DNA of 64,000 bases from Escherichia coli phage Shin27: sequence record LC788709.1. The stretch is one strand, 5' to 3'. The notes under the pieces are model-generated. The model was given only the letters and a program-made list of their open reading frames with translations. It ran no database searches and had not been told where the DNA came from. Position numbers and translations under genes: made by a program. Shown piece by piece: positions 1 through 64,000 of this stretch. Positions within the stretch are counted from its first letter, which is position 1. Each line of letters begins with the position of its first letter.

Positions 1-189
1 TTTTTTTTTTTTTTTGAGAGGGTGCAAAACGAACCTCTTGCATTTTGCGTTTTCATATTGTACATAAGAACAGCCTAAGAATCAGCGAACTGTTAACATA
101 ACAGAACACGCGTTGCGTTGCTAGGATAATCAATGTTCAGGCTTGTTTCGCAGCAATATTTTTCAGTGACAGATTGCACTCCACTTATA

Positions 190-3100
190 CTACGGTAGTT
201 CTGTAATTGTTGGAGCATTTCCGTTAAGCATTGATTTTACAAGGTTTTTCAGTTCATATAACTCATTGCGTAATACGTTAATTTCCTCCTGTTGATTATC
301 AATCTTTGCTTTTTGCTCTTTGAATGCGTTAACAAGAAGTGCGACAACACCATTATAGTTAATGCCTTTGATTGCCTCGCCTTTTGGGTCTAGCTGACCA
401 TCGTTATTCAAAGAATGAACCGCTTCCGGCAAAACCCTTTCAACATCTTGTGCGATCAATCCAGCCTCAATACTATAAACGCTGTTTTCATCTTCAATTA
501 GATTGTTGCGCTTGTAGTAAGTATAACCAGTTAGATAATCAATTTTGTCGGATGCCGTTTCGATCTCTTTTAGATGTGCTTTTAATCTAATGTCAGACCT
601 GCTAACCCAATTTGATGCGCTACCATTTCCAGCACTATCAAAAATAAATTCAGCGCCCTTAACATAAAGATGTGTTTCAGCGCTGCCAGAAGTCCACGGA
701 ACAACATCCATGCCAGCTATCCAATCTTTCCCCCAATAAACAGATTTAAATATGGCAACCGCAGAATCAAATCCAGTGTGCTCAACAAGCAATCCAGACG
801 CACGACTACGCCAGTCGGCAAATGCACCACCCTCAACTTGACCAGCAATAAGAGCGTTTGGATCACCGCGCCTAACTCCATTTACATACATACCCCTTGC
901 GTAATCATCAGCATAAGATGATATGACCCTGTAAGTGTTTATTCCTGATGGAGTCCATGCAAATATTCTCGCTGAATCAGCAAACGCGCTTATGTGACCA
1001 TCACGATCCCATTTAAGACCTGAATCATGATCCCCAATTGCTATAGAGTAATCACCAAGAGCCGATTGAGCATCAGGACTTAATAACATCAATTGCTTAT
1101 CAGATCTTGCTATCCTGTACCATCCACCCCAAGAGCCATTATTGCAAATGATACCCCATTTATTGCCATTCATTGTGGTTGCAACAATATTTCCATACTC
1201 AACATGGCCGTTTGCATTTTTACGGTGAACATGCAATTCATACATCCACCAACCAGAGGCTTCAGGTGGTTGATATGTAACAAGTTCTCCGCTTGAGTAA
1301 TAACCGCTTTCTGCGTATGTTGACATAAACCCAAGAATGTTTGAAGTATCCGGGATGACAATTGCTTGACCACCAACAGGAGTGTTTAAGTTCTTTCTTG
1401 CTCCAACATCACTTGTTGCACCAGTGCCGCCCTGTTGAATTCCAAGAGGAACAAACTGTTGCGTTGCAGTATTCCAATAACCCCAGCCATCATTACCAAC
1501 CGTTAGGTATTTAATTGTATCTGGCGACTGAATAAATGTTTCACCATCACCCTGATTAAACCTGTTAACCTGAAAATTAATTCTCGCTTGAGCAACGTTT
1601 TCAGCACCAGTACCGCCAGCATCAATAGAAAGCGCAGATGTGCTGTTATTGTCATTACGCGTAACGCGCCATTCCCCATTGTTAGCGATCCGTAATTCAT
1701 AAGTCCATGCAGGATTACGAAAAGAATTATAAGCGCCAGCATATTGATCTTTTACAGAATTAACAGCCTCAACTTTTAGCGCCTCCCTTGCAAGGTCTTT
1801 GTTTGCAAGATCATTAAGGTTCTGATCCTTCTTTAACGACGCTTGCATAACCTGTTCTGCTGATGCAGCCGCTGTCTCCGCTCTATCTGCTGCACTGGTG
1901 GCATTAGTAGCTTTCTCTCCTGCTATTGTAGCGCTACCAGCGGCCTCCAGGGCCTTGTCTGTTGCTGTCGTTGCAGCAGTAGTGGCGGTATTTTTAAATA
2001 CCTCTGCTTCGTCTCTGTAGCCTTTGGTTGTGGTCATCGCTTGCGTAGCTGTATTCGCACTACCTGATGCACTTTGCTGAGCTAGCTTAGCAGCGTCTTC
2101 ACTAGCTTTTGAGTTAATTTCACTAGTCTTTGTATTAGTTTCTGAGTTTTTTGCTGCTAATGCTGATGTGGAGGCTTGTGCAGCGAATGCTTCTGCTTCA
2201 TCCCTGAATCCTTTGGAGTCAGAAGCAGAGGCAGCGGAATCAGCAGCATTAGTCTCACTAGTTTTTGCTGCTGCATATGCTGCTGCATTAGTCTCACTAG
2301 TTTTTGCATTAATCTCACTAGTTTTTGCATTAATCTCACTAGTTTTTGCTGCAGCTGATGATTCTTCACTAGTTTTTGCTGCTGCATATGCTGCTGCATT
2401 AGTCTCACTAGTTTTTGCATTAATCTCACTAGTTTTTGCATTAATCTCACTAGTTTTTGCTGCAGCTGATGATTCTATAGCAGTAGTTTCACTAATTTTT
2501 GCTGCAGCTGATGATTCTGCAGCTTTAGTAGCGGATGCAGCAGATTGAGAAGCAGAAATAGCAGACTGAGAAGCAGAAGCTTCAGAAGCTTCAGCAGAAA
2601 TAGCAGATTCATTCTCAGAATTCTTAGCATTAAGTTCTGAAGTCTTAGCAGCTATCTCGGAGTCTTTTGCAGTAGTAGCGTATTCTCCCGCCTCTGTAGC
2701 AGAACCAGCAGCAGCAATAGCCTGATTGGTAGATTCAGTAGCAGATGTAGCAGCATTTTGCTCAGAAGTAGCAGCAGCAGTCTTAGCAGCCTCAGCGTCC
2801 TTCTTAGCTTGTTCAGCTAATAGACGACTCTGTTCAGCATTTTGTGCAGCAAGTTCAGCAGAATCACGGAATCCTTTGGATTCCTCAGCTGACGTAGCAG
2901 AGGCATCAGCACTATCTTTAGATAAACCAGCTTGTCTCTCCGCTTCAGTAGCAGAAGCAGCAGATTGAGTTGCAGAAGTTTCTGAAGAGTTAGCGTAAAT
3001 TGCAGCTAGGTTCTCCGAGTCCTTAGCATTTGTTTCAGATTCTTTTGCTGCAATTTCAGAATCTTTTGCTGCCGCAGCAGAAGCAGCAGAGGCCTCAATA

Positions 3101-3240
3101 GCCCCTGTTAGTTCACTAGCAGTAATAGAACTAATAGAAGTACCTAAAACTACCGTATACTTAGGATATTTACTAGCAGTAGTTGTAGTGTCATCTATGT
3201 TCAGAATCTGCTGTACAATAATTTTAGTTTTAAGTGCCAT
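190..3240 (-). CDS. ltf: L-shaped side tail fibre protein (T5 pb1/LtfA-like) with C-terminal intramolecular chaperone/autoproteolysis domain
   Basis: 1016-aa ORF. The N-terminus (KYPKYTVVL) and the Ala/Ser/Glu-rich AKTSExN heptad shaft are typical of T5-family side fibres. The C-terminus (SDIRLK...GINYNGVVALLVNAFKEQ plus coiled coil) matches the endosialidase-type chaperone (S74) signature. Confidence 0.9.
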   Translation of the reverse strand: MALKTKIIVQQILNIDDTTTTASKYPKYTVVLGTSISSITASELTGAIEASAASAAAAKDSEIAAKESETNAKDSENLAAIYANSSETSATQSAASATEAERQAGLSKDSADASATSAEESKGFRDSAELAAQNAEQSRLLAEQAKKDAEAAKTAAATSEQNAATSATESTNQAIAAAGSATEAGEYATTAKDSEIAAKTSELNAKNSENESAISAEASEASASQSAISASQSAASATKAAESSAAAKISETTAIESSAAAKTSEINAKTSEINAKTSETNAAAYAAAKTSEESSAAAKTSEINAKTSEINAKTSETNAAAYAAAKTSETNAADSAASASDSKGFRDEAEAFAAQASTSALAAKNSETNTKTSEINSKASEDAAKLAQQSASGSANTATQAMTTTKGYRDEAEVFKNTATTAATTATDKALEAAGSATIAGEKATNATSAADRAETAAASAEQVMQASLKKDQNLNDLANKDLAREALKVEAVNSVKDQYAGAYNSFRNPAWTYELRIANNGEWRVTRNDNNSTSALSIDAGGTGAENVAQARINFQVNRFNQGDGETFIQSPDTIKYLTVGNDGWGYWNTATQQFVPLGIQQGGTGATSDVGARKNLNTPVGGQAIVIPDTSNILGFMSTYAESGYYSSGELVTYQPPEASGWWMYELHVHRKNANGHVEYGNIVATTMNGNKWGIICNNGSWGGWYRIARSDKQLMLLSPDAQSALGDYSIAIGDHDSGLKWDRDGHISAFADSARIFAWTPSGINTYRVISSYADDYARGMYVNGVRRGDPNALIAGQVEGGAFADWRSRASGLLVEHTGFDSAVAIFKSVYWGKDWIAGMDVVPWTSGSAETHLYVKGAEFIFDSAGNGSASNWVSRSDIRLKAHLKEIETASDKIDYLTGYTYYKRNNLIEDENSVYSIEAGLIAQDVERVLPEAVHSLNNDGQLDPKGEAIKGINYNGVVALLVNAFKEQKAKIDNQQEEINVLRNELYELKNLVKSMLNGNAPTITELP
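2256..2477. repeat. perfect 2 x 111-bp in-frame tandem duplication inside the side-fibre gene
   Basis: 2256-2366 and 2367-2477 are identical at 110/111 positions. Each unit contains nested 21-bp CTCACTAGTTTTTGCATTAAT-type units. Confidence 0.9.
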
Positions 3241-3662
3241 TATTGAGTTACTCCATCGCTGATGTATACTTTACCTTCCATAATACGGAAAGAATTGACT
3301 TCAGAGCCAATTACATCACGAGTCATTAGGATATCATAATAACCAGCAAAACGTTGTCTTGGGTTATACTTATCACGTTCTTTAGATGCTTTTTCACCAA
3401 TATTAGTAGTGTCTGCAATGGAAAGACTAATTGCAGCAGCACCTTGGGCAGCATCAATAATATGAGTTTTAAAATCAGCTAGAACCTCGGCGTTCTCATC
3501 TAAACTAGATTTAATAGTTCCTCGGAGTGAATATCCGGTTAAGTTAACAGGAACTTCTGTTGGTGGATATACACTGTCATCAACATCCATAAACTGCATG
3601 ATAAGACCATAAGGTACTTTCTCATCAACAACAATATCAATAACTCGGTTTTCTGTACTCAT
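3240..3662 (-). CDS. tail collar protein (T5 p132-like slot)
   Basis: 140-aa ORF between the side-fibre and central-fibre genes. Its stop abuts the start of the next gene. The name rests on recalled T5 gene order only. Confidence 0.55.
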
Positions 3663-3667
3663 TATAA

Positions 3668-5725
3668 TTACCTTATATGGATATACCCACTATTTAGGTC
3701 TATCTTCATCTTGTAGTATGCTTCAGGGTTCCCTGATAATGCAGCATTTCTATCGTAGATTATATTAACACCTATTTGTGATAAGAAGGCATTTCCTGCC
3801 ACAATCTTATCAGCAGTTACAGTTCCATTAACAATCATGTTGCCATGAAGAACCATTGCAGGGTTAATCCATCCAGCCCCGTTCCATTGACGGGTAAATG
3901 CTGTTTGTGGAGCATTACTGTTAAATTGTGTTAAGACATCGTATTTAACTGGAGGTTTTCCAAAGTTATTTTGGAAGAATGCATTAGCCTGTCCATCATC
4001 CCAACCACCTAATCCAGGAATACCCATGGAGTACATCCCAGGACCACGCTGTCCATCATGTCCTATAGTACCTTCAGTACCACTCCACTGAACCACATCA
4101 GACCAGCTAGTACCTTCGAGAAGTTTGTTAGTAACTGGATCAAGTGTACCCGTAGTAGCATAGATATTTTGTGTCATATCTGTACGATTAGGTGGAGTTT
4201 TTGACCAACCAGGAGGTGGATAATCTTGTTCTAGCGGTTTAGCTGGTAGAGATGTTGCTAACTTATAAACAAATACTGTTTGTTTACCCTGTAATCCAGT
4301 ACCAATATCTACGTCACCATTTGGTGTTCCAATTACTACACCACTAGAAATACGTAGGGTAGTACCATCATAACGTATCCATTGTGTAGCATTACCAATG
4401 TCTAATTTAGCTTTGGCAGAGGTATTATCCATGCCCATCCAAATACCAGAGTTATTATCTCCCCAAGATTTACCTTGAGTGTAAATTGCTGGATTATCTT
4501 TACCAGACAAGTTAGTCATAATAAAGTTTGCAGCATTAATATCTCTAGTGATTACTTTACCATCAACGTTAACAATACGGTTTATAGGGTCGAAAGAAAT
4601 AGGTGCTTTACCTTCTTCATCTAGCAGACCAATGTTAATAGCACCAGTAGCTGCATCAATTAGGAATGTTTGTCTCCAGATTTCCCCATCTTTCATGCTG
4701 CCTTTAATAAAGGCATAGTTAACATCAATACCCGTCTCATTGACAAAGCTGTTGTCTAGAGGAGTATCTTCATTCAGAATAAATGTTACAGGAACTGACT
4801 CTGTTATATCTTGTTTATTTGGTCCCCAGGCAATTGATGATACCTTAAAAGTATGTTCAACTTTCCATGGGAATGATATAATTGTTGCAGCTCTGGCAGC
4901 ACCCACGTTTATCTTTTGAGCTTTAGCCCATCCGGTTTTAGCATATTCCTCGGAGTTTATGTAAGTAACCAAAAACTCACGAACGTTAGCACCAGCACCA
5001 CGTTCCCAATCCCACTCAATTCTAACATCATATCGTTCTTTACCATCTGCAATTCGTGCAGCTTTAAAAACAATATCGATAGGTGCGGTAGGAGGAACAA
5101 AGTTATAAGCTACAGTTAGAATACTAGGGAATTCATAGTATCCAGAAGAATCAACTGTAACACCATCAGGCATAGTTACTTGACCAGATATTCTGATCTT
5201 ATAATCTCCGATAGGAACTCCACCAAATTTAATAGTAGAACCTAAAGCCCCAATGTAATATTTAGTCCATGGACTGTCTTCAGTGGCTGTACTTTTTAAC
5301 TCAATAGTACAGTAGCTTGCTTCACCAGTTGTTTCCACAACAACTATCGGTGAGCCCACCCCAACATCCACGGGTTCTGACTCAGATCTTGCTGCAACAA
5401 TTATTGGCTTCTCTTTTGTTTTAAAGTTAGTTTCATTAGAGAGGTTAATACCAATTTTTGCATTTAAAAGTTCTGAGTCAATAATTGAGTCATAAAAAGC
5501 TCCCTGAACCTGATAGGTAGTTGAGGGAGTTAAGTTATTGATCATAACAAAGAAAGTGTCGATTCCAGTGAAATCTCTTCTATCCACTTCTTCGCCAAGT
5601 TTAAGCCAAAATGATCTACCGATAACATCGTAGTCGGTATAGATAGAATGCTGGATATACGCCATAGTATATCCAGTCATAATACTATTTAAGACCATCT
5701 TGGCTGGTGCATTATTCGAAATCAT
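3668..5725 (-). CDS. central straight fibre protein (pb4-like)
   Basis: 685-aa beta-rich ORF directly downstream of the hub gene. Size and position match T5 pb4. Confidence 0.75.
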
Positions 5726-8575
5726 TTAAATAGATGCCCAATCCACAGATTGCTCGCCATTATCACCTTCTGCTCTTATACGGAAGCGTAACTTCCTATT
5801 AATACCTAGAGCATCCTCGTTATGAAGAGCATAGTCTGCCTTATTGTATATCAGTAGATAATCGTAGACATACTGATCTTCAATTCGTACACTTCTTAAT
5901 AAACGATCTAGGTTATCGTAGATTTCGAGAGTGTAGAAGATTCCATCAATAATATCTTCTTCTGGAATTCTATCCCAGGCCAACTTAACGTCTGGTCCTA
6001 CAAACTCCGATGCATCTCCTGAAGCTGTGTTAGTAACCCTGAAATTACTAACGACGCTTAAGTTTTTAGCAGAGTTAAGTTCTACCGATAGTGTTACAGG
6101 AGAACTTCGTCTACCATTAATATCTACAGCTCTAATCTCAAAGACTGCTAAACCAGCAGGTTCTCCAATAATTTCTTGGATCATTCGTAGATTTGGATTA
6201 GTTTCTAGTTGCTGTACTATATAAGGATCAGCATGCCCAGAGTGAACGATGGAGTAATAAACAACGTTATTAGTTAAGCTAGGAAGCCAAGATAGCTCAC
6301 CATTCTTACCAATAGATCCTACTTGTCCACCAGGTGTTGGTGTATACATAAAGTCTCTAGGAGGCAGTACGTTATTACTAACATCAGGAATATCATTACC
6401 ACTATTATCTACCTGTTCAGAGTTAATAAATACATCTTCTCCATACTCTTGTAGAGTAATATTAATCTTGCCTTCTCTTGAGTTCTCAACCTCATCTACT
6501 AGGAAGTATTTCTTATTCCACCCATAACGGTCATAAGTAAACGCTACTGGATCGTTGGGTTCAATACCAATGAAATGGTAAGGTAGAGAGAAAGATAGAG
6601 TTCGAGAGTAACGAGACTTTTTAAGTTCTCTATCAGCAAAACTACGTGCAGTGTAGTAGTTAGTAATGTTTGCAAAGGATAATTGCAGCTTTTTATCTAA
6701 TCCTTTATCCTGCTCTTTAAATATAGAGTTAAAGAATGTAATGGAGTTAGTTTTCCAGCTTAATGCGGGATCTAGTATAGAGGCTTGTACTGAGTTAAAC
6801 TTATTTCTACCAGTAGTATCTGATAGCTCCAGATCACCATAGGTATCTAAGAAGTCAATCTCTAATGGGGTGTTTGAGAACTTCTCAACAGTTATTCTAT
6901 ACTGTCCAGATAAGTTGTTGATAGCACCGCCATAAGACTCTATTAATCCCTGCACGTTTTTAAATACTGACTCAGAGGTATCGAGAATAGTATTCATTTG
7001 AACTATTTGTCTATTCTCTCCTACAGCATCAGTCCATCCAACGTATCTCCAGTAGGGCTGCCAAGAAACCTGATAGGATTCATCAATGATATCCAGGATA
7101 GCTGCTTCTTGAATAAGTTGCTGGAGAGGGAACTGATCAATAGTGATATTAGCACCGTAGCGGTCAGAGGTTAGGTAGTCCAGAGTTTGCCAGATACCAT
7201 TTAAGCTAGTCTTATCAGCAGTTACTCTACCATCTGAATGATAGATCTTAATCTTCTTACCTTGAACTTCAGCGCTAACTTCTGGAATTTCTGTTCTGTT
7301 TTCATTAATAGTAAAGCGAACAATAGCATAAGCAGTATCTAACAGTTTATAACGAGTGTCCCAGTATTCCGGTCCATTCTCATTCATGTTCTGTAGATAG
7401 AAACCTTTCTCTTTTGCAATGTTAACTAGAACATCAGCAGCAGATTGATCAGCCTTACCATGATAAGTCCAGATACGGATATCGCCATTACCATCATTAT
7501 ACTTATATTCCTGTCCATGAACAGAAGGTTCAGAGCTTGGTTGACCAGAAGCAATACGTTGCATGGTATCGCCAGCTACTTTCTTAGTACCAAAGCAAGT
7601 ACGAGACTTACTATCATTAGGATCAATACAGATCATTGGTACATCACCAAAGTAAAAATCTAGGAACCCATCAATCTCACCCTCACAGAAAGCGTATACT
7701 ACATATACGATATTAGGATTATGCAGTTCAGTATCTGCAAATACTGGGACTCCAGGAATTTTCTGAACTCCATATACTACTGGCAGGAATTTAGCAGCTA
7801 AGTTAAAATCAAGATCTACTTCCTTAGTTACAGTCTCATAGTATTTCTTTAGGCTATAGCTTCTAGAAAGACCAAATAACTTTTTCTTAGATTGTAACTT
7901 ATAACGTTCTTCCTGAACCTGATACTTAGCAAGAATAGAAATACTCTTGTTAGCATGAAAGAATCCGTAGTCCTCTTGATATTCAGGTCGTTTAGCACCA
8001 TTAGATGGAACTAATTGGCCAGCAACAATCTCAAGTCCCCTATGGTCAGCATCATCTGTGAAACGTCCGTTTACTCTATCAAAGTCATAGAATTGGTTTG
8101 AACAGTTCCATGTAATAACAGATGTACTAACTCCAGAAGTACCAATGTTATCCTTAATACCACCACCAGTGATTTTACCACGGAAGTAAAGTAAAGGACC
8201 ATTAGTATCTGGATCTACAGGAAGAATGTTACCTTCTTCATCAATAACCGCTTGATGGATTGAAATAGATCTATCTAGGAAGGATACACCATTTTGGACT
8301 AGTTTTAATACTTCATCCTCAGCAGTACCTGTGATAGTAAAAGAAAGGCTACCAATGGAAAGTTTTCTATTTTGTTTATGTGTTGTTATAGACTTAACTT
8401 TACCGGATGTGTAAAGAATACCATTATAAATTACATCCCTAAAATAGTCTGTAAGATAAATGTACGCAGAACTTGATCCGGTAGAGCTTGGCAATTCAAG
8501 AGTAATAAGGCATGCAGTTTTTATTTTATTATTGGTTCTTAGATACTCTCTTGCACTGTCAAGAATTTTCTTCAT
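5726..8575 (-). CDS. baseplate hub protein (pb3-like)
   Basis: 949-aa ORF between the pb9-like and pb4-like genes, with a 4-nt overlap with the upstream gene. Size and order are as in T5. Confidence 0.8.
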   Translation of the reverse strand: MKKILDSAREYLRTNNKIKTACLITLELPSSTGSSSAYIYLTDYFRDVIYNGILYTSGKVKSITTHKQNRKLSIGSLSFTITGTAEDEVLKLVQNGVSFLDRSISIHQAVIDEEGNILPVDPDTNGPLLYFRGKITGGGIKDNIGTSGVSTSVITWNCSNQFYDFDRVNGRFTDDADHRGLEIVAGQLVPSNGAKRPEYQEDYGFFHANKSISILAKYQVQEERYKLQSKKKLFGLSRSYSLKKYYETVTKEVDLDFNLAAKFLPVVYGVQKIPGVPVFADTELHNPNIVYVVYAFCEGEIDGFLDFYFGDVPMICIDPNDSKSRTCFGTKKVAGDTMQRIASGQPSSEPSVHGQEYKYNDGNGDIRIWTYHGKADQSAADVLVNIAKEKGFYLQNMNENGPEYWDTRYKLLDTAYAIVRFTINENRTEIPEVSAEVQGKKIKIYHSDGRVTADKTSLNGIWQTLDYLTSDRYGANITIDQFPLQQLIQEAAILDIIDESYQVSWQPYWRYVGWTDAVGENRQIVQMNTILDTSESVFKNVQGLIESYGGAINNLSGQYRITVEKFSNTPLEIDFLDTYGDLELSDTTGRNKFNSVQASILDPALSWKTNSITFFNSIFKEQDKGLDKKLQLSFANITNYYTARSFADRELKKSRYSRTLSFSLPYHFIGIEPNDPVAFTYDRYGWNKKYFLVDEVENSREGKINITLQEYGEDVFINSEQVDNSGNDIPDVSNNVLPPRDFMYTPTPGGQVGSIGKNGELSWLPSLTNNVVYYSIVHSGHADPYIVQQLETNPNLRMIQEIIGEPAGLAVFEIRAVDINGRRSSPVTLSVELNSAKNLSVVSNFRVTNTASGDASEFVGPDVKLAWDRIPEEDIIDGIFYTLEIYDNLDRLLRSVRIEDQYVYDYLLIYNKADYALHNEDALGINRKLRFRIRAEGDNGEQSVDWASI

Positions 8576-9186
8576 AGACTTTCCCTCAAGGAAAGTGAAA
8601 TACCAGTATATGTACCATTACTATTTAACGTAGAGCCAAAACTGTCTCCGTTCATTAATTTAGTTCTAAACAGAATACCATTAAATACCGGTTTCTCACT
8701 ACCCGTAGTAGTAATGAATAGATCAGGATAAACACTTATATTCCAAGTATTTCCTGCTGTGTTGATAGAAGTGATTTTGTACACTTTTGGATGGTTGGAC
8801 AATTTAAATAAATCGCCTGGTTTAGGCAGTCCACGAAGTGTACCTTTAGTGTCCATAATAACTATTGAACCTTTTTGTCCGGCAGGAATATTTACAGCAC
8901 TAGTATCACCACGAACTCGGAAAGCCTCATATTGTGGTAATAACACATCAATATAGCTACCTGTTCTTTTATAATCTAGAATGAATGAGTCTAATTTAGC
9001 AAATTCATCTGGGAATAATTCTGGATAAGAGATATTAATACCCCAATATTGAGCAGACACCTTAACCTCCCTAACTTTACCATTAGGTAATTCATCACGA
9101 ATCATAGGGTCATTGTCTACTAAGTTAACGCTTTCAAAACCTAACCCTGATAGCTCTGGGTTCGTGTATGGGTCTGGTAGTCTCAT
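8572..9186 (-). CDS. distal tail protein (pb9-like)
   Basis: 204-aa ORF immediately after the tape-measure gene and a promoter-like site. The position matches T5 pb9. Confidence 0.75.
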   Translation of the reverse strand: MRLPDPYTNPELSGLGFESVNLVDNDPMIRDELPNGKVREVKVSAQYWGINISYPELFPDEFAKLDSFILDYKRTGSYIDVLLPQYEAFRVRGDTSAVNIPAGQKGSIVIMDTKGTLRGLPKPGDLFKLSNHPKVYKITSINTAGNTWNISVYPDLFITTTGSEKPVFNGILFRTKLMNGDSFGSTLNSNGTYTGISLSLRESL

Positions 9187-9212
9187 AGTTAATTTCTCCT
9201 CTTAATAACAAT

Positions 9213-9241
9213 ATTATAATAGGATTGGAAAATTTTATCAA
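9213..9241 (-). promoter_or_regulatory. sigma70-type promoter upstream of the pb9-like gene
   Basis: Coding strand reads TTGATA, 17 nt, TATAAT. It follows the pb2 terminator. Confidence 0.55.
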
Positions 9242-9258
9242 GAAATTTTTATTTTTCC

Positions 9259-9289
9259 ATAAAGAAAAGGAGGACATAAAGTCCTCCTC
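9259..9289 (-). terminator. Rho-independent terminator after the tape-measure gene
   Basis: Coding strand reads GGAGGAC-TTTAT-GTCCTCC followed by TTTTCTTT. Confidence 0.7.
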
Positions 9290-9294
9290 CAGTA

Positions 9295-12200
9295 TTAAGA
9301 ATTACCAAGTGATTTCAGGGTGGTTCCATTCTCATTAAGAGCCTGTTCTACGGCATCCCTGAAAGCAGCACTGTTGCTCGAAGCAAAGTCTCGGAAGCTA
9401 GCCGCATCCATCGTACTGATGTTCAGCACAATAGGTCTACCCGATGTACCCTTTGAAGATCCTTTGAGTTCATCAGTAGGAGTAGCCTTCATCGGAACCA
9501 TAGGAGTGATTACTTCGGTACCATGTTCACCCATCTGGTAACTAACTCCAGGATACATATTACCACCTTCTGCACGGGGTACGAAAGAGTTAGCATTACC
9601 AATCCCTTGATCTCCTCGAATATAAGAAAGCTCACCTGCGTTAGCCGACATAGAAACGTCTACGTTCTTCTGGCGCTCTCCAAGAGTTAAGTAACCAGCT
9701 GTCTCAGCACCAGAGTCCCCAATAGAAGACATACCAGATGCAGAGGATGCTTGAGCAAGAGCCATAGCACCTGCTAAACCAGCCGCAACCATCAGAGGAA
9801 TAGAGAATGGATACGGAACAGCTGTTGCTGCCTGCATCACCGCTACTGCCGTCTGGATAATGATTTGCTTCTTAGCCGCATCTTGCTGGATCTTGAGCTT
9901 TTCAGCCTCTAACTTCTTGATCTTAGCTTTAGATTGCTCAGATTTACCATCACGTTTCTGTTCTGCTGCAATAGCTGCATCAATAGCACTTACCTGTTGA
10001 CCAACACTATACTGAATCATTGAAGATACAGTTTGCATACCAGCCGCTACTAGAGAAGTGGTATCCAGAGATCCTTGTGAAAACTGGATCATAGCATTAG
10101 TTAGGTTACCCATGCTTTGTGCTACAGCAGTTGCTTCGGAGTTCAGTTCAGACAGCTTAGAAATAGCCTGGTCATAGGATGCCATTCTATTCTGCATATC
10201 CATATTTGCTTTATCATCTCCTTCCAGTCCAGTTGTTGGAGTGTAAACACCACCAACAGAAGAAGTGACTTGCTGCTGCATCTGAGCATCACGTTGCATC
10301 TTAAGCTGTGCTAGAGCTGCCGAAGTTTCTTGGATTTTACGCTTATACTCTTCCTGAGCTTGTGCATTTCCTTTTGTAATTTCCAGTAAACTTTGGTACA
10401 GAGCTTGCTGTTCGGTTAGTCTCTGAGATTCCCCCGTAACGTTTCTGCTAGTCTGTGAAATATTAAGAGCTCTTTCACGTCCAGAAGCCATTTCCCTTTG
10501 CTGATCCTGACGGAATTTCCAGATTTCACGTTCAATTTGTGCCTGAGCTCGTCTTGATTGTTCAGCTTCCTTCTGCTTATCAATCTGCTTGGAGTACCAC
10601 ACATACTTCTCTTTCTCGATAGTCAGTTCAAGGTTCAACTGAGCTAAACGATATTGAGTATCTGTCATAGTACGGTTATTCAGGAGAGCAATTTCACGAT
10701 CAACACCAAGAATCTTATCGGTATAGTCCTTAACCTTCTTCTGAGCTTCCATACCCTGGTTAGTGATCTTGATACGTTCTAGCTGAATCTTAGCTATCTC
10801 ACCTTCGATTGCTTTGTTACCCTTGTTAGTTTCTAGGACACGCTTAAGAGCTGCTTCCTGTTCTTCTAACTGTTGGATTTCCAGACGTCTACCAGCTTCC
10901 TGTGCTTTCTCTTTGTCCTTAGTCTGGCTATACACTTCGGCAATCTTCTGCTGAACTTCTAGCTGATTCTTAGTCTCATTACCAGTTAATTTTACATAAC
11001 CAGCAAGAGCTTGTGAAGCAGTCTTCATCTCACTAAGAGTATTATACCCTAAGTTCAGGCTCTTAACATACTCATCAGCATTTTTACCAGTACCCGCGGA
11101 TAGAGACTCAATAGTCTTAATCGTATCTGATAAGGATGCACTAGTTTTAGCCGCAGTATTAGTATTCTGAGCGATGTTCTGGATATCGTTAGCTAAATCA
11201 CTAGCAGTTTTCTTAGCCTGATCATATGCTTTCTGCTGTTCTGTCAGTCCTTTCAGAGTTGCAGAGTTGAAGTCATAAACCGCATCAGGGTCATTTGCAT
11301 CTTTCTGTAGGTTAATTTGCTTCTGGAATTCTGGATTAGCCTTAGCAGCTGCAGCACCAGCAGCTTGGTATGCCGATTTCCATGCATTAAGATTGCCAGT
11401 TGAATCCTCTACTTCCTTATCAAGACGCTCTACCTGGAGAGCTAATGCAGCAGTATCTGCAATAAATTTCTGGTTTTCTTCAGAAGATCCTATGCGAACT
11501 CCTCCTACTTCAAAACCTCCTGCAGCTAACCCTACCGGTGCACCTTGAGCAACTAAACGAATAGCCCCTGCTGTAGATGCATCTGCTTGCTGCATACGCT
11601 TATCTAGATCAGCTTTTAACTTATTACGCTTTTCTAGAGATTCTTTGTACATATCAAGAGCTTTATTATATCCTTCCTCAGAAGCGGAAAGACTTAAAGC
11701 TACAGCACCAACGTTAGTTGGGTCAATCTGACGGTTAGTTTCTTCCTGTGCTCTAGCAGCAGAGGCCGAGATAGATGCTTGAGAAGTATAGAACACTGCG
11801 TTGATAGAATCAATTACTGGCCCTAAATACTTAGCAGCAGCCTGTTGAACCTTTCTCAGTGCAGCATCAGCATTAGCAGCAAACTGTTCCCAGGGGGTTG
11901 CACGAAGTACATCATCAAGATAGCCGAAACGTTTAGTAGATTCAGCGATAACTGCGTTAGCATATGCTTGTTGCTTCTGGAAAGTAGAGAGACTATTAAC
12001 GTTATATGTAATACCTGTGTTAGCAGCATTTAACTGTTTAACGTAGTCTGCGTAAGCATCGTTAAGACGAATAGTAACACCAAGTTCGTCCAGAAGTTCG
12101 ATTTCTTGTTTAGATACACCCTTGATTACACGGTTAAGTGCATCAGTCATATCAACACCAAGAACAGCAGCAGCACGACGAGCTACTAGACCAAATTTAT

Positions 12201-13002
12201 TAAGTTGTTCAGCATCAAATCCATATGCAGAAGCAGAGGATGCCTGTCTCATTGCTTCTTCGAAGGAGATTGCATAACCAGCAGCCTCTTGTAGAGATCT
12301 AGCTAGAGTTTGTACAGGAGTACCTGTTTGAGTACCAACAATAGTACCAAACTTCTCAAGACGGTTTAACTGATCCCCCATCTTAAGTTGTTCGAAGGCA
12401 GATTGTAGAACGAACACGTTAGATGCGATAGCAGCATACATAAGAGGCAAACTACCGCCCACTTTAGCCATAGCTGCGAAATCACGAGTAGCACCACGTG
12501 CTGAACCAGAAGTATTACCAATTGCACGACTAGCACGTCCTGCGGAGGTAGTTGTATCGTTAAAGCCTCTAGCAGTATTGCCTAGTGCTCGGTTAGTATC
12601 ATATAATCTATCTTGAACTTTTTCGGTTGCAGCAGCTACATCGTTACCCATAGCCTTAACAGATTTACCCACATGTGTAAATCCAGACTCTAGCTTCTCA
12701 GATACTTCGATCATAGCAAGGGCAAGATCATCTAGCTTATCACCAATACCTTCAATGGATTTAGTGATACCAGCCATACCTCTACTAGCCTGCATTTTAG
12801 TTAGACTTTTAGCTGCTCTATCCGCCGCCCTCTCAATGGAGTAAAGAGTTTTGGGCATTTTTCCTAACTGCTCATTAGTCAGTTCGGAAGCGGCAGCAGC
12901 ATTTTCTAACGCATCGGAAACGTTCTCAATAGATTTTGCAGTACTGGTTGCCCCTTTCTGCTTTACATCTATAAGTAGTTCTCGTATTAGCTTATCAGTC
13001 AT
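9295..13002 (-). CDS. tape measure protein (pb2-like)
   Basis: 1235-aa ORF, largely Ala/Gln/Glu/Lys-rich helical or coiled-coil. A hydrophobic segment (IIIQTAVAVMQAATAVPYPFSIPLMVAAGLAGAMALA) lies near the C-terminus. Confidence 0.9.
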   Translation of the reverse strand: MTDKLIRELLIDVKQKGATSTAKSIENVSDALENAAAASELTNEQLGKMPKTLYSIERAADRAAKSLTKMQASRGMAGITKSIEGIGDKLDDLALAMIEVSEKLESGFTHVGKSVKAMGNDVAAATEKVQDRLYDTNRALGNTARGFNDTTTSAGRASRAIGNTSGSARGATRDFAAMAKVGGSLPLMYAAIASNVFVLQSAFEQLKMGDQLNRLEKFGTIVGTQTGTPVQTLARSLQEAAGYAISFEEAMRQASSASAYGFDAEQLNKFGLVARRAAAVLGVDMTDALNRVIKGVSKQEIELLDELGVTIRLNDAYADYVKQLNAANTGITYNVNSLSTFQKQQAYANAVIAESTKRFGYLDDVLRATPWEQFAANADAALRKVQQAAAKYLGPVIDSINAVFYTSQASISASAARAQEETNRQIDPTNVGAVALSLSASEEGYNKALDMYKESLEKRNKLKADLDKRMQQADASTAGAIRLVAQGAPVGLAAGGFEVGGVRIGSSEENQKFIADTAALALQVERLDKEVEDSTGNLNAWKSAYQAAGAAAAKANPEFQKQINLQKDANDPDAVYDFNSATLKGLTEQQKAYDQAKKTASDLANDIQNIAQNTNTAAKTSASLSDTIKTIESLSAGTGKNADEYVKSLNLGYNTLSEMKTASQALAGYVKLTGNETKNQLEVQQKIAEVYSQTKDKEKAQEAGRRLEIQQLEEQEAALKRVLETNKGNKAIEGEIAKIQLERIKITNQGMEAQKKVKDYTDKILGVDREIALLNNRTMTDTQYRLAQLNLELTIEKEKYVWYSKQIDKQKEAEQSRRAQAQIEREIWKFRQDQQREMASGRERALNISQTSRNVTGESQRLTEQQALYQSLLEITKGNAQAQEEYKRKIQETSAALAQLKMQRDAQMQQQVTSSVGGVYTPTTGLEGDDKANMDMQNRMASYDQAISKLSELNSEATAVAQSMGNLTNAMIQFSQGSLDTTSLVAAGMQTVSSMIQYSVGQQVSAIDAAIAAEQKRDGKSEQSKAKIKKLEAEKLKIQQDAAKKQIIIQTAVAVMQAATAVPYPFSIPLMVAAGLAGAMALAQASSASGMSSIGDSGAETAGYLTLGERQKNVDVSMSANAGELSYIRGDQGIGNANSFVPRAEGGNMYPGVSYQMGEHGTEVITPMVPMKATPTDELKGSSKGTSGRPIVLNISTMDAASFRDFASSNSAAFRDAVEQALNENGTTLKSLGNS

Positions 13003-13011
13003 TTATTTTTC

Positions 13012-13047
13012 CCAATAAAAAAGGCTCTGGGCAAATCACCCAGAGCC
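13012..13047 (-). terminator. Rho-independent terminator/attenuator just upstream of the tape-measure start
   Basis: GGCTCTGGG-TGATTTG-CCCAGAGCC followed by TTTTTTATT. Confidence 0.7.
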
Positions 13048-13082
13048 AAGCCTCATCGTGGAACGCCCATTGGAGGAAACTT

Positions 13083-13451
13083 TTACTGAGCTCGAGATCT
13101 AGCATGCGGTTTAATGTTCGGAGTACGACCATTAGGTTTACTATGCTTCTCGGCTCTCTTACGAGCTGCATCTACAGCTTTCGAATCAAATATATTGATG
13201 ATGTGTAGAACAAACTCTTTCTCTATAGGATCAGTAATCCCATAGATATCAAATAAAACACCTAGTGCACTTTTGTCTTTTCCTATAAAGATAGGAAAGT
13301 CACCTGGTATGAAACAGTCAATAAGACTGTTATAAATATTCATACTAGTAGATACAATAGGTGGAAAATCTTCGAGTTCAACAGGCATTGCCTTAGGATC
13401 AGGTTCAATACCTAGTGACTCACAAAGCATTAAATATTGTTGTTTTGTCAT
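13083..13451 (-). CDS. tail assembly chaperone, distal ORF (possible frameshift extension)
   Basis: 122-aa ORF just upstream of the tape-measure gene. No SD precedes its ATG, and its frame stays open 34 codons upstream, 8 of them overlapping the end of the preceding ORF. Confidence 0.5.
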   Translation of the reverse strand: MTKQQYLMLCESLGIEPDPKAMPVELEDFPPIVSTSMNIYNSLIDCFIPGDFPIFIGKDKSALGVLFDIYGITDPIEKEFVLHIINIFDSKAVDAARKRAEKHSKPNGRTPNIKPHARSRAQ

Positions 13452-13512
13452 TTTAGATGCTGAGGATTTAATGCATTTATCTGCAAAATCGGCAACAGCA
13501 TCTAGTAACTGC

Positions 13513-13917
13513 TTACGCTTTTGAGCTACGAAAAGTGTCTAAGTGGAACACTGTCTGGTTGATCCAAGAATCAAACGCAGCAGAGTTCTGCATAAGCATG
13601 ATAGCATTATCGCGGCTAAATGGAACTTCAGTAGTAGGATCAGCTTCAGTTTCGATAAGCATCAGCTTCTCAACATCTCCAATCGTCAAGCCAGTCCAGC
13701 CAGCAATTGCAGTATCAACGAAAGCTTCAATAAACTTATCATCATCCTGAACCTGAATCATAGTACCGTTAACCCACTCATCACGCTTAGCGGAAGAGAT
13801 AACACGCTTAGATGCAGCACGAGACATGTAGTTCAGTTGCAGCTTGAAGTTAGGCATACCTGGGTAAGCCAGCTCAATAGTACGAGTTTCAAGGGTAATA
13901 TCTTTTAAATTGATCAT
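13513..13917 (-). CDS. tail assembly chaperone (G-like)
   Basis: 134-aa acidic ORF in the canonical slot between the tube/initiator genes and the tape-measure gene. Confidence 0.55.
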   Translation of the reverse strand: MINLKDITLETRTIELAYPGMPNFKLQLNYMSRAASKRVISSAKRDEWVNGTMIQVQDDDKFIEAFVDTAIAGWTGLTIGDVEKLMLIETEADPTTEVPFSRDNAIMLMQNSAAFDSWINQTVFHLDTFRSSKA

Positions 13918-14813
13918 TTCTTTATTTCTCCAAAGAAGTCGATTCTTACCGGATCAGAGTCTGCAGTAGGGATTACATCCCATTCAACTCTGTATATATC
14001 CGAGAATTGTAGGCGTTTTGTTATACGTGCTGAAGGAAAATCAATCGAAATATGTTCATTTCGGATGGTTAATGGTATGTCAGTTTCGGGTTCAATATTA
14101 TAAAACATATCACCAGCAAATCGCTTGGTGTAGTAAAATGCAATTGTTGCCGAAGCATTCATTTCATTAACATAAGCTCTCTTATTATTATATATTTTGT
14201 TTATGTCAAATACGCTTTTATCTTCTCTCCAAGAACATTGTTGCTGGAATGACATAGAAGCGGATAAAAGAGCTGGTAAAACATTACTGTTGGTAGATAC
14301 TCTAGGAGGACTATATGACATAACTTTACCCTGAACAATAGAACCAGCAGGAGTAAAAGTAGACACCTCAGAGAACTTACCAGATTCAATTCCTACGTTT
14401 AGGATAGGAACGCTTTTATCTAGAGAAAAGTCTACAGTAGATACATAGCAATTCTCAAAGTATACACAGTTATTATCTTTATTAACTATGTATATATTAA
14501 ACATTGTTGGCTCAATATTTGTACTATAAAGTGGTAGTAAGAATGTGTTACCCTCTCGGTCAAAGCCCATCCATTCAAAGAAGTTAGCTTCAGTAAGGGT
14601 ATTACTAAAATTTATAGCCAGTGATATTGAAGATGGAGTTTGTGCATTAATAATAGAGTCAGCATAGTTGGTTCTACGATGGATAGTCCTACGAAGAGTT
14701 TTAAATTCCTCATAGGACGTATTGATATCGTAATTTGACAGGGCATCAAAATGATAAGCCCTGCCATCATACTCAACTATAACTTTTGACTCCCTCATTA
14801 GAGAGTAGTACAT
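13914..14813 (-). CDS. tail tip/tube-initiator protein (T5 p140-like)
   Basis: 299-aa ORF directly downstream of the tail tube gene with a 4-nt overlap. Named from recalled T5 order. Confidence 0.55.
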   Translation of the reverse strand: MYYSLMRESKVIVEYDGRAYHFDALSNYDINTSYEEFKTLRRTIHRRTNYADSIINAQTPSSISLAINFSNTLTEANFFEWMGFDREGNTFLLPLYSTNIEPTMFNIYIVNKDNNCVYFENCYVSTVDFSLDKSVPILNVGIESGKFSEVSTFTPAGSIVQGKVMSYSPPRVSTNSNVLPALLSASMSFQQQCSWREDKSVFDINKIYNNKRAYVNEMNASATIAFYYTKRFAGDMFYNIEPETDIPLTIRNEHISIDFPSARITKRLQFSDIYRVEWDVIPTADSDPVRIDFFGEIKK

Positions 14814-14817
14814 TTAA

Positions 14818-16227
14818 TTAGCCACCAGAAGCAGTAACTGTAATGCTCTTAGTACCTTCTACACCAGAACCATCTTTAGCTACAGCTTTCACAGTAACTG
14901 CACCAGTCTTAGAAGCATCAGCGGTCAGTAAACCAGAAGTTGCATCAATAGTAGCAGCAGTACCAGAGGAAATAGACCAAGTTACTTCCTTATTAGTAGC
15001 TTCAGCAGGTAAAACGTCTACAGTCATCTGAAGAGTTGCGCTATTCTCAACGGAAGTTGTATCGCCCGCAGATTTAACAGTAATACCTGTTACCTTAACC
15101 GGAGCTGCTTTACCACCGTCACCAGTTGCAATCAGATTTGCAATAGTAGTTTTGGTGTACTTATTAGAGAAACCAAGATAACCTTCATCACCAGTATCCA
15201 GATCAGTAGGAATTGCTTTGAACTCTACAGAAGTACCAAGTACATCGTCAGTCTCAATAGTTGGGATGTTAACGTGAGCTTGCTTAGCAACTAGAACAGC
15301 GGCTGGGCGCTCATCATCATATTCACCGCCAAGTACTAGAGCGATTTCGAAACGGTTAACTACCTTCAGGGTCTTAATCAGATCTTTATACAGATCCATA
15401 GAACCTAGAGCTTTATCGCTAAGATAAGCGGTCAGAGAACCAGTTAATTCGAATGCACCAGTAAATGAACCGATTGGGATGTTAACACGGGACATGACGT
15501 TAGGAGTCAGATAGGTGATGTTGTTGTTAATTGTAAAGCTACCACCAGTGATCGGAATGTCATATGCCTTACCAGTATCCATATCCTTAATTTTGAGGAT
15601 AGTCAGTTTGTTCTTGATGTAAGAACCCTGGATAGTCATGTAAGTTTCATCATCAATACCCACAGTATCAGGATCAAAGGGAGCAGCGTCCAGAGGGATC
15701 AGCTGGTTACCATTACCCGACCAAGTTACACGACCGATATCTTCGATATCAACGTTTACTTCAGCCTGGTTGATCTGACAGGAATCGATGTAGCTCCATG
15801 CTTTATCAGTAAGGATGTAAATATGTAGCATTGCCAGCTCGTGGTATGCGTTATCCTTAAAGTTAACCATGAAGTTAGTTTCGTTAGTGTGAGCACCTGT
15901 ATCACCATCTAGGTTGATAGGCTTACCGCTAGAAAGAGCATGCCACAGCATGTAGTCCGGGACGATCTGCTTACTAGTAGTCTTATCTAAGTAAGGCAGG
16001 ATGTAAGTAGAGAAACTCCACTCAGCTGCGTTCAGGGAGTCGTTGAAACGTTTTGAACCACGAGTTGGACGCGGACCAGCTTCGTTAACAGTAATATCGG
16101 TTGAGTTACTGTCCTGACCCCAAGAAATATCATCTTGAACTAGAATCTCTTGCGTGTTGGTCTTATCGTGACCAGTCTTAACCGTAGACACGAAGATTCG
16201 AGTATTACGTAATAGTTGTAAAGACAT
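14818..16227 (-). CDS. major tail tube protein (pb6-like) with C-terminal Ig-like (Big_2) domain
   Basis: 469-aa ORF. The C-terminus (ITVKSAGDTTSVENSATLQMTVDVLPAEATNKEVTWSISSG...VTVKAVAKDGSG) is a bacterial Ig-like repeat. Confidence 0.85.
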   Translation of the reverse strand: MSLQLLRNTRIFVSTVKTGHDKTNTQEILVQDDISWGQDSNSTDITVNEAGPRPTRGSKRFNDSLNAAEWSFSTYILPYLDKTTSKQIVPDYMLWHALSSGKPINLDGDTGAHTNETNFMVNFKDNAYHELAMLHIYILTDKAWSYIDSCQINQAEVNVDIEDIGRVTWSGNGNQLIPLDAAPFDPDTVGIDDETYMTIQGSYIKNKLTILKIKDMDTGKAYDIPITGGSFTINNNITYLTPNVMSRVNIPIGSFTGAFELTGSLTAYLSDKALGSMDLYKDLIKTLKVVNRFEIALVLGGEYDDERPAAVLVAKQAHVNIPTIETDDVLGTSVEFKAIPTDLDTGDEGYLGFSNKYTKTTIANLIATGDGGKAAPVKVTGITVKSAGDTTSVENSATLQMTVDVLPAEATNKEVTWSISSGTAATIDATSGLLTADASKTGAVTVKAVAKDGSGVEGTKSITVTASGG

Positions 16228-16253
16228 TTATTTATATTCTCCTAATCTGTAAC

Positions 16254-16739
16254 TTATCTGCGAAGTGCCCTACGAGGTGGCTGATACCTCACTGTTACAT
16301 TTATTTCCGCTAAACCATATGGGGCCAGTAGACCCTCATCTGTAGCTACTGAGGTGATGCTCATATCAGTTGCCTCACATGGGAAGGTCGATCCATTAGG
16401 TTTACTAACAGTATATTCTAAATTTCCACCTGTGTCAATGACGGTTTTTATGTCAGCTACGAGTTTTTCAAGTTGCTCTTGAATATCTGTTTTCTCTTTA
16501 TCATACACGAGGATTGGAAGTTCTAAAAACACCCACTGTTGGCCTGAAGGAAGATACTGCCCAGTTTCAGTTCCGATATGGACTGCCACATAAGGAAATT
16601 CTCGGATTTCCTCGAATTTATAAGTTTGACGAGAAACGTTTCCATAAAGGTTATTGAAATACTCGTCAGGTTGTGAACCATCCATTTGTGTGGCGATTCG
16701 GTCAACCACTGCTTGTGCAATACTTGTTCTGTGATCCAT
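16254..16739 (-). CDS. tail terminator protein (p142-like)
   Basis: 161-aa ORF upstream of the tube gene. Called from position in T5 order. Confidence 0.55.
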   Translation of the reverse strand: MDHRTSIAQAVVDRIATQMDGSQPDEYFNNLYGNVSRQTYKFEEIREFPYVAVHIGTETGQYLPSGQQWVFLELPILVYDKEKTDIQEQLEKLVADIKTVIDTGGNLEYTVSKPNGSTFPCEATDMSITSVATDEGLLAPYGLAEINVTVRYQPPRRALRR

Positions 16740-16742
16740 TTA

Positions 16743-17510
16743 TTAGGTTCCTTGATTAACCTTGATTTTATATCTAGAGTGAATCAGGTCTCTTGCAGCT
16801 TTTGCGATTGCTTCCCCAATAAGTTTTTGAGGGTTTCGAGCGCCAGGGTAAGGTCGTAGAGAAAGTCTTCGATATGTAGAAACTGCGGGGTTGAACACAG
16901 AGTAAGGACGAACCATATAGTTATACGTCACATTCAGCTCTGGAGCACCTTTACTAGTTTCTGCATCACGTAGCATAACGTCTTTAATCTTTAAGGAGTT
17001 AGCAAAGCGACCAGTTCTGAACTTCAATGGTGCCCCTGCTTTTTTCATATCCTTGATTAAATATTCCTTAGCAACTATCTCAAGAATAGCACGCATGTTA
17101 CTGTTCGATACGAAACGACCGGAAGCACCTGTTACTGCACCAGAATAGCCATCTTCAGTATCTCTAGGATCTCCAAAGTTTACCTGAACTCTACCGGTAG
17201 AACGTTTTTTACCAACAGCAGAACGTTTACCTGCTGTTGCTTGAATTAAATTCTCTAGAGCGCCTAAATCACCAGAAAGATCTAAATTAGAAGAAACAGC
17301 CTTCAGTATAGATGCTGTCCTAACATTTAATAAGTCTTGAGATACTGGTTTTGAGAATTTGAAAGATACCTGTGCAACTGTACCATCTCTTGTAGGATCT
17401 TTCAAACCTGTCTCAACTGTATACACAACAGTATTCTTATTATTCTCAGATCGTCCTGCAGTATCTAGCTGCTCTTTAATAATTTGTCTAGCTAGATCAG
17501 AAAGAGCCAT
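16743..17510 (-). CDS. tail completion protein (p143-like)
   Basis: 255-aa ORF between the head-completion and tail-terminator genes. Confidence 0.5.
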   Translation of the reverse strand: MALSDLARQIIKEQLDTAGRSENNKNTVVYTVETGLKDPTRDGTVAQVSFKFSKPVSQDLLNVRTASILKAVSSNLDLSGDLGALENLIQATAGKRSAVGKKRSTGRVQVNFGDPRDTEDGYSGAVTGASGRFVSNSNMRAILEIVAKEYLIKDMKKAGAPLKFRTGRFANSLKIKDVMLRDAETSKGAPELNVTYNYMVRPYSVFNPAVSTYRRLSLRPYPGARNPQKLIGEAIAKAARDLIHSRYKIKVNQGT

Positions 17511-18022
17511 TATACTCTCCTGTAGACTTCGATGATTGTACGAATATGCTCTGGAATACCAGACTTAGTATTGTTAAACGTAACTGTCTCACCACCAATA
17601 GTCTTGGCTTGACGATAATCTTGCTTATGCCAGTGGTCTACTAACAGACATGCTGCCAGTTTAAGATCTTCAGGCATTGGATTGAAACCACCTTGAGTAT
17701 ACTCTACATCCATATACCCTTCAGGAGGATTAAACTTAAGAAGAATAACACCATCAGGATACAGTTTAAACTGTTCCGGGTCTATTTCATTCTCGTTAAT
17801 AGTCATCTTTGTAATAGATGTGGCTGAAGGAGAACTCAGGAAATATTTCCTACGGCTAGGTTTTGTGGTAATTAATTGATCTACCGCATCTGCATCATCC
17901 ATACCTAGAAGGCTTGTAATCAGCGTATTGGCAGCTTTAATCATCATCTCAACCTGAGTTTCCATATCAGGACGTTTTAAATTCCCATATAGTTTATAAT
18001 CTTCAACAGTGATGATTTGCAT
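17510..18022 (-). CDS. head completion/head-tail adaptor protein (p144-like)
   Basis: 170-aa ORF, the first gene after the terminator that follows the capsid gene. Confidence 0.55.
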   Translation of the reverse strand: MQIITVEDYKLYGNLKRPDMETQVEMMIKAANTLITSLLGMDDADAVDQLITTKPSRRKYFLSSPSATSITKMTINENEIDPEQFKLYPDGVILLKFNPPEGYMDVEYTQGGFNPMPEDLKLAACLLVDHWHKQDYRQAKTIGGETVTFNNTKSGIPEHIRTIIEVYRRV

Positions 18023-18033
18023 TTATTTTTCCC

Positions 18034-18060
18034 AATAAAAAAGGAGAGCCGAAGCTCTCC
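18034..18060 (-). terminator. Rho-independent terminator after the major capsid gene
   Basis: GGAGAGC-TTCG-GCTCTCC (UUCG tetraloop) followed by TTTTTTATT. Confidence 0.8.
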
Positions 18061-18081
18061 TTATCGGCTGAAAAGCCTGTA

Positions 18082-19458
18082 TTAAGATGCAGCGTAAGCA
18101 CCAGATACAACGCCGTTTTCGAAGTAACGTTGCAGGTTAACACGCTGGGTAACGTAGTATGCATCACGCTGTTTGCCAGCTTGGCGCTCACGTTCAACAG
18201 TAACGGCACGCTGACGCGGCATTACGAAGTTATCTTTATAAACAATAACTGCGAATTCAGCGGAAGCAGCTTTAGCTGGGAAGTACTCAGAAACTACAAC
18301 CGGCAGACCGTAAATACGACCAACCTGACCCTGCAGTTTAACAGCATCGTTACCAACCTGGGCAACATCCTGCCATTCTTCATCTTCCAGCAGATCGTAG
18401 TAAGCATCCATAGATACGATCAGTACCAGTTTGCTTAGTTTCAGACCGTGACGGCCCAGTTTACGACGCAGCTTGGAGATAGTCTTAGCAGTTACCAGAA
18501 CAGAACCGTCAGCTTTAGCTTCGGTAACAACCTTAGCACCATCATCAGCAGCCAGTTTCAGCAGACCCTTAGGCTGACCAGTACCATTACCGGACATGAA
18601 AGCTTCTTCGATAGAAACAGCGTGTGCTTCGATCAGACGCTTACGCAGCAGAGGCAGCAGGGAGAAGATTGCATCTTCTTCAGTTTCATCAGTGATGAAG
18701 GATTTAGCAGCCAGCTTGTAAGTTTTGAAGCTGATTTCAGTCAGTTGACCTTTAACTTCGTCACCAACAGTTTCGTCAGTACCGAATTTGGAAGCATCTA
18801 CCCAAGTAGCACGACCAGCTTCTGGTTCAACGAGCATAGTAAGGATTTTGCTGGACATTGGCAGTTCATCGAACAGTGCACCAACTACCAGTTCCTTCTG
18901 CAGGTCACGGATAATACGGGTAGAGAAGATAGTTTCGTATGCTTCGCTAGACATGGAAACGGAAGAAGAACCGTTAACAGCTTTAACGTGAGCCTTACCA
19001 TGTTCAGTTTCGAATACGTCTTTCTCCATCATATAAGACAGAAGAACCAGTTTCTCAACTTCATCTTCGAAAGCATCCTGAGTGCCATAAAGAGCTTTAG
19101 CTACGCTATCACCAACGAAGGAACGACCTTCACGAGCTGCCAACAGAGACTTGATTTCGTCCTGAAGACCAACGATGGTTTCCTGTTGCTTTTCTACAGT
19201 CTGTGCAAACAGTTCTGCGCTCTTCTTAGACTTCTCATCCAGGTTCTTAACCAGATCCAGAGCTTCTTCCAGACGCTTACGGTCTTCACCAACAGCTTTA
19301 GATACTAGGTCGTTCATACGAGCCAGTTCTTTTTCTTCCTGCTCTTCACGCAGACGCTTAGCTTCCGCAGCTTTCTGAGCAGCAGTCAGACCTTCCAGAG
19401 ATTTAGCCAGATCACCCAGACCAAGTTCTTCCTTCAGCTTATTAATATCAATAGTCAT
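18082..19458 (-). CDS. major capsid protein precursor (pb8-like, HK97 fold with N-terminal scaffolding delta domain)
   Basis: 458-aa ORF. The N-terminal ~150 aa are coiled-coil (LKEELGLGDLAKSLEGLTAAQKAAEAKRLREEQEEKE...). It lies directly downstream of the protease gene and is followed by a strong terminator. Confidence 0.92.
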   Translation of the reverse strand: MTIDINKLKEELGLGDLAKSLEGLTAAQKAAEAKRLREEQEEKELARMNDLVSKAVGEDRKRLEEALDLVKNLDEKSKKSAELFAQTVEKQQETIVGLQDEIKSLLAAREGRSFVGDSVAKALYGTQDAFEDEVEKLVLLSYMMEKDVFETEHGKAHVKAVNGSSSVSMSSEAYETIFSTRIIRDLQKELVVGALFDELPMSSKILTMLVEPEAGRATWVDASKFGTDETVGDEVKGQLTEISFKTYKLAAKSFITDETEEDAIFSLLPLLRKRLIEAHAVSIEEAFMSGNGTGQPKGLLKLAADDGAKVVTEAKADGSVLVTAKTISKLRRKLGRHGLKLSKLVLIVSMDAYYDLLEDEEWQDVAQVGNDAVKLQGQVGRIYGLPVVVSEYFPAKAASAEFAVIVYKDNFVMPRQRAVTVERERQAGKQRDAYYVTQRVNLQRYFENGVVSGAYAAS

Positions 19459-19475
19459 TTTTAAATAATTCTCCG

Positions 19476-20108
19476 TTATTCTTTAACGTAGCCTAAAGCT
19501 ATCGCAAGTTTTTCTAGTTCAGAAAGATTACGTTCTTGAGCTGGGACAGCCTTAGAACTTGTTGCAGTAAAAGATTTGCGCCATTCAGTGTAATCGTGGC
19601 CATTCATACTCTTAGCGAGGTTGAACGTTGAGTCCTGATTACAAGGTACAGAAACTACCGAAACTTCGTATAGTTCTAAATCTTTAATAATAAATATGTC
19701 AGTAGCTTCATCCCATTCTGCGTCTAGGCAGCGGAATCCGATACTGAAGGTTTTCAGTACACCGTTTTTAATTAGTGAGAAGATAGCTGGATCAGAACTT
19801 TCATAAATCTCGCATTCAATTTCGAGACCCATTTCAGTAGGGTTAAGATCAATACACTTGCCGATTGGACGACGATGGTCGTGGCCGAAAAGAATAATCG
19901 GGTTTTTCATGTAGTTAGCAAGTGCATTAGACGTTTTCCATGCCGAAGCAGGAATTACGTCACCAGCGCGATCTTTACTAATTGTATTAGCGAATCCACG
20001 GATTTTTACAACACCCTCTTTGGATTCGCTATCAATAGACTTAATGTAAGCGTCTAAATGAACCGGTGCTGATTTTAACTTGTTATAGTCAATAGCAGCA
20101 TTTGTCAT
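19476..20108 (-). CDS. prohead protease (pb11-like)
   Basis: 210-aa ORF immediately upstream of the capsid gene, the conserved HK97-type arrangement. Confidence 0.8.
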   Translation of the reverse strand: MTNAAIDYNKLKSAPVHLDAYIKSIDSESKEGVVKIRGFANTISKDRAGDVIPASAWKTSNALANYMKNPIILFGHDHRRPIGKCIDLNPTEMGLEIECEIYESSDPAIFSLIKNGVLKTFSIGFRCLDAEWDEATDIFIIKDLELYEVSVVSVPCNQDSTFNLAKSMNGHDYTEWRKSFTATSSKAVPAQERNLSELEKLAIALGYVKE

Positions 20109-20111
20109 TTA

Positions 20112-20594
20112 TTAAGCCTCCGGCGCAGGGTTGATAGTTGTTACACACTCATTAGAAGTAATGGAAGTAGATTTACTATCCGTTACAACAACTTTGTAAG
20201 TACCAGCATCTTCTGCAACAGCTGTAGCTTTGTTGAAATTAGGGCCAGTAACACCACTAAGTGGAGAACCGTCTTTAGTCCAAGCATAAGTATATGGTGC
20301 AGTACCACCAGTAACTGTTACGCCCAGATTAATTGCTGCACCAGTATCAACAGCTAGAGTTTTAGCCAAATTCTTCGTGAAAGCTAGAGCCGGAACAACC
20401 GGAGCAGTAACTTCGTATGCTTCTTTGAACTTATTCCAAACCTTGCGGTTGGTATGTGCAGTGGTCATTCCAAACTCTTTACGTAGAGTAGCGTAGTTTG
20501 GAACGAACTTGTGTGCTGCAACCGTAGCAAAGAAGATATGAGATTCTGGCAGCTTTTCACCAAAAATGGCCTTTAGACCATCATAATCAATCAT
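20112..20594 (-). CDS. capsid decoration protein (pb10-like) with Ig-like domain
   Basis: 160-aa ORF. The C-terminus (VTGGTAPYTYAWTKDGSPL...EDAGTYKVVVTD) is an Ig I-set-like signature. Confidence 0.75.
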   Translation of the reverse strand: MIDYDGLKAIFGEKLPESHIFFATVAAHKFVPNYATLRKEFGMTTAHTNRKVWNKFKEAYEVTAPVVPALAFTKNLAKTLAVDTGAAINLGVTVTGGTAPYTYAWTKDGSPLSGVTGPNFNKATAVAEDAGTYKVVVTDSKSTSITSNECVTTINPAPEA

Positions 20595-21808
20595 TCTTTA
20601 TCCCCATCGGCAGTGCCTTGCGGTCTACCACCTTCTTGACCAGATACACCTGTTGCAGAACCAGCAACGTTAGCAGGAATACGAATCTTATTCATCTGCT
20701 CATCATCTAAAGGTTCAAGGTTAAGCTCTTCACGAGCCTCGTTACCAGTCATGATACCGTTATTAACCAAAGAGGTTAAATGTTTAGCCTCAGCTTCTTT
20801 ATCTGGCGTCAGTGCAGCTACTTCCTTAGTATTAGGAGTAACCTTGTAGCCAAAGAAGAAAGTAAGAGAACTAGTCAGCTTGTTCAGCATAGGAATGACA
20901 GTCATGTAATAGAACAATTCGATGTTTGGTCGAATGTTAGCATTATTACCACCATCAAGTAACACTTGCGGAACACCAAAGGCAAGACAGATGGATTTAT
21001 TAAATCCTTCGATATCTTCCTTGAAGTCTAGATCTTTAAAAGAGGATATTTGGGAGTACGGTTTTGCTTTCATACCACCATCTAGAATCAGGACAGTAGA
21101 CTGACCAGTACTAGGATTATAATCGAGTTGTAATTCTTCTTGTTTACGCTCACGCAATTTCTTGTTCAGGATTTCATCCGTCTCAAGAATAAGACCAATC
21201 ACAGTGCCGTTATCGAGGAACTTCTCTTTAAAGTTAAGCATTTTAGAACGCTTCTCAAGAGAGTCAATAACTGTAGCAACACGAGATTGTCCAGAAATTT
21301 GGGAGTTTGTGCCACACACGTAACTGTTATCCTTTATAAAGATAATCTCATCTACGCGATAGTCTATCTGGTTATTAAATATGAATTTTTTGATAAACTT
21401 ATTGGCATCTGCCTCTACTTGCATTAGTGCAGCAGGGACATGGTAAAGTGCTGTGCCATCCCAATAGATGTATGCACAACCCTCAAAAAGTAGGTCAGTG
21501 ACTACAAGTCTACGGAATGTGCTTATATCCATGAATGGATTAGGTCGTACATTTAAGAGAGTGTCTAGAGTCTTTGCCTTGACGCCATTAGCGTACGTGA
21601 CAATATTATATTTATCTCCGACAGTATAAGAACACTCCGCCGCACTATCGATAACCATGTTAGCAGTTCGGTTGAGAATCTCAATCTTACTGTAGGCTTG
21701 TCCAGTGGTAAATGGCTTACGGTTAGTGCGATGACTAACTGGTTCCATGTCTCTTATAATACGTTGACCCGGATTTAGCTTTTCAGTAATCCAGCTTTTT
21801 AAACCCAT
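20591..21808 (-). CDS. portal protein (pb7-like)
   Basis: 405-aa ORF between the terminase side and the protease/decoration genes. Size and position are typical. Confidence 0.85.
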   Translation of the reverse strand: MGLKSWITEKLNPGQRIIRDMEPVSHRTNRKPFTTGQAYSKIEILNRTANMVIDSAAECSYTVGDKYNIVTYANGVKAKTLDTLLNVRPNPFMDISTFRRLVVTDLLFEGCAYIYWDGTALYHVPAALMQVEADANKFIKKFIFNNQIDYRVDEIIFIKDNSYVCGTNSQISGQSRVATVIDSLEKRSKMLNFKEKFLDNGTVIGLILETDEILNKKLRERKQEELQLDYNPSTGQSTVLILDGGMKAKPYSQISSFKDLDFKEDIEGFNKSICLAFGVPQVLLDGGNNANIRPNIELFYYMTVIPMLNKLTSSLTFFFGYKVTPNTKEVAALTPDKEAEAKHLTSLVNNGIMTGNEAREELNLEPLDDEQMNKIRIPANVAGSATGVSGQEGGRPQGTADGDKE

Positions 21809-22332
21809 TATAAGAACCTTGCGAATCCTGATTTAGTTTCAGTCTTGACTTGTGTCTTTTCTTGAGGATTCTGTAGCTTTTCCTTTTGTTTAAGAACCCA
21901 TGCCTTCTGCTTATTAGCGGAAAAAAGAGGAGGTTCTTTAGTGTACACCTTATGTAATAGTTGGTGATGGTGTACACAAAGGGTAACAGTGTCATCTACT
22001 AGCTCATGCCTATATCTTTCATAGAATGCCGTCCTATTTGAGAGGACTGTTTCTTCGTCAGTGAAATCCAATTGGAGTTCTTTAGCAAATTTTTTGACTA
22101 GTAGAGACACTGTATGGTAATGATGAAGCTCTAATTCTTCACCACAACCACAGATTTCGCAGCGATCGGCTTTTTTATATTGACTTTTTATACCATCTCG
22201 CATGAGTGATATAGCATCACGTTTATATTTTACATTTCCTGCCACAGTATTCTCCTCAACTGTATGAATATAGTATACATAATCATGTCGAATTTGTAAA
22301 GGGGATTTTAAAATGCAGGAATGGGATACCAA
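21808..22332 (-). CDS. HNH-like zinc-finger protein between terminase and portal
   Basis: Contains CEICGC...LELHHYH...TLCVHHHQLLH (paired Cys plus His clusters). The likely true start is the GTG at 22245, preceded by a GAGGAG SD. A 9-bp hairpin at 22321-22348 lies inside the longer ORF version. Confidence 0.5.
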   Translation of the reverse strand: MVSHSCILKSPLQIRHDYVYYIHTVEENTVAGNVKYKRDAISLMRDGIKSQYKKADRCEICGCGEELELHHYHTVSLLVKKFAKELQLDFTDEETVLSNRTAFYERYRHELVDDTVTLCVHHHQLLHKVYTKEPPLFSANKQKAWVLKQKEKLQNPQEKTQVKTETKSGFARFL

Positions 22333-22359
22333 CTGAGTAGTATCCCATCCTATACTTAT

Positions 22360-23676
22360 TTATTTCCCACGGGAAATTGAGTAAATTCCATAACGCAGTG
22401 CGTCACAAAGGTGAGAGTTCGCATCATGACGTGGTTTTTCACGTGATAATTTCTCTTCGCCTTCCTGGAAGTCCCACTTGTAGTTCGCTAGGGCGTGGAT
22501 CAATGAGGTACATGAAGCATCTACGATGATCTTACCTTGCTGGAACAGTGCTTGCAGGCATGCCAAACCATCTAGGACAGATTTCTTAGCAGGTGCAGAA
22601 GCGATTTCATGTTCATAGGCTAAGTCCTGACGGAACTGAGCAGCAGCGGAGTCTACAAATATACGATCAACATTATAACGATCTATGCAGTGTTGGATAT
22701 AAGCAGCGTGTTGAGCTGTAGTCTTTTCAGCTTGCTGATACTCTTCCAGTACGTAGTAAATATCTTCATCGTAGTGATACTTAATAGTAAGAACTGCTGT
22801 AGGATCACGATAACCAACGTCGATACCAAGTAATGTTTCGAATGCTTCATCATCTTTAAAGAAGTGACGCATACCCTTGAGGTCTTTAACATGCTCTATA
22901 GCATTGAAAGTATCAAAGATCTGACCTTCGAATACGGAGAAGTCAGCTTCATATTCTTGGCGGAAGTAGTTTTTACTAACAGTACGACGCGCTTCCTCGA
23001 TATCGTTCAGGTCAGCACGTGGGTTATCACGATATGTACCATGAATGGATACCCAGTTAGGTAACGTTTCGTTAAATCCTTTCTCGTAGAACTCTTTGAA
23101 CCAGTTACCACCACGAGGTGTGGAAATAAATAGAGCTTTAGAGTTTGGCTTATCTAGGGTAGGACGTAACTGAATATCGAAAGCTGCACCACCAACGTCG
23201 GAAATCGCTGCTTCGTCAAAAATGATGAAGTCATATGAACGACCAACCGCGGAGTCAGCCTGAGCCGCAGAAGCTAGTTTAAAGAGAGAACCATTCGCCA
23301 GTTCAATCTCTTTATCTTTGGCATTCTCACGTTCAGTCTGTAGTCCATACTTCTTAATAAGACCACGAATCTGAGACCAACCGATATTAGCTAGGGAGTA
23401 GTTAGGTGCAACTACCAGCACCTTCACATTAGGTTCCAGAAGTTTTAGGAACCCAAGTGTATATGCGATGAATGACTTACCTACACGACGTGATACACAT
23501 GCAGTCACGAAGCGGTGTTTTGGGTCTTCCAGCGCATTAATGATTGCAATCTGAGGGGCATTAGGTGTAATCCCCTCTTGAGCTAAAATGCTAGAGACTG
23601 GCAGACGGAAGAATCGTTTGTCAATACCAAAGTCAATAACATCTGTGGTGTTAATATAGTCTCTAGAGACTTTCAT
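22360..23676 (-). CDS. terL: terminase large subunit
   Basis: 438-aa ORF with Walker A-like VSRRVGKS and Walker B-like YDFIIFDEAA, followed by a nuclease-type C-terminal half. Confidence 0.93.
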   Translation of the reverse strand: MKVSRDYINTTDVIDFGIDKRFFRLPVSSILAQEGITPNAPQIAIINALEDPKHRFVTACVSRRVGKSFIAYTLGFLKLLEPNVKVLVVAPNYSLANIGWSQIRGLIKKYGLQTERENAKDKEIELANGSLFKLASAAQADSAVGRSYDFIIFDEAAISDVGGAAFDIQLRPTLDKPNSKALFISTPRGGNWFKEFYEKGFNETLPNWVSIHGTYRDNPRADLNDIEEARRTVSKNYFRQEYEADFSVFEGQIFDTFNAIEHVKDLKGMRHFFKDDEAFETLLGIDVGYRDPTAVLTIKYHYDEDIYYVLEEYQQAEKTTAQHAAYIQHCIDRYNVDRIFVDSAAAQFRQDLAYEHEIASAPAKKSVLDGLACLQALFQQGKIIVDASCTSLIHALANYKWDFQEGEEKLSREKPRHDANSHLCDALRYGIYSISRGK

Positions 23677-24158
23677 TATCTCTTACCTCCTCCTGCTAGA
23701 GCGGTAATAAGATTCATATAGTTTTCGTCACCACTTCCAGCAATAATATTATTCTGAATATTAGTCTGGTTAGCCGGAGTACGGGCTGCTGCCTTCACTT
23801 TCTCCAGTTCTACCATCATTTTCATTTCTTCCATCTTCATCTTGTGCGCCTTCCAGAGAATATCCATGATATCCTGGTCAGAACCCATGCCAGTTTCTTC
23901 AAGTTCTTCCAGCTTACGCTTGATAACTTCGTCAAGAACTCCGAATAAGCGGTCACGATTACGGAAGCCACTTTCCATAAAGATATCGTTGAGATAGTTT
24001 TTAACTTCCCCACGATTCATTATATCACGGAATGCAATCTCGGACATTCCAAGACTACGAGCGGCGGCAGGAACATCACTACCGCACTGTAAATAGGCTT
24101 CAATAACATCCATGCCTTCGGGAGACATGAGATCGGGAACTAATACATCATTTGCCAT
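23676..24158 (-). CDS. terS: terminase small subunit
   Basis: 160-aa ORF whose stop overlaps the terL start. An N-terminal HTH-like segment ([17 protein letters not shown]) is present. Confidence 0.7.
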
Positions 24159-24168
24159 ATATCCTCCT

Positions 24169-25950
24169 TTAGGTTAGGCGTTGAACTGTTACACGTAGTC
24201 TTGGCAAGAAAACAGCTGCCGCTTCTGCAGCGTGAATGATAACACCCAACTCAACGTTGCCATTACCAAGGTTTTTAATAGTATAAATATATCCGTTCCT
24301 ACGGAAAGCAAACTCATCAGGCCTACTAGCCCAAGTCTGTGTATAACTATAGGAAGTTGTACTGTGATAAGGTACTAGATATCCAGGTGGCAGAGTAAGA
24401 ATCTGGTGGAATACACCATCACCAGCTGTATAACTTTGTTGACGTCTACCTTGTACCTGCCAAGCGCTACCGCCGTAAGTACGCACAGGCATTCCAGCAG
24501 TATTAAGATTACCCATAATAACTTCAGTAGTTAATATAACAGTAGAGTGAGCATTTGGTAATCCCAACCAAACTGTGGCCAAAGGTGTGTAGAAGTCACC
24601 AGCACCAGGGTAGGATGGAGTTATATCGTCCCCTACATAAGTACTTGCAACGTTGCCTGGGAATAACCTGAGTGGTACAGTACTAGGACTCCACACAGGT
24701 CCATGTTCATTACCAATGGAGTTGGTATTAGTATCTACATACCATTGTTTACCTACACCAAATTTATATAAGCTAATTTGAGAAGCTGCACCCCCATAGT
24801 TAACAGGAGACCACAACCCGCCATTACTAGAGCCGATAAATTCACATCGTGCAGTATTATCACCAAAAACTCCGGTATACGCAGCGTTATTACCAACATA
24901 CTCCATATCAGGGCGATAGCCTAAGTTTCCGAAAGCATTCTGGTTAATAAATTTATAGCCTGTATTTGGTAGGCTAACACCTTTAATAGTAAAATTAGAC
25001 GGAGATATTAGGATATCTGAACCGGTAAATGGATTACCAGAAACTCCCATACTACCATTAGAATAGCGCAGATTTAGCACATACCAAATAACCTTAGTTG
25101 GCGTAACGTTATACCAGTCCTGTACATATACCTTTCTAGCAGACTGAGCAGCCATATTAGAAGTAGAACCTCTACAAACATATATTTTTTCTGGGTATGC
25201 AGGAGATTGGTAAAGAACGTTTACGTTATCTGGTAGTACGCCTTTTTTACCTGCGAAGCCACGAATATTAGAACTACAAACATAAAACCAATCATGGCCT
25301 CTACCAGCAGAACCAATAGGCGCCTGCCAGTTAGGTTCCCAATAATCTGCGTTACCACCATCTAAAGGAACAGTAGAGACACCAGTTGGAAAACCCATAA
25401 GACTCCAGGCTCTGGCAATGGCTTCACCAGCAGAAACACCACCAGGTCTAAAGATCTGGAAACCAGAGGACTGTAGTAAACTGCCTCCAGAACCTTGCCT
25501 AGCAATAGATTCCTCATGACCAAGACCACCATTATAGATATAAGTACCATGAGCTAAACTATCACCGATCGCAAAAGCAGATGTTACAGATAATTCAGCA
25601 CCAGCACGTGGTGGGTCTTCAAAGAATGATAAGAACTGGCCAACCTGAGATTGAGTACCATTCAGAAATCCACGATGAGTACCGTTTATCTCAATAGCAG
25701 TTAATATAACTCTACCCGGATCATTGGATTTAATATTTATAATATCCCAAGGCATCTGAGTAACAAAGTATCCATTACCTGCATTACCTAGGGCTGCTTC
25801 ATAAGTCCCATCAACTAGGACAAATGGCATATCTGAGTGGAAGATACTATTAGTATTTGGAGAGTAGTGCTGATTTATATCACCACCATTAGCAGCGTTT
25901 AGAGATAATACAGTTTTACCATCACTAAATTTTCCTGCGAAAAAACTCAT
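24169..25950 (-). CDS. oad: receptor-binding tail protein (pb5/Oad-like)
   Basis: 593-aa beta-rich ORF starting MSFFAGK. It is the last late gene and lies divergent from the Llp-like lipoprotein gene, as in T5. Confidence 0.8.
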
Positions 25951-25975
25951 ACAATCTCCTTCTTTAAAAATGTAT

Positions 25976-26004
25976 TTGCTTAGATCCCTCTATTTTGCTA
26001 TAAT
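25976..26004 (+). promoter_or_regulatory. sigma70 promoter of llp
   Basis: TTGCTT, 17 nt, TATAAT, located 30 nt upstream of the llp ATG. Confidence 0.65.
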
Positions 26005-26033
26005 ATATTTATAAATTAAACAGAGGAACGATT

Positions 26034-26300
26034 ATGAAAAAGTTACTAGCCATCGTAGTTGCAGCAGTAGTGTTGACGGGTTGTGTGCCAGCTCCCGAGC
26101 CATTTTGTAAGGCATATGTGAAGTCTTATGGTCATGTTGGTGAAGAACACTACGCTTTAGATATTCGAGAAGCACGTACTGTGGGCTACCGATTCCCTAA
26201 AACTCAGTTACGCACTAAGTTTGGGTGGTGGGATTTGTCACAGTTTGATCTCAAATATGGTGATTGCAAATTTAAACTAGAACAATCTGGTCACTTGTAA
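26034..26300 (+). CDS. llp: Llp-like superinfection-exclusion lipoprotein
   Basis: 88-aa ORF with a signal peptide and lipobox (MKKLLAIVVAAVVLTGC). It has its own consensus sigma70 promoter and is adjacent to the receptor-binding protein gene. Confidence 0.75.
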   Translation: MKKLLAIVVAAVVLTGCVPAPEPFCKAYVKSYGHVGEEHYALDIREARTVGYRFPKTQLRTKFGWWDLSQFDLKYGDCKFKLEQSGHL

Positions 26301-26629
26301 TTAGTATAAAGTAAAAAGATCTCGAAGTAAACAAAAATTTTTATTTCTGGGATGAGGTACAGGTAGCAAACACAATGCAAGATGAAGAAAAGTCCTTTCA
26401 GGAACCTGTTAACTTTGAAATAAATCCCAGGAATAAAAAGCAATACATGATGCAATTGATGAAATCATTCAAGACGTCATAGAAGATACAATAGAAGACG
26501 TGATGGGAACATCCTTCTTACTAGAAGAATCCGGCTTCGACGAAGTAATGGATCTAATCGGGACAGTCGTAATGGTTCGTGCAATTGCTAGGGTATTCCA
26601 AATACCAAGACTATAGGAGAAGCAAAGAG

Positions 26630-26764
26630 ATGTCAGACGACAACAGAAGAAAGAACAGACGCGGGGAAGTGTACGAAAGTTGGATAAATAGTTTCGGATT
26701 CGGGACTGTGTTATTCTTTATCTTTGTACTCTTTTGGTTAGCAGCTATGGCGGGGTGGTTATAA
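26630..26764 (+). CDS. small single-pass membrane protein
   Basis: This internal ATG of the 26579 ORF has an AGGAG SD. The 44-aa product has a basic N-terminus and one TM segment (FGTVLFFIFVLFWLAAMAGW). Confidence 0.45.
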   Translation: MSDDNRRKNRRGEVYESWINSFGFGTVLFFIFVLFWLAAMAGWL

Positions 26765-26868
26765 TGGAAGTAGTAATTATTACTTTACTAGTTGTGGTAA
26801 TTATAGGGCAGTGTATTTTAGATAACCACTTAGCTCGTATTGAACGTAAGCTGCGGGGAGATAAATAA
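26764..26868 (+). CDS. small single-pass membrane peptide (34 aa)
   Basis: MEVVIITLLVVVIIGQCIL... Its start overlaps the upstream stop (TAATG) and its stop overlaps the next start (TAATG). It is below the ORF-track cutoff. Confidence 0.35.
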   Translation: MEVVIITLLVVVIIGQCILDNHLARIERKLRGDK

Positions 26869-27062
26869 TGGATTGGTTAGGACTTATTACACTTGTAGTA
26901 TGGATTGTCTGGATTGTTGGATACATGACGTCACATCGTAATCGTATACAGAAGCTAGAGGATAAAGTCACCCAACTAAACATTAATATGGATAAGTTAC
27001 TGGACTCCCAACGTAATGATCGGGCGCGTATTCACCAACTTGAGAGGGAATTAGATGTTTAG
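26868..27062 (+). CDS. small single-pass membrane protein
   Basis: 64-aa ORF with an N-terminal TM (LGLITLVVWIVWIVGY) and a charged helical tail. It is translationally coupled on both sides. Confidence 0.5.
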   Translation: MDWLGLITLVVWIVWIVGYMTSHRNRIQKLEDKVTQLNINMDKLLDSQRNDRARIHQLERELDV

Positions 27063-27300
27063 CTTTGTAGCTATCTTCATTATCGGAGTGCTTGCGGGGA
27101 TCTTCGGAACACTCGGGGCGATTAACAAGCATCGTGAATACGTTGCGGGAATATCGCGGGAGCTTTCGGAAAGGGAGCGGAGGTTTGCGGAGAAACGTGC
27201 GGAGTTTGAGCGGGAGTGGTCGGATGGATCTCGGGCGTCGCGGAGGAGATTTCGTATGTCAGAATCAGGAGACAAGCCGGTAGACCGGTGTTCCTCCTAA
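27055..27300 (+). CDS. small single-pass membrane protein
   Basis: 81-aa ORF with an N-terminal TM (FVAIFIIGVLAGIFGTLGAI) and an Arg/Glu-rich tail. A strong terminator follows. Confidence 0.5.
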   Translation: MFSFVAIFIIGVLAGIFGTLGAINKHREYVAGISRELSERERRFAEKRAEFEREWSDGSRASRRRFRMSESGDKPVDRCSS

Positions 27301-27413
27301 GTTAGCGCTAATTACCAATTCTCGAAATCTCATAAGATTACACATGAAGGTGTGCCCAGAGGTTACCTAGATGAGAATGAGTCTCATTACCGCCCCGGTA
27401 CTTAGCAAGCTAA

Positions 27414-27457
27414 TAGTCACACTATGTGATGATAACATAGTGTGACTATTTTATTTT
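27414..27457 (+). terminator. Rho-independent terminator ending the small-membrane-protein operon
   Basis: A perfect 13-bp stem, TAGTCACACTATG/CATAGTGTGACTA, is followed by TTTTATTTTT. It lies tail-to-tail with dmp. Confidence 0.8.
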
Positions 27458-27463
27458 TAATTG

Positions 27464-28198
27464 TTAGGCGACTTTTAATTTATCAATGAATTGTTGCGGG
27501 CTGCAACTATATTCTGCGCGTTCTTCCTCGGTCATACCTTCCCAACACATTTTTAAACGGTCGGCTAGGAATTGATAATCATTATCATCATCTAATGATT
27601 CATCAATAAAGGTTTCACCGATCAATGTTACGCCGATTGATAGGATATCATTAACGGCTTGAGCGTCCAGCGTTTTAAATCCAGCACTTGCCGCCGCCGA
27701 TAATACGCCTTTATGATCATCAATCATCGTAAAATCAGCGTTCGGATATAACTGTTTAAACAGTTCAAAGTAATAGCTTTTGTATACAGCGTCTTTACTA
27801 TGATATATTTCGCTAACCTTATCCGCTTCAAAGTATTTGTGTAATGTATCGCGAGAGAATACGCGGATATTGCTATTTCCGCGCCCTCGCAAGCCTTGTT
27901 TACGCAAATAAAAGTAATCGCTTTTAGACATAAGGCGCGCGGTACAAATAATATTTAAAGTATTTGCATCATTCATACATTGGCGCATATATTCAACCAA
28001 TGGCAATAAAGAATCCTGCATAATTAAATCATGTTTACAGGCTTCGCGTGAATACTTATTTAAATTTAAATTCCCGTTATCATCAAAGCAAGGCGCTACA
28101 CGGTGGAAAGAATTAATGATAGTTCCGTCTAAGTCCCAAATCATAACGCGGGAAATATGCGGGAAAGCGCGGGCAATATTCAAGGTTACTTGATTCAT
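27464..28198 (-). CDS. dmp: 5'-deoxyribonucleotidase (T5 Dmp-like, HAD family)
   Basis: 244-aa ORF with the HAD motif I (IWDLDGTIINS). It sits in the pre-early position next to A1. Confidence 0.8.
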   Translation of the reverse strand: MNQVTLNIARAFPHISRVMIWDLDGTIINSFHRVAPCFDDNGNLNLNKYSREACKHDLIMQDSLLPLVEYMRQCMNDANTLNIICTARLMSKSDYFYLRKQGLRGRGNSNIRVFSRDTLHKYFEADKVSEIYHSKDAVYKSYYFELFKQLYPNADFTMIDDHKGVLSAAASAGFKTLDAQAVNDILSIGVTLIGETFIDESLDDDNDYQFLADRLKMCWEGMTEEERAEYSCSPQQFIDKLKVA

Positions 28199-28285
28199 TT
28201 GTTACATTCTCCATTTAAGGGATTTAGGTTAATTCAATCTTGCCAGCTAATTATATTGGATTAGCTGGCAATGTTCAATTAACTA

Positions 28286-28678
28286 TTAATTAGTGAGGCC
28301 ATACGCTAGCGCGTCACCAATAAAGCTAATATCTTCACCATGTACGCTAGAACGAATCCCCGCGCAAGTGTAAACCATCGCGCTAGCTTCTGGATTGCAG
28401 ACCGGACACGGCTTAACAACTGCAAACGCTAGACCGGATTTAAGCGCATCAATAATAATTGTTTGCACTGTCAAAGTATCAGCGTAAACGCCTTTTGCTT
28501 TCGTATGGCTTGCCACTTTGCCGGTATCATAAGCAAAGGTAGTAACCTGCAAAGCGTCGTTATAATTCAGCAAATCAAAATTAACTTGCCCCGCCTCGAC
28601 GTGATAACGTTCACCATTAGAATAAACTAGAACGATGGAAGAAGTAGCACGATCAAAAGGAATGTTTTGGTTTTTCAT
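28286..28678 (-). CDS. hypothetical pre-early protein
   Basis: 130-aa ORF flanked by GC hairpins. No motif was recognised. Confidence 0.55.
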   Translation of the reverse strand: MKNQNIPFDRATSSIVLVYSNGERYHVEAGQVNFDLLNYNDALQVTTFAYDTGKVASHTKAKGVYADTLTVQTIIIDALKSGLAFAVVKPCPVCNPEASAMVYTCAGIRSSVHGEDISFIGDALAYGLTN

Positions 28679-28710
28679 GTTTATGACTCCAGATTATTTA
28701 ATTACGGGAT

Positions 28711-28989
28711 TTATTGAAAAAATACATTTAAAGATAAATCAGTTTTACGAAAATATGTTTCGTCGCCGTCTTTCCTTTCTTGATTAAGGTAATCGCCTGT
28801 CATTACCTGAATATGATCTTTTTCGAAAAAGATCATATTTTCGCCAATATTACTATCCCATACGGCATACATTCCCGCGTACATTCCACGGGTAACTAAA
28901 TAAACGCAACTATCAAAAGACATTTCAGACCATGCAATATCTTCTAAACAATTGCTATCAGGGATAGATATATTAATTTTACTAGCCAT
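28711..28989 (-). CDS. hypothetical pre-early protein
   Basis: 92-aa ORF between A1 and the 130-aa ORF. Confidence 0.5.
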   Translation of the reverse strand: MASKINISIPDSNCLEDIAWSEMSFDSCVYLVTRGMYAGMYAVWDSNIGENMIFFEKDHIQVMTGDYLNQERKDGDETYFRKTDLSLNVFFQ

Positions 28990-29041
28990 TTAATAAACCT
29001 TTTATTAATGGCGGTATATTTCAACCGCCGATTAAATTTAA

Positions 29042-30706
29042 TTATGCAAAGAATTTACCGTTTTTGAAATCAATCAAAGTACGTTGCCCGTTTGCATAGG
29101 TAATTAAATGCGTTTGCGTCCAGCTTGACGCGCCCACGTTGTAGCCCATATCAAGGGAACCAGCAACGCCAGCGGTATAAACGCCGCCGTAAATGCTAGC
29201 CGTGTGAGTGTGACCAGTGTTAAGGCGTCCCAACTTTTTAAACTGCTTAGGATTGCCCCGACTGCCGTTAATGCCATTGTGACCATGTACGCCGCATTCA
29301 ATGCCAGCGATTTTAAAGGACTGGTCAGTAGTCAAAAAAATGGCGTTAAATTCGCATCCTGCAACGTTTCTAAGCGCATAATCTAACACGTTAAAGGTAT
29401 CATCCTTTTCAGCAATAGCGGCGTAAATCGCAGCGTTTAGACGGTGATACAGTTCCGCGTTTGCGGGATCATCTTTAATGTTTGCGTTACGATCATCTAA
29501 CCAGCGGGATAATGCTAAATCATGGTTAGATTCCACAATGATTGTTTGACTAAAATCACGTTCCATAGATTCTAATACGCGTCCAGTATCGATAAGATCA
29601 TCAATAACTTTATCACGTCCGGCGGCGTATTGTTTCGCAAGGAATACACCACTAGCGCGGTTATGATGGTTACGCGATGTAAAATCATGCACGTCATGAA
29701 TAAATTGATATTTCGGTTTAAGAATATCAAGCAAGCTGTTTTCACTAGCCCATGAAGCGACGGCGCAATCATCATCTAATTTTTCGGCGTGAATATCGCC
29801 ATATTGCAAGCCTAGAACATGATCGGACGTTTCAAAACATCCGGTAGGCATAGCGCAAACATTCAAATCATAGAACATTCCGCTTTCATCCATTGTTTCA
29901 ATCTGGCGAGCATAAAATTCGCCGTCGTCGTCGAACTCTACCAGCAAAGCGCCATAATTATGTAAAGCCTCAGCTTTTTGACCTGCTTTCTGCTGAATGT
30001 AGTTTTTAAGCGTAGCCGTTCCGGTTGAATACATACGGCACACTACTTCACCTTTTAACGCTGGCACACTTTCAGCGGTAATTTTAGCGTGACCAATTGC
30101 CAGACCTTCAATATTTAAAGCCGTGGCGGTTTCTGCGAATCCTGAAAGCGGGTAATCTGCCGTTGGTAAAACGTTAATTTCAGCCATGAAAGCAAAGCGG
30201 CGGTTATTTAAAAATACGTTTTTATCACAAACATATTTATCAAATGCGGGATCGTATTTAATACCGTTTGCCCCTTCCCCGTTCTGAAATCCGTTTTTGT
30301 TGTAAATGAATTTGCTAACAAGTAATTCAGCGCCGCAATATTCAGCGAATTTTTCCAGACTTGCTAAAAAGTTTTTATGCGGGAAAGTATTATTTTGAAT
30401 CGACGTTAGAATAAAACGGCGACCGGACTTAACTTCCCATTGCTCAACGGTGCTAGAAACAATTCCCGCCGCCTCTGGGCGATCATCGTTTTTAATCGCC
30501 TTTTCGGCTTTTGCCGCTTTCGGTTTCGCTGGTTTATTTGCTTCCAGCCAGTCACAAATTGCGGTCGAATGTTTCGGCGTACCATAAACAGCTTTTGAAA
30601 TATCGTCGCAAACTTCCAATTTAGTAGCGCGTAAACGCTTACCGTAGAAGTTAAAATCTGCGGCCATTTTCAAAATTTGAGCTTGTTTTTCTGCGGAAAT
30701 ATTCAT
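29042..30706 (-). CDS. A1: pre-early protein A1 (metallophosphoesterase/Mre11-like fold)
   Basis: 554-aa ORF with calcineurin-like motifs in order: GDIHAE, IHDVHD, ESNHD, GVHGHNG, GHTHT. Size and position match T5 A1. Confidence 0.85.
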   Translation of the reverse strand: MNISAEKQAQILKMAADFNFYGKRLRATKLEVCDDISKAVYGTPKHSTAICDWLEANKPAKPKAAKAEKAIKNDDRPEAAGIVSSTVEQWEVKSGRRFILTSIQNNTFPHKNFLASLEKFAEYCGAELLVSKFIYNKNGFQNGEGANGIKYDPAFDKYVCDKNVFLNNRRFAFMAEINVLPTADYPLSGFAETATALNIEGLAIGHAKITAESVPALKGEVVCRMYSTGTATLKNYIQQKAGQKAEALHNYGALLVEFDDDGEFYARQIETMDESGMFYDLNVCAMPTGCFETSDHVLGLQYGDIHAEKLDDDCAVASWASENSLLDILKPKYQFIHDVHDFTSRNHHNRASGVFLAKQYAAGRDKVIDDLIDTGRVLESMERDFSQTIIVESNHDLALSRWLDDRNANIKDDPANAELYHRLNAAIYAAIAEKDDTFNVLDYALRNVAGCEFNAIFLTTDQSFKIAGIECGVHGHNGINGSRGNPKQFKKLGRLNTGHTHTASIYGGVYTAGVAGSLDMGYNVGASSWTQTHLITYANGQRTLIDFKNGKFFA

Positions 30707-30814
30707 AACTAAATCAACTCCTATAAAGGGATAAATATTAATACTGGCAATATTGCCAAATATAACGCCTTGCCTGAAGTGAGGACAATTTAAAAGGCGT
30801 TATAATTTGCAATA

Positions 30815-31060
30815 TTATTCTAGAATTGGCATAAGACTAGAACTAAAACCGCAACTAATAGCCAGCGTTAAAAATATAATCGCTAGATATTTTTGTTTAT
30901 TAGCTTGACGTTTAAACATATCAGCGGCATAAGCTGAATTAATGCCGATAATAGAGATTATATATTTGCCGTAATTAAATATAAATATAGCGGCAACTAT
31001 AAATAAACCTAAAATAAACGCTTCACTAGGGAAGAAAATCATTTTAATAACTCCGGTCAA
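30815..31060 (-). CDS. small membrane protein
   Basis: 81-aa ORF with two or three hydrophobic segments, located between A2 and A1. Confidence 0.45.
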   Translation of the reverse strand: MTGVIKMIFFPSEAFILGLFIVAAIFIFNYGKYIISIIGINSAYAADMFKRQANKQKYLAIIFLTLAISCGFSSSLMPILE

Positions 31061-31100
31061 AGGGAAATTATAGCGGGGAATATTCCCCGCTAATTAGAAT

Positions 31101-31517
31101 TTATTCACCTGCGGCCTGTTTTACTTCCTCCGCTACGCCTAACAATTGCGCTACGGCGTCCAGCGTTTCCAGTTTAGCACTTTCAAGGCTTGCCAGATCG
31201 TCGGCATCTTTTACGATACCTGAATCAATGGCGTGTTTAGCGATGACGCGCACATAGTGAGCTTTACGAATTGAGCTACCGCCGCCAACTTTGCGAGGTT
31301 TATCGCTTTTCTGATAGGCTTTTGCGCTTGTCAGTTTAGAACGTACAGACACCGGACTAGCAGCACCAACGGCGGCGGCAATTTCTTTCAGGCCGTCACT
31401 GTTAGCAAATTCACTTCCGCTTTTAGCGACCATTTCAGAATACATAGAAACAGCTTTTTCGGTGTTTTCTTCGTTCCAAGAGAATTTTGCGGTTTTTTCG
31501 GTTTTAACGTTAGACAT
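31101..31517 (-). CDS. A2: pre-early protein A2-like (probable DNA-binding)
   Basis: 138-aa ORF immediately upstream of A1 in the transcription direction. Assignment rests on recalled T5 order and size only. Confidence 0.6.
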   Translation of the reverse strand: MSNVKTEKTAKFSWNEENTEKAVSMYSEMVAKSGSEFANSDGLKEIAAAVGAASPVSVRSKLTSAKAYQKSDKPRKVGGGSSIRKAHYVRVIAKHAIDSGIVKDADDLASLESAKLETLDAVAQLLGVAEEVKQAAGE

Positions 31518-31805
31518 AATTTAATACTCCATTCAATTATTAATTAAGGGATTATGATTAACTAAATGTTAATCGCTATATATTCTATTAGCTAGAATAT
31601 ATATAACGGAAACATTTTATTTTTATTTCCAGTTTCAAGCGGTTTATTAATTCCCGAATATATTTATATTCTCACCTTACCCGGCTTGCCAGAGAATTAA
31701 TAAGGCAACATTGTATTTATACGCTGTTTATTATTCCGTTCACGCTAGGAATATTTCGAGTTATCTTTATTGCCTAACTAAGCATGATATGTAAGGCGCA
31801 TTAAT

Positions 31806-32057
31806 TTATGCGATAGCTTGCCATTTATCATCTTTCTGAATGATTTTTACAACGTCGCCAGATTTAACACGGACGTTATAAATAGGCTTGCCGTGGTTAC
31901 TGCGTTCCGTTTCCGCATAGACCGCTTCAATCTTATCAAAGGGATCAAGCGCCGCACCTTTAATACGTTCAGCTTTTCCAGTTAATTCATCCGTTTTAGT
32001 AACGAAAGGAATAAAAACGGATTGACCTACTTTCGGTGCGGTGATAACGTTTTGCAT
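31806..32057 (-). CDS. hypothetical pre-early protein
   Basis: 83-aa ORF with GGAG-type SD context (CCGGAGTATTAAAAATG on the coding strand). Confidence 0.5.
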   Translation of the reverse strand: MQNVITAPKVGQSVFIPFVTKTDELTGKAERIKGAALDPFDKIEAVYAETERSNHGKPIYNVRVKSGDVVKIIQKDDKWQAIA

Positions 32058-32191
32058 TTTTAATACTCCGGTTTATTGGGGGATTATTCCACAATAGCGC
32101 CTCGATACTTTGAAACGCTATTAGATTATAATCCGCTAGGAGTTAGCCTAAACATTACCGTTTTTCCAAATTGTTAAAGAGCAGTTACTAC

Positions 32192-32489
32192 GGGGAACAT
32201 CTTAAAACCTATCGGCTAGCGTGTCAATCGTTTTTTAAACTTTTTTCGATTTGATGGGAGTTATATAAATCAATCATTATATTACGCCACACCATTTCCA
32301 GCCCTTGTTGCTTGCCTTTCTTGTATTGCTTGAATCTGTATTTTACAGATCGTTGCGCTACTGTCAACAAATTTTTTGTTCTGCTATCAAGCGACTTGAT
32401 AGGCTTGCCAGTGATCAAAAGCGTTTGTTTCATATCGTCGATTCCTTATAATATCTAAGTTTACCGCCGATAGGCTTTAAGATGTTCCC
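32192..32489. repeat. 24/25-bp inverted repeat pair flanking a 69-aa ORF
   Basis: GGGGAACATCTTAAAACCTATCGGC (32192-32216) versus GCCGATAGGCTTTAAGATGTTCCC (32466-32489), with one mismatch. Confidence 0.8.
32224..32433 (-). CDS. small basic protein flanked by 24-bp inverted repeats
   Basis: 69-aa Lys/Arg-rich ORF (RSVKYRFKQYKKGKQQ). The inverted repeats lie at 32192-32216 and 32466-32489. Confidence 0.4.
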   Translation of the reverse strand: MKQTLLITGKPIKSLDSRTKNLLTVAQRSVKYRFKQYKKGKQQGLEMVWRNIMIDLYNSHQIEKSLKND

Positions 32490-32840
32490 TAATTTTTAAA
32501 GAGCATGGCAGGGTTTTGAAAGGTCAAACAGACTGTCAATCGCTGTTATCCCCGCCGTGTAGTTCGTCATTGCCGCCCTACGTGATAAATAATAGGAGAA
32601 TACCGAGAAGGGCGCAAGCGTATTTTTGTAAAGAAACGTAAAGAAAACCACTACTCGCAAACGTCCAGCGGCGCATTAAATTTAATGAAACGGGCGCGCG
32701 AATAACACCAAAACAACCATTTTAGCAAGTAATTTTTTTCATTTATATTTGCTTTGCCATACTTGACAAAATCTAAAATCCTCGTGGTGAGGTTTTCTCG
32801 GTGTATCCCTTATGATTGCCTATCCTTTCCTTTGAGGCGC

Positions 32841-32867
32841 TTAGAATGCGTTACAGAGCGTTTTAGA
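32841..32867 (+). repeat. 27-bp perfect direct repeat, copy 1
   Basis: TTAGAATGCGTTACAGAGCGTTTTAGA is also present at 37084-37110. Confidence 0.85.
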
Positions 32868-33246
32868 CCCTGTTAATAACTTATACAAAAAGCAAAAATG
32901 AAATTTAATGAGTTATCCACTTGATTTTTCAAAAAAGTATTTTCTGCTGTTATTTTTCATTGACAAATAAGTTTAGACGTGCATTTATTGGTTAGCAGAC
33001 TAATAATCGCTAGGAGGATAATCACGCTGGTGGATTGTAACAGCCGAAACAGTTAGCGGACTATTAATACTTTAAAAACCTATTAGCCAACTAACTATTT
33101 CATAATATATAATATACACATAAATTAATGAGAAATAATAACTATGAGAAACTATCGGGCTAAGTGAGAACCACTATCATTTAGGTTATGCACAAAGCTA
33201 TCCACAGCACAAAATAACTTGACGCAATAGGCGACGTTTTGGCGAC

Positions 33247-33255
33247 TTATCCACA
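33247..33255 (+). promoter_or_regulatory. DnaA box (perfect TTATCCACA)
   Basis: Exact 9-mer. Near-matches are CTATCCACA at 33198-33206 and TTATCCACT at 32913-32921. Confidence 0.6.
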
Positions 33256-33275
33256 GACTTATATACAGGTTATCC

Positions 33276-33295
33276 TACTGTATAAATATACAGGG
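33276..33295. promoter_or_regulatory. LexA (SOS) box-like palindrome
   Basis: TACTGTATAAATATACAGGG has the CTGT-N8-ACAG core and is AT-rich, adjacent to DnaA boxes. Confidence 0.55.
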
Positions 33296-33543
33296 TAGAA
33301 TGGTAGCAGTAACAACCGCAATCAAATTTAAGCGGCCTAGAACGCGCTACACGGCGTTTTCTCACTGCTACCCTTATTATAATAAAGCCTTGTGTACGCT
33401 TACAGAGAGCTAGAAATAGAAAACGCGCGATTATCATAAAAACGGGCAGTAGGCAAGGAATAAAAAACCTTTTCTTTTTTTCTTGCCCCTAGCGAACAAT
33501 TATCTATATCATTCACTCACCGATTAACGAGGGAGACAAAGAA

Positions 33544-34545
33544 ATGTCTACTGTAAGAATTGCAGTACCAGCAAACGCAACTATTATTAAAGGTAGTTTG
33601 CGCAACCTGCTAGATGGTAGTAGTGCGGCAAGTATTCAGCACACCGCCGCAATGGTTGAAAAAATTCACGAGGATATTTTAGATAATAATGATACTCATT
33701 ATTCAGTCGATGATTTCACGCTATTACTAGACCAGACAAGGGCGCTAGTAATTTTCAACCGTGATTATCACATTTTCCGTAATAGTCAGGGAACTGATAT
33801 TGATTTTATCATTGTTGGTTATAGTGAGTCTCATAGTGGTTACATTGCGCGATTATATAACGTGCAAGAAAAAGAGCAGGTAACAGCAACAAAAGTAAAT
33901 AATATCAGATTGGATAGTGTCGGATCGTTATTAAATAGTATCTGGCGTGAATTATCATCCAGTTATAAAGGTGCTGATAGTGACGCAATCGAAACAACTG
34001 GCGTATTGTGCTTTGAACGCGCTAGCGGTAACATGTTGATCCCTAACGATTATTTAGAGTATGGGAATGAATCAAACGTTGCAAACGCTGGATTTACACT
34101 TTTACCGCTTGACAATGTAGCAAAACAGGCTGTAAACTCTCAAACTTCAAGCGCAAATGCGCAAACTACTGAAAATAAAGGAAATATTATGTCTAAAGTA
34201 TCTTCTATCGTTGCCGCTAATAAATCCGCCGTTGTTAACGCTGCTAAACTGGAAGCGGGTAAAATTGCACTGACTCAAATCACAAAAGTAGCGGCGAAAA
34301 AAGCGCCGTTTATGATTAAAGGTTATATCGATACGCCGATCGGTCGCGTAGTGATCGCTAACCTGTTAAGCGTAGCGGTTGACCAGTACGCCCCGACTAA
34401 TGCGAAAGCGAAAGCGGTAGCAGGCGCGGCAATGGAAGCGGCAATGCTGGAAATGGTACAGAGTTTCAATATTGCGGAAATGATCGATGAAATGGTAAAA
34501 GGTATTGACATTTCTACTTTTACCACTAACACCGAAAGTGAGTAG
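33544..34545 (+). CDS. hypothetical pre-early protein (largest gene of plus-strand cassette)
   Basis: 333-aa ORF with a GAGGGAG SD 8 nt upstream. The C-terminal third is an Ala/Lys-rich amphipathic region. A hairpin follows the stop. Confidence 0.65.
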   Translation: MSTVRIAVPANATIIKGSLRNLLDGSSAASIQHTAAMVEKIHEDILDNNDTHYSVDDFTLLLDQTRALVIFNRDYHIFRNSQGTDIDFIIVGYSESHSGYIARLYNVQEKEQVTATKVNNIRLDSVGSLLNSIWRELSSSYKGADSDAIETTGVLCFERASGNMLIPNDYLEYGNESNVANAGFTLLPLDNVAKQAVNSQTSSANAQTTENKGNIMSKVSSIVAANKSAVVNAAKLEAGKIALTQITKVAAKKAPFMIKGYIDTPIGRVVIANLLSVAVDQYAPTNAKAKAVAGAAMEAAMLEMVQSFNIAEMIDEMVKGIDISTFTTNTESE

Positions 34546-34612
34546 TAATAACTAGCGGGGATTATTTCCCCGCGTTACTATTTCCCTGTTAATTGTTAGG
34601 AGACTACTTATT

Positions 34613-34921
34613 ATGCAACTGAATCAAATCATGTTGACGCAATTAGCCGAAAAAATGCCGAATAGCCCCCATGTTAATTATTCGGACGATCAAAGCAATA
34701 TTCCTATATGGGAAAAACAAGGCCGTCCCTTTTTATGGGAACATGTAGAAAGCGCGAATAATTATCATGCTTTCTTTGATCGTGGTTATGGCTGGCTATG
34801 TATTTTTGTAGACGAAACTTTGCTGGATTATGGAATGGATGAAATAGTCCGTGATGACGTAATTTTCTTAAATAAAGGATTTTACAGTGTAGCAAATTCT
34901 CTTTATTTCCCTGCTAATTAA
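34613..34921 (+). CDS. hypothetical protein
   Basis: 102-aa ORF with a TAGGAG SD. Confidence 0.55.
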   Translation: MQLNQIMLTQLAEKMPNSPHVNYSDDQSNIPIWEKQGRPFLWEHVESANNYHAFFDRGYGWLCIFVDETLLDYGMDEIVRDDVIFLNKGFYSVANSLYFPAN

Positions 34922-34934
34922 TAGGAGGCTAGTT

Positions 34935-35429
34935 ATGTCAGAAGAAAAATATGGCTTTTCACTAGAAAGTGTGAATGAAGCTAAACACGATATGATAGTT
35001 TTAGTTGATTGTCATACTGGCTATTGCGGGGAAGGCTGGACGGAGGAACATTTTGTTCCCGCTGGCTGTGATCTGGACGCTTTCGCAAACGAACACGCAT
35101 ATGATAATGCTTCTCGTTTCGGTAGTGATGGGGAAGAAGATGAAGAAACAGGGGAATGGATTGAAAATGATAATGTTTATGCGAGTATTTATCATTATCA
35201 ATTGAGTAAATCCGGTATTTATGTAAATGGCGGCGATCCTATTAATACCGTTATGAAACTAATTATTAAACACGGTGGCGCGGAAATAATTGGTAACAAG
35301 GCGTTATTATATGCAAATCGATTAAAACAGCTTGTTTATATTCCTGATAATTCCCGTTGGGATGAATATGCCGTTTTACAGAAAGAACTAAAACGCTGTT
35401 TCGGTGTGGAAGCATTAGAAATAGTCTAA
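34935..35429 (+). CDS. hypothetical acidic protein
   Basis: 164-aa ORF with a TAGGAGG SD and an acidic tract (GSDGEEDEETGEWIENDN). A terminator follows. Confidence 0.6.
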   Translation: MSEEKYGFSLESVNEAKHDMIVLVDCHTGYCGEGWTEEHFVPAGCDLDAFANEHAYDNASRFGSDGEEDEETGEWIENDNVYASIYHYQLSKSGIYVNGGDPINTVMKLIIKHGGAEIIGNKALLYANRLKQLVYIPDNSRWDEYAVLQKELKRCFGVEALEIV

Positions 35430-35443
35430 TGTAAAGTTTTGTA

Positions 35444-35472
35444 AAGGTCGCCTATTATGGCGACCTTTTTTG
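35444..35472 (+). terminator. Rho-independent terminator
   Basis: AAGGTCGCC-TATTAT-GGCGACCTT followed by TTTTGTT. Confidence 0.75.
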
Positions 35473-35479
35473 TTATAAT
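35471..35479 (+). promoter_or_regulatory. possible extended -10 promoter
   Basis: TGTTATAAT lies immediately after the terminator at 35444-35472. No good -35 is present. Confidence 0.3.
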
Positions 35480-35536
35480 GCCTTTACACCGAAACGGTGG
35501 GTTGAAAATTTTCCCTGATTTCTAGGAGGCGTTAAA

Positions 35537-35764
35537 ATGGTACATTCATCATCTTCTGCAATTTTTAACGGTATGGAATGGGTATCCGTTCCCGCTATTG
35601 TCAGCGTTATGGTTTCTGAGTTCGGCATAGGTAAAACTTATGTTACCATTCAGGGGCTTTACGACAATGACAAGATTGACCAGCAAACCGCCGGATTTTT
35701 GCTGGATGAATTGAAAGCTAACCATTGCACTAAAAAGCAAGCGGCAAAAATTGTTTTAATGTAA
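35537..35764 (+). CDS. hypothetical protein
   Basis: 75-aa ORF with a TAGGAGG SD. Confidence 0.5.
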   Translation: MVHSSSSAIFNGMEWVSVPAIVSVMVSEFGIGKTYVTIQGLYDNDKIDQQTAGFLLDELKANHCTKKQAAKIVLM

Positions 35765-35810
35765 TTAATAAAGGGGGTATATTATCCCCTAATTTCTAGG
35801 AGCTAATAAA

Positions 35811-35960
35811 ATGGTTATTTTTCGATCTATTCTAGCTAGTATCTTGGGCGCTATTTTATCACTGTTTGTAATAGCTTTCGGCGTTAACGTGGTTATTATT
35901 GGAGCAGGTATCGCTGGGTTTTCTTACTTGTTAGGCTGTATGACTGGTAAAGGGGAATAA
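35811..35960 (+). CDS. small double-pass membrane protein (49 aa)
   Basis: MVIFRSILASILGAILSLFVIAFGVNVVIIGAGIAGFSYLLGC... with a TAGGAG SD. It is below the ORF-track cutoff. Confidence 0.4.
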   Translation: MVIFRSILASILGAILSLFVIAFGVNVVIIGAGIAGFSYLLGCMTGKGE

Positions 35961-35962
35961 AA

Positions 35963-36175
35963 ATGTTAAAGAATGTTTCCCTTGCCCGTTCTAAAGGTTT
36001 TAAGCTGGTGGATGTTAACACGTTCGAGCGTCCAGATTGTAAAATCGAATATGTAGCACGCAACAAAAACGCTTTCCGTGTTACTGAAAAGAAATTTGAC
36101 AAGCGCGGAAATTTGGTAGCCGAAACGGTTAAACACTTTGCTACTTTTTACGCTGCGTTTCGTGGGGTATTATGA
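35963..36175 (+). CDS. hypothetical basic protein
   Basis: 70-aa ORF that starts 2 nt after the preceding stop. Confidence 0.5.
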   Translation: MLKNVSLARSKGFKLVDVNTFERPDCKIEYVARNKNAFRVTEKKFDKRGNLVAETVKHFATFYAAFRGVL

Positions 36176-36273
36176 GATCCTTATATATTGCTCTAGCGTT
36201 TGCTACCGTTGGCGTTGTTTGCTCATTCGCTGCATTTGTTCTAAAAATGTACCTGATATTTTCCCAGCTTTAG
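36172..36273 (+). CDS. small membrane peptide (33 aa)
   Basis: MRSLYIALAFATVGVVCSFAAFVL... It has an ATGA start/stop overlap with the upstream ORF. Confidence 0.3.
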   Translation: MRSLYIALAFATVGVVCSFAAFVLKMYLIFSQL

Positions 36274-36284
36274 GAGCTTGACAA

Positions 36285-36632
36285 ATGGTTATTTATGAGG
36301 GTAATCGCTTTGTTACTAATTGCCGTCCGGCATTATTAGCAAACTATTTAAATCAGCTTTCCCCTGTTTATAAAGGCGTGGTTAACATCTATGAAGGCAA
36401 AGCGCACTATAGAATTAATGCCGTTGTCGCTCGCGAGCTTGCCTTTCAGTTTCTTACTTTTAACTCATGCGATATTCAGGTTATGGGTGAGTCTTTGATT
36501 GCAGAAAATGAAGATGAATTTATTAACATTTTCCGCAAAGTATGTACAGAGCGCCTGATTATGAAAGGCGCATATATTCAATCAACCGCTGATAGTATTG
36601 AAACAGCGTTTCGAAAAATTGTAAATGAATAG
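36285..36632 (+). CDS. hypothetical protein
   Basis: 115-aa ORF with a TAGGAG SD. Confidence 0.55.
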   Translation: MVIYEGNRFVTNCRPALLANYLNQLSPVYKGVVNIYEGKAHYRINAVVARELAFQFLTFNSCDIQVMGESLIAENEDEFINIFRKVCTERLIMKGAYIQSTADSIETAFRKIVNE

Positions 36633-36755
36633 CTGGTGGCGTAAAACGCAATCCCATAAATCTAATAATACCGCTGGGAAACATTCCCAGCGTTTACGAT
36701 TTGGGAACGGCTTCACAATGTTAATAATAATCATTCTCATTCTAGGAGCAATGGC

Positions 36756-36995
36756 ATGGCTGTAAGAATTTTACGATATGTAGAACGTAAAGAAACCGAT
36801 ATTATGCAGCATCATTTAACTGATGGGCAATACGCGCAATTTTTAGAAATGCAGAAAAGCGGAGCTAGTACGGCGGCGCTAGGGGCGTGGATCAATTCAG
36901 TTTCAACGTGTACGCATTTTGATTCATACGGGTATACGCCAGCCGAAACCGTCCAGATCTTTGACGACTACGAGAAGGAATACATAGCAGACTAA
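36756..36995 (+). CDS. hypothetical protein (last gene of cassette)
   Basis: 79-aa ORF with a TAGGAG SD. An AATCATTCTCATT operator-like half-site lies at 36729-36741 and a terminator at 37001-37031. Confidence 0.5.
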   Translation: MAVRILRYVERKETDIMQHHLTDGQYAQFLEMQKSGASTAALGAWINSVSTCTHFDSYGYTPAETVQIFDDYEKEYIAD

Positions 36996-37000
36996 TAATA

Positions 37001-37031
37001 GCGGGGCGCAACTATCGGCCCCGCCTTTTCT
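37001..37031 (+). terminator. Rho-independent terminator at the end of the plus-strand cassette
   Basis: GCGGGGC-N10-GCCCCGC followed by CTTTTCT. Confidence 0.65.
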
Positions 37032-37083
37032 GCCTGCAAACAAATTTCCCCTTATTAAAATACCTCCTCCAAAAATAAACGCG

Positions 37084-37110
37084 TTAGAATGCGTTACAGA
37101 GCGTTTTAGA
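37084..37110 (+). repeat. 27-bp perfect direct repeat, copy 2
   Basis: Identical to 32841-32867. It lies 31 nt upstream of the near-consensus LexA box. Confidence 0.85.
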
Positions 37111-37140
37111 GCTATATTAGAGTTATTCACTACGTAGGAA

Positions 37141-37160
37141 TACTGTATATTTATACAGTA
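37141..37160. promoter_or_regulatory. LexA (SOS) box, near-consensus
   Basis: TACTGTATATTTATACAGTA differs at one position from the E. coli consensus TACTGTATATATATACAGTA. Confidence 0.65.
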
Positions 37161-37168
37161 GAATAACC

Positions 37169-37177
37169 TGTGGATAA
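37169..37177 (-). promoter_or_regulatory. DnaA box (perfect, reverse orientation)
   Basis: The plus strand reads TGTGGATAA. An 8/9 box, AGTGGATAA, lies at 37181-37189. Confidence 0.6.
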
Positions 37178-37241
37178 GTCAGTGGATAACGCCTCAAAAT
37201 CGCTAGGATTTTGTCAAGTCAAATCGTGCTGTTAATAAACC

Positions 37242-37250
37242 TGTGGATAA
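37242..37250 (-). promoter_or_regulatory. DnaA box (perfect, reverse orientation)
   Basis: The plus strand reads TGTGGATAA. Confidence 0.6.
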
Positions 37251-37283
37251 CTTAAATAGCAGTGTTTCTCACTTCGCTTTCTA

Positions 37284-37413
37284 AATGCGAATCATTCTCA
37301 TTATGCGACTCATTCGTATTCAATTCTGTAAATGATAATCATTCCCATTCCACTTTCTAAATGCGAGTAGTTCTCATTCGCATTCAACTTCTCAAATGCG
37401 AATCAATCTCATT
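37284..37413. repeat. five copies of a 19-bp imperfect palindrome (AATGCGAAT-N-ATTCTCATT family)
   Basis: Copies lie at 37284-37302, 37303-37320 (degenerate), 37331-37349, 37360-37378 and 37395-37413. A lone half-site lies at 36729-36741. Confidence 0.75.
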
Positions 37414-37432
37414 ATCAGTTGCATTTCGGCAG

Positions 37433-37463
37433 GCAGGGCATTTTCTATTTGCCCTGCGCTTTT
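37433..37463 (+). terminator. terminator-like hairpin inside the repeat region
   Basis: GCAGGGC-N11-GCCCTGC followed by GCTTTT. Confidence 0.4.
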
Positions 37464-38065
37464 GTGCAAATCCGACATCTGCCCCCACGGATTACGTGCC
37501 AGCGTGCATGTGCGAATCCGACAATTTTTGGTAGTGTGCAAATCCGATGGGAAATATTTTTTATATGTGCGAATCCGACAATGAATTTTCCTAAAAACTC
37601 CAGCAATCCGCAACTGCGATGCAATCCAGCTGGATTTACTAGAGTATGCGCAAATCCGACATGAGTTTATTTGTGCAAAACCGACAAGATTTTTGTGACT
37701 TCGATGAGAGGGTGTGTGATTGTGAGGGTTTGGGGAGAAGTGCGAATCCGATGAGATTTTGGGAGGAACTACGGAAGGAGCAGCGGTGATGGTGCTTTAG
37801 CACCGGTTTGCTGCATTTTTGAGGATAATGCGGGATGTTTTGGCTAGAATTGAGATTAGGGGAGATAAAGCGAAATTTTATTAGCAAAATGGGGCAAAAT
37901 CGCTTGACAAGTGAAAATTCCTGTGGCTCTAAAAAACTCAGGCAAATATGGGCCTTCGGCCCGAAATAATGCTGCTATTTTCAGTGTTCCTAAAAACTTT
38001 GGAGACTCCTATCAATGTGCAAATCCGACCATAAATTTCTAGAAACACAGTGTGCAAATCCGATA
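37464..38065 (+). repeat. iteron-like array: nine same-orientation copies of GTGC(A/G)AATCCGA(C/T)N
   Basis: Copies start at 37464, 37510, 37536, 37567, 37648 (variant), 37673 (variant), 37740, 38017 and 38052. Spacing is irregular and no ORF is supported. Confidence 0.85.
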
Positions 38066-38224
38066 GCAATTTCCAGAAATGTGTTTTGGAAAAATGTCTC
38101 CTAGAAATAACCGCCCTCCCTATAACCGCCCTGTATTAAACCGCCTATTGCTGGAGTTTCTAGGAACATGAAAACCGCCTGAGTTGGCGAGAGTTTTCCT
38201 AGAAACTTAGGAGTCTACTAGAAA
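38036..38224. repeat. six TTCTAGAA-type palindromes interleaved with four (T/A)AACCGCC(C)T direct repeats
   Basis: The TAG-centred sites lie at 38036-45, 38071-80 (degenerate), 38098-107, 38157-66, 38195-205 and 38214-24. The AACCGCC repeats lie at 38108, 38123, 38137 and 38171. Confidence 0.75.
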
Positions 38225-38492
38225 GTGTTGTGCTATCCTAGCAGATGAGCGGCAACAGGTGTATCATCTTGAACATTAATTTATCTATTCAACAGTATTA
38301 GTTTTTATATAAGTATAAGATCCCCAGGGGATTGTGAGAGATGCTCCACCCCTGGGATACGAATTGCGTGAGATGGTACAAAACTTCTGAAGATTTCCCT
38401 AGCCCTCCGACAAGCTACGGGGGAAATAGAAGTTTCCCATCCACCATCCGTATCCGGGTGGATCTCTTTATTCTATGTTATTTCATAGAGTT

Positions 38493-38521
38493 ATTATAAC
38501 ATGCAGAAATCATAACGTCAA
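38493..38521 (-). promoter_or_regulatory. sigma70-type promoter reading into ORF-free hairpin-rich DNA
   Basis: Coding strand reads TTGACG, 17 nt, TATAAT, just downstream of the stop of the 296-aa gene. Confidence 0.5.
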
Positions 38522-38528
38522 GTAGAGT

Positions 38529-39419
38529 TTATTCATCGAACATGAGATTTCCTTTCATCCCCATCTCCGCATACTCCATGAGTTCTCCTAGGGATCTCAC
38601 AGGGTAATCTACTTTACTGAAGTTATCATAGATCTTACATGAACTCTCGTACAACTCGTTAGGTATCTGCAATTTGTTATCAGTTAGCTTCTCATAACGT
38701 GTAGAAGATTTTGTACCTTCAAACAGAACTGCAATAACTGCGGCGATTTGTTTGGTAAGATCATCTGCTCCTAGAATTATTCTATTAATAGCAATCGTTA
38801 CTTCATGCTTAGGTTTCACAGGTGGAAGGATAGGCTTGAGATCCTTAGGTAAAGGTTCTGTTCCTAGGAATCCTTCTTTTGTGCGGAACCAATAATTATC
38901 TAGATCAGATATTGTCTTAGACTTATTCCATATAGTGAAGCAAGGTTTATTTCCTTCACGATCTCTGTATTCACGAACTGGAAGATAATGATCAGGGAAT
39001 GAGTTGAGTGCATCATGCATTGGTGAGCCTGTCTTTTTAAATGACAAACCGTACAACTCATTATAATTCATAACTTCATCTTCATAAACATGGAAATCTT
39101 TATATGCTGGAAGATTAAACCATTCCTGAAGTGAATGAACTGCAAAACGTTGTGCCCAAGCATGCATCACAAGAACTCTGTACTCTTTTACTTCATCTTT
39201 TGGAGAAGTACCTCTAACTGTTCTAGCTGACCGAATACAGAACATCTCAACAACACGTCTCTCGTTTAAAGAAAGCTCAGAGTAACAACGTTCATGGCAA
39301 CCTTCTAGCATTTCTAGAAGTTCACGTAGTTTCTCTACATCGACCGGTGGAAAAGGTCTCTCTTCCACCGCGAATTTACCAACTACACCTTTCGGCTTTC
39401 TATTACTATAAAATCCCAT
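38529..39419 (-). CDS. hypothetical early protein
   Basis: 296-aa ORF, the last gene of the leftward early transcription unit. Confidence 0.6.
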   Translation of the reverse strand: MGFYSNRKPKGVVGKFAVEERPFPPVDVEKLRELLEMLEGCHERCYSELSLNERRVVEMFCIRSARTVRGTSPKDEVKEYRVLVMHAWAQRFAVHSLQEWFNLPAYKDFHVYEDEVMNYNELYGLSFKKTGSPMHDALNSFPDHYLPVREYRDREGNKPCFTIWNKSKTISDLDNYWFRTKEGFLGTEPLPKDLKPILPPVKPKHEVTIAINRIILGADDLTKQIAAVIAVLFEGTKSSTRYEKLTDNKLQIPNELYESSCKIYDNFSKVDYPVRSLGELMEYAEMGMKGNLMFDE

Positions 39420-40030
39420 TAACGACCTCTAGCCTTATCTGCATCAATAGCTTCGAATACTTTCGTTAACATTTCTTCAAGCTCACCTTCTTTGCTAGGA
39501 TTGCTCAAACGAATAGTATATGAGTTCCTAGAAACTCCTGAGTCTTCTTGTGCTCCGCGATCTTTTGCAAAGCCCATCATTGCAACGCCAGCTTTATTCC
39601 ACTCGTCTACGCTAGATGCTTCCCCAAATTTATATGATTGCGTATTGCTTACCACGCCACCACAAGGAACATTGTGCATATCCGGCATTAATCTTTTATC
39701 GGAATTATTCAGCATTGCGATTGGTCCCGACTGCCACGGATCTCGAATAGTCACTGGAGTACTCGGGCGGTTCACTTCAGTCTTCACGAGTTTGTATCCA
39801 GCATCGATTAGTGCATTAATCAGATTATCAGCCGGGATACGAGCCGTGCCAAAGATAGCACGAGCATTCATAAGCTTAGCCTGAAATTCCTTGCAACCTT
39901 GAAGATCAGTGTGCAAAAACGACAGTTGCATAGATTTAAACTGTACTGTAGCAGTCAGATCTTTAAAGCTGTAATCCCATGTGTCGAGTTCATGATCTGC
40001 AACTACTTTAATGGTTTGTTGTGTAAACAT
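39419..40030 (-). CDS. hypothetical early protein
   Basis: 203-aa ORF with start and stop overlapping the neighbouring genes. Confidence 0.6.
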   Translation of the reverse strand: MFTQQTIKVVADHELDTWDYSFKDLTATVQFKSMQLSFLHTDLQGCKEFQAKLMNARAIFGTARIPADNLINALIDAGYKLVKTEVNRPSTPVTIRDPWQSGPIAMLNNSDKRLMPDMHNVPCGGVVSNTQSYKFGEASSVDEWNKAGVAMMGFAKDRGAQEDSGVSRNSYTIRLSNPSKEGELEEMLTKVFEAIDADKARGR

Positions 40031-40215
40031 TATTTATTCTCCAGTTTATCTAACAGCTTACGAGCTGCGATATTGTGTTGTTTAATTTCTCTGTTAAGAA
40101 TCTCGTTCTCACAGTTTAACTCTAGATTCTTAGTATTAAGACGACTGCAAATCAGTATCAAGCCTAGAATAGTTAAGAGTGAACCGCCCAGTAATATAAG
40201 AAGTAATGTTTCCAT
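40030..40215 (-). CDS. small membrane protein
   Basis: 61-aa ORF with an N-terminal TM and a coiled-coil tail. Confidence 0.45.
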   Translation of the reverse strand: METLLLILLGGSLLTILGLILICSRLNTKNLELNCENEILNREIKQHNIAARKLLDKLENK

Positions 40216-40448
40216 TATTTGATTCCCATGTAACGTTTAAGATAAACAATGAAGTCTTCCGGTGCATGCTCTAGGCTACCTTGAGCCACGAATAACTTCA
40301 GAGCTTCACGTTGTAGTTTAAGAGTCGCCACCTCGCCACGTAACTTTGTTAGATCCTCTGCTAATTCTCTGGCTCTACGCATAATAACGAAAGATACAAG
40401 TATTACTATGAATAACATAACTACTAAGACGCTTGCTACAATTTCCAT
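40215..40448 (-). CDS. small membrane protein
   Basis: 77-aa ORF with an N-terminal TM (VASVLVVMLFIVILVSFVIM). Confidence 0.45.
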   Translation of the reverse strand: MEIVASVLVVMLFIVILVSFVIMRRARELAEDLTKLRGEVATLKLQREALKLFVAQGSLEHAPEDFIVYLKRYMGIK

Positions 40449-40735
40449 TAGTTACCCCAAATTAACATCCAACTCTTATCAAAGTTAGATACTCTATTAA
40501 TTAATTCGCCCATAGAAATGTTATTGTTGTCTATGGCTTCTTGTACAAACTCTTTACCGAAATCATCTACTAGGTATTCTGTACCATTTATAATAATCTT
40601 GTAGAGAGCTGGGACTAAAGGATGTTGATGATTAAGAGGACTCTCGTTAACAATTATCTCATTCTTTCCCCACGTCGTCTTGAACAGTTTGTGAGAGAGT
40701 AGAGCTAAGGGGTTTGACCAGACTACGTACTCCAT
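40448..40735 (-). CDS. hypothetical protein
   Basis: 95-aa ORF. It overlaps the upstream 180-aa ORF by 77 nt, so the start is uncertain. Confidence 0.4.
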   Translation of the reverse strand: MEYVVWSNPLALLSHKLFKTTWGKNEIIVNESPLNHQHPLVPALYKIIINGTEYLVDDFGKEFVQEAIDNNNISMGELINRVSNFDKSWMLIWGN

Positions 40736-41201
40736 CTTTCTTTAACTCCTGTTTTAACTTTTGATCTTTATTATACCAAATTATGTGCTCACCGTCAACT
40801 ACAAATTTGTGGAAAGGTGCTGGTACGGTGTACACTCCATATTCTGTTAAGCGTGTCACAACTTTATGTGCACATAATCGGCAACCATGTCCTTCTAAGT
40901 GAGACCGTGCAGTTTGCAAGAAGTAACCATCATGATCTGGACAATAGATCTCAACTTGCTGTTGCATAGTTCTATACTTAACTCTCTCGTATCCAAAGAA
41001 CTTACCATGTGCTTCTACAGCTCTCCTGATAAAGATTAGATTAAGTGCATCTTGCTGGAAGTCTGGATGAAGTTGTTTGAGTTTAATTCTATTAATAGAT
41101 CCATCTGATTTAGTGAATCTATTTATGGGAAACTGTAATGCTTCCTCATAAAGTAATTCGTTTATTTTATCTCTCATAGTATACACGAAAGGCCAGAACA
41201 A
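40659..41201 (-). CDS. hypothetical protein with zinc-ribbon-like motif
   Basis: 180-aa ORF. The segment VEIYCPDHDGYFLQTARSHLEGHGCRLC resembles the Cys/His motif of some phage homing-endonuclease-like proteins. This is a weak call. Confidence 0.5.
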   Translation of the reverse strand: MFWPFVYTMRDKINELLYEEALQFPINRFTKSDGSINRIKLKQLHPDFQQDALNLIFIRRAVEAHGKFFGYERVKYRTMQQQVEIYCPDHDGYFLQTARSHLEGHGCRLCAHKVVTRLTEYGVYTVPAPFHKFVVDGEHIIWYNKDQKLKQELKKDGVRSLVKPLSSTLSQTVQDDVGKE

Positions 41202-41222
41202 TTAAGTCCTGGCCTCTAGAAA

Positions 41223-41645
41223 TTAGGTAGCGTCAATGCTCACTAAATCCGTTATAAATTCACCTGATTCCATAGGGATAGAGATCGCAGGGTCACATTC
41301 ACAGGAGGTTATCCATTCGTCCCATTTACTATCAAGTAAAGAGATAAAGCTATCAGGACTTCCTCTTTCTTTATACCTAGCTAAATATTCTTCTTTTAGC
41401 TCTCGTTCTGGATAAAGCAAAATAAAATCTATTCCAGCAGCATGAAGAGCATCTCGTACTTCTTTATGGCTAGAAACTAAGATCAGTTTACCTTCTTCTA
41501 TAGCTTGTGAAATGTGCTCAATATAGTTTGCTGGAAAGTTATCCTTCGGGAACTTAGAAGAATCCGAATCTAGTACACGTGGAAAACACTTAGTGAAGTA
41601 AGTCTTACCGCACCCTGGAAAAGCAGATATAACATTAAATTGCAT
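41223..41645 (-). CDS. P-loop NTPase/kinase-like protein
   Basis: 140-aa ORF with an N-terminal Walker A (SAFPGCGKTYF). Confidence 0.6.
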   Translation of the reverse strand: MQFNVISAFPGCGKTYFTKCFPRVLDSDSSKFPKDNFPANYIEHISQAIEEGKLILVSSHKEVRDALHAAGIDFILLYPERELKEEYLARYKERGSPDSFISLLDSKWDEWITSCECDPAISIPMESGEFITDLVSIDAT

Positions 41646-41655
41646 AATTATTTCC

Positions 41656-42039
41656 TTAATGAAGTTGCTTGCCGTTTAAGGCCATATCAGCGGTTTCCAG
41701 AAGAGATTCAGTAATCTCACGAGAAACTAGATATTCATCAATTGAGTGGCGGCGTTTGCAGGCATAAGCATTAACAATCAGATCTAGAGCACCAAGAACA
41801 TCATGAATAGTTACTTCTTCATCCTTGTCTAACTCTTCTTTGGTAATCTCAATTAACTGGCCAACTGCCATTAAAAGCCCAAGAATATCTGCTGTTTCGC
41901 CTGCCACCAGCGGATTAGCACATCCTACTGTAAGATCGAAAGCATGATTGACAATTGACTGCCCATCAACGCTTCCTTCCTCAATCTGCTTCTCCAACTG
42001 CTTCATCTGCTCTAGCACTGGATTTTTCTTTTGTGTCAT
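41656..42039 (-). CDS. hypothetical protein
   Basis: Start chosen at the internal Met (MTQKKNPVLEQ) with an AGGAAA SD. The track ORF extends to 42105. Confidence 0.45.
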   Translation of the reverse strand: MTQKKNPVLEQMKQLEKQIEEGSVDGQSIVNHAFDLTVGCANPLVAGETADILGLLMAVGQLIEITKEELDKDEEVTIHDVLGALDLIVNAYACKRRHSIDEYLVSREITESLLETADMALNGKQLH

Positions 42040-42448
42040 GGTAAAGATTTCCTGTATCAGTTGGAAGGAATGCCGATTGTGCCTTCGGCGGATGTTGTTT
42101 AGCAATCCAGTTGAGGATCAGTACACGGCTAGGAACGATATCGGTATTATACCAGAAATCATGAACCCAATGTCGTGCATTTTCAAACTTACCGAACTTA
42201 TACGCTTTCTTGAACAGCTCAAAACCAAAACAGTCAGGTGCAAAATCTACATCACGATAAGGAATTACCTTAGATCCGGTGAGATCTTGAATCGCTGCGT
42301 TAATCTCTGTATGCGAGAACTTCGTTTCATGGAAAGTATTAAAGAAGCGGTAATTAAAACGTCCGTTCGTTTCGACAAACAACTGGATGAATAAATCATT
42401 AAATTGGCCATCAAACCAGTAATTCTGTAATCTTTGCAGTGCTGTCAT
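41981..42448 (-). CDS. hypothetical protein
   Basis: 155-aa ORF. Its 3' end overlaps the next ORF by 59-125 nt. Confidence 0.5.
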   Translation of the reverse strand: MTALQRLQNYWFDGQFNDLFIQLFVETNGRFNYRFFNTFHETKFSHTEINAAIQDLTGSKVIPYRDVDFAPDCFGFELFKKAYKFGKFENARHWVHDFWYNTDIVPSRVLILNWIAKQHPPKAQSAFLPTDTGNLYHDTKEKSSARADEAVGEAD

Positions 42449-42645
42449 TTACGAACCCCATTTATTGCTGCGATAACGCCTTCATACATGAAAGGAAGAA
42501 CTTGTGAAATGTGGAAATCTTGGACTGTCCAACCAGCTTCTTGATACATAATGTTAATGATTGCACAACTTAACATAAAAGCTGGTAGAATTATAAAGTA
42601 ATCCCACGTTGCTTTCTGCAAGTTAGGGTTATAAAAATTAATCAT
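42445..42645 (-). CDS. small membrane protein
   Basis: 66-aa ORF with a hydrophobic core (WDYFIILPAFMLSCAIINIM). Confidence 0.45.
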   Translation of the reverse strand: MINFYNPNLQKATWDYFIILPAFMLSCAIINIMYQEAGWTVQDFHISQVLPFMYEGVIAAINGVRK

Positions 42646-42749
42646 CTGTTTTTAAGTCTCCGTATTACTTTGGCCTGCTCAACGATTATGAAAGCGGCAA
42701 CCACTAAACCGAAGATTAGGATTGCCGTAACAGTTGTTAAATCAATCAA
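42642..42749 (-). CDS. possible small membrane peptide (35 aa, TTG start)
   Basis: It fills an otherwise empty gap. The TTG overlaps the upstream TGA and the stop overlaps the next ATG (ATGA). The core is hydrophobic (AILIFGLVVAAFIIV). Confidence 0.3.
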   Translation of the reverse strand: MIDLTTVTAILIFGLVVAAFIIVEQAKVIRRLKNR

Positions 42750-43078
42750 GGCAGACGCCAAATATAATGGGCTGTCCAAAGTGTTTCTGGTTCATCGTCA
42801 TGATGCATCACTAGGGACTCTGGAGAATAACTATTAGCCAGTTCTTTACGAACCATCTCACGTTCTTCGCCAGTTTCAATATTTTTAACAATCACTTTCA
42901 TATTAAGAGGAGTTAGCTCAGAAAGTGGTCGCCATAAGTCTTCCAGATCTGTTTTAGTTTTATTCTGGATGGATTGCAAGACTTCTAGTGTCTGAGGATC
43001 TACATTAATAAACCCACGTTCAGTAACAAAACCTAGAAACTCGTCCAGCAGGGTTAATTCACTAAAATTAAGCTTCAT
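42746..43078 (-). CDS. hypothetical protein
   Basis: 110-aa ORF. Confidence 0.55.
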   Translation of the reverse strand: MKLNFSELTLLDEFLGFVTERGFINVDPQTLEVLQSIQNKTKTDLEDLWRPLSELTPLNMKVIVKNIETGEEREMVRKELANSYSPESLVMHHDDEPETLWTAHYIWRLP

Positions 43079-43313
43079 CTTTCAGAATATCCTCGATCAT
43101 GTCAGAAGATTGCTGTAGTTCGTCTACAATGCGTTTAACGTCAGTTTTTGTCACTTTACAGGCCAACATCGTGAACAGCATTGCAACGATGATGATAGGA
43201 ACTGGCAGAACAAACAGTGCTACTTTAGCAACGTTCTTCGGGGTCCAGGTATGATACTTAGTAACCAGAACACCAACAATAACCAGATAAAAAGCTAAGA
43301 TAATTAACATCAT
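43068..43313 (-). CDS. small membrane protein
   Basis: 81-aa ORF with two TM segments. Confidence 0.5.
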   Translation of the reverse strand: MMLIILAFYLVIVGVLVTKYHTWTPKNVAKVALFVLPVPIIIVAMLFTMLACKVTKTDVKRIVDELQQSSDMIEDILKDEA

Positions 43314-43591
43314 TTCTTAATCTCCGTGATTACCTGAGCGCGCAGGACTTTAATAGGAAGTTTAGTGTTACCAACAAGAGTTTCAATATTCGTTAGCTTT
43401 TCTTTAAGAAGATCTGAGCGTCTTTGTGCTAATTCGATATCTTCTTCCTGTTCAACGAGACGTTTAACTAGCCCATCATTGGTGAGGCGCATCCTATCCA
43501 TATTTTTATTAGCATTAATAATGCCAATGATTCCACCAATTGCTGCTAAAGTCGTGAGAACCAGTAATCCAATTAAAATTTCTGTTATCAT
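43310..43591 (-). CDS. membrane-anchored coiled-coil protein
   Basis: 93-aa ORF with an N-terminal TM and a helical tail. Confidence 0.5.
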   Translation of the reverse strand: MITEILIGLLVLTTLAAIGGIIGIINANKNMDRMRLTNDGLVKRLVEQEEDIELAQRRSDLLKEKLTNIETLVGNTKLPIKVLRAQVITEIKK

Positions 43592-43995
43592 TTAAATACT
43601 CCATTAGCACACCACATGGATGGTGGGACTTCTTCTACATTTCCATAAAATTTGATCTTAAATAAGACACTACCTTTATTTTGGCAGAAAATCTTTCCTT
43701 CCTCTACCATAATTTTTGCTTGATTTGTGTCACCAGATCTTAAAACATCTATTACTGTAACCCCTGTAAATCTGGAGAATTGTTCATCAGCATATTCACC
43801 TTGTTGACGGTGTCTCTGCTCCATTTCCATGGCTGCTTTCTTTGCCTCTTCCCATTTATCCTTATGCTGGGTTGGGGCTTCCTTAACTTCTACTTTATCA
43901 CGCTGGTTAAGCATGAAATCGGTAACACCGAGTGTGATAGCTAGAGAGACTAGGGCATTCAGCCCTAGTACAAGTAAGAATTTTCCATTAGTCAT
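43588..43995 (-). CDS. membrane-anchored protein
   Basis: 135-aa ORF with an N-terminal TM or signal anchor (FLLVLGLNALVSLAITLGV). Confidence 0.5.
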   Translation of the reverse strand: MTNGKFLLVLGLNALVSLAITLGVTDFMLNQRDKVEVKEAPTQHKDKWEEAKKAAMEMEQRHRQQGEYADEQFSRFTGVTVIDVLRSGDTNQAKIMVEEGKIFCQNKGSVLFKIKFYGNVEEVPPSMWCANGVFK

Positions 43996-44264
43996 TATTT
44001 CTTACCTTTCAGTTGCTTAACTTCACGCTCAAAAGATGCTGCACGACGTTCGGCAGTTGCCTGATGCTCTTTCGCAAAACGTGCTTCTTGTTTCGCAAGG
44101 TTGAATGCCATAGCATTCTTGTTCAGAGAATCATACATCTTTTTCATTGCCGGAATAGACATCTTCATGAGCTGACCTTCAAACCCTTGCATGTCCAACA
44201 GGATAGCCAATACGTTTGCCATTTCAGTTTTAGTCATGTTTTCCATTTGAACTTCCTCTCTCAT
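43995..44264 (-). CDS. hypothetical protein
   Basis: 89-aa ORF, the first gene behind the early promoter at 44279-44307. Confidence 0.55.
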   Translation of the reverse strand: MREEVQMENMTKTEMANVLAILLDMQGFEGQLMKMSIPAMKKMYDSLNKNAMAFNLAKQEARFAKEHQATAERRAASFEREVKQLKGKK

Positions 44265-44278
44265 TAATTTATAAATAT

Positions 44279-44307
44279 ATTATATAAGATTTCTGGACAT
44301 TTAGCAA
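44279..44307 (-). promoter_or_regulatory. T5 early-type sigma70 promoter
   Basis: TTGCTA, 17 nt, TATAAT, then an AT-rich leader ...AATTAATGAGAGAGG SD. Confidence 0.7.
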
Positions 44308-44312
44308 GTAAA

Positions 44313-44843
44313 TTATTTATTTAATTCTTCTAATGCTGGAAGCAACCCGCGAAAGACTTCCTTAACTGCTAGCTCTCCGTGAAGCTCTTCCCTTAGTATA
44401 TTAGCTGCTTCAACAGCTAAATTTAGATCTTGGTATCTAAAGTAGCCACCATGTACTGGAGTACTTTCAGAATTTCTGGCTTGGACTCTCCATTGCTGGA
44501 GATCTTTCTTCCAGCTAACCCCTAGATATCCAGAATTAGATTGTGCGACTTTATTACGATTATTTTCCTGAGATGTGGCATCCTTTAGATTACACCATCT
44601 GTTATCTTTTCTTATATTATTTAAGTGATGAACTAAACCTGGGATATAACCCTCCATATACAGGAAAGCTAATCTATGGGCTGCATATCTTTTTCTGTTT
44701 ATCCCGATAAATATATAACCATCTTTATCGGGACTGCCAGCGATAGCTCCAGCTTTAGCTCTACCCTTACTGACTTTCCTTATAAAGTCTCCTGTATCGG
44801 GATTATATTCAAATAGTTCTTTTAGTAGTTCTTGTGTTATCAT
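44313..44843 (-). CDS. HNH homing endonuclease with AP2-type DNA-binding domain
   Basis: 176-aa ORF with an HNH region (HRLAFLYMEGYIPGLVHHLNNIRKDNRWCNL) and an AP2-like region (YLGVSWKKDLQQWRVQARN). Confidence 0.75.
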   Translation of the reverse strand: MITQELLKELFEYNPDTGDFIRKVSKGRAKAGAIAGSPDKDGYIFIGINRKRYAAHRLAFLYMEGYIPGLVHHLNNIRKDNRWCNLKDATSQENNRNKVAQSNSGYLGVSWKKDLQQWRVQARNSESTPVHGGYFRYQDLNLAVEAANILREELHGELAVKEVFRGLLPALEELNK

Positions 44844-45275
44844 TTACCAATCGTTAACGAAACCTGAGAACTCAGAAGCAAAGACTAACTCAAATTTCTC
44901 AGCAATTTCAGGATGATCTTTACAGATCAGTTCAATGCACTTCTCAGGTTCCATACCATCTTCTTCAGGATCACCGTAATACTTGTCCCAAAGATCATCA
45001 GGAATAACTTGCTCAGCTAGATCTTGGAAGTTCACTAACTGATAGCGTGGAGTATCCTCATTAATAAAGATCTCATGCAATTCCTCAGATACTTCTCCCT
45101 TATAATCGGAAATTAGCAGAGCATTGCAAGCAAAACATTCCCACATCATCAAACGCTCAGAAATCGGGTTCGATTTGTCTTGAACATAGGACTGAAAGAC
45201 TGCCTTAAAAGTAGCTTTAACTTGCTCAAACTTATCTGCTGTTGCGATTAAAAGTGCTTTATCAATCTTTTGCAT
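44844..45275 (-). CDS. hypothetical acidic protein
   Basis: 143-aa Asp/Glu-rich ORF, the first gene behind the promoter at 45306-45334. Confidence 0.55.
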   Translation of the reverse strand: MQKIDKALLIATADKFEQVKATFKAVFQSYVQDKSNPISERLMMWECFACNALLISDYKGEVSEELHEIFINEDTPRYQLVNFQDLAEQVIPDDLWDKYYGDPEEDGMEPEKCIELICKDHPEIAEKFELVFASEFSGFVNDW

Positions 45276-45305
45276 TTTGATTCCTTCTCATCAATTTATA
45301 AAGTA

Positions 45306-45334
45306 ATTATACAGAAAACTAAGCATTTTAGCAA
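45306..45334 (-). promoter_or_regulatory. T5 early-type sigma70 promoter
   Basis: TTGCTA, 17 nt, TATAAT, then leader ...AAATTGATGAGAAGGAA. Confidence 0.7.
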
Positions 45335-45436
45335 ATGAAGTTTTAAAATAAAAGGCCTAAGCCTAGGCCCGTAAAGAAAGAGATAAGAACTACTATCCCT
45401 ATTGCTATAAATATCTCACGAGCCATGCCATCAAAA

Positions 45437-46027
45437 TCAAACATTGATATCTCCCCTCAATACCGCTGCCACATCTTCATCGATTTGGAGTATTTCACCA
45501 GTAGTGCAGTTAACCACTTTATCATAGCTTGTGAACTTGCCAGACACAATATCCTCTAGAGGAATAGGAGTCTTGCTCATCTCAAAAGAGACGTTGATAT
45601 AACGTGGGTCACGCACAGAATTGGTGTGCACATGTCCGTGAATGTTTAGCTTACCACGAAGTTCTGCTTCGTGCAATGGACAATGTGACAGCCAAAACTT
45701 CTTGCCACCACCTGTTTGCTTACCTAGAGCCTGAATATCATCATAAACGTCTACAAGATCTTTAATACGCAGACCCTGACGTTCAGCATCGTGGTTGCCC
45801 ATGATTAATTGGTTAGGCACATTGTAGATAACCGACTTCAATTTAGCCAACCCTTCACGCCCCACGGCAATATCTCCTAGCAATACAAGTTTTGTACGCT
45901 TGCCAATGTGCTTGGACAAAGTATCTAGGATATATTCATCGTGCTCTTTCCTGTTCTTAAACCACGGACGGAAGCGAAGAGTTCCAGGATGGTCTAGGTG
46001 CAAATCCGACCAGAATTTAACTTTCAT
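45437..46027 (-). CDS. metallophosphoesterase
   Basis: 196-aa ORF with motifs SDLHLDH, LLGDI, GNHD and HGHVH. Confidence 0.75.
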   Translation of the reverse strand: MKVKFWSDLHLDHPGTLRFRPWFKNRKEHDEYILDTLSKHIGKRTKLVLLGDIAVGREGLAKLKSVIYNVPNQLIMGNHDAERQGLRIKDLVDVYDDIQALGKQTGGGKKFWLSHCPLHEAELRGKLNIHGHVHTNSVRDPRYINVSFEMSKTPIPLEDIVSGKFTSYDKVVNCTTGEILQIDEDVAAVLRGDINV

Positions 46028-46233
46028 TACTTATTCCTTACACAAGTTGAGGTAATAGTATAACTATCGTAGAATATACCTTTTGTGAGTCCAATTTGGA
46101 TGCTGGAATTATCCAGCTTACCTCCAGCTACGTCACACAAGTGTCTAGTATCTTCTGCGGTGAATCTCATACTATTATCATAAGGATCACATCCAGCTAG
46201 TATTAGTACTGATACTAGTAGTAATCTCTTCAT
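46027..46233 (-). CDS. lipoprotein
   Basis: 68-aa ORF with a signal peptide and lipobox (MKRLLLVSVLILAGC). Confidence 0.6.
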   Translation of the reverse strand: MKRLLLVSVLILAGCDPYDNSMRFTAEDTRHLCDVAGGKLDNSSIQIGLTKGIFYDSYTITSTCVRNK

Positions 46234-46601
46234 TACAGAACTTCCTCCGCATATTTATTCCAACCCTGACAATAACTACTAATACCACGAAGTTTGAATA
46301 TTTCATCATAAACCTCATGGTGCTCTTTTGCTTCTTGATATCCTTTGTCAAGTTCTTCTTGTCGTGCTTGCTCAAAATCAACACGATTCTCTAGCATTTT
46401 CCAGACTTTTTCATACTCTGGCCAGTCATGCTCTACCACAACGGTTTTGAGATCCTCTTTTCCACGTTGTGCTCGACTATACCACAGTTTGGATAAGATA
46501 TGTTCCAAAGTGGTAAAGTTGCTTTGAGTGATATGCCCTAATTCTAGGGCTTTCTCAATATCAGACAACTTTATAACTACATAACGTTCTTCACGTTCCA
46601 T
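46233..46601 (-). CDS. hypothetical protein
   Basis: 122-aa ORF, coupled to its neighbours. Confidence 0.55.
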   Translation of the reverse strand: MEREERYVVIKLSDIEKALELGHITQSNFTTLEHILSKLWYSRAQRGKEDLKTVVVEHDWPEYEKVWKMLENRVDFEQARQEELDKGYQEAKEHHEVYDEIFKLRGISSYCQGWNKYAEEVL

Positions 46602-47464
46602 TATAGAATCCTCTGTACACCACAGCTATCATTTTTATCTGTGGTAAATGTCAAGATCTTACCAGCTTCATCATTAACTTGCGCAACCGTCAACTGCCCG
46701 TTGAAAACACCGCCAGTATCGAGATAAACACGGTTCTTGTACAGAATTGGGTAAGGAACACCAGTGTGGCCATGGAATACGAAATCTACACTTTCAACTT
46801 CTGGCACTTCCACAGTCAGTTCATCTTTAAATCCTGCATAACGCTGGAAATAGGGGTGCTCTGCACCTTGCTTAGACAGATGAAAACCAATTTCCTGAAT
46901 TACATCACGATCCCATAGATATGGCTCAATGTAATAACTAGGATGATCATTAGGATCATTTTCACTTGCAGCGATATGATCAATAATATCATCCCAATTA
47001 GGTGTATGTACATCGAATCCCGCATCTTTATACTGGAATGGTATTCCACCATGAACAACACCATATTTCTTGCCACGATGGAGTACAGTCATGAATACTG
47101 GCATTTTAACTGCCATATCTTCTGCGATACCTTTAATTGTATCGGTATCTAGATCATTCATTGCCCACATTCCACCATTATACATCCAGTTGGCGTAGTC
47201 ACCAGCAATCATAAACTGATCATGGTTGCCACGAACGCTGCGGAAGCGTGGGTTATATAAGAATTTGGCTAGAACCTGTAAGTTCTGCGGGCCACGGTCA
47301 ATTAAGTCGCCAACACAGACAACATAGTCACGCTTCTCTTTATATCCTGCTAGTTTAAGAGCATCTTCCAGCATATCATTACAGCCGTGAATATCTCCTA
47401 CGAAGAACAGGTTAACATCGTCTGGTACTACTAACATTTCATGCAGGTTAAATTCTTTTTTCAT
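46601..47464 (-). CDS. Ser/Thr protein phosphatase (lambda PP/ApaH-like)
   Basis: 287-aa ORF with motifs GDIHGC, GDLIDRGP, RGNHD and HGHTG. Confidence 0.85.
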   Translation of the reverse strand: MKKEFNLHEMLVVPDDVNLFFVGDIHGCNDMLEDALKLAGYKEKRDYVVCVGDLIDRGPQNLQVLAKFLYNPRFRSVRGNHDQFMIAGDYANWMYNGGMWAMNDLDTDTIKGIAEDMAVKMPVFMTVLHRGKKYGVVHGGIPFQYKDAGFDVHTPNWDDIIDHIAASENDPNDHPSYYIEPYLWDRDVIQEIGFHLSKQGAEHPYFQRYAGFKDELTVEVPEVESVDFVFHGHTGVPYPILYKNRVYLDTGGVFNGQLTVAQVNDEAGKILTFTTDKNDSCGVQRIL

Positions 47465-47495
47465 TATCTGGTTCCTTTCTCAAGTTTATAGGTAT

Positions 47496-47524
47496 ATTAT
47501 ATCAAAATTTTAAGCGTTTAGCAA
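47496..47524 (-). promoter_or_regulatory. T5 early-type sigma70 promoter
   Basis: TTGCTA, 17 nt, TATAAT, directly after the terminator at 47527-47559. Confidence 0.7.
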
Positions 47525-47526
47525 AT

Positions 47527-47559
47527 AAAGAAAAACCCAGATCAGCTAAGATCTGGGTT
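47527..47559 (-). terminator. Rho-independent terminator
   Basis: AACCCAGATC-TTAGCT-GATCTGGGTT followed by TTTCTTTATTT. Confidence 0.75.
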
Positions 47560-47566
47560 GGATTTA

Positions 47567-47857
47567 TTAATCTTCTGGATTATCTTCCAGGAAGTTTTTG
47601 ATTGCATCGTGCATAGTTTCCTTACGAAGCTGACGACCAATCAGAATGTGGTTGGCTTCCACACGACCATTCGGTAGACGATCTGCTAGAACTACTACAG
47701 GAACTTGTCTAACACCGAACTTCTGCATAAGTTCTGTATTATCAGTCTCTTTATGAACTTCTAGACTGTAGCCCTGTACTACTTTATCGAATACAGGCTC
47801 GAAAAGTTTACATGGGTTGCAAGTGGAACCTTTTAATAGATATATTAATTTACTCAT
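47567..47857 (-). CDS. thioredoxin/glutaredoxin-like protein
   Basis: 96-aa ORF with a CxxC motif (STCNPCKLF) in a thioredoxin-fold-length protein. Confidence 0.6.
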   Translation of the reverse strand: MSKLIYLLKGSTCNPCKLFEPVFDKVVQGYSLEVHKETDNTELMQKFGVRQVPVVVLADRLPNGRVEANHILIGRQLRKETMHDAIKNFLEDNPED

Positions 47858-48260
47858 GTTTATTAATGGCCTCCAAAAAGCCTTTCATTACCTTGACAGT
47901 TGCAGTGCTAAGATCTAAGGTAGCACCTAAGCACTCGGATACAGCAGCTTGATAAGGGGCTTTTAGCCTGCCTTCCGGTACTTGTACTTTCTTATAGGTT
48001 TTCTTCTTGACTTTATCCAGCATCGTTTCAAGAACATTGAGAGGCAACTTCTGACCTTCAATATTCACGCCAAGCTCTTCCATTAGCATGGTATTTAAGT
48101 CAATACGAGTAAGTTTCTTGCCCTTGCTAGACATACGAATTCCCGCCTTTTTCTCAAGTTTTGCACGCTCTGGTGAATCGAGGTCACGTAATGCGATGTT
48201 CAATTCATACGGAGCCATATTGTAATGGTTAGCCATCTGAGTATAGTAACGATCTGACAT
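47850..48260 (-). CDS. hypothetical protein
   Basis: 136-aa ORF, the first gene behind the promoter at 48294-48322. Confidence 0.55.
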   Translation of the reverse strand: MSDRYYTQMANHYNMAPYELNIALRDLDSPERAKLEKKAGIRMSSKGKKLTRIDLNTMLMEELGVNIEGQKLPLNVLETMLDKVKKKTYKKVQVPEGRLKAPYQAAVSECLGATLDLSTATVKVMKGFLEAINKHE

Positions 48261-48293
48261 TTGTGAAACTCCTCTGATTCAATTTATATAAAT

Positions 48294-48322
48294 ATTATAT
48301 AAAAATTTCAGCGGAAAGTCAA
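48294..48322 (-). promoter_or_regulatory. T5 early-type sigma70 promoter
   Basis: TTGACT, 17 nt, TATAAT, then leader ...AAATTGAATCAGAGGAG. Confidence 0.65.
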
Positions 48323-48335
48323 CTACTTTTTTATA

Positions 48336-48752
48336 TTAGTGTGCTTGATGTGGGAATCTCTTCCTAACTAAGTACATAGTTATTGGATATATTGAATACA
48401 TAAGTATAGGGGAGAAAAGGGTGAAATAAGCCGTGACTCCCCCAGCTAACATTAGTGGTATCAATGCTAGAGTAAGGGCCATAAGAATCATACCGAATGA
48501 GACAGCCAGGGCTACTGTGATGCAGTTCTCTAACTCCATCCAAAGCCAACAATATTTCGTATTCCTCTGGCAGTTGCATTTGCAAACGCCGAATGTGCCC
48601 ATAATTATATACTCTAGCCCATGAACGACTTTCTTTAATGTATCATTTTGGGTAACTAGTGCGACAACAGTGAGAATTATCATTAAGATGAAAATTACTA
48701 GGCTTATTTTCCATATTCCTAGTAATATCATGGTGAATAGTTCTGCAAACAT
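48336..48752 (-). CDS. polytopic membrane protein
   Basis: 138-aa ORF with at least four hydrophobic segments. Confidence 0.5.
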   Translation of the reverse strand: MFAELFTMILLGIWKISLVIFILMIILTVVALVTQNDTLKKVVHGLEYIIMGTFGVCKCNCQRNTKYCWLWMELENCITVALAVSFGMILMALTLALIPLMLAGGVTAYFTLFSPILMYSIYPITMYLVRKRFPHQAH

Positions 48753-48827
48753 GGCTTTCTCCTATCATTAAGTTTTTAAAGCCCCCTTTGCTTTAAAAGG
48801 CGGGAATTACCCCGCCTTGATTTATTA

Positions 48828-49241
48828 TCAGACTAATTCTACGTGACCACCGTCGTAAGTACCACGATCGATCTCATCATGATAATCACCAGAACTATTC
48901 CAGTCGGCACCAAAACGAAGTTTGACACCAAGTTCCTTACCGGCTTGTTCAAAAGCCTTCTTAACAGCCCAAAATGCTTCCAGATCTTTCCAATCAATCT
49001 TTCCATTAATATATGGTGCAAAATCGATAGCGTCTCCAGTTACATGCTTACTCTTGCTAGGGTCTTTCAAAAATGAAGTACCATTAGCAATGTTTTGGGC
49101 ACTTTGTGCTACTGTACGAATACCCTGTACGATTGTGAAATCATATGGAGATAATTCTAAAGCCCTACGAGCTACCTTTTGTAGCTCGGGCTTAACAGTT
49201 GCTAATTGTTTTTCGCTATTTTTACCAAATTTAAAACTCAT
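48828..49241 (-). CDS. lys: endolysin, L-alanyl-D-glutamate peptidase (M15/VanY-like)
   Basis: 137-aa ORF with zinc-ligand motifs SKHVTGDAIDF and YDGGHVE. It overlaps the holin gene by 4 nt. Confidence 0.85.
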   Translation of the reverse strand: MSFKFGKNSEKQLATVKPELQKVARRALELSPYDFTIVQGIRTVAQSAQNIANGTSFLKDPSKSKHVTGDAIDFAPYINGKIDWKDLEAFWAVKKAFEQAGKELGVKLRFGADWNSSGDYHDEIDRGTYDGGHVELV

Positions 49242-49894
49242 ATAGATCTACCTAATGATCTCCGTTGTGGGGAACAGAGCTTTGCTAAGTACTCATTAAA
49301 TTGTTCCGAATCAGCTGTATCTACGGGTTTATCCTTCCATGCAATACCTATGTATCCAGCATAGATATTATTTAGGTTGAAATATGGACAAGTGTAGACG
49401 TAATTAAAAGTAATGTTCTTAAATGCTGGTATATTTGACCCAGTATATTTATTTACTTTTACACTTAAATCCGCAGCGTAGTTAAAGCCTTCCAGGTGAC
49501 GTCTATAAAGTTCAGACGTCTTATTTACTGCTTTATCGGCCAAGTCAGCCCTATCCAATTGCGCATTGCTTTCCCATGCAATAATGTTTGAATAATCATT
49601 TATAGCATCTGGTTTATACTTTACTACAAAAACGGCATCCGCACCAGTCTGGGAGAAAAGAACCATACTCTTTTCTCGTGCTACATTAGGAAAGTTATCT
49701 ATCCTTTGGGTTTGAACATCCTGTAAAACCGAAGACGTGGAGAAAGTCTTTAAAAATGACATCACCTCGCTAGTGTTACTTACAAACAAGAAAATAATGA
49801 CAGCAACTAAGATAGTTAGCAGACGTTTTAGTAGTGAAGCTGGATCTTTCGCTTCTTGTAGCAGTATCGTTAATAGTTGTATAAACTTTTCCAC
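49238..49894 (-). CDS. hol: holin (T5-type)
   Basis: 218-aa ORF with an N-terminal TM (LLTILVAVIIFLFV), directly upstream of and overlapping the endolysin gene. Confidence 0.6.
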   Translation of the reverse strand: MEKFIQLLTILLQEAKDPASLLKRLLTILVAVIIFLFVSNTSEVMSFLKTFSTSSVLQDVQTQRIDNFPNVAREKSMVLFSQTGADAVFVVKYKPDAINDYSNIIAWESNAQLDRADLADKAVNKTSELYRRHLEGFNYAADLSVKVNKYTGSNIPAFKNITFNYVYTCPYFNLNNIYAGYIGIAWKDKPVDTADSEQFNEYLAKLCSPQRRSLGRSI

Positions 49895-49918
49895 TTGTAA
49901 CCTCCTCTAACCACTACC

Positions 49919-49947
49919 ATTATACTAATTCTAGAGTAAAATTACAA
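49919..49947 (-). promoter_or_regulatory. possible sigma70 promoter of the holin-endolysin pair
   Basis: TTGTAA, 17 nt, TATAAT. An AGAGGAGG SD follows. Confidence 0.4.
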
Positions 49948-50009
49948 TGTGTTTTTTAAGATCACTTCTGGAGCACAATTTTTTGTCGTTGTCAAGAAGA
50001 ATTTTAGGC

Positions 50010-50041
50010 AAAAGAAAAGCCAGAGTCGTTAAACTCTGGCT
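50010..50041 (-). terminator. Rho-independent terminator after the ClpP-like gene
   Basis: AGCCAGAG-N8-CTCTGGCT followed by TTTCTTTT. Confidence 0.7.
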
Positions 50042-50050
50042 TAAAACTAC

Positions 50051-50650
50051 TTACACTTCTCCATGTTCTTCTGGATGCGGGGCTTGAGCTTTACTACACT
50101 GCTCTTTACGATAATTCGCCAAAATTTCAATACGCTTATTGATTTCTTTGCTGTTGAGATAGATATTCTTATTCTCTTTTACCATATCCTCGATTTCGTC
50201 GACAGAGAAGAACGGAAAGTAAATATCTAGCATCATATCTTCTACAAACTGGTTGTAGGATTCATAGGCTTTCTTGATTTCTTGACCTTTCTCGCAGAAT
50301 CCGCCAGAGAACGTATGTCCCATAAGCGTAGCATGTGGATGTACAACCCAACCGTGGCAAGACAGGAAGATTGTGCAGTAAGCAGAAGCACTAGGACCGA
50401 GCAGGTGTCCAATAACAGTTCCACGACAGTTAGCGATTAGGTTAGATAGTTGTGCAGCAGTATCAACGTAACCACCCGGCCCATTAATCATCAGATTAAT
50501 TTCATCATCTTCACCAGCCTGCATCAGTATCATGGATAGGTCACGATACTCATCCGGTGAGCCTAATTCTTCATCAAAGAAAAAGGTATATTCGTTAGAT
50601 TGGCGAACAGTGTGAAACAGGTTAGTCTTTTCTTCTTTCTTATTAGTCAT
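50051..50650 (-). CDS. ClpP-like serine protease
   Basis: 199-aa ORF with ClpP/S14-like blocks (INGPGGYV, GPSASAYCTIF, MGHTFSGG). Confidence 0.65.
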   Translation of the reverse strand: MTNKKEEKTNLFHTVRQSNEYTFFFDEELGSPDEYRDLSMILMQAGEDDEINLMINGPGGYVDTAAQLSNLIANCRGTVIGHLLGPSASAYCTIFLSCHGWVVHPHATLMGHTFSGGFCEKGQEIKKAYESYNQFVEDMMLDIYFPFFSVDEIEDMVKENKNIYLNSKEINKRIEILANYRKEQCSKAQAPHPEEHGEV

Positions 50651-50662
50651 AGTGATCCTTAA

Positions 50663-51415
50663 TTATCCAACTAGTGGTTCTAGTTCTAAGTCACAGAAGT
50701 GGTACACATCGGTACGAAGTGCATCAAGTCCGTTGAAGGTATTCTCAAATTTATGAGAAATGTATTTTTCAGGAATACCGCTTTCAGACGGATGATCTGT
50801 CTCGATGCGATACTTATTAGTAATACCAGATTCAACCTTAATAAGCATGGAATCCATATCTAGAGTATTGGTTTCCATGATTAGCTCTCCCTCATTGGGG
50901 AAACGCACATCGGTAACGATTGCGACGTCTGGGTCGTCTTTATCGATGGATTGCTCCAGAATTATGAGCCAAATGCGTTCATGCACCAGCTGCCTTCCTA
51001 ACTCAGTACCTACAAGCTGTAGCATTTTTCTTGGGGAGATAAATACGCTATACAGCGCATCATCAGCTTGCCCAATTAACTGCTGAGGATCAAGGTATTT
51101 TCCTTCAAAAATCGGCCAAACGTACGAGAAGTCCTCAAACTTATCGATACCATACTTAAACCATACGTCTCTAGCTCGCTCCAATTGAGATTGTGTGACC
51201 GTAAACCATTGGTCAATCTCTTTTCCCCTGCGCTCTCCCAGAAACTCTGGAGTTACCCCGAGGATTACGGATGCAAGTTCGTAAACGGGTTTAGCAAAAC
51301 TGTAACGACGGGATAAACACGTTGGGAACGTGTCATTACACCAGTCAATCATTAATTCTGCAACGGTATCTTTTCCCGCACCAGCCTCACCATGTAAACC
51401 GACTAATACTGACAT
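50663..51415 (-). CDS. dnk: deoxynucleoside monophosphate kinase
   Basis: 250-aa ORF with an N-terminal P-loop (GLHGEAGAGKDT). Size and context are as in T5. Confidence 0.75.
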   Translation of the reverse strand: MSVLVGLHGEAGAGKDTVAELMIDWCNDTFPTCLSRRYSFAKPVYELASVILGVTPEFLGERRGKEIDQWFTVTQSQLERARDVWFKYGIDKFEDFSYVWPIFEGKYLDPQQLIGQADDALYSVFISPRKMLQLVGTELGRQLVHERIWLIILEQSIDKDDPDVAIVTDVRFPNEGELIMETNTLDMDSMLIKVESGITNKYRIETDHPSESGIPEKYISHKFENTFNGLDALRTDVYHFCDLELEPLVG

Positions 51416-51768
51416 TAATCTTTCCTATTTGTAATGGGTGGATAGTAAACTAAGCAACGTTTTTCTTGTAAATCTTGACGATAGAAGCAAACCATACCAG
51501 TCAGTCGTGAAATGTAAGAGTAAACTGCTTCCTCGCATTTTGCTTTTGCATTCCAATCTTTGTAAGGTACAACAACTACTACGCCATCTTCGCCATTCGT
51601 AGCTAATTTCTTTTCGAATTTGAAATCAAAGCTACACGGCTGAAGTCCTTTAGGCCAGTCAACATGGGCTTGCTTTAACTCATGTGAAGGCTCTGGTTTT
51701 ATTTCTTCTGCACAGCCTGTGATTGTGATTGCGGCTGCGAGCAGTACTCCAAGTTTCCAGTTAAGCAT
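51415..51768 (-). CDS. outer-membrane spanin lipoprotein (Rz1-like)
   Basis: 117-aa ORF with a lipobox (LLAAAITITGC). Its start is embedded in the 3' end of the i-spanin-like ORF. Confidence 0.55.
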   Translation of the reverse strand: MLNWKLGVLLAAAITITGCAEEIKPEPSHELKQAHVDWPKGLQPCSFDFKFEKKLATNGEDGVVVVVPYKDWNAKAKCEEAVYSYISRLTGMVCFYRQDLQEKRCLVYYPPITNRKD

Positions 51769-52148
51769 GCTAATCTTTCCTCGAACTCCTTACTCTGCTT
51801 TTTAGCAATTAATGTAACCAATCCAGGCTTTGCAGCTATAATGTCTTGACGACTAAGTGCTTTATCAAGCTGACTAATTTTCTTGTCTAGATCTGCTTGG
51901 GAAACATTATTCATTGTGAAATACTGATTCATACGAGTTTCACGAAGTTCACTTTCAGCTTTCACATTATTAAGGGAAGTCTCTAGGGACGTAATCTTTT
52001 TAGTAGCTACTGCAAGATCACCTGCTAGAGTCTCAACCTTATTTACTAAGTGATAAGCACCGAATCCGATACCTATCGCAAGACCAGCTCCCAGGATATA
52101 CCACTTACCTTGCCATATTCCTGAAAGAAGTTTTTGTATCAAATCCAT
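51699..52148 (-). CDS. inner-membrane spanin (Rz-like)
   Basis: 149-aa ORF with an N-terminal TM (WYILGAGLAIGIGFGAY) and a coiled-coil periplasmic part. It overlaps the lipoprotein ORF by 70 nt. Confidence 0.55.
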   Translation of the reverse strand: MDLIQKLLSGIWQGKWYILGAGLAIGIGFGAYHLVNKVETLAGDLAVATKKITSLETSLNNVKAESELRETRMNQYFTMNNVSQADLDKKISQLDKALSRQDIIAAKPGLVTLIAKKQSKEFEERLACLTGNLEYCSQPQSQSQAVQKK

Positions 52149-52803
52149 GTGCTGCTAACCTGTCTTTATCTGATACGGTAATCATATCAGGCTCACCAGT
52201 TCCTAGTACACCGAAGATATACTGTTCGAGAACTTGGTGTAAACGGTATAAGTTACTTTCAATTTCCTGCCACGGAATACCTGACTGGTGGAAACGAATG
52301 TTTGTCTGAATTACGAAGTTACGAACATCATCGTTATCGTTCTTCTTAATACCTTTCACATATGCAATTGGTACGCGCAGTTCAGATAAGATACGTTCTG
52401 CTTTAGGTTTTGCTTCAACCAACATATCTCGCATGGTTTCACGAACATCACCACGATTCTTGTCTAGTAAGTAAGAACGGGCATGTAATCCCATTTCTTC
52501 CATTTTATCAAATACAGCATCGATGTTGAACGTTTTGAAACTGAATGCCGGATGCCAGCAGGACAGCTCATGTAACCAGTAAACTTCACCTGCAATAAAC
52601 AGCGGATTTACTGAGTATTCGAAATCACCACGGAAGGATAAGGAACCTTCACGAAACACCTGACGATTATGAACAATATTCTTTTCTACATCGTCGGTTA
52701 CTTTTACTCGCAGCTCTTCAGTTTTACGCTCCCAGACACGATCTGGATCAAATAAACTATTCTGCAAATCGTATACATCATTGAACTTTGAAATGATTCT
52801 CAT
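52105..52803 (-). CDS. hypothetical protein
   Basis: 232-aa ORF, the first gene behind the promoter at 52835-52863. Confidence 0.6.
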   Translation of the reverse strand: MRIISKFNDVYDLQNSLFDPDRVWERKTEELRVKVTDDVEKNIVHNRQVFREGSLSFRGDFEYSVNPLFIAGEVYWLHELSCWHPAFSFKTFNIDAVFDKMEEMGLHARSYLLDKNRGDVRETMRDMLVEAKPKAERILSELRVPIAYVKGIKKNDNDDVRNFVIQTNIRFHQSGIPWQEIESNLYRLHQVLEQYIFGVLGTGEPDMITVSDKDRLAAHGFDTKTSFRNMAR

Positions 52804-52834
52804 AAATTATCCTTTTGCCTCAATCTATAAACAT

Positions 52835-52863
52835 ATTATACAATACTTGTGGCATCTGAGCAA
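52835..52863 (-). promoter_or_regulatory. T5 early-type sigma70 promoter
   Basis: TTGCTC, 17 nt, TATAAT. Confidence 0.6.
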
Positions 52864-52876
52864 CTGAAATTTTATT

Positions 52877-52913
52877 ACAAAAATAGCCCAGTCGCAAAAT
52901 TGCAGGCTGGGCT
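52877..52913 (-). terminator. Rho-independent terminator
   Basis: AGCCCAG-N15-CTGGGCT followed by ATTTTTGT. Confidence 0.6.
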
Positions 52914-52948
52914 TTGTCATTATTATTCTTGCTAGGAGGTGATTATCA

Positions 52949-53296
52949 TCACTCTTGTTTACTTAATTCTCTAGCACGACGTAGCGATCCAGCGGTTCTC
53001 CATAGTTTAATGTCGTCAACAACTTCTTTGTAGGGAGCAATAGTAAGACCTAGCGGCCCCGCTACCAACAGTCCAAAGAAACCAATTACACGCATGTAAA
53101 GCAAGCATTCTTTGGGAGTCATTGACTGGACAGCCTGTCTTTCCTCAGCACTGTCGAACTCGTGTTCTCGATCGTCTAAACGTAGGTACTTAATAAACCA
53201 TTCAGCAGAATATTCATCCAGATGACGAATAACTGCAATAGCATAGCCTAAACCAATAATAAACCATGCTGCTACAATGAATAAAATAAAGCTCAT
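52949..53296 (-). CDS. membrane protein
   Basis: Start chosen at the Met of MSFILFIVAAWFIIGLGYAIAV, which has a GGAG SD. The track ORF extends to 53338. Confidence 0.5.
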   Translation of the reverse strand: MSFILFIVAAWFIIGLGYAIAVIRHLDEYSAEWFIKYLRLDDREHEFDSAEERQAVQSMTPKECLLYMRVIGFFGLLVAGPLGLTIAPYKEVVDDIKLWRTAGSLRRARELSKQE

Positions 53297-53413
53297 GATA
53301 TCTCCAGTTAAAGTTGAGGTCAGCGACCAACTCACCACTTACCGCACTAAAGGGGCACGACTCCCTTATCCGTAACAGTTGCAGGTGACGCAACTCGGTC
53401 CTACGCGAGTTCT

Positions 53414-53698
53414 TTACTTGCTCTGCATTTCAGCGCGAAACTTTTTCATCTTACGAGTTTTACGGAAGAAGAAGTAAGTAGCTACTGGCCCGAACAAGGT
53501 GTCCATGATAAGCATACCTGACATAATGAATTTGAACATCTTTTCATTGTCAAATTCTGCTAATTCTGGTGGACGATATTTGTTTATAACATAAAGAATA
53601 ACATCTTTATTTTTAGAGATATACAGATCATCAATCAGGCTGTAAATCGCGACAACTGCACCAATAACAAACCACAAAGCAAATGGAGAGATAATCAT
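53414..53698 (-). CDS. membrane protein
   Basis: 94-aa ORF with two TM segments. Confidence 0.5.
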   Translation of the reverse strand: MIISPFALWFVIGAVVAIYSLIDDLYISKNKDVILYVINKYRPPELAEFDNEKMFKFIMSGMLIMDTLFGPVATYFFFRKTRKMKKFRAEMQSK

Positions 53699-53988
53699 TT
53701 AAGATCCTTTTCATCAATTAGAATAGTAACAAACAATGGTACACAACCTGGGCACAAATCTTTACCAAACTTTTCCATCACATCCCAAAGTGGTAAAGTA
53801 ATCACACCATTCTTAACTCTAGGATCTGTATACTCAGCTATTCGTTTATTTGCAAAATCAGTAGCTAAATCTGAGTTATGCTCGTAGCTATAATCAGTCC
53901 AGAATTTAACATGATCCTTTCTAAGATATTCTAGTACAGCATCAGTTGCTGGAATCTGTACTAGACTGTTGAGATTTAGCTCTTTCAC
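53695..53988 (-). CDS. hypothetical protein
   Basis: 97-aa ORF. Confidence 0.5.
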   Translation of the reverse strand: MKELNLNSLVQIPATDAVLEYLRKDHVKFWTDYSYEHNSDLATDFANKRIAEYTDPRVKNGVITLPLWDVMEKFGKDLCPGCVPLFVTILIDEKDLK

Positions 53989-54361
53989 GTTCTTCTCTCC
54001 GACGTTTGCGTTCTTTCATCATGTAAGCTGCTACAACTTCATGATAGTAGTCATTAATGTTATCTTCTGGCAAGAAATGTTTAATTGTTTCTAGCTGACA
54101 GATAACACGGTAAAGATGTTTATTTGGTAGACATAGTTTCATGCCCATAACAAATCCAGAGAAGCCTGGAACACTGAACATGGGTTGGGCTTCTACGTTG
54201 CCCTCTGGATTGATACTAAGTTCAATCGAGATGCCCATTTTCATGCTATAAAGCTGACAGCCTTCACCATTGCCAAATCTTGACCAAACAGTGAAGTCCT
54301 CATCTATCTGATCTTGGATTTCTTCGACTGCATGTTTAATTCTAGGGTCTAAATTACTCAT
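53942..54361 (-). CDS. hypothetical protein
   Basis: Start chosen at the Met of MSNLDPRIKHAVEE, whose ATG overlaps the upstream stop (GATGAGTAA). The track ORF extends to 54439. Confidence 0.5.
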   Translation of the reverse strand: MSNLDPRIKHAVEEIQDQIDEDFTVWSRFGNGEGCQLYSMKMGISIELSINPEGNVEAQPMFSVPGFSGFVMGMKLCLPNKHLYRVICQLETIKHFLPEDNINDYYHEVVAAYMMKERKRRREERERAKSQQSSTDSSN

Positions 54362-54653
54362 CTTCACCTTCAAAGTCGCAGTCATAACGGCAAGTAAAAG
54401 AATCAGAACTATTAGTACGTTGAGTAGTGATTTCACCACGTTTACTAACAGTAACAGCCGGAGTAGAGAAGTTTTTATTAGTATATATTTCTACTTTGCC
54501 ATTACGTTCTTTTACATCACGTACTTTACCATATTCGGTGGTAATGCCATTCTGCTGAACTTTAACATTACCATTTTTCATAGAAACTTTGGTAGATGCC
54601 AGAGAACCGAAACTAACTGCTGAAATTACTAGAGCAATAATAAACTTATTCAT
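54354..54653 (-). CDS. secreted/periplasmic protein
   Basis: 99-aa ORF with a signal peptide (MNKFIIALVISAVSFGSLAS). Confidence 0.55.
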   Translation of the reverse strand: MNKFIIALVISAVSFGSLASTKVSMKNGNVKVQQNGITTEYGKVRDVKERNGKVEIYTNKNFSTPAVTVSKRGEITTQRTNSSDSFTCRYDCDFEGEDE

Positions 54654-54925
54654 TATTCTTCTCCTTCACAATCGGAACAGTAGGAACCTTCTTCAGAACG
54701 ATCATGCTCTGGACACCACCAATTACAGTTACCACACTGGAAGACTTCAGCACTACTACAAGTTTCCATTAGAAGATCTTCAATTTCAGTATCTTCCATA
54801 TGTACGCCTTTCTCGGCTAACATTTCCTGAAATACTATAGCAGACTCGAATAAACTATTGCAACTGCCTTGCATATAGGAAACGATGAATATTCTAGCCA
54901 TTTCATTAATTTCTGCTTCTTTCAT
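54653..54925 (-). CDS. Cys-rich zinc-ribbon protein
   Basis: 90-aa ORF with CGNCNWWCPEH and CSDC. It is the first gene behind the promoter at 54956-54984. Confidence 0.55.
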   Translation of the reverse strand: MKEAEINEMARIFIVSYMQGSCNSLFESAIVFQEMLAEKGVHMEDTEIEDLLMETCSSAEVFQCGNCNWWCPEHDRSEEGSYCSDCEGEE

Positions 54926-54955
54926 TTCAAAGCCCTCTCATCAATTTATATAAAT

Positions 54956-54984
54956 ATTATATCAAAAGGAGAGGGTTTTAGCAA
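54956..54984 (-). promoter_or_regulatory. T5 early-type sigma70 promoter
   Basis: TTGCTA, 17 nt, TATAAT, then leader ATTTATATAAATTGATGAGAGGG. Confidence 0.7.
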
Positions 54985-55001
54985 ATGAATTATTTACGAA
55001 A

Positions 55002-55397
55002 TTAGTCGTAGCACCACCATAACCCACGCTTACGCAGATCATGATCGCGATTATAGTCGTAATTTTCTGGATCTTTCATCACACGATGAAGTTCGCGACG
55101 GTTTCCCTGACGAACCATTTTGTTAGAATGCCACTTAACATTCCTACTAACAGAATCCCACCAGTGCCCATCTTTCTTCTCGTTACGGATGATATTTTCC
55201 TGAATCTCCTTCTCAATTTCATCCCAAGTTTTAGCCCATGCTTCATTGGATCGAACTTGATAATACTTCCACTGCTTACCCTCCCTATCCGTGTAGGTAT
55301 ACGGAATACGGATATTAGTGCTATGAAAATTATAAGTAGAACGATGTGCATCACGCCAGTGACGATCACCAGATTGTTTACGATATGTACGGCTCAT
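55002..55397 (-). CDS. hypothetical basic protein
   Basis: 131-aa Arg/Lys/Trp-rich ORF. Confidence 0.5.
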   Translation of the reverse strand: MSRTYRKQSGDRHWRDAHRSTYNFHSTNIRIPYTYTDREGKQWKYYQVRSNEAWAKTWDEIEKEIQENIIRNEKKDGHWWDSVSRNVKWHSNKMVRQGNRRELHRVMKDPENYDYNRDHDLRKRGLWWCYD

Positions 55398-55455
55398 ATT
55401 ACCTCCATTAAGTCTTTTAAATTAACTTAATGTGGGCGAACTTCAAAATATAACA

Positions 55456-55641
55456 TCAGTAATCTCCGTTGTTGTTGTATACTACCCCACTGCTCGGGAG
55501 TTCTTCTACTATCACATCCTCGAATTCTATAGAACTTCTATGGTTTCTAGTCAGTTCGATTGCTTCTTCTGCAGTTTCTGCAACGACAATAGCTGTACCA
55601 CCTAACCACAGGCCGCTATAGTTCACTTTAAAAATTTTCAT
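55456..55641 (-). CDS. hypothetical protein
   Basis: 61-aa ORF. Confidence 0.4.
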   Translation of the reverse strand: MKIFKVNYSGLWLGGTAIVVAETAEEAIELTRNHRSSIEFEDVIVEELPSSGVVYNNNGDY

Positions 55642-55654
55642 TTCGAAAATCCTA

Positions 55655-55697
55655 CATACAAGAAAACCCCAGACTACCTATTCAATAGCTGGGGTTT
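55655..55697 (-). terminator. Rho-independent terminator
   Basis: AACCCCAG-N16-CTGGGGTT followed by TTCTTGT. Confidence 0.6.
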
Positions 55698-55705
55698 ATT
55701 ATTAA

Positions 55706-56005
55706 TTAGATAATTTCGACAATATCCTGAGTTACAAAACCGTCGAATTCATCAGAGATACCACCTGTAAAGGTGATGCCCATAATCATTGCATCCATCT
55801 TTTTAATCTCCGAGATTTTCATGCCTGCTTTACTATTCTTATAGTATTTGCGAGGATTCCCACACATCCAACAAGAACAGATGCAAGGAGTGGTAGTGAT
55901 AATGCCTAACCGCTTAGGACTTTCTTCATGTGGGAAGACTGTCCAATACTTTTTGCGATTGTTTTTCACACGTTGCCGGTGATGGCGTCTTAATGCTCGA
56001 TCCAC
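55706..56005 (-). CDS. hypothetical basic Cys-rich protein
   Basis: 99-aa ORF with RRHHRQRVKNNRKKY and CICSCWMCGNPRKY. A terminator follows. Confidence 0.5.
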   Translation of the reverse strand: MDRALRRHHRQRVKNNRKKYWTVFPHEESPKRLGIITTTPCICSCWMCGNPRKYYKNSKAGMKISEIKKMDAMIMGITFTGGISDEFDGFVTQDIVEII

Positions 56006-56086
56006 ACATTTCTCCTAAAACTTGGGAGATAAATGGAGTTTGCTCGACTACCTTGCGTAGCTGGGAGAAATCGTATCCAAACCCCA

Positions 56087-56455
56087 TTATATCGCCTGAG
56101 TAAATGTACGACTAATAACGTCGTTCTGTTGTTCACGCGTCAATGCGTTAAATCGAACAGCATAGCCAGAGACACGGATGGTCAACTGAGGATATTTTTC
56201 AGGATGTTTCTGTGCATCCAAAAGCTGATCACGGCTTAACACATTGACATTTAGGTGCTGACCACCCTCGACTTGAGGAACCACTTCCACATCTACAATG
56301 CGAAAGGCCTCAGGGTCAAAGTGAGGTGTGATACCTTCTAGATCTTCGACTAGAACTTTCTGTTTAAGTTCACCATCTTTAGAATATAGTTGAATGATCT
56401 GATTGTTATGAACAATGTTAATTACGCCAGACTTAAGACTTTGATATGCTTTCAT
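56087..56455 (-). CDS. grcA: autonomous glycyl-radical cofactor (GrcA/YfiD-like)
   Basis: 122-aa ORF. The C-terminal ~70 aa are near-identical in pattern to E. coli GrcA as recalled: [12 protein letters not shown]...[32 protein letters not shown]. Confidence 0.85.
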
Positions 56456-56820
56456 TAGATCTCCCTGATGTTAGAATTTGGCTCAGCTTTTTGTTAACCC
56501 AGAAGCAAGATAAAAACTGGAAGGCAGGCTTGCTTATTAAGTGAATACCCGATAATCGCTCGTAGTCCGGCTTGTGGATTGATAGTCCCATTCAGTTTAA
56601 TAAGCACAGGAGCTTTGATTTTAACGTTGCGATCTTCCAGGTCTGTTGCAACTACGTGATTGCTCACGCTAAGACAATGGCTATCTAAAGTCTTAGCTTC
56701 TACATTTATACTCCTGGATAGCATGGAGTTGCAGTCTACTTCCTGCTGTCACGCCCGGCCATTTATAGAATGTGGACTCTCTTCTCAGCAGGATCTGGTA
56801 CAATGACCTGATCCTCTGTT

Positions 56821-56896
56821 TGGTAGTTAGTAGTGGATTTGAACCACTGTAGTCGCTCCGTATGAAGGAGGTGCATAACCACTCTGCCAACTAACT
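56821..56896 (-). tRNA. tRNA, anticodon CAU (Met or Ile2 type)
   Basis: Acceptor AGTTAGT/ACTAACT, T-arm AGTGG-TTCAAAT-CCACT, anticodon loop TTCATAC, A73, CCA encoded. Confidence 0.7.
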
Positions 56897-56902
56897 ATAA
56901 TT

Positions 56903-56978
56903 TGGTACTCCGACTTGGGATCGAACCAAGATTTGACGATTATCGGTCGCCTGTTCTAACCGTTTGAACTATCGGAGC
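56903..56978 (-). tRNA. tRNA-Ile (GAU) with C at position 33
   Basis: Acceptor GCTCCGA/TCGGAGT, anticodon arm GGCGA-CCGATAA-TCGTC, T-arm CTTGG-TTCGATC-CCAAG, CCA encoded. Confidence 0.7.
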
Positions 56979-56979
56979 A

Positions 56980-57273
56980 TTACATCATTTCGTCTAAGTA
57001 AGAAGTATACTGGTATTTAGCTTCTCCAGTTTTATCTACTTCGACTTCTGTTCTAGGTACTTTTCGTACCAGACCGTGAATCATCTTGTACTGAATAGAC
57101 TTAGATGGTTCGTGATCTTTTGGAAATACTTGTTTAACCGTTACTACTTTGAAGCCTTCACGAGGTGTTAGCACAACAACTTGATCACCTTCTTTTATTT
57201 TCCAAGACTCAGGAAATTCGTAAGTGTAGCGTTGACCACCCGTTTGGAACACGACAGAAAGATAACGTTTCAT
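56980..57273 (-). CDS. hypothetical protein
   Basis: 97-aa ORF, the first gene behind the promoter at 57304-57332. tRNAs lie downstream. Confidence 0.55.
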   Translation of the reverse strand: MKRYLSVVFQTGGQRYTYEFPESWKIKEGDQVVVLTPREGFKVVTVKQVFPKDHEPSKSIQYKMIHGLVRKVPRTEVEVDKTGEAKYQYTSYLDEMM

Positions 57274-57303
57274 TTGGTTTCCCTCTCATTAATTTATGTA
57301 AAT

Positions 57304-57332
57304 ATTATAACAAGAAATAAGAGAGAAGGCAA
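57304..57332 (-). promoter_or_regulatory. T5 early-type sigma70 promoter
   Basis: TTGCCT, 17 nt, TATAAT, then leader ...AAATTAATGAGAGGGAA. Confidence 0.6.
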
Positions 57333-57347
57333 ATGAATTTTTAAATT

Positions 57348-57422
57348 TGGTGCTCCCACCAGGAATCGAACCCGGTTCAGATGCTTACAAGGCAACTGCA
57401 TCGCCAGCAATGCTTTAGGAGC
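57348..57422 (-). tRNA. tRNA-Thr (UGU)
   Basis: Acceptor GCTCCTA/TGGGAGC, loop CTTGTAA, T-arm CCGGG-TTCGATT-CCTGG, CCA encoded. Confidence 0.8.
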
Positions 57423-57589
57423 AATAAACCCGTTATTTCAACGGAATTTCTTTTTCAAATACAGGAGACTTATCAGACATTACTGTCATAGCCAACTGCT
57501 GTAGAAATTCGAATGAGAGTTTTAAACGTTCTTCACCCAACTCAACCTCAACACACTTCATTTGCTTATCAACCTTTAGCTTTAGATTA

Positions 57590-57811
57590 TCAGCCCTCTT
57601 CGGGTTCTCTTTGCTCAGCTATTGCTAGCCAGTCTGGTAAAAGAAACTTAGTACGAAATTCTTCATATGTTTCTTCTGGATGAAAGCTATAGCCTTGCTT
57701 TTCATCATTTAATAAAACCGAACCGTCTTCCTGTTCATAAGCTCGGTATGTTTCACCAATAATTAAAACTCGTCTATTGGGGTTTTTATTACGAAACTCA
57801 AAAACGTCCAT
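57590..57811 (-). CDS. hypothetical protein
   Basis: 73-aa ORF between tRNA genes. Confidence 0.5.
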   Translation of the reverse strand: MDVFEFRNKNPNRRVLIIGETYRAYEQEDGSVLLNDEKQGYSFHPEETYEEFRTKFLLPDWLAIAEQREPEEG

Positions 57812-57826
57812 AACGTTTCCTTAAGT

Positions 57827-57901
57827 TGGTGCGGGATACGAGAGTCGAACTCGTGTCTACTGGTTGGAAGCCAGTTATTCTAGCCACTGAACTAATCACG
57901 C
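57827..57901 (-). tRNA. tRNA-Gly (UCC)
   Basis: Acceptor GCGTGAT/ATCCCGC (one mismatch), arm ACTGG-CTTCCAA-CCAGT, T-arm ACGAG-TTCGACT-CTCGT, CCA encoded. Confidence 0.8.
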
Positions 57902-57907
57902 ATAAAT

Positions 57908-57983
57908 TGGCTGGAGAAGGAGGAATCGAACCTACCATTAACGGAGTCAAAGGCCGTTGTGCTAACCGTTACACTACTCTCCA
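57908..57983 (-). tRNA. tRNA-Gln (UUG)
   Basis: Acceptor TGGAGAG/TTCTCCA with U1-A72, G73, loop CTTTGAC, T-loop TTCGATT, CCA encoded. Confidence 0.8.
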
Positions 57984-57989
57984 AGTATT

Positions 57990-58065
57990 TGGCTGGGATG
58001 CCACGGATCGAACGTGGAACCTTCGGAGTCAGAGGCCGACGATCTGCCAATTGATCTACATCCCA
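57990..58065 (-). tRNA. tRNA-Gln (CUG)
   Basis: Acceptor TGGGATG/CATCCCA with U1-A72, G73, loop CTCTGAC, T-arm CCACG-TTCGATC-CGTGG, CCA encoded. Confidence 0.8.
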
Positions 58066-58072
58066 ATAATTT

Positions 58073-58273
58073 TTATTCTACAGGAACCGTGGCAATTGGA
58101 TCTGGTTCTTCTAGACGTTTACCATTATGGTCAACACGAATAATACCACAACCTTCACAGATTACAACAGCACCATAGCCTTCTTTAACTTCGGCTTCTG
58201 TAATCAGACCAGAAAGATCACCAGTATCTTTGCCCCACATATCGATAGAGCATTCTTTGCAGAAATCAGCCAT
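58073..58273 (-). CDS. zinc-ribbon protein
   Basis: 66-aa ORF with CKEC...CEGC, located between tRNA genes. Confidence 0.5.
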   Translation of the reverse strand: MADFCKECSIDMWGKDTGDLSGLITEAEVKEGYGAVVICEGCGIIRVDHNGKRLEEPDPIATVPVE

Positions 58274-58297
58274 ATTTTAGTTCCTGTATAAGTTAAT

Positions 58298-58372
58298 TGG
58301 TGCATCCTCAGGGAATCGAACCCCGATCGTAAAGTTCGTAGCTTTACATTCTTTCCGTTGAAATAAGGACGC
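58298..58372 (-). tRNA. tRNA-Arg (ACG)
   Basis: Acceptor GCGTCCT/AGGATGC, arm TAAAG-CTACGAA-CTTTA, T-arm CGGGG-TTCGATT-CCCTG, CCA encoded. Confidence 0.8.
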
Positions 58373-58377
58373 ATATT

Positions 58378-58454
58378 TGGGGTGGCTAGTGGAATTCGAA
58401 TCCACATAGGCCTGATTCACAATCAGGATCATTAACCAATTATGATATAGCCAC
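58378..58454 (-). tRNA. tRNA-His (GUG)
   Basis: Acceptor GTGGCTA/TAGCCAC, C73, arm CCTGA-TTGTGAA-TCAGG, T-arm GTGGA-TTCGAAT-TCCAC, CCA encoded. Confidence 0.8.
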
Positions 58455-58699
58455 AATTGAATACTATTAGGGGATGATCAGTCCTCCATTTGGCCGTCTA
58501 AGGTACCAAAGTTAGTCATTCTGCGCACAGGTTTTTCTCCTGATTCTTTATTGCGAATGCTCTCTAATAATACTCAATTGTGGCGGCTCTCCGAAACTCT
58601 TCTACTCTAGCCTTAGCAGCTTACTCCCGAACGCATGTCGGGAAAGTCTTACTAAGAACATCAAATAGCACCGTTACACTTTGAGCCATTAATGTATCA

Positions 58700-58830
58700 A
58701 GAAGCAGAAGGACTTGAACCTTCACGAGATAGACCATTTATCTCAGCCTCGTTTTCGGGTATCTTATGAGGAGTGGATGTTCCCCTTACGCCCTTTAGGA
58801 AGCCCCGTCTACCGATTCCGGCATACTTCA
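58700..58830 (-). ncRNA. oversized (~131 nt) tRNA-like element
   Basis: Canonical T-arm GAAGG-TTCAAGT-CCTTC is followed by TGCTTCT, which pairs 6/7 with TGAAGTA at the far end. A D-like CCG-GAATCGGTAGA-CGG is present. No CCA and no ORF. It lies 5 nt from tRNA-Ser. Confidence 0.3.
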
Positions 58831-58835
58831 AGATT

Positions 58836-58925
58836 TGGCAGAAGATAATGGAGTCGAACCATCACCGTATCACTACAGCGGGCCGGTTTTCAAGACCGGT
58901 TACGTACCACTACGTCCTATCTTCT
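58836..58925 (-). tRNA. tRNA-Ser (UGA), long variable arm
   Basis: 90 nt. Acceptor AGAAGAT/ATCTTCT, G73, arm CCGGT-CTTGAAA-ACCGG, T-arm GATGG-TTCGACT-CCATT, CCA encoded. Confidence 0.8.
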
Positions 58926-59152
58926 AGTATTTGTTCTACTTCTTTTCGAAGATCTTCTGGATTATCATGATAGGTTGTTTGCCATACATAAATAACTCCA
59001 GTATCACATGCTTTATCAAATATTTCTCGCTCAGGAAGTTTCATGCCCATTGCGTACTTGATATGAAACTCTAAAGCTTGCTTACTAGGGAATGTATGAC
59101 GCAAGAAAAACTTATCATTAACTAAATCCAACATCATAATCTTGACTTTCAT
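58910..59152 (-). CDS. hypothetical protein
   Basis: 80-aa ORF. Its last 16 nt overlap the 5' end of tRNA-Ser(UGA). Confidence 0.5.
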   Translation of the reverse strand: MKVKIMMLDLVNDKFFLRHTFPSKQALEFHIKYAMGMKLPEREIFDKACDTGVIYVWQTTYHDNPEDLRKEVEQILEDRT

Positions 59153-59173
59153 TTATATTCCCTATTAGTTGTT

Positions 59174-59266
59174 TGGCGGAAGAAGAGAGATTCGAACTCT
59201 CAAGCCTGCTTTAACAAGTCAGCCACTTTCCAAGCGGTTTTCGTCACCTAATCGATTTGCTCTTCC
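59174..59266 (-). tRNA. tRNA-Ser (GGA), long variable arm
   Basis: 93 nt. Acceptor GGAAGAG/TTCTTCC, G73, loop TTGGAAA, T-arm GAGAG-TTCGAAT-CTCTC, CCA encoded. The D-region register is uncertain. Confidence 0.6.
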
Positions 59267-59424
59267 GTAGATCTCAGGATTAAATCATAAACTTCATTAG
59301 CAGATACTGGAAGTATGAGATTATACATCTTTTGGTCATACCTCTGACCATACTCTATAAACACATACTCTTTAGTTAATGTATTAACAGCTAACCAGAT
59401 ATCAGTTATAGGAGTTTTCATCAT
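59248..59424 (-). CDS. possible small protein (58 aa)
   Basis: MMKTPITDIWLAVNTLTKEY... It is below the track cutoff. Its last 19 nt overlap the 5' end of tRNA-Ser(GGA). Confidence 0.3.
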   Translation of the reverse strand: MMKTPITDIWLAVNTLTKEYVFIEYGQRYDQKMYNLILPVSANEVYDLILRSTEEQID

Positions 59425-59440
59425 GAGTTAATCCAATGTT

Positions 59441-59521
59441 TGGTAGGGATGGAGGGACTCGAACCCACACCCGAAGACTAGAACCTAAATCTAGCGCGTC
59501 TGCCAATTTCGCCACATCCCC
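59441..59521 (-). tRNA. tRNA-Leu (UAG)
   Basis: 81 nt. Acceptor GGGGATG/CATCCCT, D region GCG-AAATTGGCAGA-CGC, arm CTAGA-TTTAGGT-TCTAG, T-loop TTCGAGT, CCA encoded. Confidence 0.75.
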
Positions 59522-59528
59522 ATTTTAT

Positions 59529-59747
59529 TTAGTTAGAAATAAATAGTAACCCTGCAACAATGGAACCTATGCCACTGAATACCATTATCAGCATAGCTTC
59601 TAAGCTGATAAAGCGGACGTTATATGGAGCGCCCCAAGAATAATCAGTAAAGAAAGTTTTCTTTTCTTTAGCTAAATCTTTAATAGTTCTAAAATAGATA
59701 GCTAGTGCTAAAGCTACAAGAACTACAGAGGCTGCTAAGAATACCAT
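59529..59747 (-). CDS. small membrane protein
   Basis: 72-aa ORF with two TM segments. Confidence 0.5.
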   Translation of the reverse strand: MVFLAASVVLVALALAIYFRTIKDLAKEKKTFFTDYSWGAPYNVRFISLEAMLIMVFSGIGSIVAGLLFISN

Positions 59748-59766
59748 ATTATTTCCTTAATTTGTT

Positions 59767-59842
59767 TGGTGGAGTCACTCAGAATTGAACTGAGTTCCAC
59801 TGCTTGCAAGGCAGTAAGTTTAACCAAATAACCTATGACCCC
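59767..59842 (-). tRNA. tRNA-Ala (UGC)
   Basis: Acceptor GGGGTCA/TGACTCC with G3-U70, A73, arm ACTGC-CTTGCAA-GCAGT, T-arm CTCAG-TTCAATT-CTGAG, CCA encoded. Confidence 0.8.
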
Positions 59843-59847
59843 GAATT

Positions 59848-59926
59848 TGGTGGAGAATAAGAGATTCGAACTCTTCTGATATCCTCGGTGCAAGCGAGGT
59901 GTCCACTCCAAGCAGACCCATTCCCC
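59848..59926 (-). tRNA. atypical tRNA, anticodon read as UGC (Ala-like)
   Basis: 79 nt. Acceptor GGGGAAT/ATTCTCC with G3-U70, arm CCTCG-CTTGCAC-CGAGG, T-arm AAGAG-TTCGAAT-CTCTT, CCA encoded. It has G at position 8, an enlarged D loop and a longer variable region. Confidence 0.5.
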
Positions 59927-59936
59927 AAAATCTTTA

Positions 59937-60152
59937 AGTTTACTAAGGCTATTAGCTCGGTGTGCGTATTACCCTCAGACATTAGCCAGTAGAGGATAAC
60001 CGCTCTTCACAAACCCGATACACTATTCAGTTGCCGCTGAATCTAGTGGACTAATCTAGAACTTATTGCAAAGTATCCCCCGCCATTAAGGGTCTACTTG
60101 CAATTGTGCTTTTTGGCAGCCAGTCCTAGGTCGAGCTAATACCTTAGTGAAC
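59937..60152 (-). ncRNA. structured leader/stable-RNA candidate downstream of an early promoter
   Basis: A 22-bp closing helix with one bulge forms between 59937-59959 and 60130-60152 and encloses ~170 nt containing at least three hairpins. No ORF. It lies between the promoter at 60189-60217 and two tRNAs. Confidence 0.3.
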
Positions 60153-60188
60153 TTTGATGAGGATTTCTCCTCATCAATTTATATAAAT

Positions 60189-60217
60189 ATTATAACAAGA
60201 AATTAAGCATCAAGCAA
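60189..60217 (-). promoter_or_regulatory. T5 early-type sigma70 promoter driving a non-coding leader plus tRNAs
   Basis: TTGCTT, 17 nt, TATAAT. The downstream leader starts with a perfect 9-bp hairpin, TGATGAGGA-GAAA-TCCTCATCA. Confidence 0.6.
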
Positions 60218-60569
60218 GTACATTTTTAGCGATTTCTTGTATTTCCTTAACGTCACTAACGAAAAGGTAATCAGAGCTTCCAGAGTGCATACTCTGCATA
60301 ACCACACCATCCTCTGGTGCATCTTCTTTCAAAGTAATACCTAACCAGAACTCGGCAAAACTAGGTGTTACCTCACCTTGACTTGCCTTGAATACATCGG
60401 CTTCTGTGATCTCCTGACCAGTAGAGAGTCCCATGTACGGTACGTTCAGATCAATATCTTTGTAAAACTCAGCTAGATCTTGTTCGAAGTCCCAACCTTT
60501 AGAGATAGCGAACTCCATTGTTACATGACCGAAATAGCCTTGAACCTTGCTTGATAATTGCATTTGCAA
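60210..60569 (-). CDS. hypothetical acidic protein
   Basis: 119-aa ORF between tRNA-Val and the promoter at 60189-60217. Confidence 0.55.
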   Translation of the reverse strand: MQMQLSSKVQGYFGHVTMEFAISKGWDFEQDLAEFYKDIDLNVPYMGLSTGQEITEADVFKASQGEVTPSFAEFWLGITLKEDAPEDGVVMQSMHSGSSDYLFVSDVKEIQEIAKNVLA

Positions 60570-60588
60570 TTCCTTATTTTGAGTTAAT

Positions 60589-60662
60589 TGGTACTCGGTG
60601 ATAGAATCGAACTATCGCAACCGCCGTGTAAAGACGGGGTTCTCCCATTAAACTAACCGAGC
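60589..60662 (-). tRNA. tRNA-Val (UAC)
   Basis: Acceptor GCTCGGT/ACCGAGT, arm CCGTC-TTTACAC-GGCGG, T-arm GATAG-TTCGATT-CTATC, CCA encoded. Confidence 0.8.
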
Positions 60663-60666
60663 AATT

Positions 60667-60744
60667 TGGTGGATTGCCTGGGATTCGAACCCAGAACTGA
60701 CGGATTAAAGGTCCGCTACTCTTATCCGGTTGAGCTAGCAATCC
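60667..60744 (-). tRNA. tRNA-Lys (UUU) with C at position 33
   Basis: Perfect acceptor GGATTGC/GCAATCC, arm GCGGA-CCTTTAA-TCCGT, T-arm CTGGG-TTCGAAT-CCCAG, CCA encoded. Confidence 0.75.
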
Positions 60745-61208
60745 AATTTTTCTACTAATAATTTAAAAGCATCTAGTACAGGTACTTCAAACCATTCCCC
60801 GGATACTCTGTAGTCTTTGAGAAGATTATGTAACTCTTTCTCCGTACGTCTTTTATCTGACGAAAATCTGAAATGGTGTAGCTTGTAGTCTCTATTAGGT
60901 GAATAGGTTTGATAACTTGCTAACCTCTCATTTACATCTATAGTCATACCTATTTTATACATGCCTGGCCATGCGGGATTACCGATTACATATACAAAAC
61001 CTTCCGTTATAGGTATTTTATGTTCTCTTTTGTATTTTAAGAGATTTAAAGCTGCCATTCGATAACAGAATTTAAATTCTGAAGTTTTTAACTTACCCTC
61101 TTTACCAGAAATTTCATTATATTTGCTCATATAAGCTCTTATAAGCTTATCATCTATAATAAAATTATCAGGAAGGTTTAAGGCAGCTAAAACTTTATTA
61201 ATTAGCAT
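60735..61208 (-). CDS. T5orf172/GIY-YIG-superfamily domain protein (homing-endonuclease-like)
   Basis: 157-aa ORF. GFVYVIGNP...YKIGMT..VNERLASYQT...EKELHNLL...GEWFEV matches the T5orf172 (MUG113-like) pattern. Confidence 0.7.
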   Translation of the reverse strand: MLINKVLAALNLPDNFIIDDKLIRAYMSKYNEISGKEGKLKTSEFKFCYRMAALNLLKYKREHKIPITEGFVYVIGNPAWPGMYKIGMTIDVNERLASYQTYSPNRDYKLHHFRFSSDKRRTEKELHNLLKDYRVSGEWFEVPVLDAFKLLVEKLDC

Positions 61209-61362
61209 AAACTTCCTTAATAGAGTAGACTTTCAAGTAAGGATGATTAATACCAAATTCCGCCATTACTTCATTTTCATCTTTACCATAATGGGCTAGT
61301 GGATACTTCTTACGATCTTTACTAGAACGTAAATCACTTACTTTTAAACGAAATAATTTCAT
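61198..61362 (-). CDS. possible small protein (54 aa)
   Basis: MKLFRLKVSDLRSSKDRKKY... Its 3' end overlaps the ATG of the T5orf172 gene. It is below the track cutoff. Confidence 0.3.
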   Translation of the reverse strand: MKLFRLKVSDLRSSKDRKKYPLAHYGKDENEVMAEFGINHPYLKVYSIKEVYAN

Positions 61363-61383
61363 TTCGAAATCCTTCTATTAAAT

Positions 61384-61461
61384 TGGAAGCGGGTGCAGGA
61401 ATCGAACCTACCTCTTTCTAGCTTATGAGACTAGCGATCTCTACCAGAGATCTAACCCGCA
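61384..61461 (-). tRNA. tRNA-Met type (CAU) with 1-72 mismatch
   Basis: Acceptor TGCGGGT/ACCCGCT, arm CTAGT-CTCATAA-GCTAG, T-arm GTAGG-TTCGATT-CCTGC. The 3' end reads TCCA. Confidence 0.65.
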
Positions 61462-61467
61462 ATTGTT

Positions 61468-61545
61468 TGGTCTCCGTGGGAGGATTTGAACCCCCGACCC
61501 TATCGCCCCAAACGAAACGCTCTGGCCAAACTGAGCTACACGGAG
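61468..61545 (-). tRNA. tRNA-Pro (UGG)
   Basis: Acceptor CTCCGTG/CACGGAG with C1-G72, loop TTTGGGG (G37), T-arm GGGGG-TTCAAAT-CCTCC, CCA encoded. Confidence 0.8.
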
Positions 61546-61577
61546 AATATTCTTTGTTAACTCACTTTATAAAATAT

Positions 61578-61606
61578 ATTATACAGAGAATTAAGCTAAA
61601 TAGCAA
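61578..61606 (-). promoter_or_regulatory. T5 early-type sigma70 promoter directly upstream of tRNA-Pro/tRNA-Met
   Basis: TTGCTA, 17 nt, TATAAT. The tRNA-Pro 5' end lies ~26 nt downstream of the predicted start. Confidence 0.65.
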
Positions 61607-61623
61607 CTACATTTTTTAATAAA

Positions 61624-61745
61624 TTTACTTATTGCGTAGGCCACCTGGAGGGTTCAAGCCCCACGGCTGACAAAGAAGTTTGCGAGACTTCTCTTAAACG
61701 CCAGAATAGACCCGCCGATCTATCGGAACCTACTCAATAAGTAAA
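61624..61745. ncRNA. structured ORF-free element closed by a 17-bp helix
   Basis: TTTACTTATTGCGTAGG (61624-61640) pairs 16/17 with CCTACTCAATAAGTAAA (61729-61745). Inside are a 6-bp stem with a 7-nt loop (AGAAGT-TTGCGAG-ACTTCT) and a GGTTCAAGCC T-loop-like motif. Confidence 0.3.
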
Positions 61746-61860
61746 CTTTCGTTTACCTACACCTACCTGGTCGGGAGGATTTTCAGCGACTAGAACCGGC
61801 CGGAAACTCATCGCCTTGTTTATCTAGGAGTCCGTTCTCTAGGAAGCAGAAACCTAAATT

Positions 61861-61934
61861 TGGTGCGGTCGGAGGGAATCGAACCCTCAACTTCTGGTTG
61901 GCAACCAAAAATTATACCTTTTAACTACGAACGC
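61861..61934 (-). tRNA. tRNA-Gly (GCC)
   Basis: Acceptor GCGTTCG/CGACCGC (one mismatch), arm TTTGG-TTGCCAA-CCAGA, T-arm GAGGG-TTCGATT-CCCTC, CCA encoded. Confidence 0.75.
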
Positions 61935-61943
61935 ATAATAAGT

Positions 61944-62065
61944 CAATCTAGGCAGGACTTGAACCTGCTATCACTTGTGCGGATTTACGAGAACCATTCT
62001 TTCACTCGAATCGAACGAGCTTCTACCCTCGGCAAGCTGGTGTCCCCTCTCCACCACGCTAGAAT
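61944..62065 (-). ncRNA. oversized (~122 nt) tRNA-like element
   Basis: Canonical T-arm GCAGG-TTCAAGT-CCTGC is followed by CTAGATT, which pairs 6/7 with ATTCTAG at the far end. Internal hairpins are TGGTG-N9-CACCA and CTCG-TTCGATT-CGAG. No CCA and no credible ORF. Confidence 0.3.
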
Positions 62066-62147
62066 GATAATTAGTGCCTGCTCCTTTGAATCAAGAAGTC
62101 CACCCCGGACTTTGGGTCTTTGCAGTACATCACGCTGCTCTGATGTT

Positions 62148-62224
62148 TGGTACACCCACTAGGACTTGAACCTAGAACCTACCGCTTAAGAGGCGGTAGC
62201 TCTAACCAATTGAGCTATGGATGT
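62148..62224 (-). tRNA. tRNA-Lys (CUU)
   Basis: Acceptor ACATCCA/TGGGTGT, arm ACCGC-CTCTTAA-GCGGT, T-arm CTAGG-TTCAAGT-CCTAG, CCA encoded. Confidence 0.8.
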
Positions 62225-62230
62225 ATAATT

Positions 62231-62305
62231 TGGCGGTACTAAGGGTAATCGAAACCCTACCTCTCCCGTGACAGGGGAGTATCCTAACCGTTAGACTATA
62301 GTACC
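62231..62305 (-). tRNA. tRNA-Asp (GUC)
   Basis: Perfect acceptor GGTACTA/TAGTACC, G73, arm CTCCC-CTGTCAC-GGGAG, T-arm AGGGT-TTCGATT-ACCCT, CCA encoded. Confidence 0.85.
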
Positions 62306-62877
62306 TTTAACTTTTTAAGTTCTTTAGGATTGCCTCCTAAAGAAGTGTATCTTTTACGCAACCCATTATCTGAATAACTTAACTTTCTCCCTGCACCTGA
62401 CCAGCCTAGCTCTCTTACTGTAACCTCGATTATTTCTTTAGTTATAGAGATATCTTTTGGTTTATGTGAAGAGCACTCCTGACATTTTTCAGCTTTTAAA
62501 GAAATAGCTTTACCACAATCCTTACAACAATTATCATGGTTTAGTTTACTAAATCCTTTATCTTTTAAAGTCTTTTCTAGATGCTGCTCTTTTGTGAGCA
62601 CTTGTAAGTTATTAAGACCCCAATAAGTAATGTCTGTGTTAATATGGTCAACTTCTAGTTCAGAGTCTAGACTTGGTAATTTCTTAAATGCACATGCTAA
62701 AATCCTATGTACACCGGTATTTCTCTGTTGACCATTTTTATGGAGACGTATAGATAAGTATCCGTAATTACTGGTTATTTGGGTTAGTATTTTGTTTGAT
62801 TTGATACTAAATACTAACCCATCCAAACTTACTAAGTACTCCTCAAACCCTGGAATGGGTAAGGATATTCCGTGCAT
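62296..62877 (-). CDS. HNH homing endonuclease
   Basis: 193-aa ORF with an HNH region (HRILACAF...EVDHINTDITYWGLNNLQVLTKEQHLEKT) and a Cys4 region (CCKDCGK...CQEC). Confidence 0.75.
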   Translation of the reverse strand: MHGISLPIPGFEEYLVSLDGLVFSIKSNKILTQITSNYGYLSIRLHKNGQQRNTGVHRILACAFKKLPSLDSELEVDHINTDITYWGLNNLQVLTKEQHLEKTLKDKGFSKLNHDNCCKDCGKAISLKAEKCQECSSHKPKDISITKEIIEVTVRELGWSGAGRKLSYSDNGLRKRYTSLGGNPKELKKLKVL

Positions 62878-62880
62878 AAT

Positions 62881-63066
62881 TTACTCAGTTTTGAGTTTTT
62901 CGATAGCTTCCTCAACCTCTTTTAGAGCTTCACGACGCTCTACTTGACCTTGAAGTTCTTCAAGAAGTTCAGCTTTCAGAGCCTTAATAATATTACCACG
63001 AACCTTAATATTATTAATCAGATTATCACGATCAGCTTCTAGTCGAGCAATTGCACGAGTTGTCAT
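62881..63066 (-). CDS. small coiled-coil protein
   Basis: 61-aa ORF, all helical with heptad character. Confidence 0.45.
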   Translation of the reverse strand: MTTRAIARLEADRDNLINNIKVRGNIIKALKAELLEELQGQVERREALKEVEEAIEKLKTE

Positions 63067-63169
63067 ATCTATTTCCTCAGTTGTTAATGAAAAATGGTAT
63101 CTGTGACTGAATTCGATATCAGCAATGATAGCTGGTTGGCTACCGGTTTACTTAACTCTACACAGAATA

Positions 63170-63252
63170 TGGCGGGCCGTGTAGGATTCGAACCTACGTT
63201 GTCTTTCGACATGGATTAACAGTCCACCGCCAAACCGCTTGGCTAACGACCC
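63170..63252 (-). tRNA. tRNA with Asn anticodon (GUU) and a 13-nt hairpin variable arm
   Basis: 83 nt. Acceptor GGGTCGT/ACGGCCC, D-stem GCCA/TGGC, arm GTGGA-CTGTTAA-TCCAT, variable GTC-GAAA-GAC-AAC, T-arm GTAGG-TTCGAAT-CCTAC, CCA encoded. Confidence 0.7.
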
Positions 63253-63259
63253 TAAAATT

Positions 63260-63335
63260 TGGACGACCGCATGAGATTCGAACTCACATAAGGAGGTTTT
63301 GCAGGCCTCCGCCTAAGCCATTCAGCCAACGGTCG
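63260..63335 (-). tRNA. tRNA-Cys (GCA)
   Basis: Acceptor CGACCGT/GCGGTCG, U73, loop CTGCAAA, T-arm GTGAG-TTCGAAT-CTCAT, CCA encoded. Confidence 0.8.
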
Positions 63336-63513
63336 ATTTATCTTGCTTTTCGAGATTAGTAAACTCTAGATCTTTAGAATGTCCTATAGATCTAGCATAA
63401 TAGCCATCTCCAGCATCGTAGCCTGATTTACCGCACTCACACATCTTAAACTCTCTATAATGAGTGAAAATATGTTCAGAACCACAACACTTAAATTTAA
63501 CTAACATTTTCAT
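63322..63513 (-). CDS. zinc-ribbon protein
   Basis: 63-aa ORF with CCGSEH...CECG. Its last 14 nt overlap the 5' end of tRNA-Cys. Confidence 0.5.
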   Translation of the reverse strand: MKMLVKFKCCGSEHIFTHYREFKMCECGKSGYDAGDGYYARSIGHSKDLEFTNLEKQDKSTVG

Positions 63514-63752
63514 TTAACACGCTCCGGTAAATCTTCGAGTTTATATTGAGTAGCCACATTAGCAGCATCTAGTAACAAACCCATATGTTTAAGAATCCTA
63601 GTGATAGCCTCGCCTTCTGCTTCTTCTACAAAAGTGCGTAGTTGAATGAAGTCAATACCCCCATCCATACCAGAGAAAATGTTTAGTAAGCGAAGCATTA
63701 CCAGCTTACGTTCTTTCAATTCTTGTTCTGTCATGTTGCTTCTCCAGTTCAA
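63510..63752 (-). CDS. hypothetical protein
   Basis: 80-aa ORF, the first gene behind the promoter at 63764-63792. Confidence 0.5.
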   Translation of the reverse strand: MNWRSNMTEQELKERKLVMLRLLNIFSGMDGGIDFIQLRTFVEEAEGEAITRILKHMGLLLDAANVATQYKLEDLPERVK

Positions 63753-63763
63753 TTTATGTAATA

Positions 63764-63792
63764 ATTATACAGAACTTTAAGCGGTTAAGCAA
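63764..63792 (-). promoter_or_regulatory. T5 early-type sigma70 promoter
   Basis: TTGCTT, 17 nt, TATAAT. It overlaps the stop of the truncated upstream CDS. Confidence 0.6.
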
Positions 63793-64000
63793 CTACATTT
63801 TTTAAGAATTTGATGCCTTTCTTTTTCTTCTTATATTTCCACGTTAACGGGTTCTGTCGATTATGAACGCTTGAGATCTTTGTCTCGTCAAAGTTCTTCA
63901 AAACCATGTAATCACAGGCCAACTGTTCTAGTGGGATGTGATCTCCATCAAAAGCATAAACATAAGGCTGTTGACTAGCACGATAATGATAGACTTTGTT
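63785..64000 (-). CDS. 3' end of a CDS truncated by the window edge
   Basis: An open frame runs from the window end to the TAA at 63785-63787 (...SSVHNRQNPLTWKYKKKKKGIKFLKNVVA*). It is not in the track because no start lies in the window. Confidence 0.45.
   Translation of the reverse strand, partial: NKVYHYRASQQPYVYAFDGDHIPLEQLACDYMVLKNFDETKISSVHNRQNPLTWKYKKKKKGIKFLKNVVA

What the first reader, a model, noticed from the sequence alone, without database searches (positions are those of the whole stretch)
38036..38224. TTCTAGAA palindromes interleaved with phased AACCGCC repeats
Seen: six TAG-centred palindromes of TTTCTAGAAA type lie at 38036, 38071 (weak), 38098, 38157, 38195 and 38214. Four (T/A)AACCGCC(C)T direct repeats lie at 38108, 38123, 38137 and 38171, the first three about 15 bp apart. 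Two related TTCCTAAAAAC(T) sites lie at 37587 and 37988. Inference: this is a third, distinct site family in the same non-coding block. It suggests a composite nucleoprotein structure rather than random AT-rich DNA. The 15-bp phasing puts the sites on alternating helix faces.
Basis: seen in the sequence. Interest (0 to 1): 0.5.

Follow-up and report, generated by a model that had tools for sequence, protein, structure and literature searches.

The report
Conserved repeats beside T5 terminal repeat
Just outside the right edge of a T5-type phage's 10-kb terminal repeat lies a conserved array of CTAG half-palindromes and AACCGCC repeats, and because the same ACCGCCC core also sits in a strongly conserved box at the left genome end, the array is more likely a genome-end cutting and packaging signal than an injection-stop signal.

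Summary
The window is a T5-like phage (Demerecviridae), and the finding lies in the known non-coding "Repeat Region 3". By homology it sits 106-295 bp to the right of the terminal-repeat (TR) end (window 37929). That places it in unique DNA, outside both the first-step-transfer DNA and the annotated injection stop signal.

- **Enrichment:** four same-strand AACCGCC units and five YCTAGAAA half-sites are far above chance.
- **Conservation:** their order holds in 42 distinct T5-like sequences, a Klebsiella phage and Pectobacterium phage My1 (another subfamily). The neighbouring gene is only about 45% identical or replaced.
- **Refinements:** only one palindrome is perfect. Two palindromes are tails of the known DRD repeats. 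The 15-bp phasing is a tandem unit whose copy number varies from 1 to 4.
- **New link:** WACCGCCC occurs only six times in the window, and three copies lie just right of a TR boundary. The left copy ends a 25-bp box 18 bp inside the left genome end. That box is identical in 43 non-redundant viral lineages and often lies beside the small-terminase gene.

Best reading (about 0.4): a protein-binding platform for TR-end cutting and packaging. An injection-stop role is not excluded (about 0.2). No function has been shown experimentally.

The parts
37904..37929 (+). TR-end box TTGACAAGTGAAAATTCCTGTGGCTC. The right boundary of the terminal repeat is inferred at 37929/37930.
   Evidence: The annotated TR ends of T5 (10139), Shivani and EscoHU1 all map here by homology. 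The box is conserved in Klebsiella phage Roth37 and Pectobacterium phage My1, and My1's annotated TR end falls at the homologous place.
37950..37962 (.). Hairpin GGGCC-TTCG-GGCCC, 21 nt after the TR end.
   Evidence: The stem is invariant in 42 T5-like sequences. Roth37 has a different hairpin, CACGGTG-ACA-CACCGTG, at the same place.
37987..37997 (+). TTCCTAAAAAC site, related to TTCCTAGAAAC.
   Evidence: (family D5). Present between the hairpin and DRD7 in 37 of 42 relatives.
38016..38046 (+). Composite unit of DRD copy 7 (TGTGCAAATCCGAC) plus the perfect palindrome TTTCTAGAAA.
   Evidence: DRD lies at +87 in all full-length relatives. The full composite is found in 33 of 42 and the palindrome in 29 of 42.
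38051..38080 (+). Composite unit of DRD copy 8 plus the weak palindrome TTTCCAGAAA.
   Evidence: Relatives carry TTTCCAGAAA (9), TTTCTGGAAA (18) or a half-site only (7).
38098..38132 (+). Core of the array: CTCCTAGAAA followed by TAACCGCCCT, then CCCTA, then TAACCGCCCT (units R1 and R2).
   Evidence: CTAGAAATAACCGCCCT is present in 41 of 42 relatives at +172. The 41-mer 38096-38136 is at least 95% identical in 409 of 448 phage records. The core is conserved in My1 and Roth37.
38137..38146 (+). Third unit TAAACCGCCT (R3).
   Evidence: Present or absent among relatives: AACCGCC copy number ranges from 1 to 5.
38157..38167 (.). TTTCTAGGAAC, which is TTCCTAGAAA on the - strand, inside a variable middle segment.
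   Evidence: The segment exists in at least three alternative versions of equal length.
38171..38180 (+). Fourth unit AAAACCGCCT (R4).
   Evidence: An AACYGCC copy lies at about +243/+244 in most full-length relatives, despite the variable segment before it.
38195..38224 (+). TTTCCTAGAAAC, then TTAGGAG, then TCTACTAGAAA.
   Evidence: (family D6). TTCCTAGAAAC is found in 39 of 42 relatives and the GGAGTYT...AAAGTG motif in 39 of 42.
38235..38273 (+). Conserved distal end of the block: ATCCTAGCAG through GTGTATCATCTTGAA.
   Evidence: GTGTATCATCTTGAA is present in 42 of 42 relatives. Homology with most relatives ends near 38329.
27371..27395 (+). Left-end box ATGAGAATGAGTCTCATTACCGCCC, 18 nt inside the inferred left TR boundary (27353/27354). 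It shares the ACCGCCC core.
   Evidence: The exact 25-mer occurs in 81 viral contig stretches representing 43 non-redundant lineages, and many of them have the TerS gene 147-480 bp away.
38493..38521 (-). Near-consensus sigma-70 promoter with an extended -10 (TTGACG-17-TGnTATAAT), pointing left toward the block.
   Evidence: An equivalent promoter is found at +580 to +730 from the TR end in 37 of 42 relatives, although the flanking gene differs.

Best explanation
The block is the unique-DNA side of a conserved cis-acting module that surrounds the right boundary of the long terminal repeat, which is the concatemer-junction region. I propose that the directly oriented AACCGCC(C) units are binding sites for a sequence-specific end-processing factor, most simply the small terminase subunit. 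The same factor would recognise the ACCGCCC core of the 25-bp box 18 bp inside the left genome end. Several copies bound on the array, together with a second factor on the DRD and CTAG half-palindromes, would assemble a nucleoprotein complex. That complex would position the nuclease to cut about 180 bp upstream, at the TR-end box, and so define the right genome end and the TR length.

Shown here: the motifs exist, are enriched and share one orientation; they are conserved across genera and subfamilies; they hold a fixed position relative to annotated TR ends; the core is shared with the left-end box; and that box lies next to terminase genes in distant relatives.

Inferred: that protein binds these sites, which protein it is, and any role in cutting or packaging.
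For: 1. **Position.** AACCGCC units lie at +180, +195, +210 and +244 from the TR end. That end was mapped from three annotated genomes. In My1, a different subfamily, a TAACCGCCCT/AAACCGCCCT pair lies 165-190 bp beyond the independently annotated TR end.
2. **Constraint.** The block keeps 72-94% nucleotide identity, while the adjacent gene is about 45% identical at the protein level or replaced. The 41-nt core is at least 95% identical in 409 of 448 records. In Klebsiella phage Roth37, BLAST homology stops at the TR end, yet the same motifs recur in the same order.
3. **Shared core.** WACCGCCC occurs six times in 128 kb of both strands. Three copies lie within 200 bp to the right of a TR boundary: 27388, 38109 and 38124.
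4. **Left-end box.** The box is exactly conserved in 43 non-redundant lineages whose downstream flanks are unrelated. It lies at +18 to +42 in complete genomes. In many lineages it is 147-480 bp from the start of the TerS gene, the usual placement of a terminase recognition site.
5. **Orientation and copy number.** All AACYGCC copies lie on one strand in 42 of 42 relatives, and copy number varies. This is typical of arrays of protein-binding repeats.
6. **A third lineage.** In L227, L228 and L241, AACCGCCCTGTATAG lies about 130 bp from the terminal box.
7. **No RNA family.** No Rfam family matches the region.
Against: - No binding or genetic data exist for this block.
- The link between the two TR boundaries rests on a 7-8-nt core. 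The chance of such a match near one given site is roughly 0.003-0.01, and T5, the window phage and My1 are not independent samples.
- The distances from the cut differ between the boundaries (+35 at the left, +180 at the right).
- If T5 packages right-to-left, as expected from left-end-first injection, the array lies on the side of the cut that is not packaged. That is unlike lambda cosB, although SPP1 has terminase sites on both sides of its cut (my recollection).
- The TR end in this particular phage is inferred by homology, not measured. Some database records annotate TR ends 60-700 bp further left.
- The CTAG half-palindromes are less deeply conserved than the AACCGCC units.
Confidence: 0.4

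Rival explanations
1. Injection-stop or restart element. The array would bind a phage or host factor that arrests DNA transfer after the first 8%, or would be the site where A1/A2 act to resume transfer.
For: The block adjoins the region traditionally called iss and belongs to the same conserved Repeat Region 3. It is present once per virion genome, only after the left repeat. The mechanism and exact site of iss are still undefined. Reported T5 tails of 160-250 nm hold about 470-735 bp of DNA. DNA at the portal when the shear point (about 9618) is at the cell surface would therefore be near T5 10100-10400, which overlaps the block (about 10245-10480).
Against: The block lies outside the TR, outside the FST fragment as estimated (7.9%, about 9618) and outside the iss annotated in NC_005859. 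In vitro, T5 DNA ejection can go to completion and pauses were correlated with nick positions rather than this site. The ACCGCCC core also sits at the extreme left end and next to terminase genes in relatives, which an arrest function does not explain.
Confidence: 0.2
2. Transcriptional element. The array would hold operator sites or a terminator/insulator at the junction between rightward pre-early and leftward early transcription, or be part of a non-coding RNA made from the conserved leftward promoter.
For: A near-consensus extended -10 promoter points into the block in 37 of 42 relatives. Hairpins lie at 37950-37962 and 38323-38357, and there are terminator-like hits on the - strand. The + strand of 38096-38185 is C-rich (27 C against 16 G), which is rut-like for a rightward transcript.
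Against: No Rfam match was found. Copy-number variation and alternative middle segments do not fit a structured RNA. Pre-early transcription already meets an intrinsic terminator at about 37000-37030. A terminator-like hairpin at 38332-38320 lies between the promoter and the block. None of this explains the shared core with the left-end box.
Confidence: 0.12
3. Replication origin. The AACCGCC units would be iterons working with the nearby DnaA boxes and an AT-rich stretch.
For: The units are direct repeats in one orientation. DnaA boxes lie at 37168-37251, an AT-rich stretch lies at 38270-38320, and a strong promoter is nearby.
Against: The 15-bp units are shorter than typical iterons, are not in helical phase, and vary from 1 to 4 copies. 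The DnaA boxes are about 900 bp away. No initiator gene is adjacent, and the flanking genes have unknown function. T5 origins were mapped near the genome centre according to the literature summarised.
Confidence: 0.05
4. No sequence-specific function. The repeats would persist because of slippage, recombination hot-spot activity or recent common ancestry.
For: Copy number varies, the middle segment comes in alternative versions, and a mosaic breakpoint lies at about 38330. These show active rearrangement.
Against: The motifs are kept in order in lineages where the surrounding DNA is no longer alignable. The core 41-mer is far more conserved than neighbouring coding DNA.
Confidence: 0.1

Closest known systems
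T5 'Repeat Region 3' / injection stop signal region (Heusterspreute et al. 1987, Wang et al. 2005 and Davison 2015 as cited in Davison 2020, bioRxiv 10.1101/866236)
   Same: It is the same locus. The window block aligns with T5 AY587007 at about 10245-10480. Davison defines Repeat Region 3 as 9194-10409 and notes that it overruns the unique genome by 270 bp and is conserved among T5-like phages.
   Different: In this stretch the T5 records annotate only DRD copies 7-9. The CTAG half-palindromes and AACCGCC units are not named there. No searchable paper contains TAACCGCCCT in a phage context, and none contains the left-end box sequence. The block lies outside the annotated iss and TR. Davison's text does not assign the repeats any terminase or packaging role.
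Terminase recognition arrays next to cut sites: lambda cosB R-sites, SPP1 pacL/pacR (from my own knowledge, not tested here)
   Same: Both are short repeated sites within a few hundred bp of the cut that creates the genome end. Related sites occur at or near both termini, and in relatives the left-end box is placed next to the small-terminase gene.
   Different: There is no sequence similarity and no binding data. Here the repeat is a long (about 10.6 kb) direct terminal repeat with two separate cut positions. The array probably lies on the non-packaged side of the right-hand cut.
T7 short-repeat arrays SRL/SRR and promoters phiOL/phiOR flanking the 160-bp terminal repeat (recalled from Dunn and Studier 1983 and later T7 packaging work; a lead only)
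   Same: The architecture is similar: terminal repeat, then an array of short directly repeated units in adjacent unique DNA, then a strong promoter close by.
   Different: This is a different phage family with different motifs. The T5 promoter uses the host sigma-70 consensus and points toward the repeat.
Plasmid and phage iterons
   Same: Both are same-strand direct repeats with variable copy number, near DnaA boxes.
   Different: The unit is 15 bp. It is not in helical phase and has no adjacent initiator gene. It is associated with genome termini instead.

Membership tests
T5 Repeat Region 3 (conserved non-coding repeat block at the LTR/unique junction) | Homologous to T5 9194-10409 and syntenic between the last pre-early gene and the first leftward early gene. 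| tested here: met
   The alignment with T5 places the finding at T5 about 10245-10480. DRD copies 7 and 8 are shared.
T5 Repeat Region 3 (conserved non-coding repeat block at the LTR/unique junction) | Same order of repeats conserved among T5-like phages. | tested here: met
   42 distinct sequences show the same map. Roth37 and My1 keep the order.
Injection stop signal (iss) | Located inside the left terminal repeat / first-step-transfer DNA, left of the shear point (about 7.9%). | tested here: not met
   The block starts 106 bp right of the TR end. The iss is annotated at 9140-10149 and the TR at 1-10219 in NC_005859, and the block maps beyond both.
Injection stop signal (iss) | Cis-acting arrest of DNA transfer in the absence of A1/A2. 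| not testable with these tools
   This needs infection experiments with deletion mutants.
Terminase recognition site (pac/cos accessory sites) | Lies within a few hundred bp of the cut that makes a genome end. | tested here: met
   The block lies at +106 to +295 from the TR end inferred from three annotated genomes. My1's motif pair lies at +165 to +190 from its annotated TR end.
Terminase recognition site (pac/cos accessory sites) | Repeated short motif shared between the sites that specify both ends. | tested here: met
   WACCGCCC lies at +35 from the left boundary and at +180 and +195 from the right boundary. These are 3 of the 6 occurrences in the window.
Terminase recognition site (pac/cos accessory sites) | Adjacent to the terminase genes. 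| tested here: inconclusive
   The left-end box is 147-480 bp from TerS in many distant lineages and about 3.2 kb from it in this window. The block itself is about 14 kb from TerS on the collapsed map.
Terminase recognition site (pac/cos accessory sites) | Specific binding by the small terminase subunit, and a requirement for packaging. | not testable with these tools
   This needs EMSA or footprinting and packaging assays.
Iteron-type replication origin | Iterons of about 17-22 bp in helical phase, next to an initiator gene and an AT-rich unwinding element. | tested here: not met
   The unit is 15 bp with 1-5 copies. The flanking genes have no known function and no Rep-like domain.
Known RNA families (Rfam 15) | Covariance-model match at or near the gathering score. 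| tested here: not met
   Only four sub-threshold hits to eukaryotic snoRNA/miRNA families or PhrS, with E of 0.14-0.92.

The most novel reading that the evidence does not exclude
The block, rather than the DnaA-box/inverted-repeat region inside the repeat, is the physical injection-stop determinant. When about 9.6 kb has entered the cell, the DNA still inside the 160-250 nm tail spans about 470-735 bp. The CTAG/AACCGCC array would then sit at or near the portal. A capsid-internal or portal-associated protein bound to it could act as a plug until A1/A2 release it. The same ACCGCCC-binding factor would first have marked the DNA during packaging, which would couple end formation to two-step injection.
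Probability: 0.1. Interest if true: 0.85.

Novelty: new member of a known kind. Interest (0 to 1): 0.55.

Why it matters
Two questions about T5 remain unresolved. How are the 10-kb terminal repeats cut and regenerated? And what stops DNA transfer at 8%? As of 2020-2026 papers, the conserved repeats of this region are still described as having no assigned function.

Three results here turn a descriptive repeat catalogue into a specific hypothesis:
- The AACCGCC units lie at a fixed distance outside the repeat's right end.
- They are conserved across subfamilies.
- They share their core with a strongly conserved left-end box placed next to the terminase genes.

The hypothesis is a shared end-recognition code, and it can be tested with a gel shift, a deletion and read-end mapping. 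It would also help in setting correct genome ends for the hundreds of T5-like genomes that are deposited with arbitrary start points.

Tried and rejected
1. **Loose pair scan.** Scanning viral contigs for AACCGCC-N7-9-AACCGCC gave almost only chance matches and cost one scan.
2. **Longer pair scan.** AACCGCCCT-N3-25-AACCGCCCT was also unspecific. Apart from T5-likes and My1, it returned unrelated repeat families, for example AAAGGGGGCAAACCGCCCTCCCAGGTACGGTTAACCGCCCT, which recurs several times per contig in other viruses.
3. **Neutral baseline.** I tried to use third-codon positions of the adjacent gene as a baseline. Only 4 of 42 relatives share that gene at the nucleotide level, so I compared protein and block identities instead.
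4. **Extra ACCGCCC hits.** Copies at +1.9 kb from the left-end box in some metagenomic contigs lie in coding sequence and were dismissed.
5. **Right TR boundaries in metagenomic lineages.** I looked for DRD arrays in those loci. The loci do not reach such arrays or lack them.
6. **tRNA-like reading of the left-end box.** ARAGORN found nothing.
7. **Rfam.** No credible family was found.
8. **Tandem Repeats Finder.** It does not report the 15-bp array at a score of 30 or more, because there are too few copies.
9. **Flanking proteins.** Pfam and PHROGs searches of the flanking proteins gave no DNA-binding candidate.
10. **TTGACA as a promoter.** I considered the TTGACA at 37904 as a rightward promoter. 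I rejected this because no -10 element is conserved, and My1 lacks one entirely.
11. **Davison 2015.** The paper could not be retrieved.

Full report
**What the window is.** The 1.5-kb non-coding stretch 37030-38530 matches hundreds of T5-like phages (Demerecviridae). The best match is E. coli phage Wa28, identical over 37930-38330. The stretch carries the hallmarks of T5 "Repeat Region 3": DnaA boxes at 37168-37251, palindromic ATGCGAAT..TCTCAT units at 37253-37413, and nine DRD repeats (TGTGCRAATCCGA). Davison's comparison of 25 T5-like phages describes this region in T5 as coordinates 9194-10409. [quoted passage not shown]

**Checking the observation.**
- AACCGCC lies at 38109, 38124, 38139 and 38173, all on the + strand, spaced 15, 15 and 34 nt.
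- The whole window holds only 11 copies on both strands. Four copies in 71 nt has a Poisson probability near 1e-11.
- The CTAG sites are best described by a shared half-site, YCTAGAAA or its complement. Five of the window's 15 copies fall in 38030-38230, against 0.03 expected.
- Only 38036-38045 is a perfect palindrome, and 38070 (TTTCCAGAAA) is not TAG-centred.
- Plain CTAG is common in this genome (293 copies), so the raw CTAG density alone is only marginally unusual.
- The first two palindromes are the tails of extended DRD units (family D3).

**Where the block lies.** T5's left terminal repeat ends at 10139 (AY587007), within ...CTGTGGATC|TAAAAAC. The homologous base in the window is 37929. 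The annotated repeat ends of Shivani and EscoHU1 map to 37930. The second T5 record gives the same end once its 80-nt offset is allowed for, and it annotates the iss entirely to the left of that end. Some other records place their repeat ends 60-700 bp further left, probably because they used coverage-based methods.

The finding therefore lies 106-295 bp to the right of the repeat, in unique DNA. It is outside the first-step-transfer fragment as usually estimated (about 9618 in T5). The left repeat boundary maps to 27353/27354, which gives a repeat of about 10.6 kb.

**Comparative test.** I aligned 24 T5-like sequences and then mapped motifs in 42 distinct ones, anchored on a hairpin outside the motifs. 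Measured from the repeat end, the map is almost constant:

| Feature | Position from TR end | Presence |
|---|---|---|
| DRD | +87 | all full-length sequences |
| TTTCTAGAAA | +107 | 29 of 42 |
| DRD | +122 | all full-length sequences |
| CTAGAAATAACCGCCCT | +172 | 41 of 42 |
| Second AACCGCCCT | +195 | nearly all (AACCGCCCTGTAT 41 of 42) |
| Optional third and fourth copies | from +210 | variable |
| Middle segment, at least three alternative versions of equal length | between | variable |
| AACYGCC | about +243/244 | most full-length sequences |
| Further CTAGAAA sites, ending in GTGTATCATCTTGAA | distal | 42 of 42 |

All AACYGCC copies lie on one strand in every genome, and AACCGCC copy number ranges from 1 to 5. 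The 15-bp phasing is therefore a tandem unit that expands and contracts.

The block keeps 72-94% nucleotide identity. The gene to its right is only about 45% identical at the protein level, or is replaced by another gene. The 41-nt core 38096-38136 is at least 95% identical in 409 of 448 phage records.

**More distant relatives.** In Klebsiella phage Roth37, BLAST similarity to the window stops at the repeat end. Reading the sequence nevertheless shows the same succession:
- the TR-end box;
- a hairpin of different sequence at the same spot;
- four DRD-like repeats;
- TTTCTAGAAA;
- TAACCGCCCTCCCC;
- AACCGCCCTGTATAG;
- two more CTAG sites.

In Pectobacterium phage My1, from another subfamily, the annotated left repeat ends at 12854. 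That end again falls just after a TTGACAAATGAAAA box. The sequence GAAAAATGTCT...CTAGGGAATAACCGCCCTCCCCCTAAACCGCCCTGT then lies 135-190 bp beyond it. The AACCGCCCT pair is thus the most deeply conserved part. The CTAG palindromes are conserved mainly at genus level.

**The link to the left end.** Testing whether the motif also marks the other repeat boundary gave a positive result.
- T5 has TAACCGCCAC 36 nt inside its left end.
- The window has TTACCGCCCC at +35.
- My1 has TTACCGCCCT at +35.
- WACCGCCC occurs only six times in the window, and three of these lie just to the right of a repeat boundary.

At the left end the core closes a 25-bp box, ATGAGAATGAGTCTCATTACCGCCC (27371-27395). The palindromic half of this box belongs to the same family as the ATGCGAAT..TCTCAT units of Repeat Region 3.

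An exact scan of IMG/VR found this 25-mer in 81 stretches, which reduce to 43 non-redundant lineages. Conservation upstream extends about 45 nt (AAGTTGTACGTG, then a GC-rich spacer), and there is none downstream. In complete genomes the box sits at positions 18-42. These contigs encode distant homologues (30-60% identity) of the window's small and large terminase subunits. In many of them the TerS gene starts only 147-480 bp from the box. In a further lineage, AACCGCCCTGTATAG lies about 130 bp from the box. No paper in the searchable library contains the box sequence.

**Interpretation.** The simplest reading is that the ACCGCCC core is recognised by a factor that processes genome ends, most likely the small terminase. 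On this reading the array in the finding is the unique-side platform for the right-hand cut of the terminal repeat, and the DRD and CTAG sites serve a second factor or a DNA-shaping role.

This is an inference. Nothing here shows binding, and the link rests on a short core. The array would also lie on the non-packaged side of the cut if packaging runs right to left.

The stop mechanism is still unknown. With a tail of 160-250 nm, the block would be near the portal when the shear point is at the cell surface.

A transcriptional role is possible. A near-consensus extended -10 promoter points into the block in 37 of 42 relatives. Against this, no RNA family matches, and the copy-number variation does not fit a structured RNA. 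An origin function fits poorly.

**Verdict.** The region as a whole is already known. The specific motif families, their fixed offset from the repeat end, and their kinship with a widely conserved left-end box next to the terminase genes appear not to have been described.

Noticed in passing
window 27371-27395 (with upstream motif 27330-27352): A 25-bp box, ATGAGAATGAGTCTCATTACCGCCC, lies 18 nt inside the inferred left genome end. It is exactly conserved in 43 non-redundant viral lineages, most of them metagenomic, with an upstream AAGTTGTACGTG/AAGATTACACATG motif. It often lies 147-480 bp from the TerS gene and is a candidate terminase recognition or cut module.
   Followed up: partly
window 38493-38521 (- strand): A near-consensus sigma-70 promoter with an extended -10 (TTGACG-17-TGnTATAAT) sits just after the stop codon of the last leftward gene and points toward the repeat. 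An equivalent promoter exists in 37 of 42 relatives, in Roth37 and probably in My1, although the flanking gene differs. Its transcript is unknown. A terminator-like hairpin lies at 38332-38320.
   Followed up: partly
window 37141-37160: TACTGTATATTTATACAGTA matches the E. coli LexA (SOS) box consensus at 19 of 20 positions, by my knowledge of that consensus. It lies directly before the paired DnaA boxes (37168-37251) and corresponds to T5 'palindrome D'. It is also present in Klebsiella phage Roth37. Davison's preprint does not mention LexA.
   Followed up: no
window 37950-37962; L172 1937-1953: The hairpin GGGCC-TTCG-GGCCC, 21 nt after the repeat end, has an invariant stem in T5-likes. In Roth37 a hairpin of unrelated sequence (CACGGTG-ACA-CACCGTG) occupies the same position, which suggests that the structure itself matters.
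   Followed up: partly
window about 38329/38330: A sharp mosaic breakpoint. Most relatives lose nucleotide similarity here, and the downstream gene (38529-39419, - strand) is only about 45% identical or is replaced by other genes.
   Followed up: partly
window 38147-38190: The segment between the third and fourth AACCGCC units exists in at least three unrelated versions in different phages. These versions keep the same length, so the fourth unit stays at about +243/244 from the repeat end.
   Followed up: partly
window 2082-2453: A tandem array of a 21-bp unit (ATTAATCTCACTAGTTTTTGC and variants), each unit carrying CTAG. It is probably a repeat inside a coding sequence and is unrelated to the finding.
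   Followed up: no
window 35518-35528 and 35792-35802: ATTTCTAGGAG lies 8-9 nt before the ATG of two small pre-early ORFs (35537 and 35811). The same CTAG-containing word thus serves as a ribosome-binding context elsewhere in the repeat.
   Followed up: no
L257, L261, L266, L281, L284, L297 (IMG/VR contigs): An unrelated repeated intergenic element, ...AAAGGGGGCAAACCGCCCTCCCAGGTACGGTTAACCGCCCT..., occurs several times per contig in other viral contigs and is preceded by a conserved CATGAATTAACTATAGCG-like word.
   Followed up: no
window 22360-24158 (- strand): The large (438 aa) and small (160 aa) terminase subunit genes lie 3.2-5 kb left of the left repeat boundary. A receptor-binding protein gene (24169-25950) lies between them and the boundary.
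   Followed up: yes

What the first reader, a model, noticed from the sequence alone, without database searches (positions are those of the whole stretch)
38290..38525. Consensus promoter firing into an ORF-free run of hairpins at the early/repeat boundary
Seen: on the minus strand, TTGACG, 17 nt, TATAAT (38493-38521) sits just after the stop of the last early gene. The ~200 nt downstream has no ORF longer than 10 codons but four stems: CTATG/CATAG (38471-38486), ATCCACC/GGTGGAT (38439-38463), GGGAAA/TTTCCC (38421-38438) and CCAGGGG/CCCCTGG (38324-38355). On the plus strand the 38421-38463 pair followed by CTCTTTATTCT looks like a terminator. Inference: this is a small structured RNA or a transcriptional insulator at the edge of the terminal repeat.
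Basis: partly seen in the sequence, partly recalled or inferred. Interest (0 to 1): 0.5.

Follow-up and report, generated by a model that had tools for sequence, protein, structure and literature searches.

The report
Unannotated structured RNA gene in T5-like phages
Just outside the left terminal repeat of this T5-like phage, a near-perfect bacterial promoter drives a roughly 170-nt non-coding RNA that folds into one long hairpin; every T5 relative examined, including T5 itself, has the same unit, no database annotates it, and its function is unknown.

Summary
The window is a T5-like phage (Demerecviridae, 99.6% identical to Salmonella phage bux). The promoter is real: TTGACG, 17 nt, TG-n-TATAAT on the minus strand at 38521-38493. 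It is one of only two such sites in 64 kb (0.16 expected).

A promoter sits at the same place and in the same orientation in all 44 related loci recovered. It is also present in Klebsiella Sugarlandvirus phages and Yersinia phiR201, where the upstream gene is followed by its own terminator-like hairpin.

At least nine sequence classes share this architecture although their sequences barely align. Related classes show compensatory base changes (14-18 of 50 pairs, 0 of 500 shuffles). The promoter strand always folds better, and G-U pairs outnumber A-C oppositions 69 to 3. No ORF is conserved.

There is no Rfam match, no annotation in the T5 records and no paper in the searched library. The best reading is an independent non-coding RNA gene, the first transcription unit of the second-step-transfer DNA. 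Function, 3' end and expression remain untested. The plus-strand terminator and stem 4 are not conserved.

The parts
38529..38531 (-). Stop codon of the last leftward early gene (38529..39419, 296 aa, T5.018 homologue, unknown function)
   Evidence: PHROG phrog_8583, unknown function. 43% identity to T5.018 over the N-terminal 195 aa only.
38516..38521 (-). -35 hexamer TTGACG
   Evidence: TTGACR at the same position in 39 of 44 anchor-bearing loci and TTGCAT in the other five. TTGACA/TTGACG in L049-L051.
38493..38501 (-). Extended -10 element TGtTATAAT (TG at 38501-38500, TATAAT at 38498-38493)
   Evidence: TG-n-TA(T/G/C)(A/C/T)AT is kept in every class listed. Only two such sites occur in 64 kb against 0.16 expected.
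38486..38486 (-). Predicted transcription start (an A, 7 nt after the -10 hexamer; plus or minus 2 nt; not measured)
   Evidence: Inferred from promoter geometry. The discriminator and start region AACTCT-A / AATCTC-A is conserved across genera.
38468..38489 (-). A/U-rich 5' leader with a small palindrome TCTATG/CATAGA (38472-77 and 38484-89) that overlaps the start. In other classes a 6-7 bp hairpin lies wholly inside the RNA.
   Evidence: The 5' hairpin shows three pairs changed on both sides in A1 helix 1.
38337..38467 (-). Long rod hairpin: 53 base pairs, apical loop 38406-38411, bulges almost all on the 3' arm.
   Evidence: MFE -68 kcal/mol, z -4.9 and -4.6. Nearly invariant among 10 same-class relatives, and L045 carries matched 1-nt deletions. 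Best hit of covariance model R1 in a 5-kb search is 38308-38476 on the minus strand, E 0.033.
38366..38371 (-). UCACGC motif on the 3' arm of the rod. UCACG-like sequence recurs at the equivalent place in 5 of 6 Markadamsvirinae classes.
38320..38332 (-). Small 3' hairpin AUCCC-CUG-GGGAU
   Evidence: Flagged as terminator-like. A hairpin is kept through a different pairing in L007 (CUUCCAA/UUGGGGG). Only 5 of 13 classes meet simple terminator criteria.
38305..38319 (-). U/A-rich tail CUUAUACUUAUAUAA; possible 3' end of the RNA (not measured)
38274..38319. AT-rich spacer (46 nt, 83% A+T by my own count) between the RNA and the conserved block. AT-rich but variable in sequence among relatives.
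38249..38273 (.). Conserved flanking block GCGGCAACAGGTGTATCATCTTGAA, used here as the anchor to collect relatives. Function unknown and probably not part of the RNA.
   Evidence: In T5 it lies at about 10583 of AY543070.

Best explanation
The region is a self-contained gene for a non-coding, highly structured RNA of about 165-180 nt in this phage and 165-205 nt in relatives.

Shown or directly computed:
- A near-consensus sigma-70 promoter with an extended -10 element sits right after the last leftward early gene.
- The predicted transcript starts near 38486 and runs leftward.
- It has an A/U-rich 5' leader, one long interrupted hairpin (the rod, 38467-38337) and a small GC hairpin with a U/A-rich tail (38332-38305).
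- The fold is kept across T5-like phages while the primary sequence is almost completely replaced. The pattern of changes is specific to the promoter strand. The selected object is therefore an RNA, not a protein and not simply a DNA palindrome.

Inferred:
- The unit lies directly to the right of the injection-stop / terminal-repeat region, so it would be the first second-step-transfer transcription unit to enter the cell.
- Its promoter lacks the ATATT discriminator reported for T5 early promoters. It therefore probably fires with unmodified host RNA polymerase as soon as it enters.
- The most likely mode of action is that of a stable, abundant RNA acting as RNA. It could be bound by a protein at the conserved base of the rod and the UCACG bulge, or be cut by RNase III. 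The distal half of the rod would serve as a sequence-free double-stranded spacer.
- As a by-product it also ends leftward early transcription before the repeat region.
For: Promoter:
- Exact match with TG.
- Two such sites in 64 kb against 0.16 expected.
- Same position and orientation in 44 of 44 loci that carry the flanking anchor, scoring 9 to 12 of 12.
- Also present in Sugarlandvirus phages Shiner and PWKp9S and in Yersinia phiR201. There a hairpin (followed by a T-run in the two Klebsiella phages) lies between the upstream gene and the promoter, which suggests an independent unit.

Structure:
- MFE is one rod, z = -4.9.
- Ten class representatives give z from -3.5 to -7.2.
- Three distant phages give z from -2.7 to -5.8 with the same architecture.

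Covariation:
- T5 class: 3 pairs changed on both sides.
- L013/L024/L010/L019 family: 14 of 50 pairs changed on both sides and 93.7% of cells paired. 0 of 500 shuffles reach this, and slid controls give at most 4 pairs and about 40% paired.
- With the L008 and L011 classes added: 18 of 50 pairs.

Strand specificity:
- The promoter strand folds 2-16 kcal/mol better in 31 of 31 unique sequences and in 3 of 3 distant ones.
- 69 G-U pairs against 3 A-C oppositions over 13 representatives.

Non-coding:
- There is no conserved ORF.
- The 52-codon plus-strand ORF is truncated in 4 of 10 close relatives.

Family link for the window's own class:
- Synteny and the shared promoter.
- Covariance model R1 places its best hit in a 5-kb search at 38308-38476 on the minus strand, full length, E 0.033.
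Against: - No transcript has been observed. The start, the 3' end and the abundance are all predictions.
- The 3' hairpin meets simple terminator criteria in only 5 of 13 classes, so the RNA may be longer or processed.
- Within the window's own class the rod is almost invariant. Covariation therefore comes from sister classes, not from this exact sequence.
- The covariance-model link of this class to the others is weak (13.3 bits). The T5, Klebsiella and Yersinia classes are not found by R1 at all.
- In this class no terminator separates the upstream gene from the promoter. The rod could therefore also be the 3' end of the operon mRNA.
- An inverted repeat kept at the DNA level would also give changes on both sides of a pair. 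Only the G-U asymmetry and the energy asymmetry argue against that.
- No partner, target or seed was found. Complementarity to the rest of the window is at chance level, and the apical loops are not conserved.
Confidence: 0.65

Rival explanations
1. Cis-only element. The rod and the small hairpin are simply the terminator, 3'-end stabiliser or insulator of the leftward early operon. They keep transcription out of the injection-stop repeats and the terminal repeat, and there is no function in trans.
For: - In the window's class no terminator lies between the stop codon (38529) and the promoter, so operon transcripts must run into the rod.
- Terminator-like sites lie at 38332..38320 and again at 38190..38175 on the minus strand.
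- On the plus strand 38444-38461 plus a T-run is also terminator-like.
Against: - A terminator does not need its own consensus promoter, yet that promoter is the most conserved part of the locus.
- In the Klebsiella and Yersinia phages the upstream gene is already followed by its own terminator-like hairpin before the promoter.
- A 53-bp rod kept by covariation is far more than termination needs.
- The 3' hairpin is canonical in only 5 of 13 classes.
- The plus-strand T-run is not conserved.
Confidence: 0.15
2. Replication or repeat-duplication element. The promoter makes a structured primer or R-loop-forming transcript, in the manner of ColE1 RNA II or the T4 and T7 transcription-activated origins. 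Its G-run and the AT-rich stretch downstream would start leftward DNA synthesis across the terminal repeat.
For: The context resembles an origin:
- A conserved G4-5 run lies at the 3' end of the structure.
- It is followed by an 83% A+T spacer of 46 nt and then a strongly conserved block.
- Next come iteron-like repeats: AACCGCC four times, three of them at 15-nt spacing, TGTGCAAATCCGA twice, and CCTAGAAA-type repeats.
- Davison describes DnaA boxes and repeats in this region of T5.
- The orientation is always toward the repeat.
- The terminator is weak or absent in most classes.
Against: - Published mapping quoted by Davison puts T5 origins near the middle of the genome.
- Nothing here shows initiation of DNA synthesis.
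- Transcription-activated origins of T4 and T7 (from my own knowledge) do not need a long conserved RNA hairpin.
- The AT-rich stretch lies 170-200 nt from the start.
Confidence: 0.1
3. DNA-level inverted repeat (a cruciform, recombination or packaging signal, or a decayed palindromic mobile element) that happens to lie next to a promoter. The RNA would be irrelevant.
For: - The rod is a 130-bp imperfect palindrome in the DNA.
- The region is a mosaic junction: the C-terminal third of the neighbouring gene is also replaced between classes.
- Direct-repeat-like motifs flank the rod in several classes.
Against: - The strand asymmetry is strong. The promoter-strand fold is better in 34 of 34 cases, and there are 69 G-U pairs against 3 A-C oppositions.
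- In the reliably aligned sets (T5 class and the L013/L024 set) the one-sided changes are G-U to G-C or A-U on the promoter strand.
- The small 5' hairpin and the single-stranded leader are also conserved in kind, which is not expected for a cruciform.
Confidence: 0.05
4. A small protein gene: the 52-codon plus-strand ORF 38341..38499, or the 27-codon minus-strand ORF.
For: - The ORFs exist.
- Some depositors annotate small ORFs in this intergenic region.
Against: - The plus-strand ORF is cut to 16 codons by a stop in L007, L046 and L047, and to 9 codons by a frameshift in L045. The minus-strand ORF varies from 18 to 32 codons.
- The annotated small ORFs differ in place and frame between records.
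- No ORF is shared between classes.
Confidence: 0.02

Closest known systems
phi29 prohead RNA (pRNA)
   Same: From my own knowledge: a phage-encoded structured RNA of 120-174 nt, made from a strong host-type early promoter near one end of a linear genome. Its secondary structure is kept among relatives while the sequence diverges almost completely.
   Different: - pRNA has a three-way junction and loop-loop contacts that form a ring on the portal of a protein-primed genome, whereas T5-like phages package with a terminase.
- No Rfam family, pRNA included, matches here.
- The fold here is a single rod.
- There is no evidence for any packaging role.
6S RNA (SsrS)
   Same: An RNA of about 180 nt that is largely one long interrupted helix. 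It is relevant to a phage that uses host sigma-70 RNA polymerase for all its gene classes.
   Different: - The defining large central bubble that mimics an open promoter is absent. The largest interruption in the predicted rod is 4 nt.
- There is no match to the Rfam 6S models.
Adenovirus VA RNA I / other viral decoy RNAs
   Same: Function by analogy only: a short, abundant, rod-like viral RNA made from a strong dedicated promoter early in infection. Its double-stranded character, rather than its sequence, matters.
   Different: Eukaryotic virus, Pol III transcription and a PKR target. No bacterial sensor or partner is known for this RNA, and nothing here tests binding.
ColE1 RNA II; T4 ori(uvsY)/ori(34) and T7 primary origin transcripts
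   Same: A strong promoter whose transcript runs into a G-run, an AT-rich stretch and repeats. The position is fixed relative to a replication-related or end-related region.
   Different: No evidence of priming or R-loop formation. T5 origins are reported elsewhere. T4 and T7 origins do not need a long conserved hairpin.
Phage and prophage small RNAs with their own promoter (lambda OOP, P22 sar, P4 CI RNA, prophage Pas/DicF-type sRNAs)
   Same: A stand-alone non-coding transcription unit in a phage genome with a sigma-70 promoter and a hairpin 3' end.
   Different: Those RNAs are shorter and act by base pairing through a conserved seed, or antisense to a neighbouring gene. Here no gene lies opposite, no conserved single-stranded seed was found and no target was detected in the window.
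T5 'Repeat Region 3' / injection stop signal (Wang 2005; Davison 2020)
   Same: Same untranslated stretch between the pre-early genes and gene 018. The conserved anchor and the iterons to the left of the RNA belong to that stretch or abut it.
   Different: Repeat Region 3 is described as ending at 10409 (AY587007). The RNA unit lies to the right of that, at about 10560-10800 in those coordinates, where the three T5 records annotate nothing.

Membership tests
Sigma-70 promoter of the extended -10 class | -35 close to TTGACA, spacer of 16-18 nt, -10 close to TATAAT | tested here: met
   TTGACG, 17 nt, TATAAT: 11 of 12. Relatives score 9 to 12 of 12.
Sigma-70 promoter of the extended -10 class | TG one base upstream of the -10 hexamer | tested here: met
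   TGtTATAAT at 38501-38493, kept in all classes listed.
Sigma-70 promoter of the extended -10 class | Initiates transcription in vivo or in vitro | not testable with these tools
   No expression data are available here. Public RNA-seq exists for Bas33 (PRJEB101990).
T5 early-class promoters (Klimuk et al. 2020) | ATATT consensus in the discriminator region | tested here: not met
   The discriminator is AACTCT here and AATCTC or AACTCT in relatives. The criterion is taken from PMC7472727.
Intrinsic (rho-independent) terminator at the RNA 3' end | GC-rich stem-loop directly followed by a U-tract | tested here: inconclusive
   38332..38320 plus CTTATACTTA passes the simple scan, with 5 pairs of which 3 are G-C. 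Only 5 of 13 class representatives pass the same criteria.
Structured non-coding RNA (generic criteria) | Fold more stable than shuffled sequence | tested here: met
   z = -4.9 and -4.6 for the window, and -2.7 to -7.2 in 12 other representatives.
Structured non-coding RNA (generic criteria) | Compensatory base-pair changes in relatives | tested here: met
   14 of 50 pairs in A1 and 18 of 50 in A2, with 0 of 500 shuffles; 3 pairs in the T5 class. The window's own class is almost invariant, with only a matched pair of 1-nt deletions in L045.
Structured non-coding RNA (generic criteria) | Strand specificity (G-U tolerated on the transcribed strand) | tested here: met
   The promoter strand is more stable in 34 of 34 cases. 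69 G-U pairs against 3 A-C oppositions.
Structured non-coding RNA (generic criteria) | No conserved reading frame | tested here: met
Any Rfam 15 family | Covariance-model score at or above the gathering threshold | tested here: not met
   Only tRNAs pass in the window. With permissive settings the best overlapping hits are far below threshold (IS128 at 15.7 bits against 80; TB9Cs1H3 at 14.7 against 35).
6S RNA | Large central bubble flanked by closing and terminal helices | tested here: not met
   The predicted rod has only bulges of 1 to 4 nt. There is no 6S match in Rfam.
T5-like 'rod RNA' family proposed here | Position between the conserved anchor block and the T5.018-type gene, transcribed toward the terminal repeat | tested here: met
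T5-like 'rod RNA' family proposed here | Detectable by a covariance model built from other classes | tested here: inconclusive
   R1 finds the L008 class (E 4e-10) and the L011 class (E 1.8e-5). On the window its best hit in a 5-kb search has the correct place, strand and extent but scores only 13.3 bits, E 0.033. The T5, Klebsiella and Yersinia classes are not detected. A second, broader model could not be calibrated.

The most novel reading that the evidence does not exclude
The rod RNA is an RNA II-like, structure-dependent primer or R-loop-forming transcript. It is made from the first promoter to enter with the second-step DNA and always points at the terminal repeat. Its conserved G-run and the AT-rich stretch would start leftward DNA synthesis across the 10-kb repeat. 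That would be the missing device by which T5-like phages copy the single repeat of a concatemer junction into two terminal repeats. An equally unexcluded variant is a VA-RNA-like decoy that neutralises a host RNA-binding nuclease or immune sensor, with the hypervariable distal stem reflecting an arms race.
Probability: 0.12. Interest if true: 0.85.

Novelty: new member of a known kind. Interest (0 to 1): 0.6.

Why it matters
T5 is a classical model phage, and its relatives are among the most commonly isolated Escherichia, Salmonella and Klebsiella phages, including candidates for therapy. Several questions about T5 remain open:
- how its three gene classes are switched using only host RNA polymerase;
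- how second-step DNA transfer resumes;
- how the 10-kb terminal repeat is duplicated.

A universally conserved, strongly promoted, unannotated RNA gene sits exactly at the boundary between first-step and second-step DNA. That makes it a concrete and easily testable candidate player in these processes.

There is also a practical point. Annotators currently place inconsistent 'hypothetical protein' ORFs over this region. A covariance model for the family would correct hundreds of records.

Tried and rejected
- **Rfam.** Gathering thresholds on the whole window and permissive settings on 37800-38700 found only tRNAs or noise.
- **Literature.** Searches for a T5 small or non-coding RNA, for transcriptome or start-site maps, and for the promoter sequence itself found nothing relevant. 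Gentz & Bujard 1985 and Davison 2015 are not held, so an old promoter map could still list this promoter.
- **IMG/VR protein search.** Searching with the neighbouring protein gave only one locus. I switched to a conserved DNA anchor.
- **Structure-aware MAFFT (X-INS-i, Q-INS-i).** Not installed.
- **Antisense target within the 64 kb.** Only chance-level matches.
- **Start-site motif TAACTCTATGAAAT as a repeated regulatory site.** 13 matches against 14.3 expected.
- **Function from neighbours.** Five PHROG families of unknown function and no Pfam hit.
- **Small-protein reading.** Rejected.
- **6S-like reading.** Rejected because there is no central bubble.
- **T5 nick motif (PuGCGC, from memory).** Considered for the conserved CACGCGCC. 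The motif is absent in the window and T5 classes, so I dropped it.

Full report
**Identity of the window.** The 1.7 kb around the finding is 99.6-99.8% identical to Salmonella phage bux and E. coli phage Wa28. It matches 439 phage records, nearly all T5-like Demerecviridae. Two relatives with annotated terminal repeats (Sw2, determined by PhageTerm, and SIY1lw) put the right boundary of the left terminal repeat at about window 37930. To the left lie rightward pre-early genes. To the right, from 38529, lie leftward early genes. In T5 the equivalent interval is the untranslated stretch between 'Repeat Region 3' / the injection stop signal and gene 018. The three T5 GenBank records annotate nothing between the last repeat (10409 in AY587007) and gene 018.

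**The observation.**
- The promoter is exactly as described: TTGACG, 17 nt, TATAAT on the minus strand at 38521-38493. It also has an extended -10 TG.
- In a 5-kb scan, loose promoter matches are no more frequent than chance: 12 found against 14.2 expected.
- This quality of match is rare. Only two sites in the whole window, both strands, reach at least 11 of 12 plus TG. Block shuffles give 0.16.
- The four stems are in the sequence, with stem 1 shifted by 1 to 3 nt. Folding the predicted transcript gives one 53-bp interrupted hairpin (38467-38337) and a small hairpin (38332-38320). The energy is -68 kcal/mol and z = -4.9; my own shuffles give z = -4.6.
- Two ORFs longer than 10 codons do exist. 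The 52-codon plus-strand ORF is truncated in four of ten close relatives by a stop or a frameshift, and the 27-codon minus-strand ORF varies in length and sequence.

**Relatives.**
- A distant DNA search showed that most of the 212 records matched share only the leftmost 80 nt of a 291-nt query. The hairpin region itself is conserved in just 38 records.
- I used the conserved block GCGGCAACAGGTGTATCATCTTGAA (38249-38273) as an anchor. This recovered 44 loci from IMG/VR, metagenomes and GenBank, giving 36 unique sequences.
- Every one has a sigma-70 promoter 260-300 nt to the right of the anchor, on the same strand as here. The scores are 9 to 12 of 12, and several are perfect TTGACA, 17/18 nt, TATAAT.
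- The promoter and its TG, the start region and the anchor are islands of conservation. The 170-200 nt between them falls into at least seven barely alignable classes.
- I then searched with the N-terminal part of the neighbouring protein. The same arrangement appears in Klebsiella Sugarlandvirus phages Shiner and PWKp9S and in Yersinia phage phiR201.
- In those three phages a hairpin (followed by a T-run in the two Klebsiella phages) lies between the upstream gene and the promoter. This suggests an independent transcription unit.

**Structure.**
- All class representatives fold into the same plan: an A/U-rich leader with a small 5' hairpin, one long rod of 55-70 pairs, and a short G-rich 3' hairpin or tail.
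- z-scores range from -2.7 to -7.2.
- Within the T5 class, three pairs change on both sides and three more switch between G-U and G-C or A-U.
- In an alignment of four related classes (A1, 8 sequences), RNAalifold predicts 50 pairs. Fourteen of them keep pairing through changes on both sides.
- In A1, 93.7% of cells are paired against 85.9 ± 1.0% in shuffles. None of 500 shuffles reaches the observed number of double changes. Sliding the partners by 1-3 columns gives about 40% pairing and at most 4 such pairs.
- A covariance model built from A1 finds two further classes at full length, L008 (E 4e-10) and L011 (E 1.8e-5). With those added, 18 of 50 pairs show double changes. That alignment is fitted to the model, so it leans toward the structure.
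- On the window, with filters off over 5 kb, the best hit of the same model is 38308-38476 on the minus strand, full length. The score is weak (13.3 bits, E 0.033).
- The window's own class (10 sequences) is almost invariant in the rod and variable just outside it. The one informative change is a pair of matched single-base deletions.
The small hairpin next to it is re-formed by a different pairing in L007.

**RNA or DNA.** A palindrome kept at the DNA level would also show changes on both sides of a pair. Three results favour an RNA read from the promoter strand:
1. That strand folds 2-16 kcal/mol better than its complement in 31 of 31 unique sequences and in the three distant phages.
2. Over 13 representatives there are 69 G-U pairs but only 3 A-C oppositions. 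A-C oppositions would be G-U pairs on the other strand.
3. In the two reliably aligned sets (the T5 class and the L013/L024 set) the one-sided changes interconvert G-U with G-C or A-U on the promoter strand.

**What it is not.**
- No Rfam family matches.
- It lacks the central bubble of 6S RNA.
- It has no significant complementarity to the rest of the window.
- Its start-site motif is not repeated elsewhere.
- The neighbouring proteins have no known function.
- The literature library holds no description of an RNA or a promoter here. Some older T5 promoter papers are not held.

**Mechanism.** The computed results are a conserved, very strong promoter, an RNA-level structure under selection, and an independent unit in distant relatives. 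The rest is inference.
- The unit lies immediately to the right of the injection-stop region, so it should be the first second-step-transfer promoter to enter the cell.
- Its conserved discriminator (AACTCT / AATCTC) differs from the ATATT reported for T5 early promoters. This suggests a different control.
- The 5' and 3' hairpins and the long rod suit a stable RNA that is bound by a protein or cut by RNase III. The conserved base of the rod and the UCACG bulge are the likely recognition site, and the distal rod is free to drift.
- It must also stop leftward operon transcription in the classes that have no upstream terminator.

The 3' end is uncertain, because only 5 of 13 classes have a canonical terminator-like site.

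That weakness keeps an origin-like or primer reading alive. It is reinforced by the conserved G-run, the 83% A+T spacer, the conserved anchor and the iteron-like repeats to the left. T5 origins have been mapped elsewhere.

**Verdict.** It is a conserved, unannotated non-coding RNA gene of T5-like phages, present in T5 itself at about complement(10642..10844) of AY543070. The 'small structured RNA' reading is supported. The details of four hairpins, stem 4, the plus-strand terminator and 'edge of the repeat' are not. Expression and function remain to be shown.

Noticed in passing
window 38109-38179: AACCGCC occurs four times on the plus strand. Three copies are at exact 15-nt spacing (38109, 38124, 38139) and one is at 38173. 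The reverse complement GGCGGTT recurs at the equivalent place in Klebsiella phages Shiner and PWKp9S (L049, L051). The repeats look like iterons.
   Followed up: partly
window 38013-38063: Two direct copies of CA(A/G)TGTGCAAATCCGA lie 35 nt apart, and T5 has three. TGTGCAAAT is one base away from the reverse DnaA-box consensus TGTGNAWAA used by Davison.
   Followed up: no
window 38155-38207: A perfect 12-nt inverted repeat AGTTTCTAGGAA / TTCCTAGAAACT with a 29-nt spacer, among many CCTAGAAA-type repeats (T5 'direct repeat D') that continue outside the terminal repeat.
   Followed up: no
window 37950-37962: Hairpin GGGCCTTCGGCCC lies about 20 nt to the right of the inferred end of the terminal repeat (about 37930). 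It is annotated as a minus-strand terminator in phage Sw2 and is conserved in T5.
   Followed up: no
window 38249-38273 (extends left to about 38235): The block GATGAGCGGCAACAGGTGTATCATCTTGAA is conserved at 80-97% across more than 200 T5-like records while both flanks vary. It contains AGATGA...TCATCT arms. Its function is unknown.
   Followed up: partly
window 40770-40798, minus strand: The only other site in 64 kb that matches the consensus promoter plus TG is TTGACG, 17 nt, TGgTATAAT. It lies inside the ORF 40659..41201 and points at the last five leftward genes.
   Followed up: no
window 38529-39419 versus T5.018 (L004 2437-3321): The neighbouring protein is 43% identical to T5.018 over the N-terminal 195 residues only, and the C-terminal 80-100 residues are unrelated. 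The hypervariable island therefore spans the gene's 3' end and the RNA gene, and only the promoter between them is conserved.
   Followed up: partly
L013, L008, L010, L019 and L004 transcripts; window 38480-38493: A motif like AAYCTCAYAKR appears twice in direct orientation: once over the start site and once just after the rod (for example L008 AACTCTCATGAAAT, which nearly equals the window's start-site AACTCTATGAAAT). In L019 both copies carry CAC in place of CTC.
   Followed up: partly
Apical loops: window 38403-38412; T5 L004; PWKp9S L051; phiR201 L050: The Shine-Dalgarno-like CGGAG(G/C) occurs in or next to the apical loop of the rod in four otherwise unrelated classes. T5 has two copies in a loop of about 23 nt. 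It is absent in the other classes.
   Followed up: no
L001 3297-3386, L003 1590-1742, L045 153-323, L046 375-551: Depositors annotate different short 'hypothetical protein' ORFs in this intergenic region, with different places and frames in each record. These are probably spurious calls.
   Followed up: partly
window 56821-63335, minus strand: A cluster of 21 tRNA genes, as expected for a T5-like early region.
   Followed up: no
window 1 to about 28100 versus about 28100-37930: The repeat length in Sw2 (9816 bp) implies that the physical left end of the genome would fall near window 28100. The window therefore appears to come from a permuted assembly with the two terminal repeats collapsed. 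This is an inference and was not checked.
   Followed up: no

Follow-up and report, generated by a model that had tools for sequence, protein, structure and literature searches.

Escherichia coli phage Shin27 (LC788709.1) carries, at positions 56087..56455 on the − strand of the 64,000-nt stretch analysed here (hereafter, the window), a gene for a small GrcA-like protein that most likely serves to restore the oxygen-damaged pyruvate formate-lyase (PFL) of the host, a reading built on sequence comparison and on analogy with characterised relatives and to which we give a probability of about 0.8. Phages T4 and T5 are already known to carry members of this gene family, and the window adds no new kind of system; the finding is itself already known, since the same protein has been deposited and annotated and the function of its T4 homologue was demonstrated in 2001. 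Indeed, the T5 gene has carried an annotation ever since the T5 genome was deposited, and the principle goes back to that same work on T4 Y06I. On this reading, virulent phages of enterobacteria, Vibrio and Aeromonas (about 1,580 records) would carry a repair part for a central fermentation enzyme of their hosts, which would make the gene a clear case of phage adaptation to habitats poor in oxygen, the gut among them.

Gene Prediction and Selection

The ORF list of the window contains an intact reading frame of 122 codons plus stop at 56087..56455 (− strand), with an ATG start, and the C-terminal sequence quoted for this ORF in the original prediction is found there to the letter. A Shine–Dalgarno element (AGGGAGA, 56460..56466, − strand), read directly from the letters, lies 5 nt ahead of the ATG; in the alignment with T5, the same element, AGGAGATCTAATG, precedes T5.056, the T5 orthologue. 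Three parts, all coded on the − strand, can be distinguished in the protein: an N-terminal module of residues 1–41 (56333..56455), predicted to form a beta meander and kept within T5-like phages; a linker of residues 42–61 (56273..56332), delimited by its variation among T5-type sequences; and a glycyl-radical domain of residues 62–122 (56090..56272), delimited by Pfam and structure matches. In this last part, an exact RVSGYAV motif occupies residues 94–100 (56156..56176, − strand), and its glycine, G97 (56165..56167, − strand), is the counterpart of PflB G734 and GrcA G102.

The gene is real and functional. Compared with the T5 gene, dN/dS is 0.058 overall at a dS of 0.58, with values of 0.087 for residues 1–61 and 0.026 for residues 62–122; dN/dS being low in each half, both halves are under strong purifying selection. 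The gene of phage beppo shows two differences from that of the window, both of them synonymous.

The Glycyl-Radical Domain

The Pfam family Gly_radical (PF01228) matches residues 62–103 with 66.3 bits (E=4.1e-18), far above the cut-off of the model (22.2 bits), and no second Pfam domain is found in the protein; together with the exact motif, this bears out the GrcA/YfiD radical-domain pattern, RVSGYAV included, that the original prediction had recognised. Against solved structures, the best match is E. coli GrcA/YfiD (6owr, E=2.2e-29, query residues 50–121), with PflB (1h16) at E=1.6e-26; other glycyl-radical enzymes are far weaker, those of the PflD/YbiW type reaching an E-value of about 1e-12 vs 1e-26. 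The top Foldseek matches of the window protein are YfiD (6owr) and PFL (2pfl). Alignment with the host proteins, as suggested along with the original prediction, gives 49/61 identical C-domain residues for E. coli GrcA and 47/61 for PflB, and TdcE reaches 52/61 (77–85% over the three proteins), with 29 of its 31 final residues identical to those of the window protein. Twenty-five residues follow the radical glycine in each case (G97/122 here, G734/759 in PflB, G102/127 in GrcA), and the window protein keeps all the 35 alignment columns that are invariant across 50 phage and bacterial homologues. The host DNA counterparts of the 3′ half of the gene are pflB, tdcE, and grcA, with an identity of about 75% in every E. 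coli genome; for the 5′ half, there is no host match.

The window protein is small and stand-alone (proteins of this kind measure about 115–130 aa) and is devoid of the catalytic barrel of glycyl-radical enzymes. PflB and TdcE, enzymes of about 760 aa, have the same RVSGYAV loop and an equal spacing between glycine and C-terminus but possess a barrel of roughly 700 residues, with Cys418/Cys419, that is absent here; lacking this barrel, the window protein is no enzyme on its own.

Position 82, the codon of which lies at 56210–56212 of the window, is occupied by Gln in the phage lineage, whereas bacterial proteins have Val, Met, or Ile. Phage-type N-termini almost always pair with this Gln (…DAQ/EAQ…), and bacterial GrcA, PflB, and TdcE show either one of these three residues or Ala at the same position. 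Such a signature suggests that the window copy and most other phage copies belong to a long-standing phage lineage of radical domains. In four metagenomic or bacterial GrcA-like proteins, an enterobacterial GrcA N-half is joined to a PflB-like C-domain (MNREMLLDAME…QQQDVITRTFTQSM); from their sequences, these hybrids look like the product of bacterial gene conversion between grcA and pflB.

The Linker and the N-Terminal Half

The end of the linker (residues 50–61) aligns with GrcA residues 53–66, the pre-domain segment YREVPVEVKPEV; this GrcA-specific segment is common to bacterial GrcA and the window protein, and PflB has no counterpart of it. The direct alignment with E. coli GrcA covers residues 51–122 only, with no direct similarity in the first 48 residues. 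Over 33 distinct T5-type sequences, 7 of the first 41 positions are variable, compared with 14–16 positions in residues 42–59 and 8 in residues 62–122. AlphaFold2 predicts four or five beta strands in the N-module (residues 2–6, 12–16, 19–26, and 29–36) with a pLDDT of 85–95 (about 90). A phmmer search with residues 1–58 against 1.84 billion proteins returned its own family (a truncated member) and a single PPR-repeat match; this 869-aa protein (E=2e-6, summed over 5 repeats) was judged spurious, as it consists of a helical repeat whereas the N-module is predicted to be a beta domain.

According to the original prediction, the N-terminal stretch of about 50 residues was unrelated to the host protein; this holds in direct searches, but profile comparisons that pass through intermediates link it weakly to GrcA. 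With hhalign, the T5-type N-terminus does not match the bacterial GrcA N-terminus (E=0.33); T5-type N-termini, including that of the window protein, match T4-type ones and those of other phages weakly, at E=6e-4 to 3e-3; and the T4-type and bacterial N-termini match at E=1e-3 with a strict phage-only set, a value that becomes 1e-14 once intermediate sequences are included. One has to keep in mind that our first hhalign run, which gave a probability of 98%, had bacterial-like intermediates in its set, and that support fell with the strict phage-only set. Column permutations gave z = 3.4 and 5.4, the best of 200 permutations still being above the observed scores. A joint alignment of the N-termini yields a plausible continuum, in which Q5 is invariant and R52 nearly so (18-sequence sample), and about 7 extra residues of the T5 type (GELKQKV) are aligned as an insertion. 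The N-region equals that of GrcA in length and position. These comparisons are suggestive of an N-terminal half that would be a strongly diverged counterpart of the GrcA N-half and not an unrelated addition.

Comparison with T4 Y06I and Bacterial GrcA

Bacterial GrcA/YfiD (P68066; 6owr; TIGR04365) is, like the window protein, stand-alone, with a length of about 125 aa and a radical domain that is 80% identical to that of the window. The two differ in the N-half: the first 60 residues of YfiD are disordered in solution by NMR (PMC8683613), while AlphaFold2 models the T5-type N-half confidently (pLDDT 90) as a beta domain. Disordered as they are, these residues are required for YfiD to bind cleaved PFL measurably and for activation to be efficient (PMC8683613). 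The N-terminal half is also the reason why the NCBIfam cut-offs for GrcA are missed: the equivalog model TIGR04365 scores 118.3 bits against a cut-off of 170, NF038360 (GrcA3) scores 116 vs 158 bits, and NF008341 (GrcA2) 90.1 vs 145, the matches being confined to residues 54–122. By the rule of NCBI, the window protein is accordingly no equivalog of bacterial GrcA. Judged on its sequence, the window protein is structurally of the GrcA/Y06I kind.

Vs.6 of phage T4 (AF158101, 63557–63919), called Y06I in the literature, has the same two-part build (120 vs 122 aa), begins with MKAYQ like the window protein, and is 51% identical to it from end to end; it lacks the GELKQKV residues of the T5 type. 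Y06I and E. coli YfiD are described as “spare parts” of about 14 kDa, in which the PFL-activating enzyme installs a glycyl radical; once activated, they associate with oxygen-cleaved PFL in a complex that regains activity (PMC8683613, which cites Wagner et al. 2001). The two are the sole validated examples of spare parts (PMC8683613). In addition, the radical of GrcA G102 is passed to PflB C419, and GrcA rescues the PflB G734A variant in vivo (PMC12338860).

The radical domain of T4 Y06I is, however, nearly that of host GrcA (59/61 residues, compared with 49/61 for the T5 type), and the 3′ half of vs.6 (nt 179–363) has 98.4% DNA identity to the grcA gene of all 5,426 complete E. coli genomes. 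This indicates that the T4 radical domain was recently replaced by host sequence, and the host-derived domain explains why T4 is without the Gln82 signature. T4 Y06I is the sole phage protein tested, its radical domain is essentially derived from the host, and the T5-type lineage is a diverged one. The T4 protein is, thus, a poor proxy for the T5-type radical domain: its C-domain being essentially the host’s own, the behaviour of Y06I transfers less directly to the T5-type domain. By analogy, the window protein is still expected to act as T4 Y06I does, being activated by the host’s PflA and rescuing PFL that oxygen has cleaved.

Relatives, Distribution, and Database Labels

The match to phrog_1209 is full-length (residues 1–122 on profile positions 1–121 of 121, E=7.2e-47). 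T5.056 is 94% identical to the window protein and lies at the same site, beside tRNA-Met at the edge of the tRNA cluster and behind promoter P11; five of the seven amino-acid differences between the two fall in the linker (residues 50–59). The proteins of phages Stitch, Sw2, and UTK0010, as well as beppo_127 (deposited as “glycyl radical cofactor”), are 100% identical to that of the window. By tblastn, homologues were found in 1,583 phage records, their carriers being T5-like and T4-like phages, jumbo phages (RaK2, K64-1, and fHe-Yen9), and Vibrio and Aeromonas phages; at an identity of at least 80%, the gene is present in 439 records, compared with 444 records matching the locus, and copies that are identical or nearly so carry annotations in hundreds of phage genomes. 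Our searches of the literature returned nothing on the T5-type protein, nor on grcA as an auxiliary metabolic gene of phages, and no phage phenotype is reported for a GrcA-like gene in the searchable literature.

Deposited names for these homologues are inconsistent: “pyruvate formate-lyase”, “2-ketobutyrate formate-lyase”, “ribonucleotide reductase subunit”, “acetyltransferase-related protein”, and “autonomous glycyl radical cofactor” are all in use, and the first four of these labels are wrong for many records. An identity as pyruvate or 2-ketobutyrate formate-lyase was rejected for the window protein, as TIGR01255 is matched at positions 683–743 of 744 only, with 84 bits vs a cut-off of 994. 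In Citrobacter phage YZU-L1 (OQ570641.1), the match begins at residue 23, and the gene is annotated as a 67-aa “ribonucleotide reductase subunit” with a start inside the linker; this could be either an N-terminal disruption or an annotation artefact.

Probable Client Enzyme and Possible Benefit to the Phage

The likeness of the C-domain to PflB, TdcE, and GrcA, with none to NrdD, designates a client of the PFL type, namely PflB and possibly TdcE. The RVSGYAV heptapeptide is the substrate of PflA, and with this loop unchanged in the window protein, the activase is presumably host PflA. We propose that a host-type promoter drives early expression of the gene during infection and that PflA, a radical-SAM enzyme of the host, would recognise the RVSGYAV loop and put the radical on Gly97; the C-domain would then take the site of the radical domain in PflB (probably also in its paralogue TdcE) when the enzyme is cut at Gly734 by oxygen or radical-less, after which the radical would be handed from the seated C-domain to Cys419. 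The N-module may help docking onto damaged PFL, a role known for the N-half of E. coli GrcA. Only for E. coli GrcA and T4 Y06I has it been demonstrated that PflA activates the protein and that cleaved PFL is rescued, and we infer both for the window protein by analogy.

PFL yields acetyl-CoA, which leads to ATP via acetate kinase, and formate. Once restored, it would allow fermentative ATP production to continue and would supply formate, which serves as reductant for anaerobic ribonucleotide reductases of the NrdD type, like that encoded by these phages; both the benefit to the phage and the link between formate and NrdD are what we infer from these properties. Mulliez et al. are said to have reported, in 1995, formate as the reductant of the class III enzymes of E. 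coli and T4. More generally, class III ribonucleotide reductases are described as able to use formate directly as reductant (PMC5704485). T5-like phages encode NrdD, and at an identity of at least 80% to the T5 enzyme, it is present in about 391 records vs 439 for the GrcA-like gene; overall, NrdD is the commoner of the two, with 2,920 records vs 1,583. The similar numbers of records, which are the only quantity compared, are compatible with a functional link and are no demonstration of it. In the neighbourhood of nrdD, no activase gene is annotated in T5 or in gmork (Epseptimavirus), and the ORF that follows nrdD in T5 (T5.100, 126 aa) has no Pfam match; both glycyl-radical proteins of the phage may depend on host activases.

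Alternative Explanations

The original prediction had seen in this gene an auxiliary spare part for a glycyl-radical enzyme at low oxygen and had named two possible clients, a host enzyme and an anaerobic ribonucleotide reductase of the phage; homology and the biochemistry of T4 Y06I favour the first, and the absence of similarity to NrdD speaks against the second. NrdD is likewise cleaved by oxygen at its radical glycine, and a spare radical domain for the phage’s own enzyme could be imagined from its presence in T5-like phages, from the match of both proteins to Pfam Gly_radical, and from the GenBank records that say “ribonucleotide reductase subunit”. BLASTP against T5 NrdD, however, finds nothing (E=15), T5 NrdD keeps a complete Gly_radical domain of its own, and the window C-domain has its 77–85% identity to PflB, TdcE, and GrcA; moreover, NCBIfam ranks the GrcA and PFL models first, with no NrdD model in the NCBIfam or Pfam results. 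NrdD also has a different radical-loop motif and a zinc-binding C-terminal domain, the latter being absent from the window protein. The lack of similarity to T5 NrdD and of any NrdD model rules out that the protein is itself a class III ribonucleotide reductase, and we consider it most improbable that it is a spare part for one. A main client in the host other than PflB is easier to conceive, although still improbable: TdcE (2-ketobutyrate formate-lyase) has the closest C-domain of the host proteins (52/61 overall and 29/31 at the end), the PFL-like PflD/YbiW could also be considered, and GrcA-like repair of other glycyl-radical enzymes has been raised as a possibility (PMC8683613). Yet the C-domain differences between PflB, TdcE, and GrcA are few and give no basis for specificity, and the PflD/YbiW type, as seen above, scores much lower. 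PflB is, in addition, by far the most abundant of the PFL-type enzymes in fermenting enterobacteria.

Another possibility is that the protein harms the PFL system rather than repairing it, acting as a decoy or inhibitor that would sequester PflA or block PFL and, thereby, shut down the formate and acetyl-CoA metabolism of the host; phage early genes often disable host functions, and the T5-type N-module, for which a fold is predicted, is unlike that of GrcA. A blocker would, however, have no need for the radical glycine and all the other invariant positions, on which purifying selection is very strong; PFL activity is restored by the T4 homologue (PMC8683613); and phages with a reductase of the formate-using type would be expected to profit from formate. 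Such a role appears, on balance, distinctly improbable. As for a functionless, decaying remnant of the 3′ end of a captured host pflB, tdcE, or grcA, as the DNA identity of about 75% between the 3′ half and these genes and the frequent label “pyruvate formate-lyase” might suggest, it is refuted by the pattern of conservation and has next to no chance of being correct: the ORF is intact and preceded by a Shine–Dalgarno element, dN/dS remains at 0.058 for a dS of 0.58, about 440 T5-like records, and about 1,580 phage records in all, retain the gene, and the phage-specific N-half is under purifying selection as well.

Repair of host PFL, thus, remains our preferred reading, and within it, the N-module leaves room for a variant. 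Strongly conserved in its clade, predicted to be folded, and with no relatives detectable outside the family, this module might, as a rather unlikely option, confer a recognition unlike that of GrcA, for instance of intact or radical-less PflB/TdcE with no need for prior cleavage. If recognition did differ in this way, the phage would take over pyruvate flux and assure its own NrdD of formate, both of its glycyl-radical proteins being dependent on host activases. If this were true, the Gln82 phage lineage and the replacement by a host gene in T4 would reflect long-term selection on this function across phages.

Genomic Setting

The 2 kb around the gene are 98–99% identical to the corresponding DNA of E. 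coli phage Wa28, Salmonella phages S116 and 1-23, and others; beppo, the annotated relative, is an Epseptimavirus (Demerecviridae, T5-like), and the window likewise belongs to a T5-like phage of this genus. The gene is located at the edge of a large tRNA cluster, with 21 tRNAs in the window (ARAGORN, Rfam). Upstream in the orientation of the gene and on the same − strand, tRNA-Met (56821–56896) and tRNA-Ile (56903–56978), both found by ARAGORN and Rfam, are probably co-transcribed with it, and the 97-aa orthologue of T5.058 (56980..57273, − strand; 84% identical; phrog_4760) is presumed to be the first gene of the transcription unit. The gene order in T5 is identical (T5.058, tRNA-Ile, tRNA-Met, T5.056). 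A promoter scan detected a candidate sigma-70-type promoter at 57304..57332 on the − strand (TTGCCT, 17-nt spacer, TATAAT, extended TG; score of 10/12), and the T5 record gives the corresponding stretch, 96% identical in DNA, as promoter P11; this points to early transcription by the host RNA polymerase, together with the tRNAs.

Alignment with T5 and beppo delimits a 365-nt spacer (56456..56820, − strand) that separates the gene from tRNA-Met. Of its length, about 354 nt are an insertion that T5 lacks, together with the small ORF contained in it (56494–56724, − strand; phrog_19031, E=4e-32); in T5, the Shine–Dalgarno element of the gene directly follows tRNA-Met. No RNA family was matched in these 365 nt. 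In beppo, another 234 nt are inserted at the same site, with an ORF of 64 aa, and the spacer appears, from these sequences, to be a hot spot for the insertion of small genes. On the 3′ side of the gene, a simple scan of the − strand found no intrinsic terminator. The neighbouring small ORFs (99, 61, 97, and 131 aa) belong only to families of unknown function, with no functional link to the GrcA-like gene; the 131-aa ORF, two genes downstream (55002–55397, − strand), is a conserved phage protein of unknown function with a full-length match to Pfam DUF7295 (E=4e-60) and to phrog_5021.

Adjacent duplicates are found among the tRNAs of the cluster, with two tRNA-Ala(TGC) at 59767–59926 and a tRNA-Gln pair (TTG, CTG) at 57908–58065; the tRNA-Ala at 59848–59926 is detected by ARAGORN and falls below the Rfam gathering score. 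At a larger scale, positions 190–31000 of the window hold late structural genes, with large ORFs that include some of 1016, 685, 949, and 1235 aa; these are followed by ORFs of 244 and 554 aa, which we guess, from their size and from the sizes of T5 genes only, to be T5 dmp and A1, and then by an early region (38000–64000) with lysis genes, a dNMP kinase, and the tRNAs. With this run from late to early genes and the presumed dmp and A1 in between, the contig looks permuted when set against the T5 reference, and its terminal repeat would lie in an internal position.
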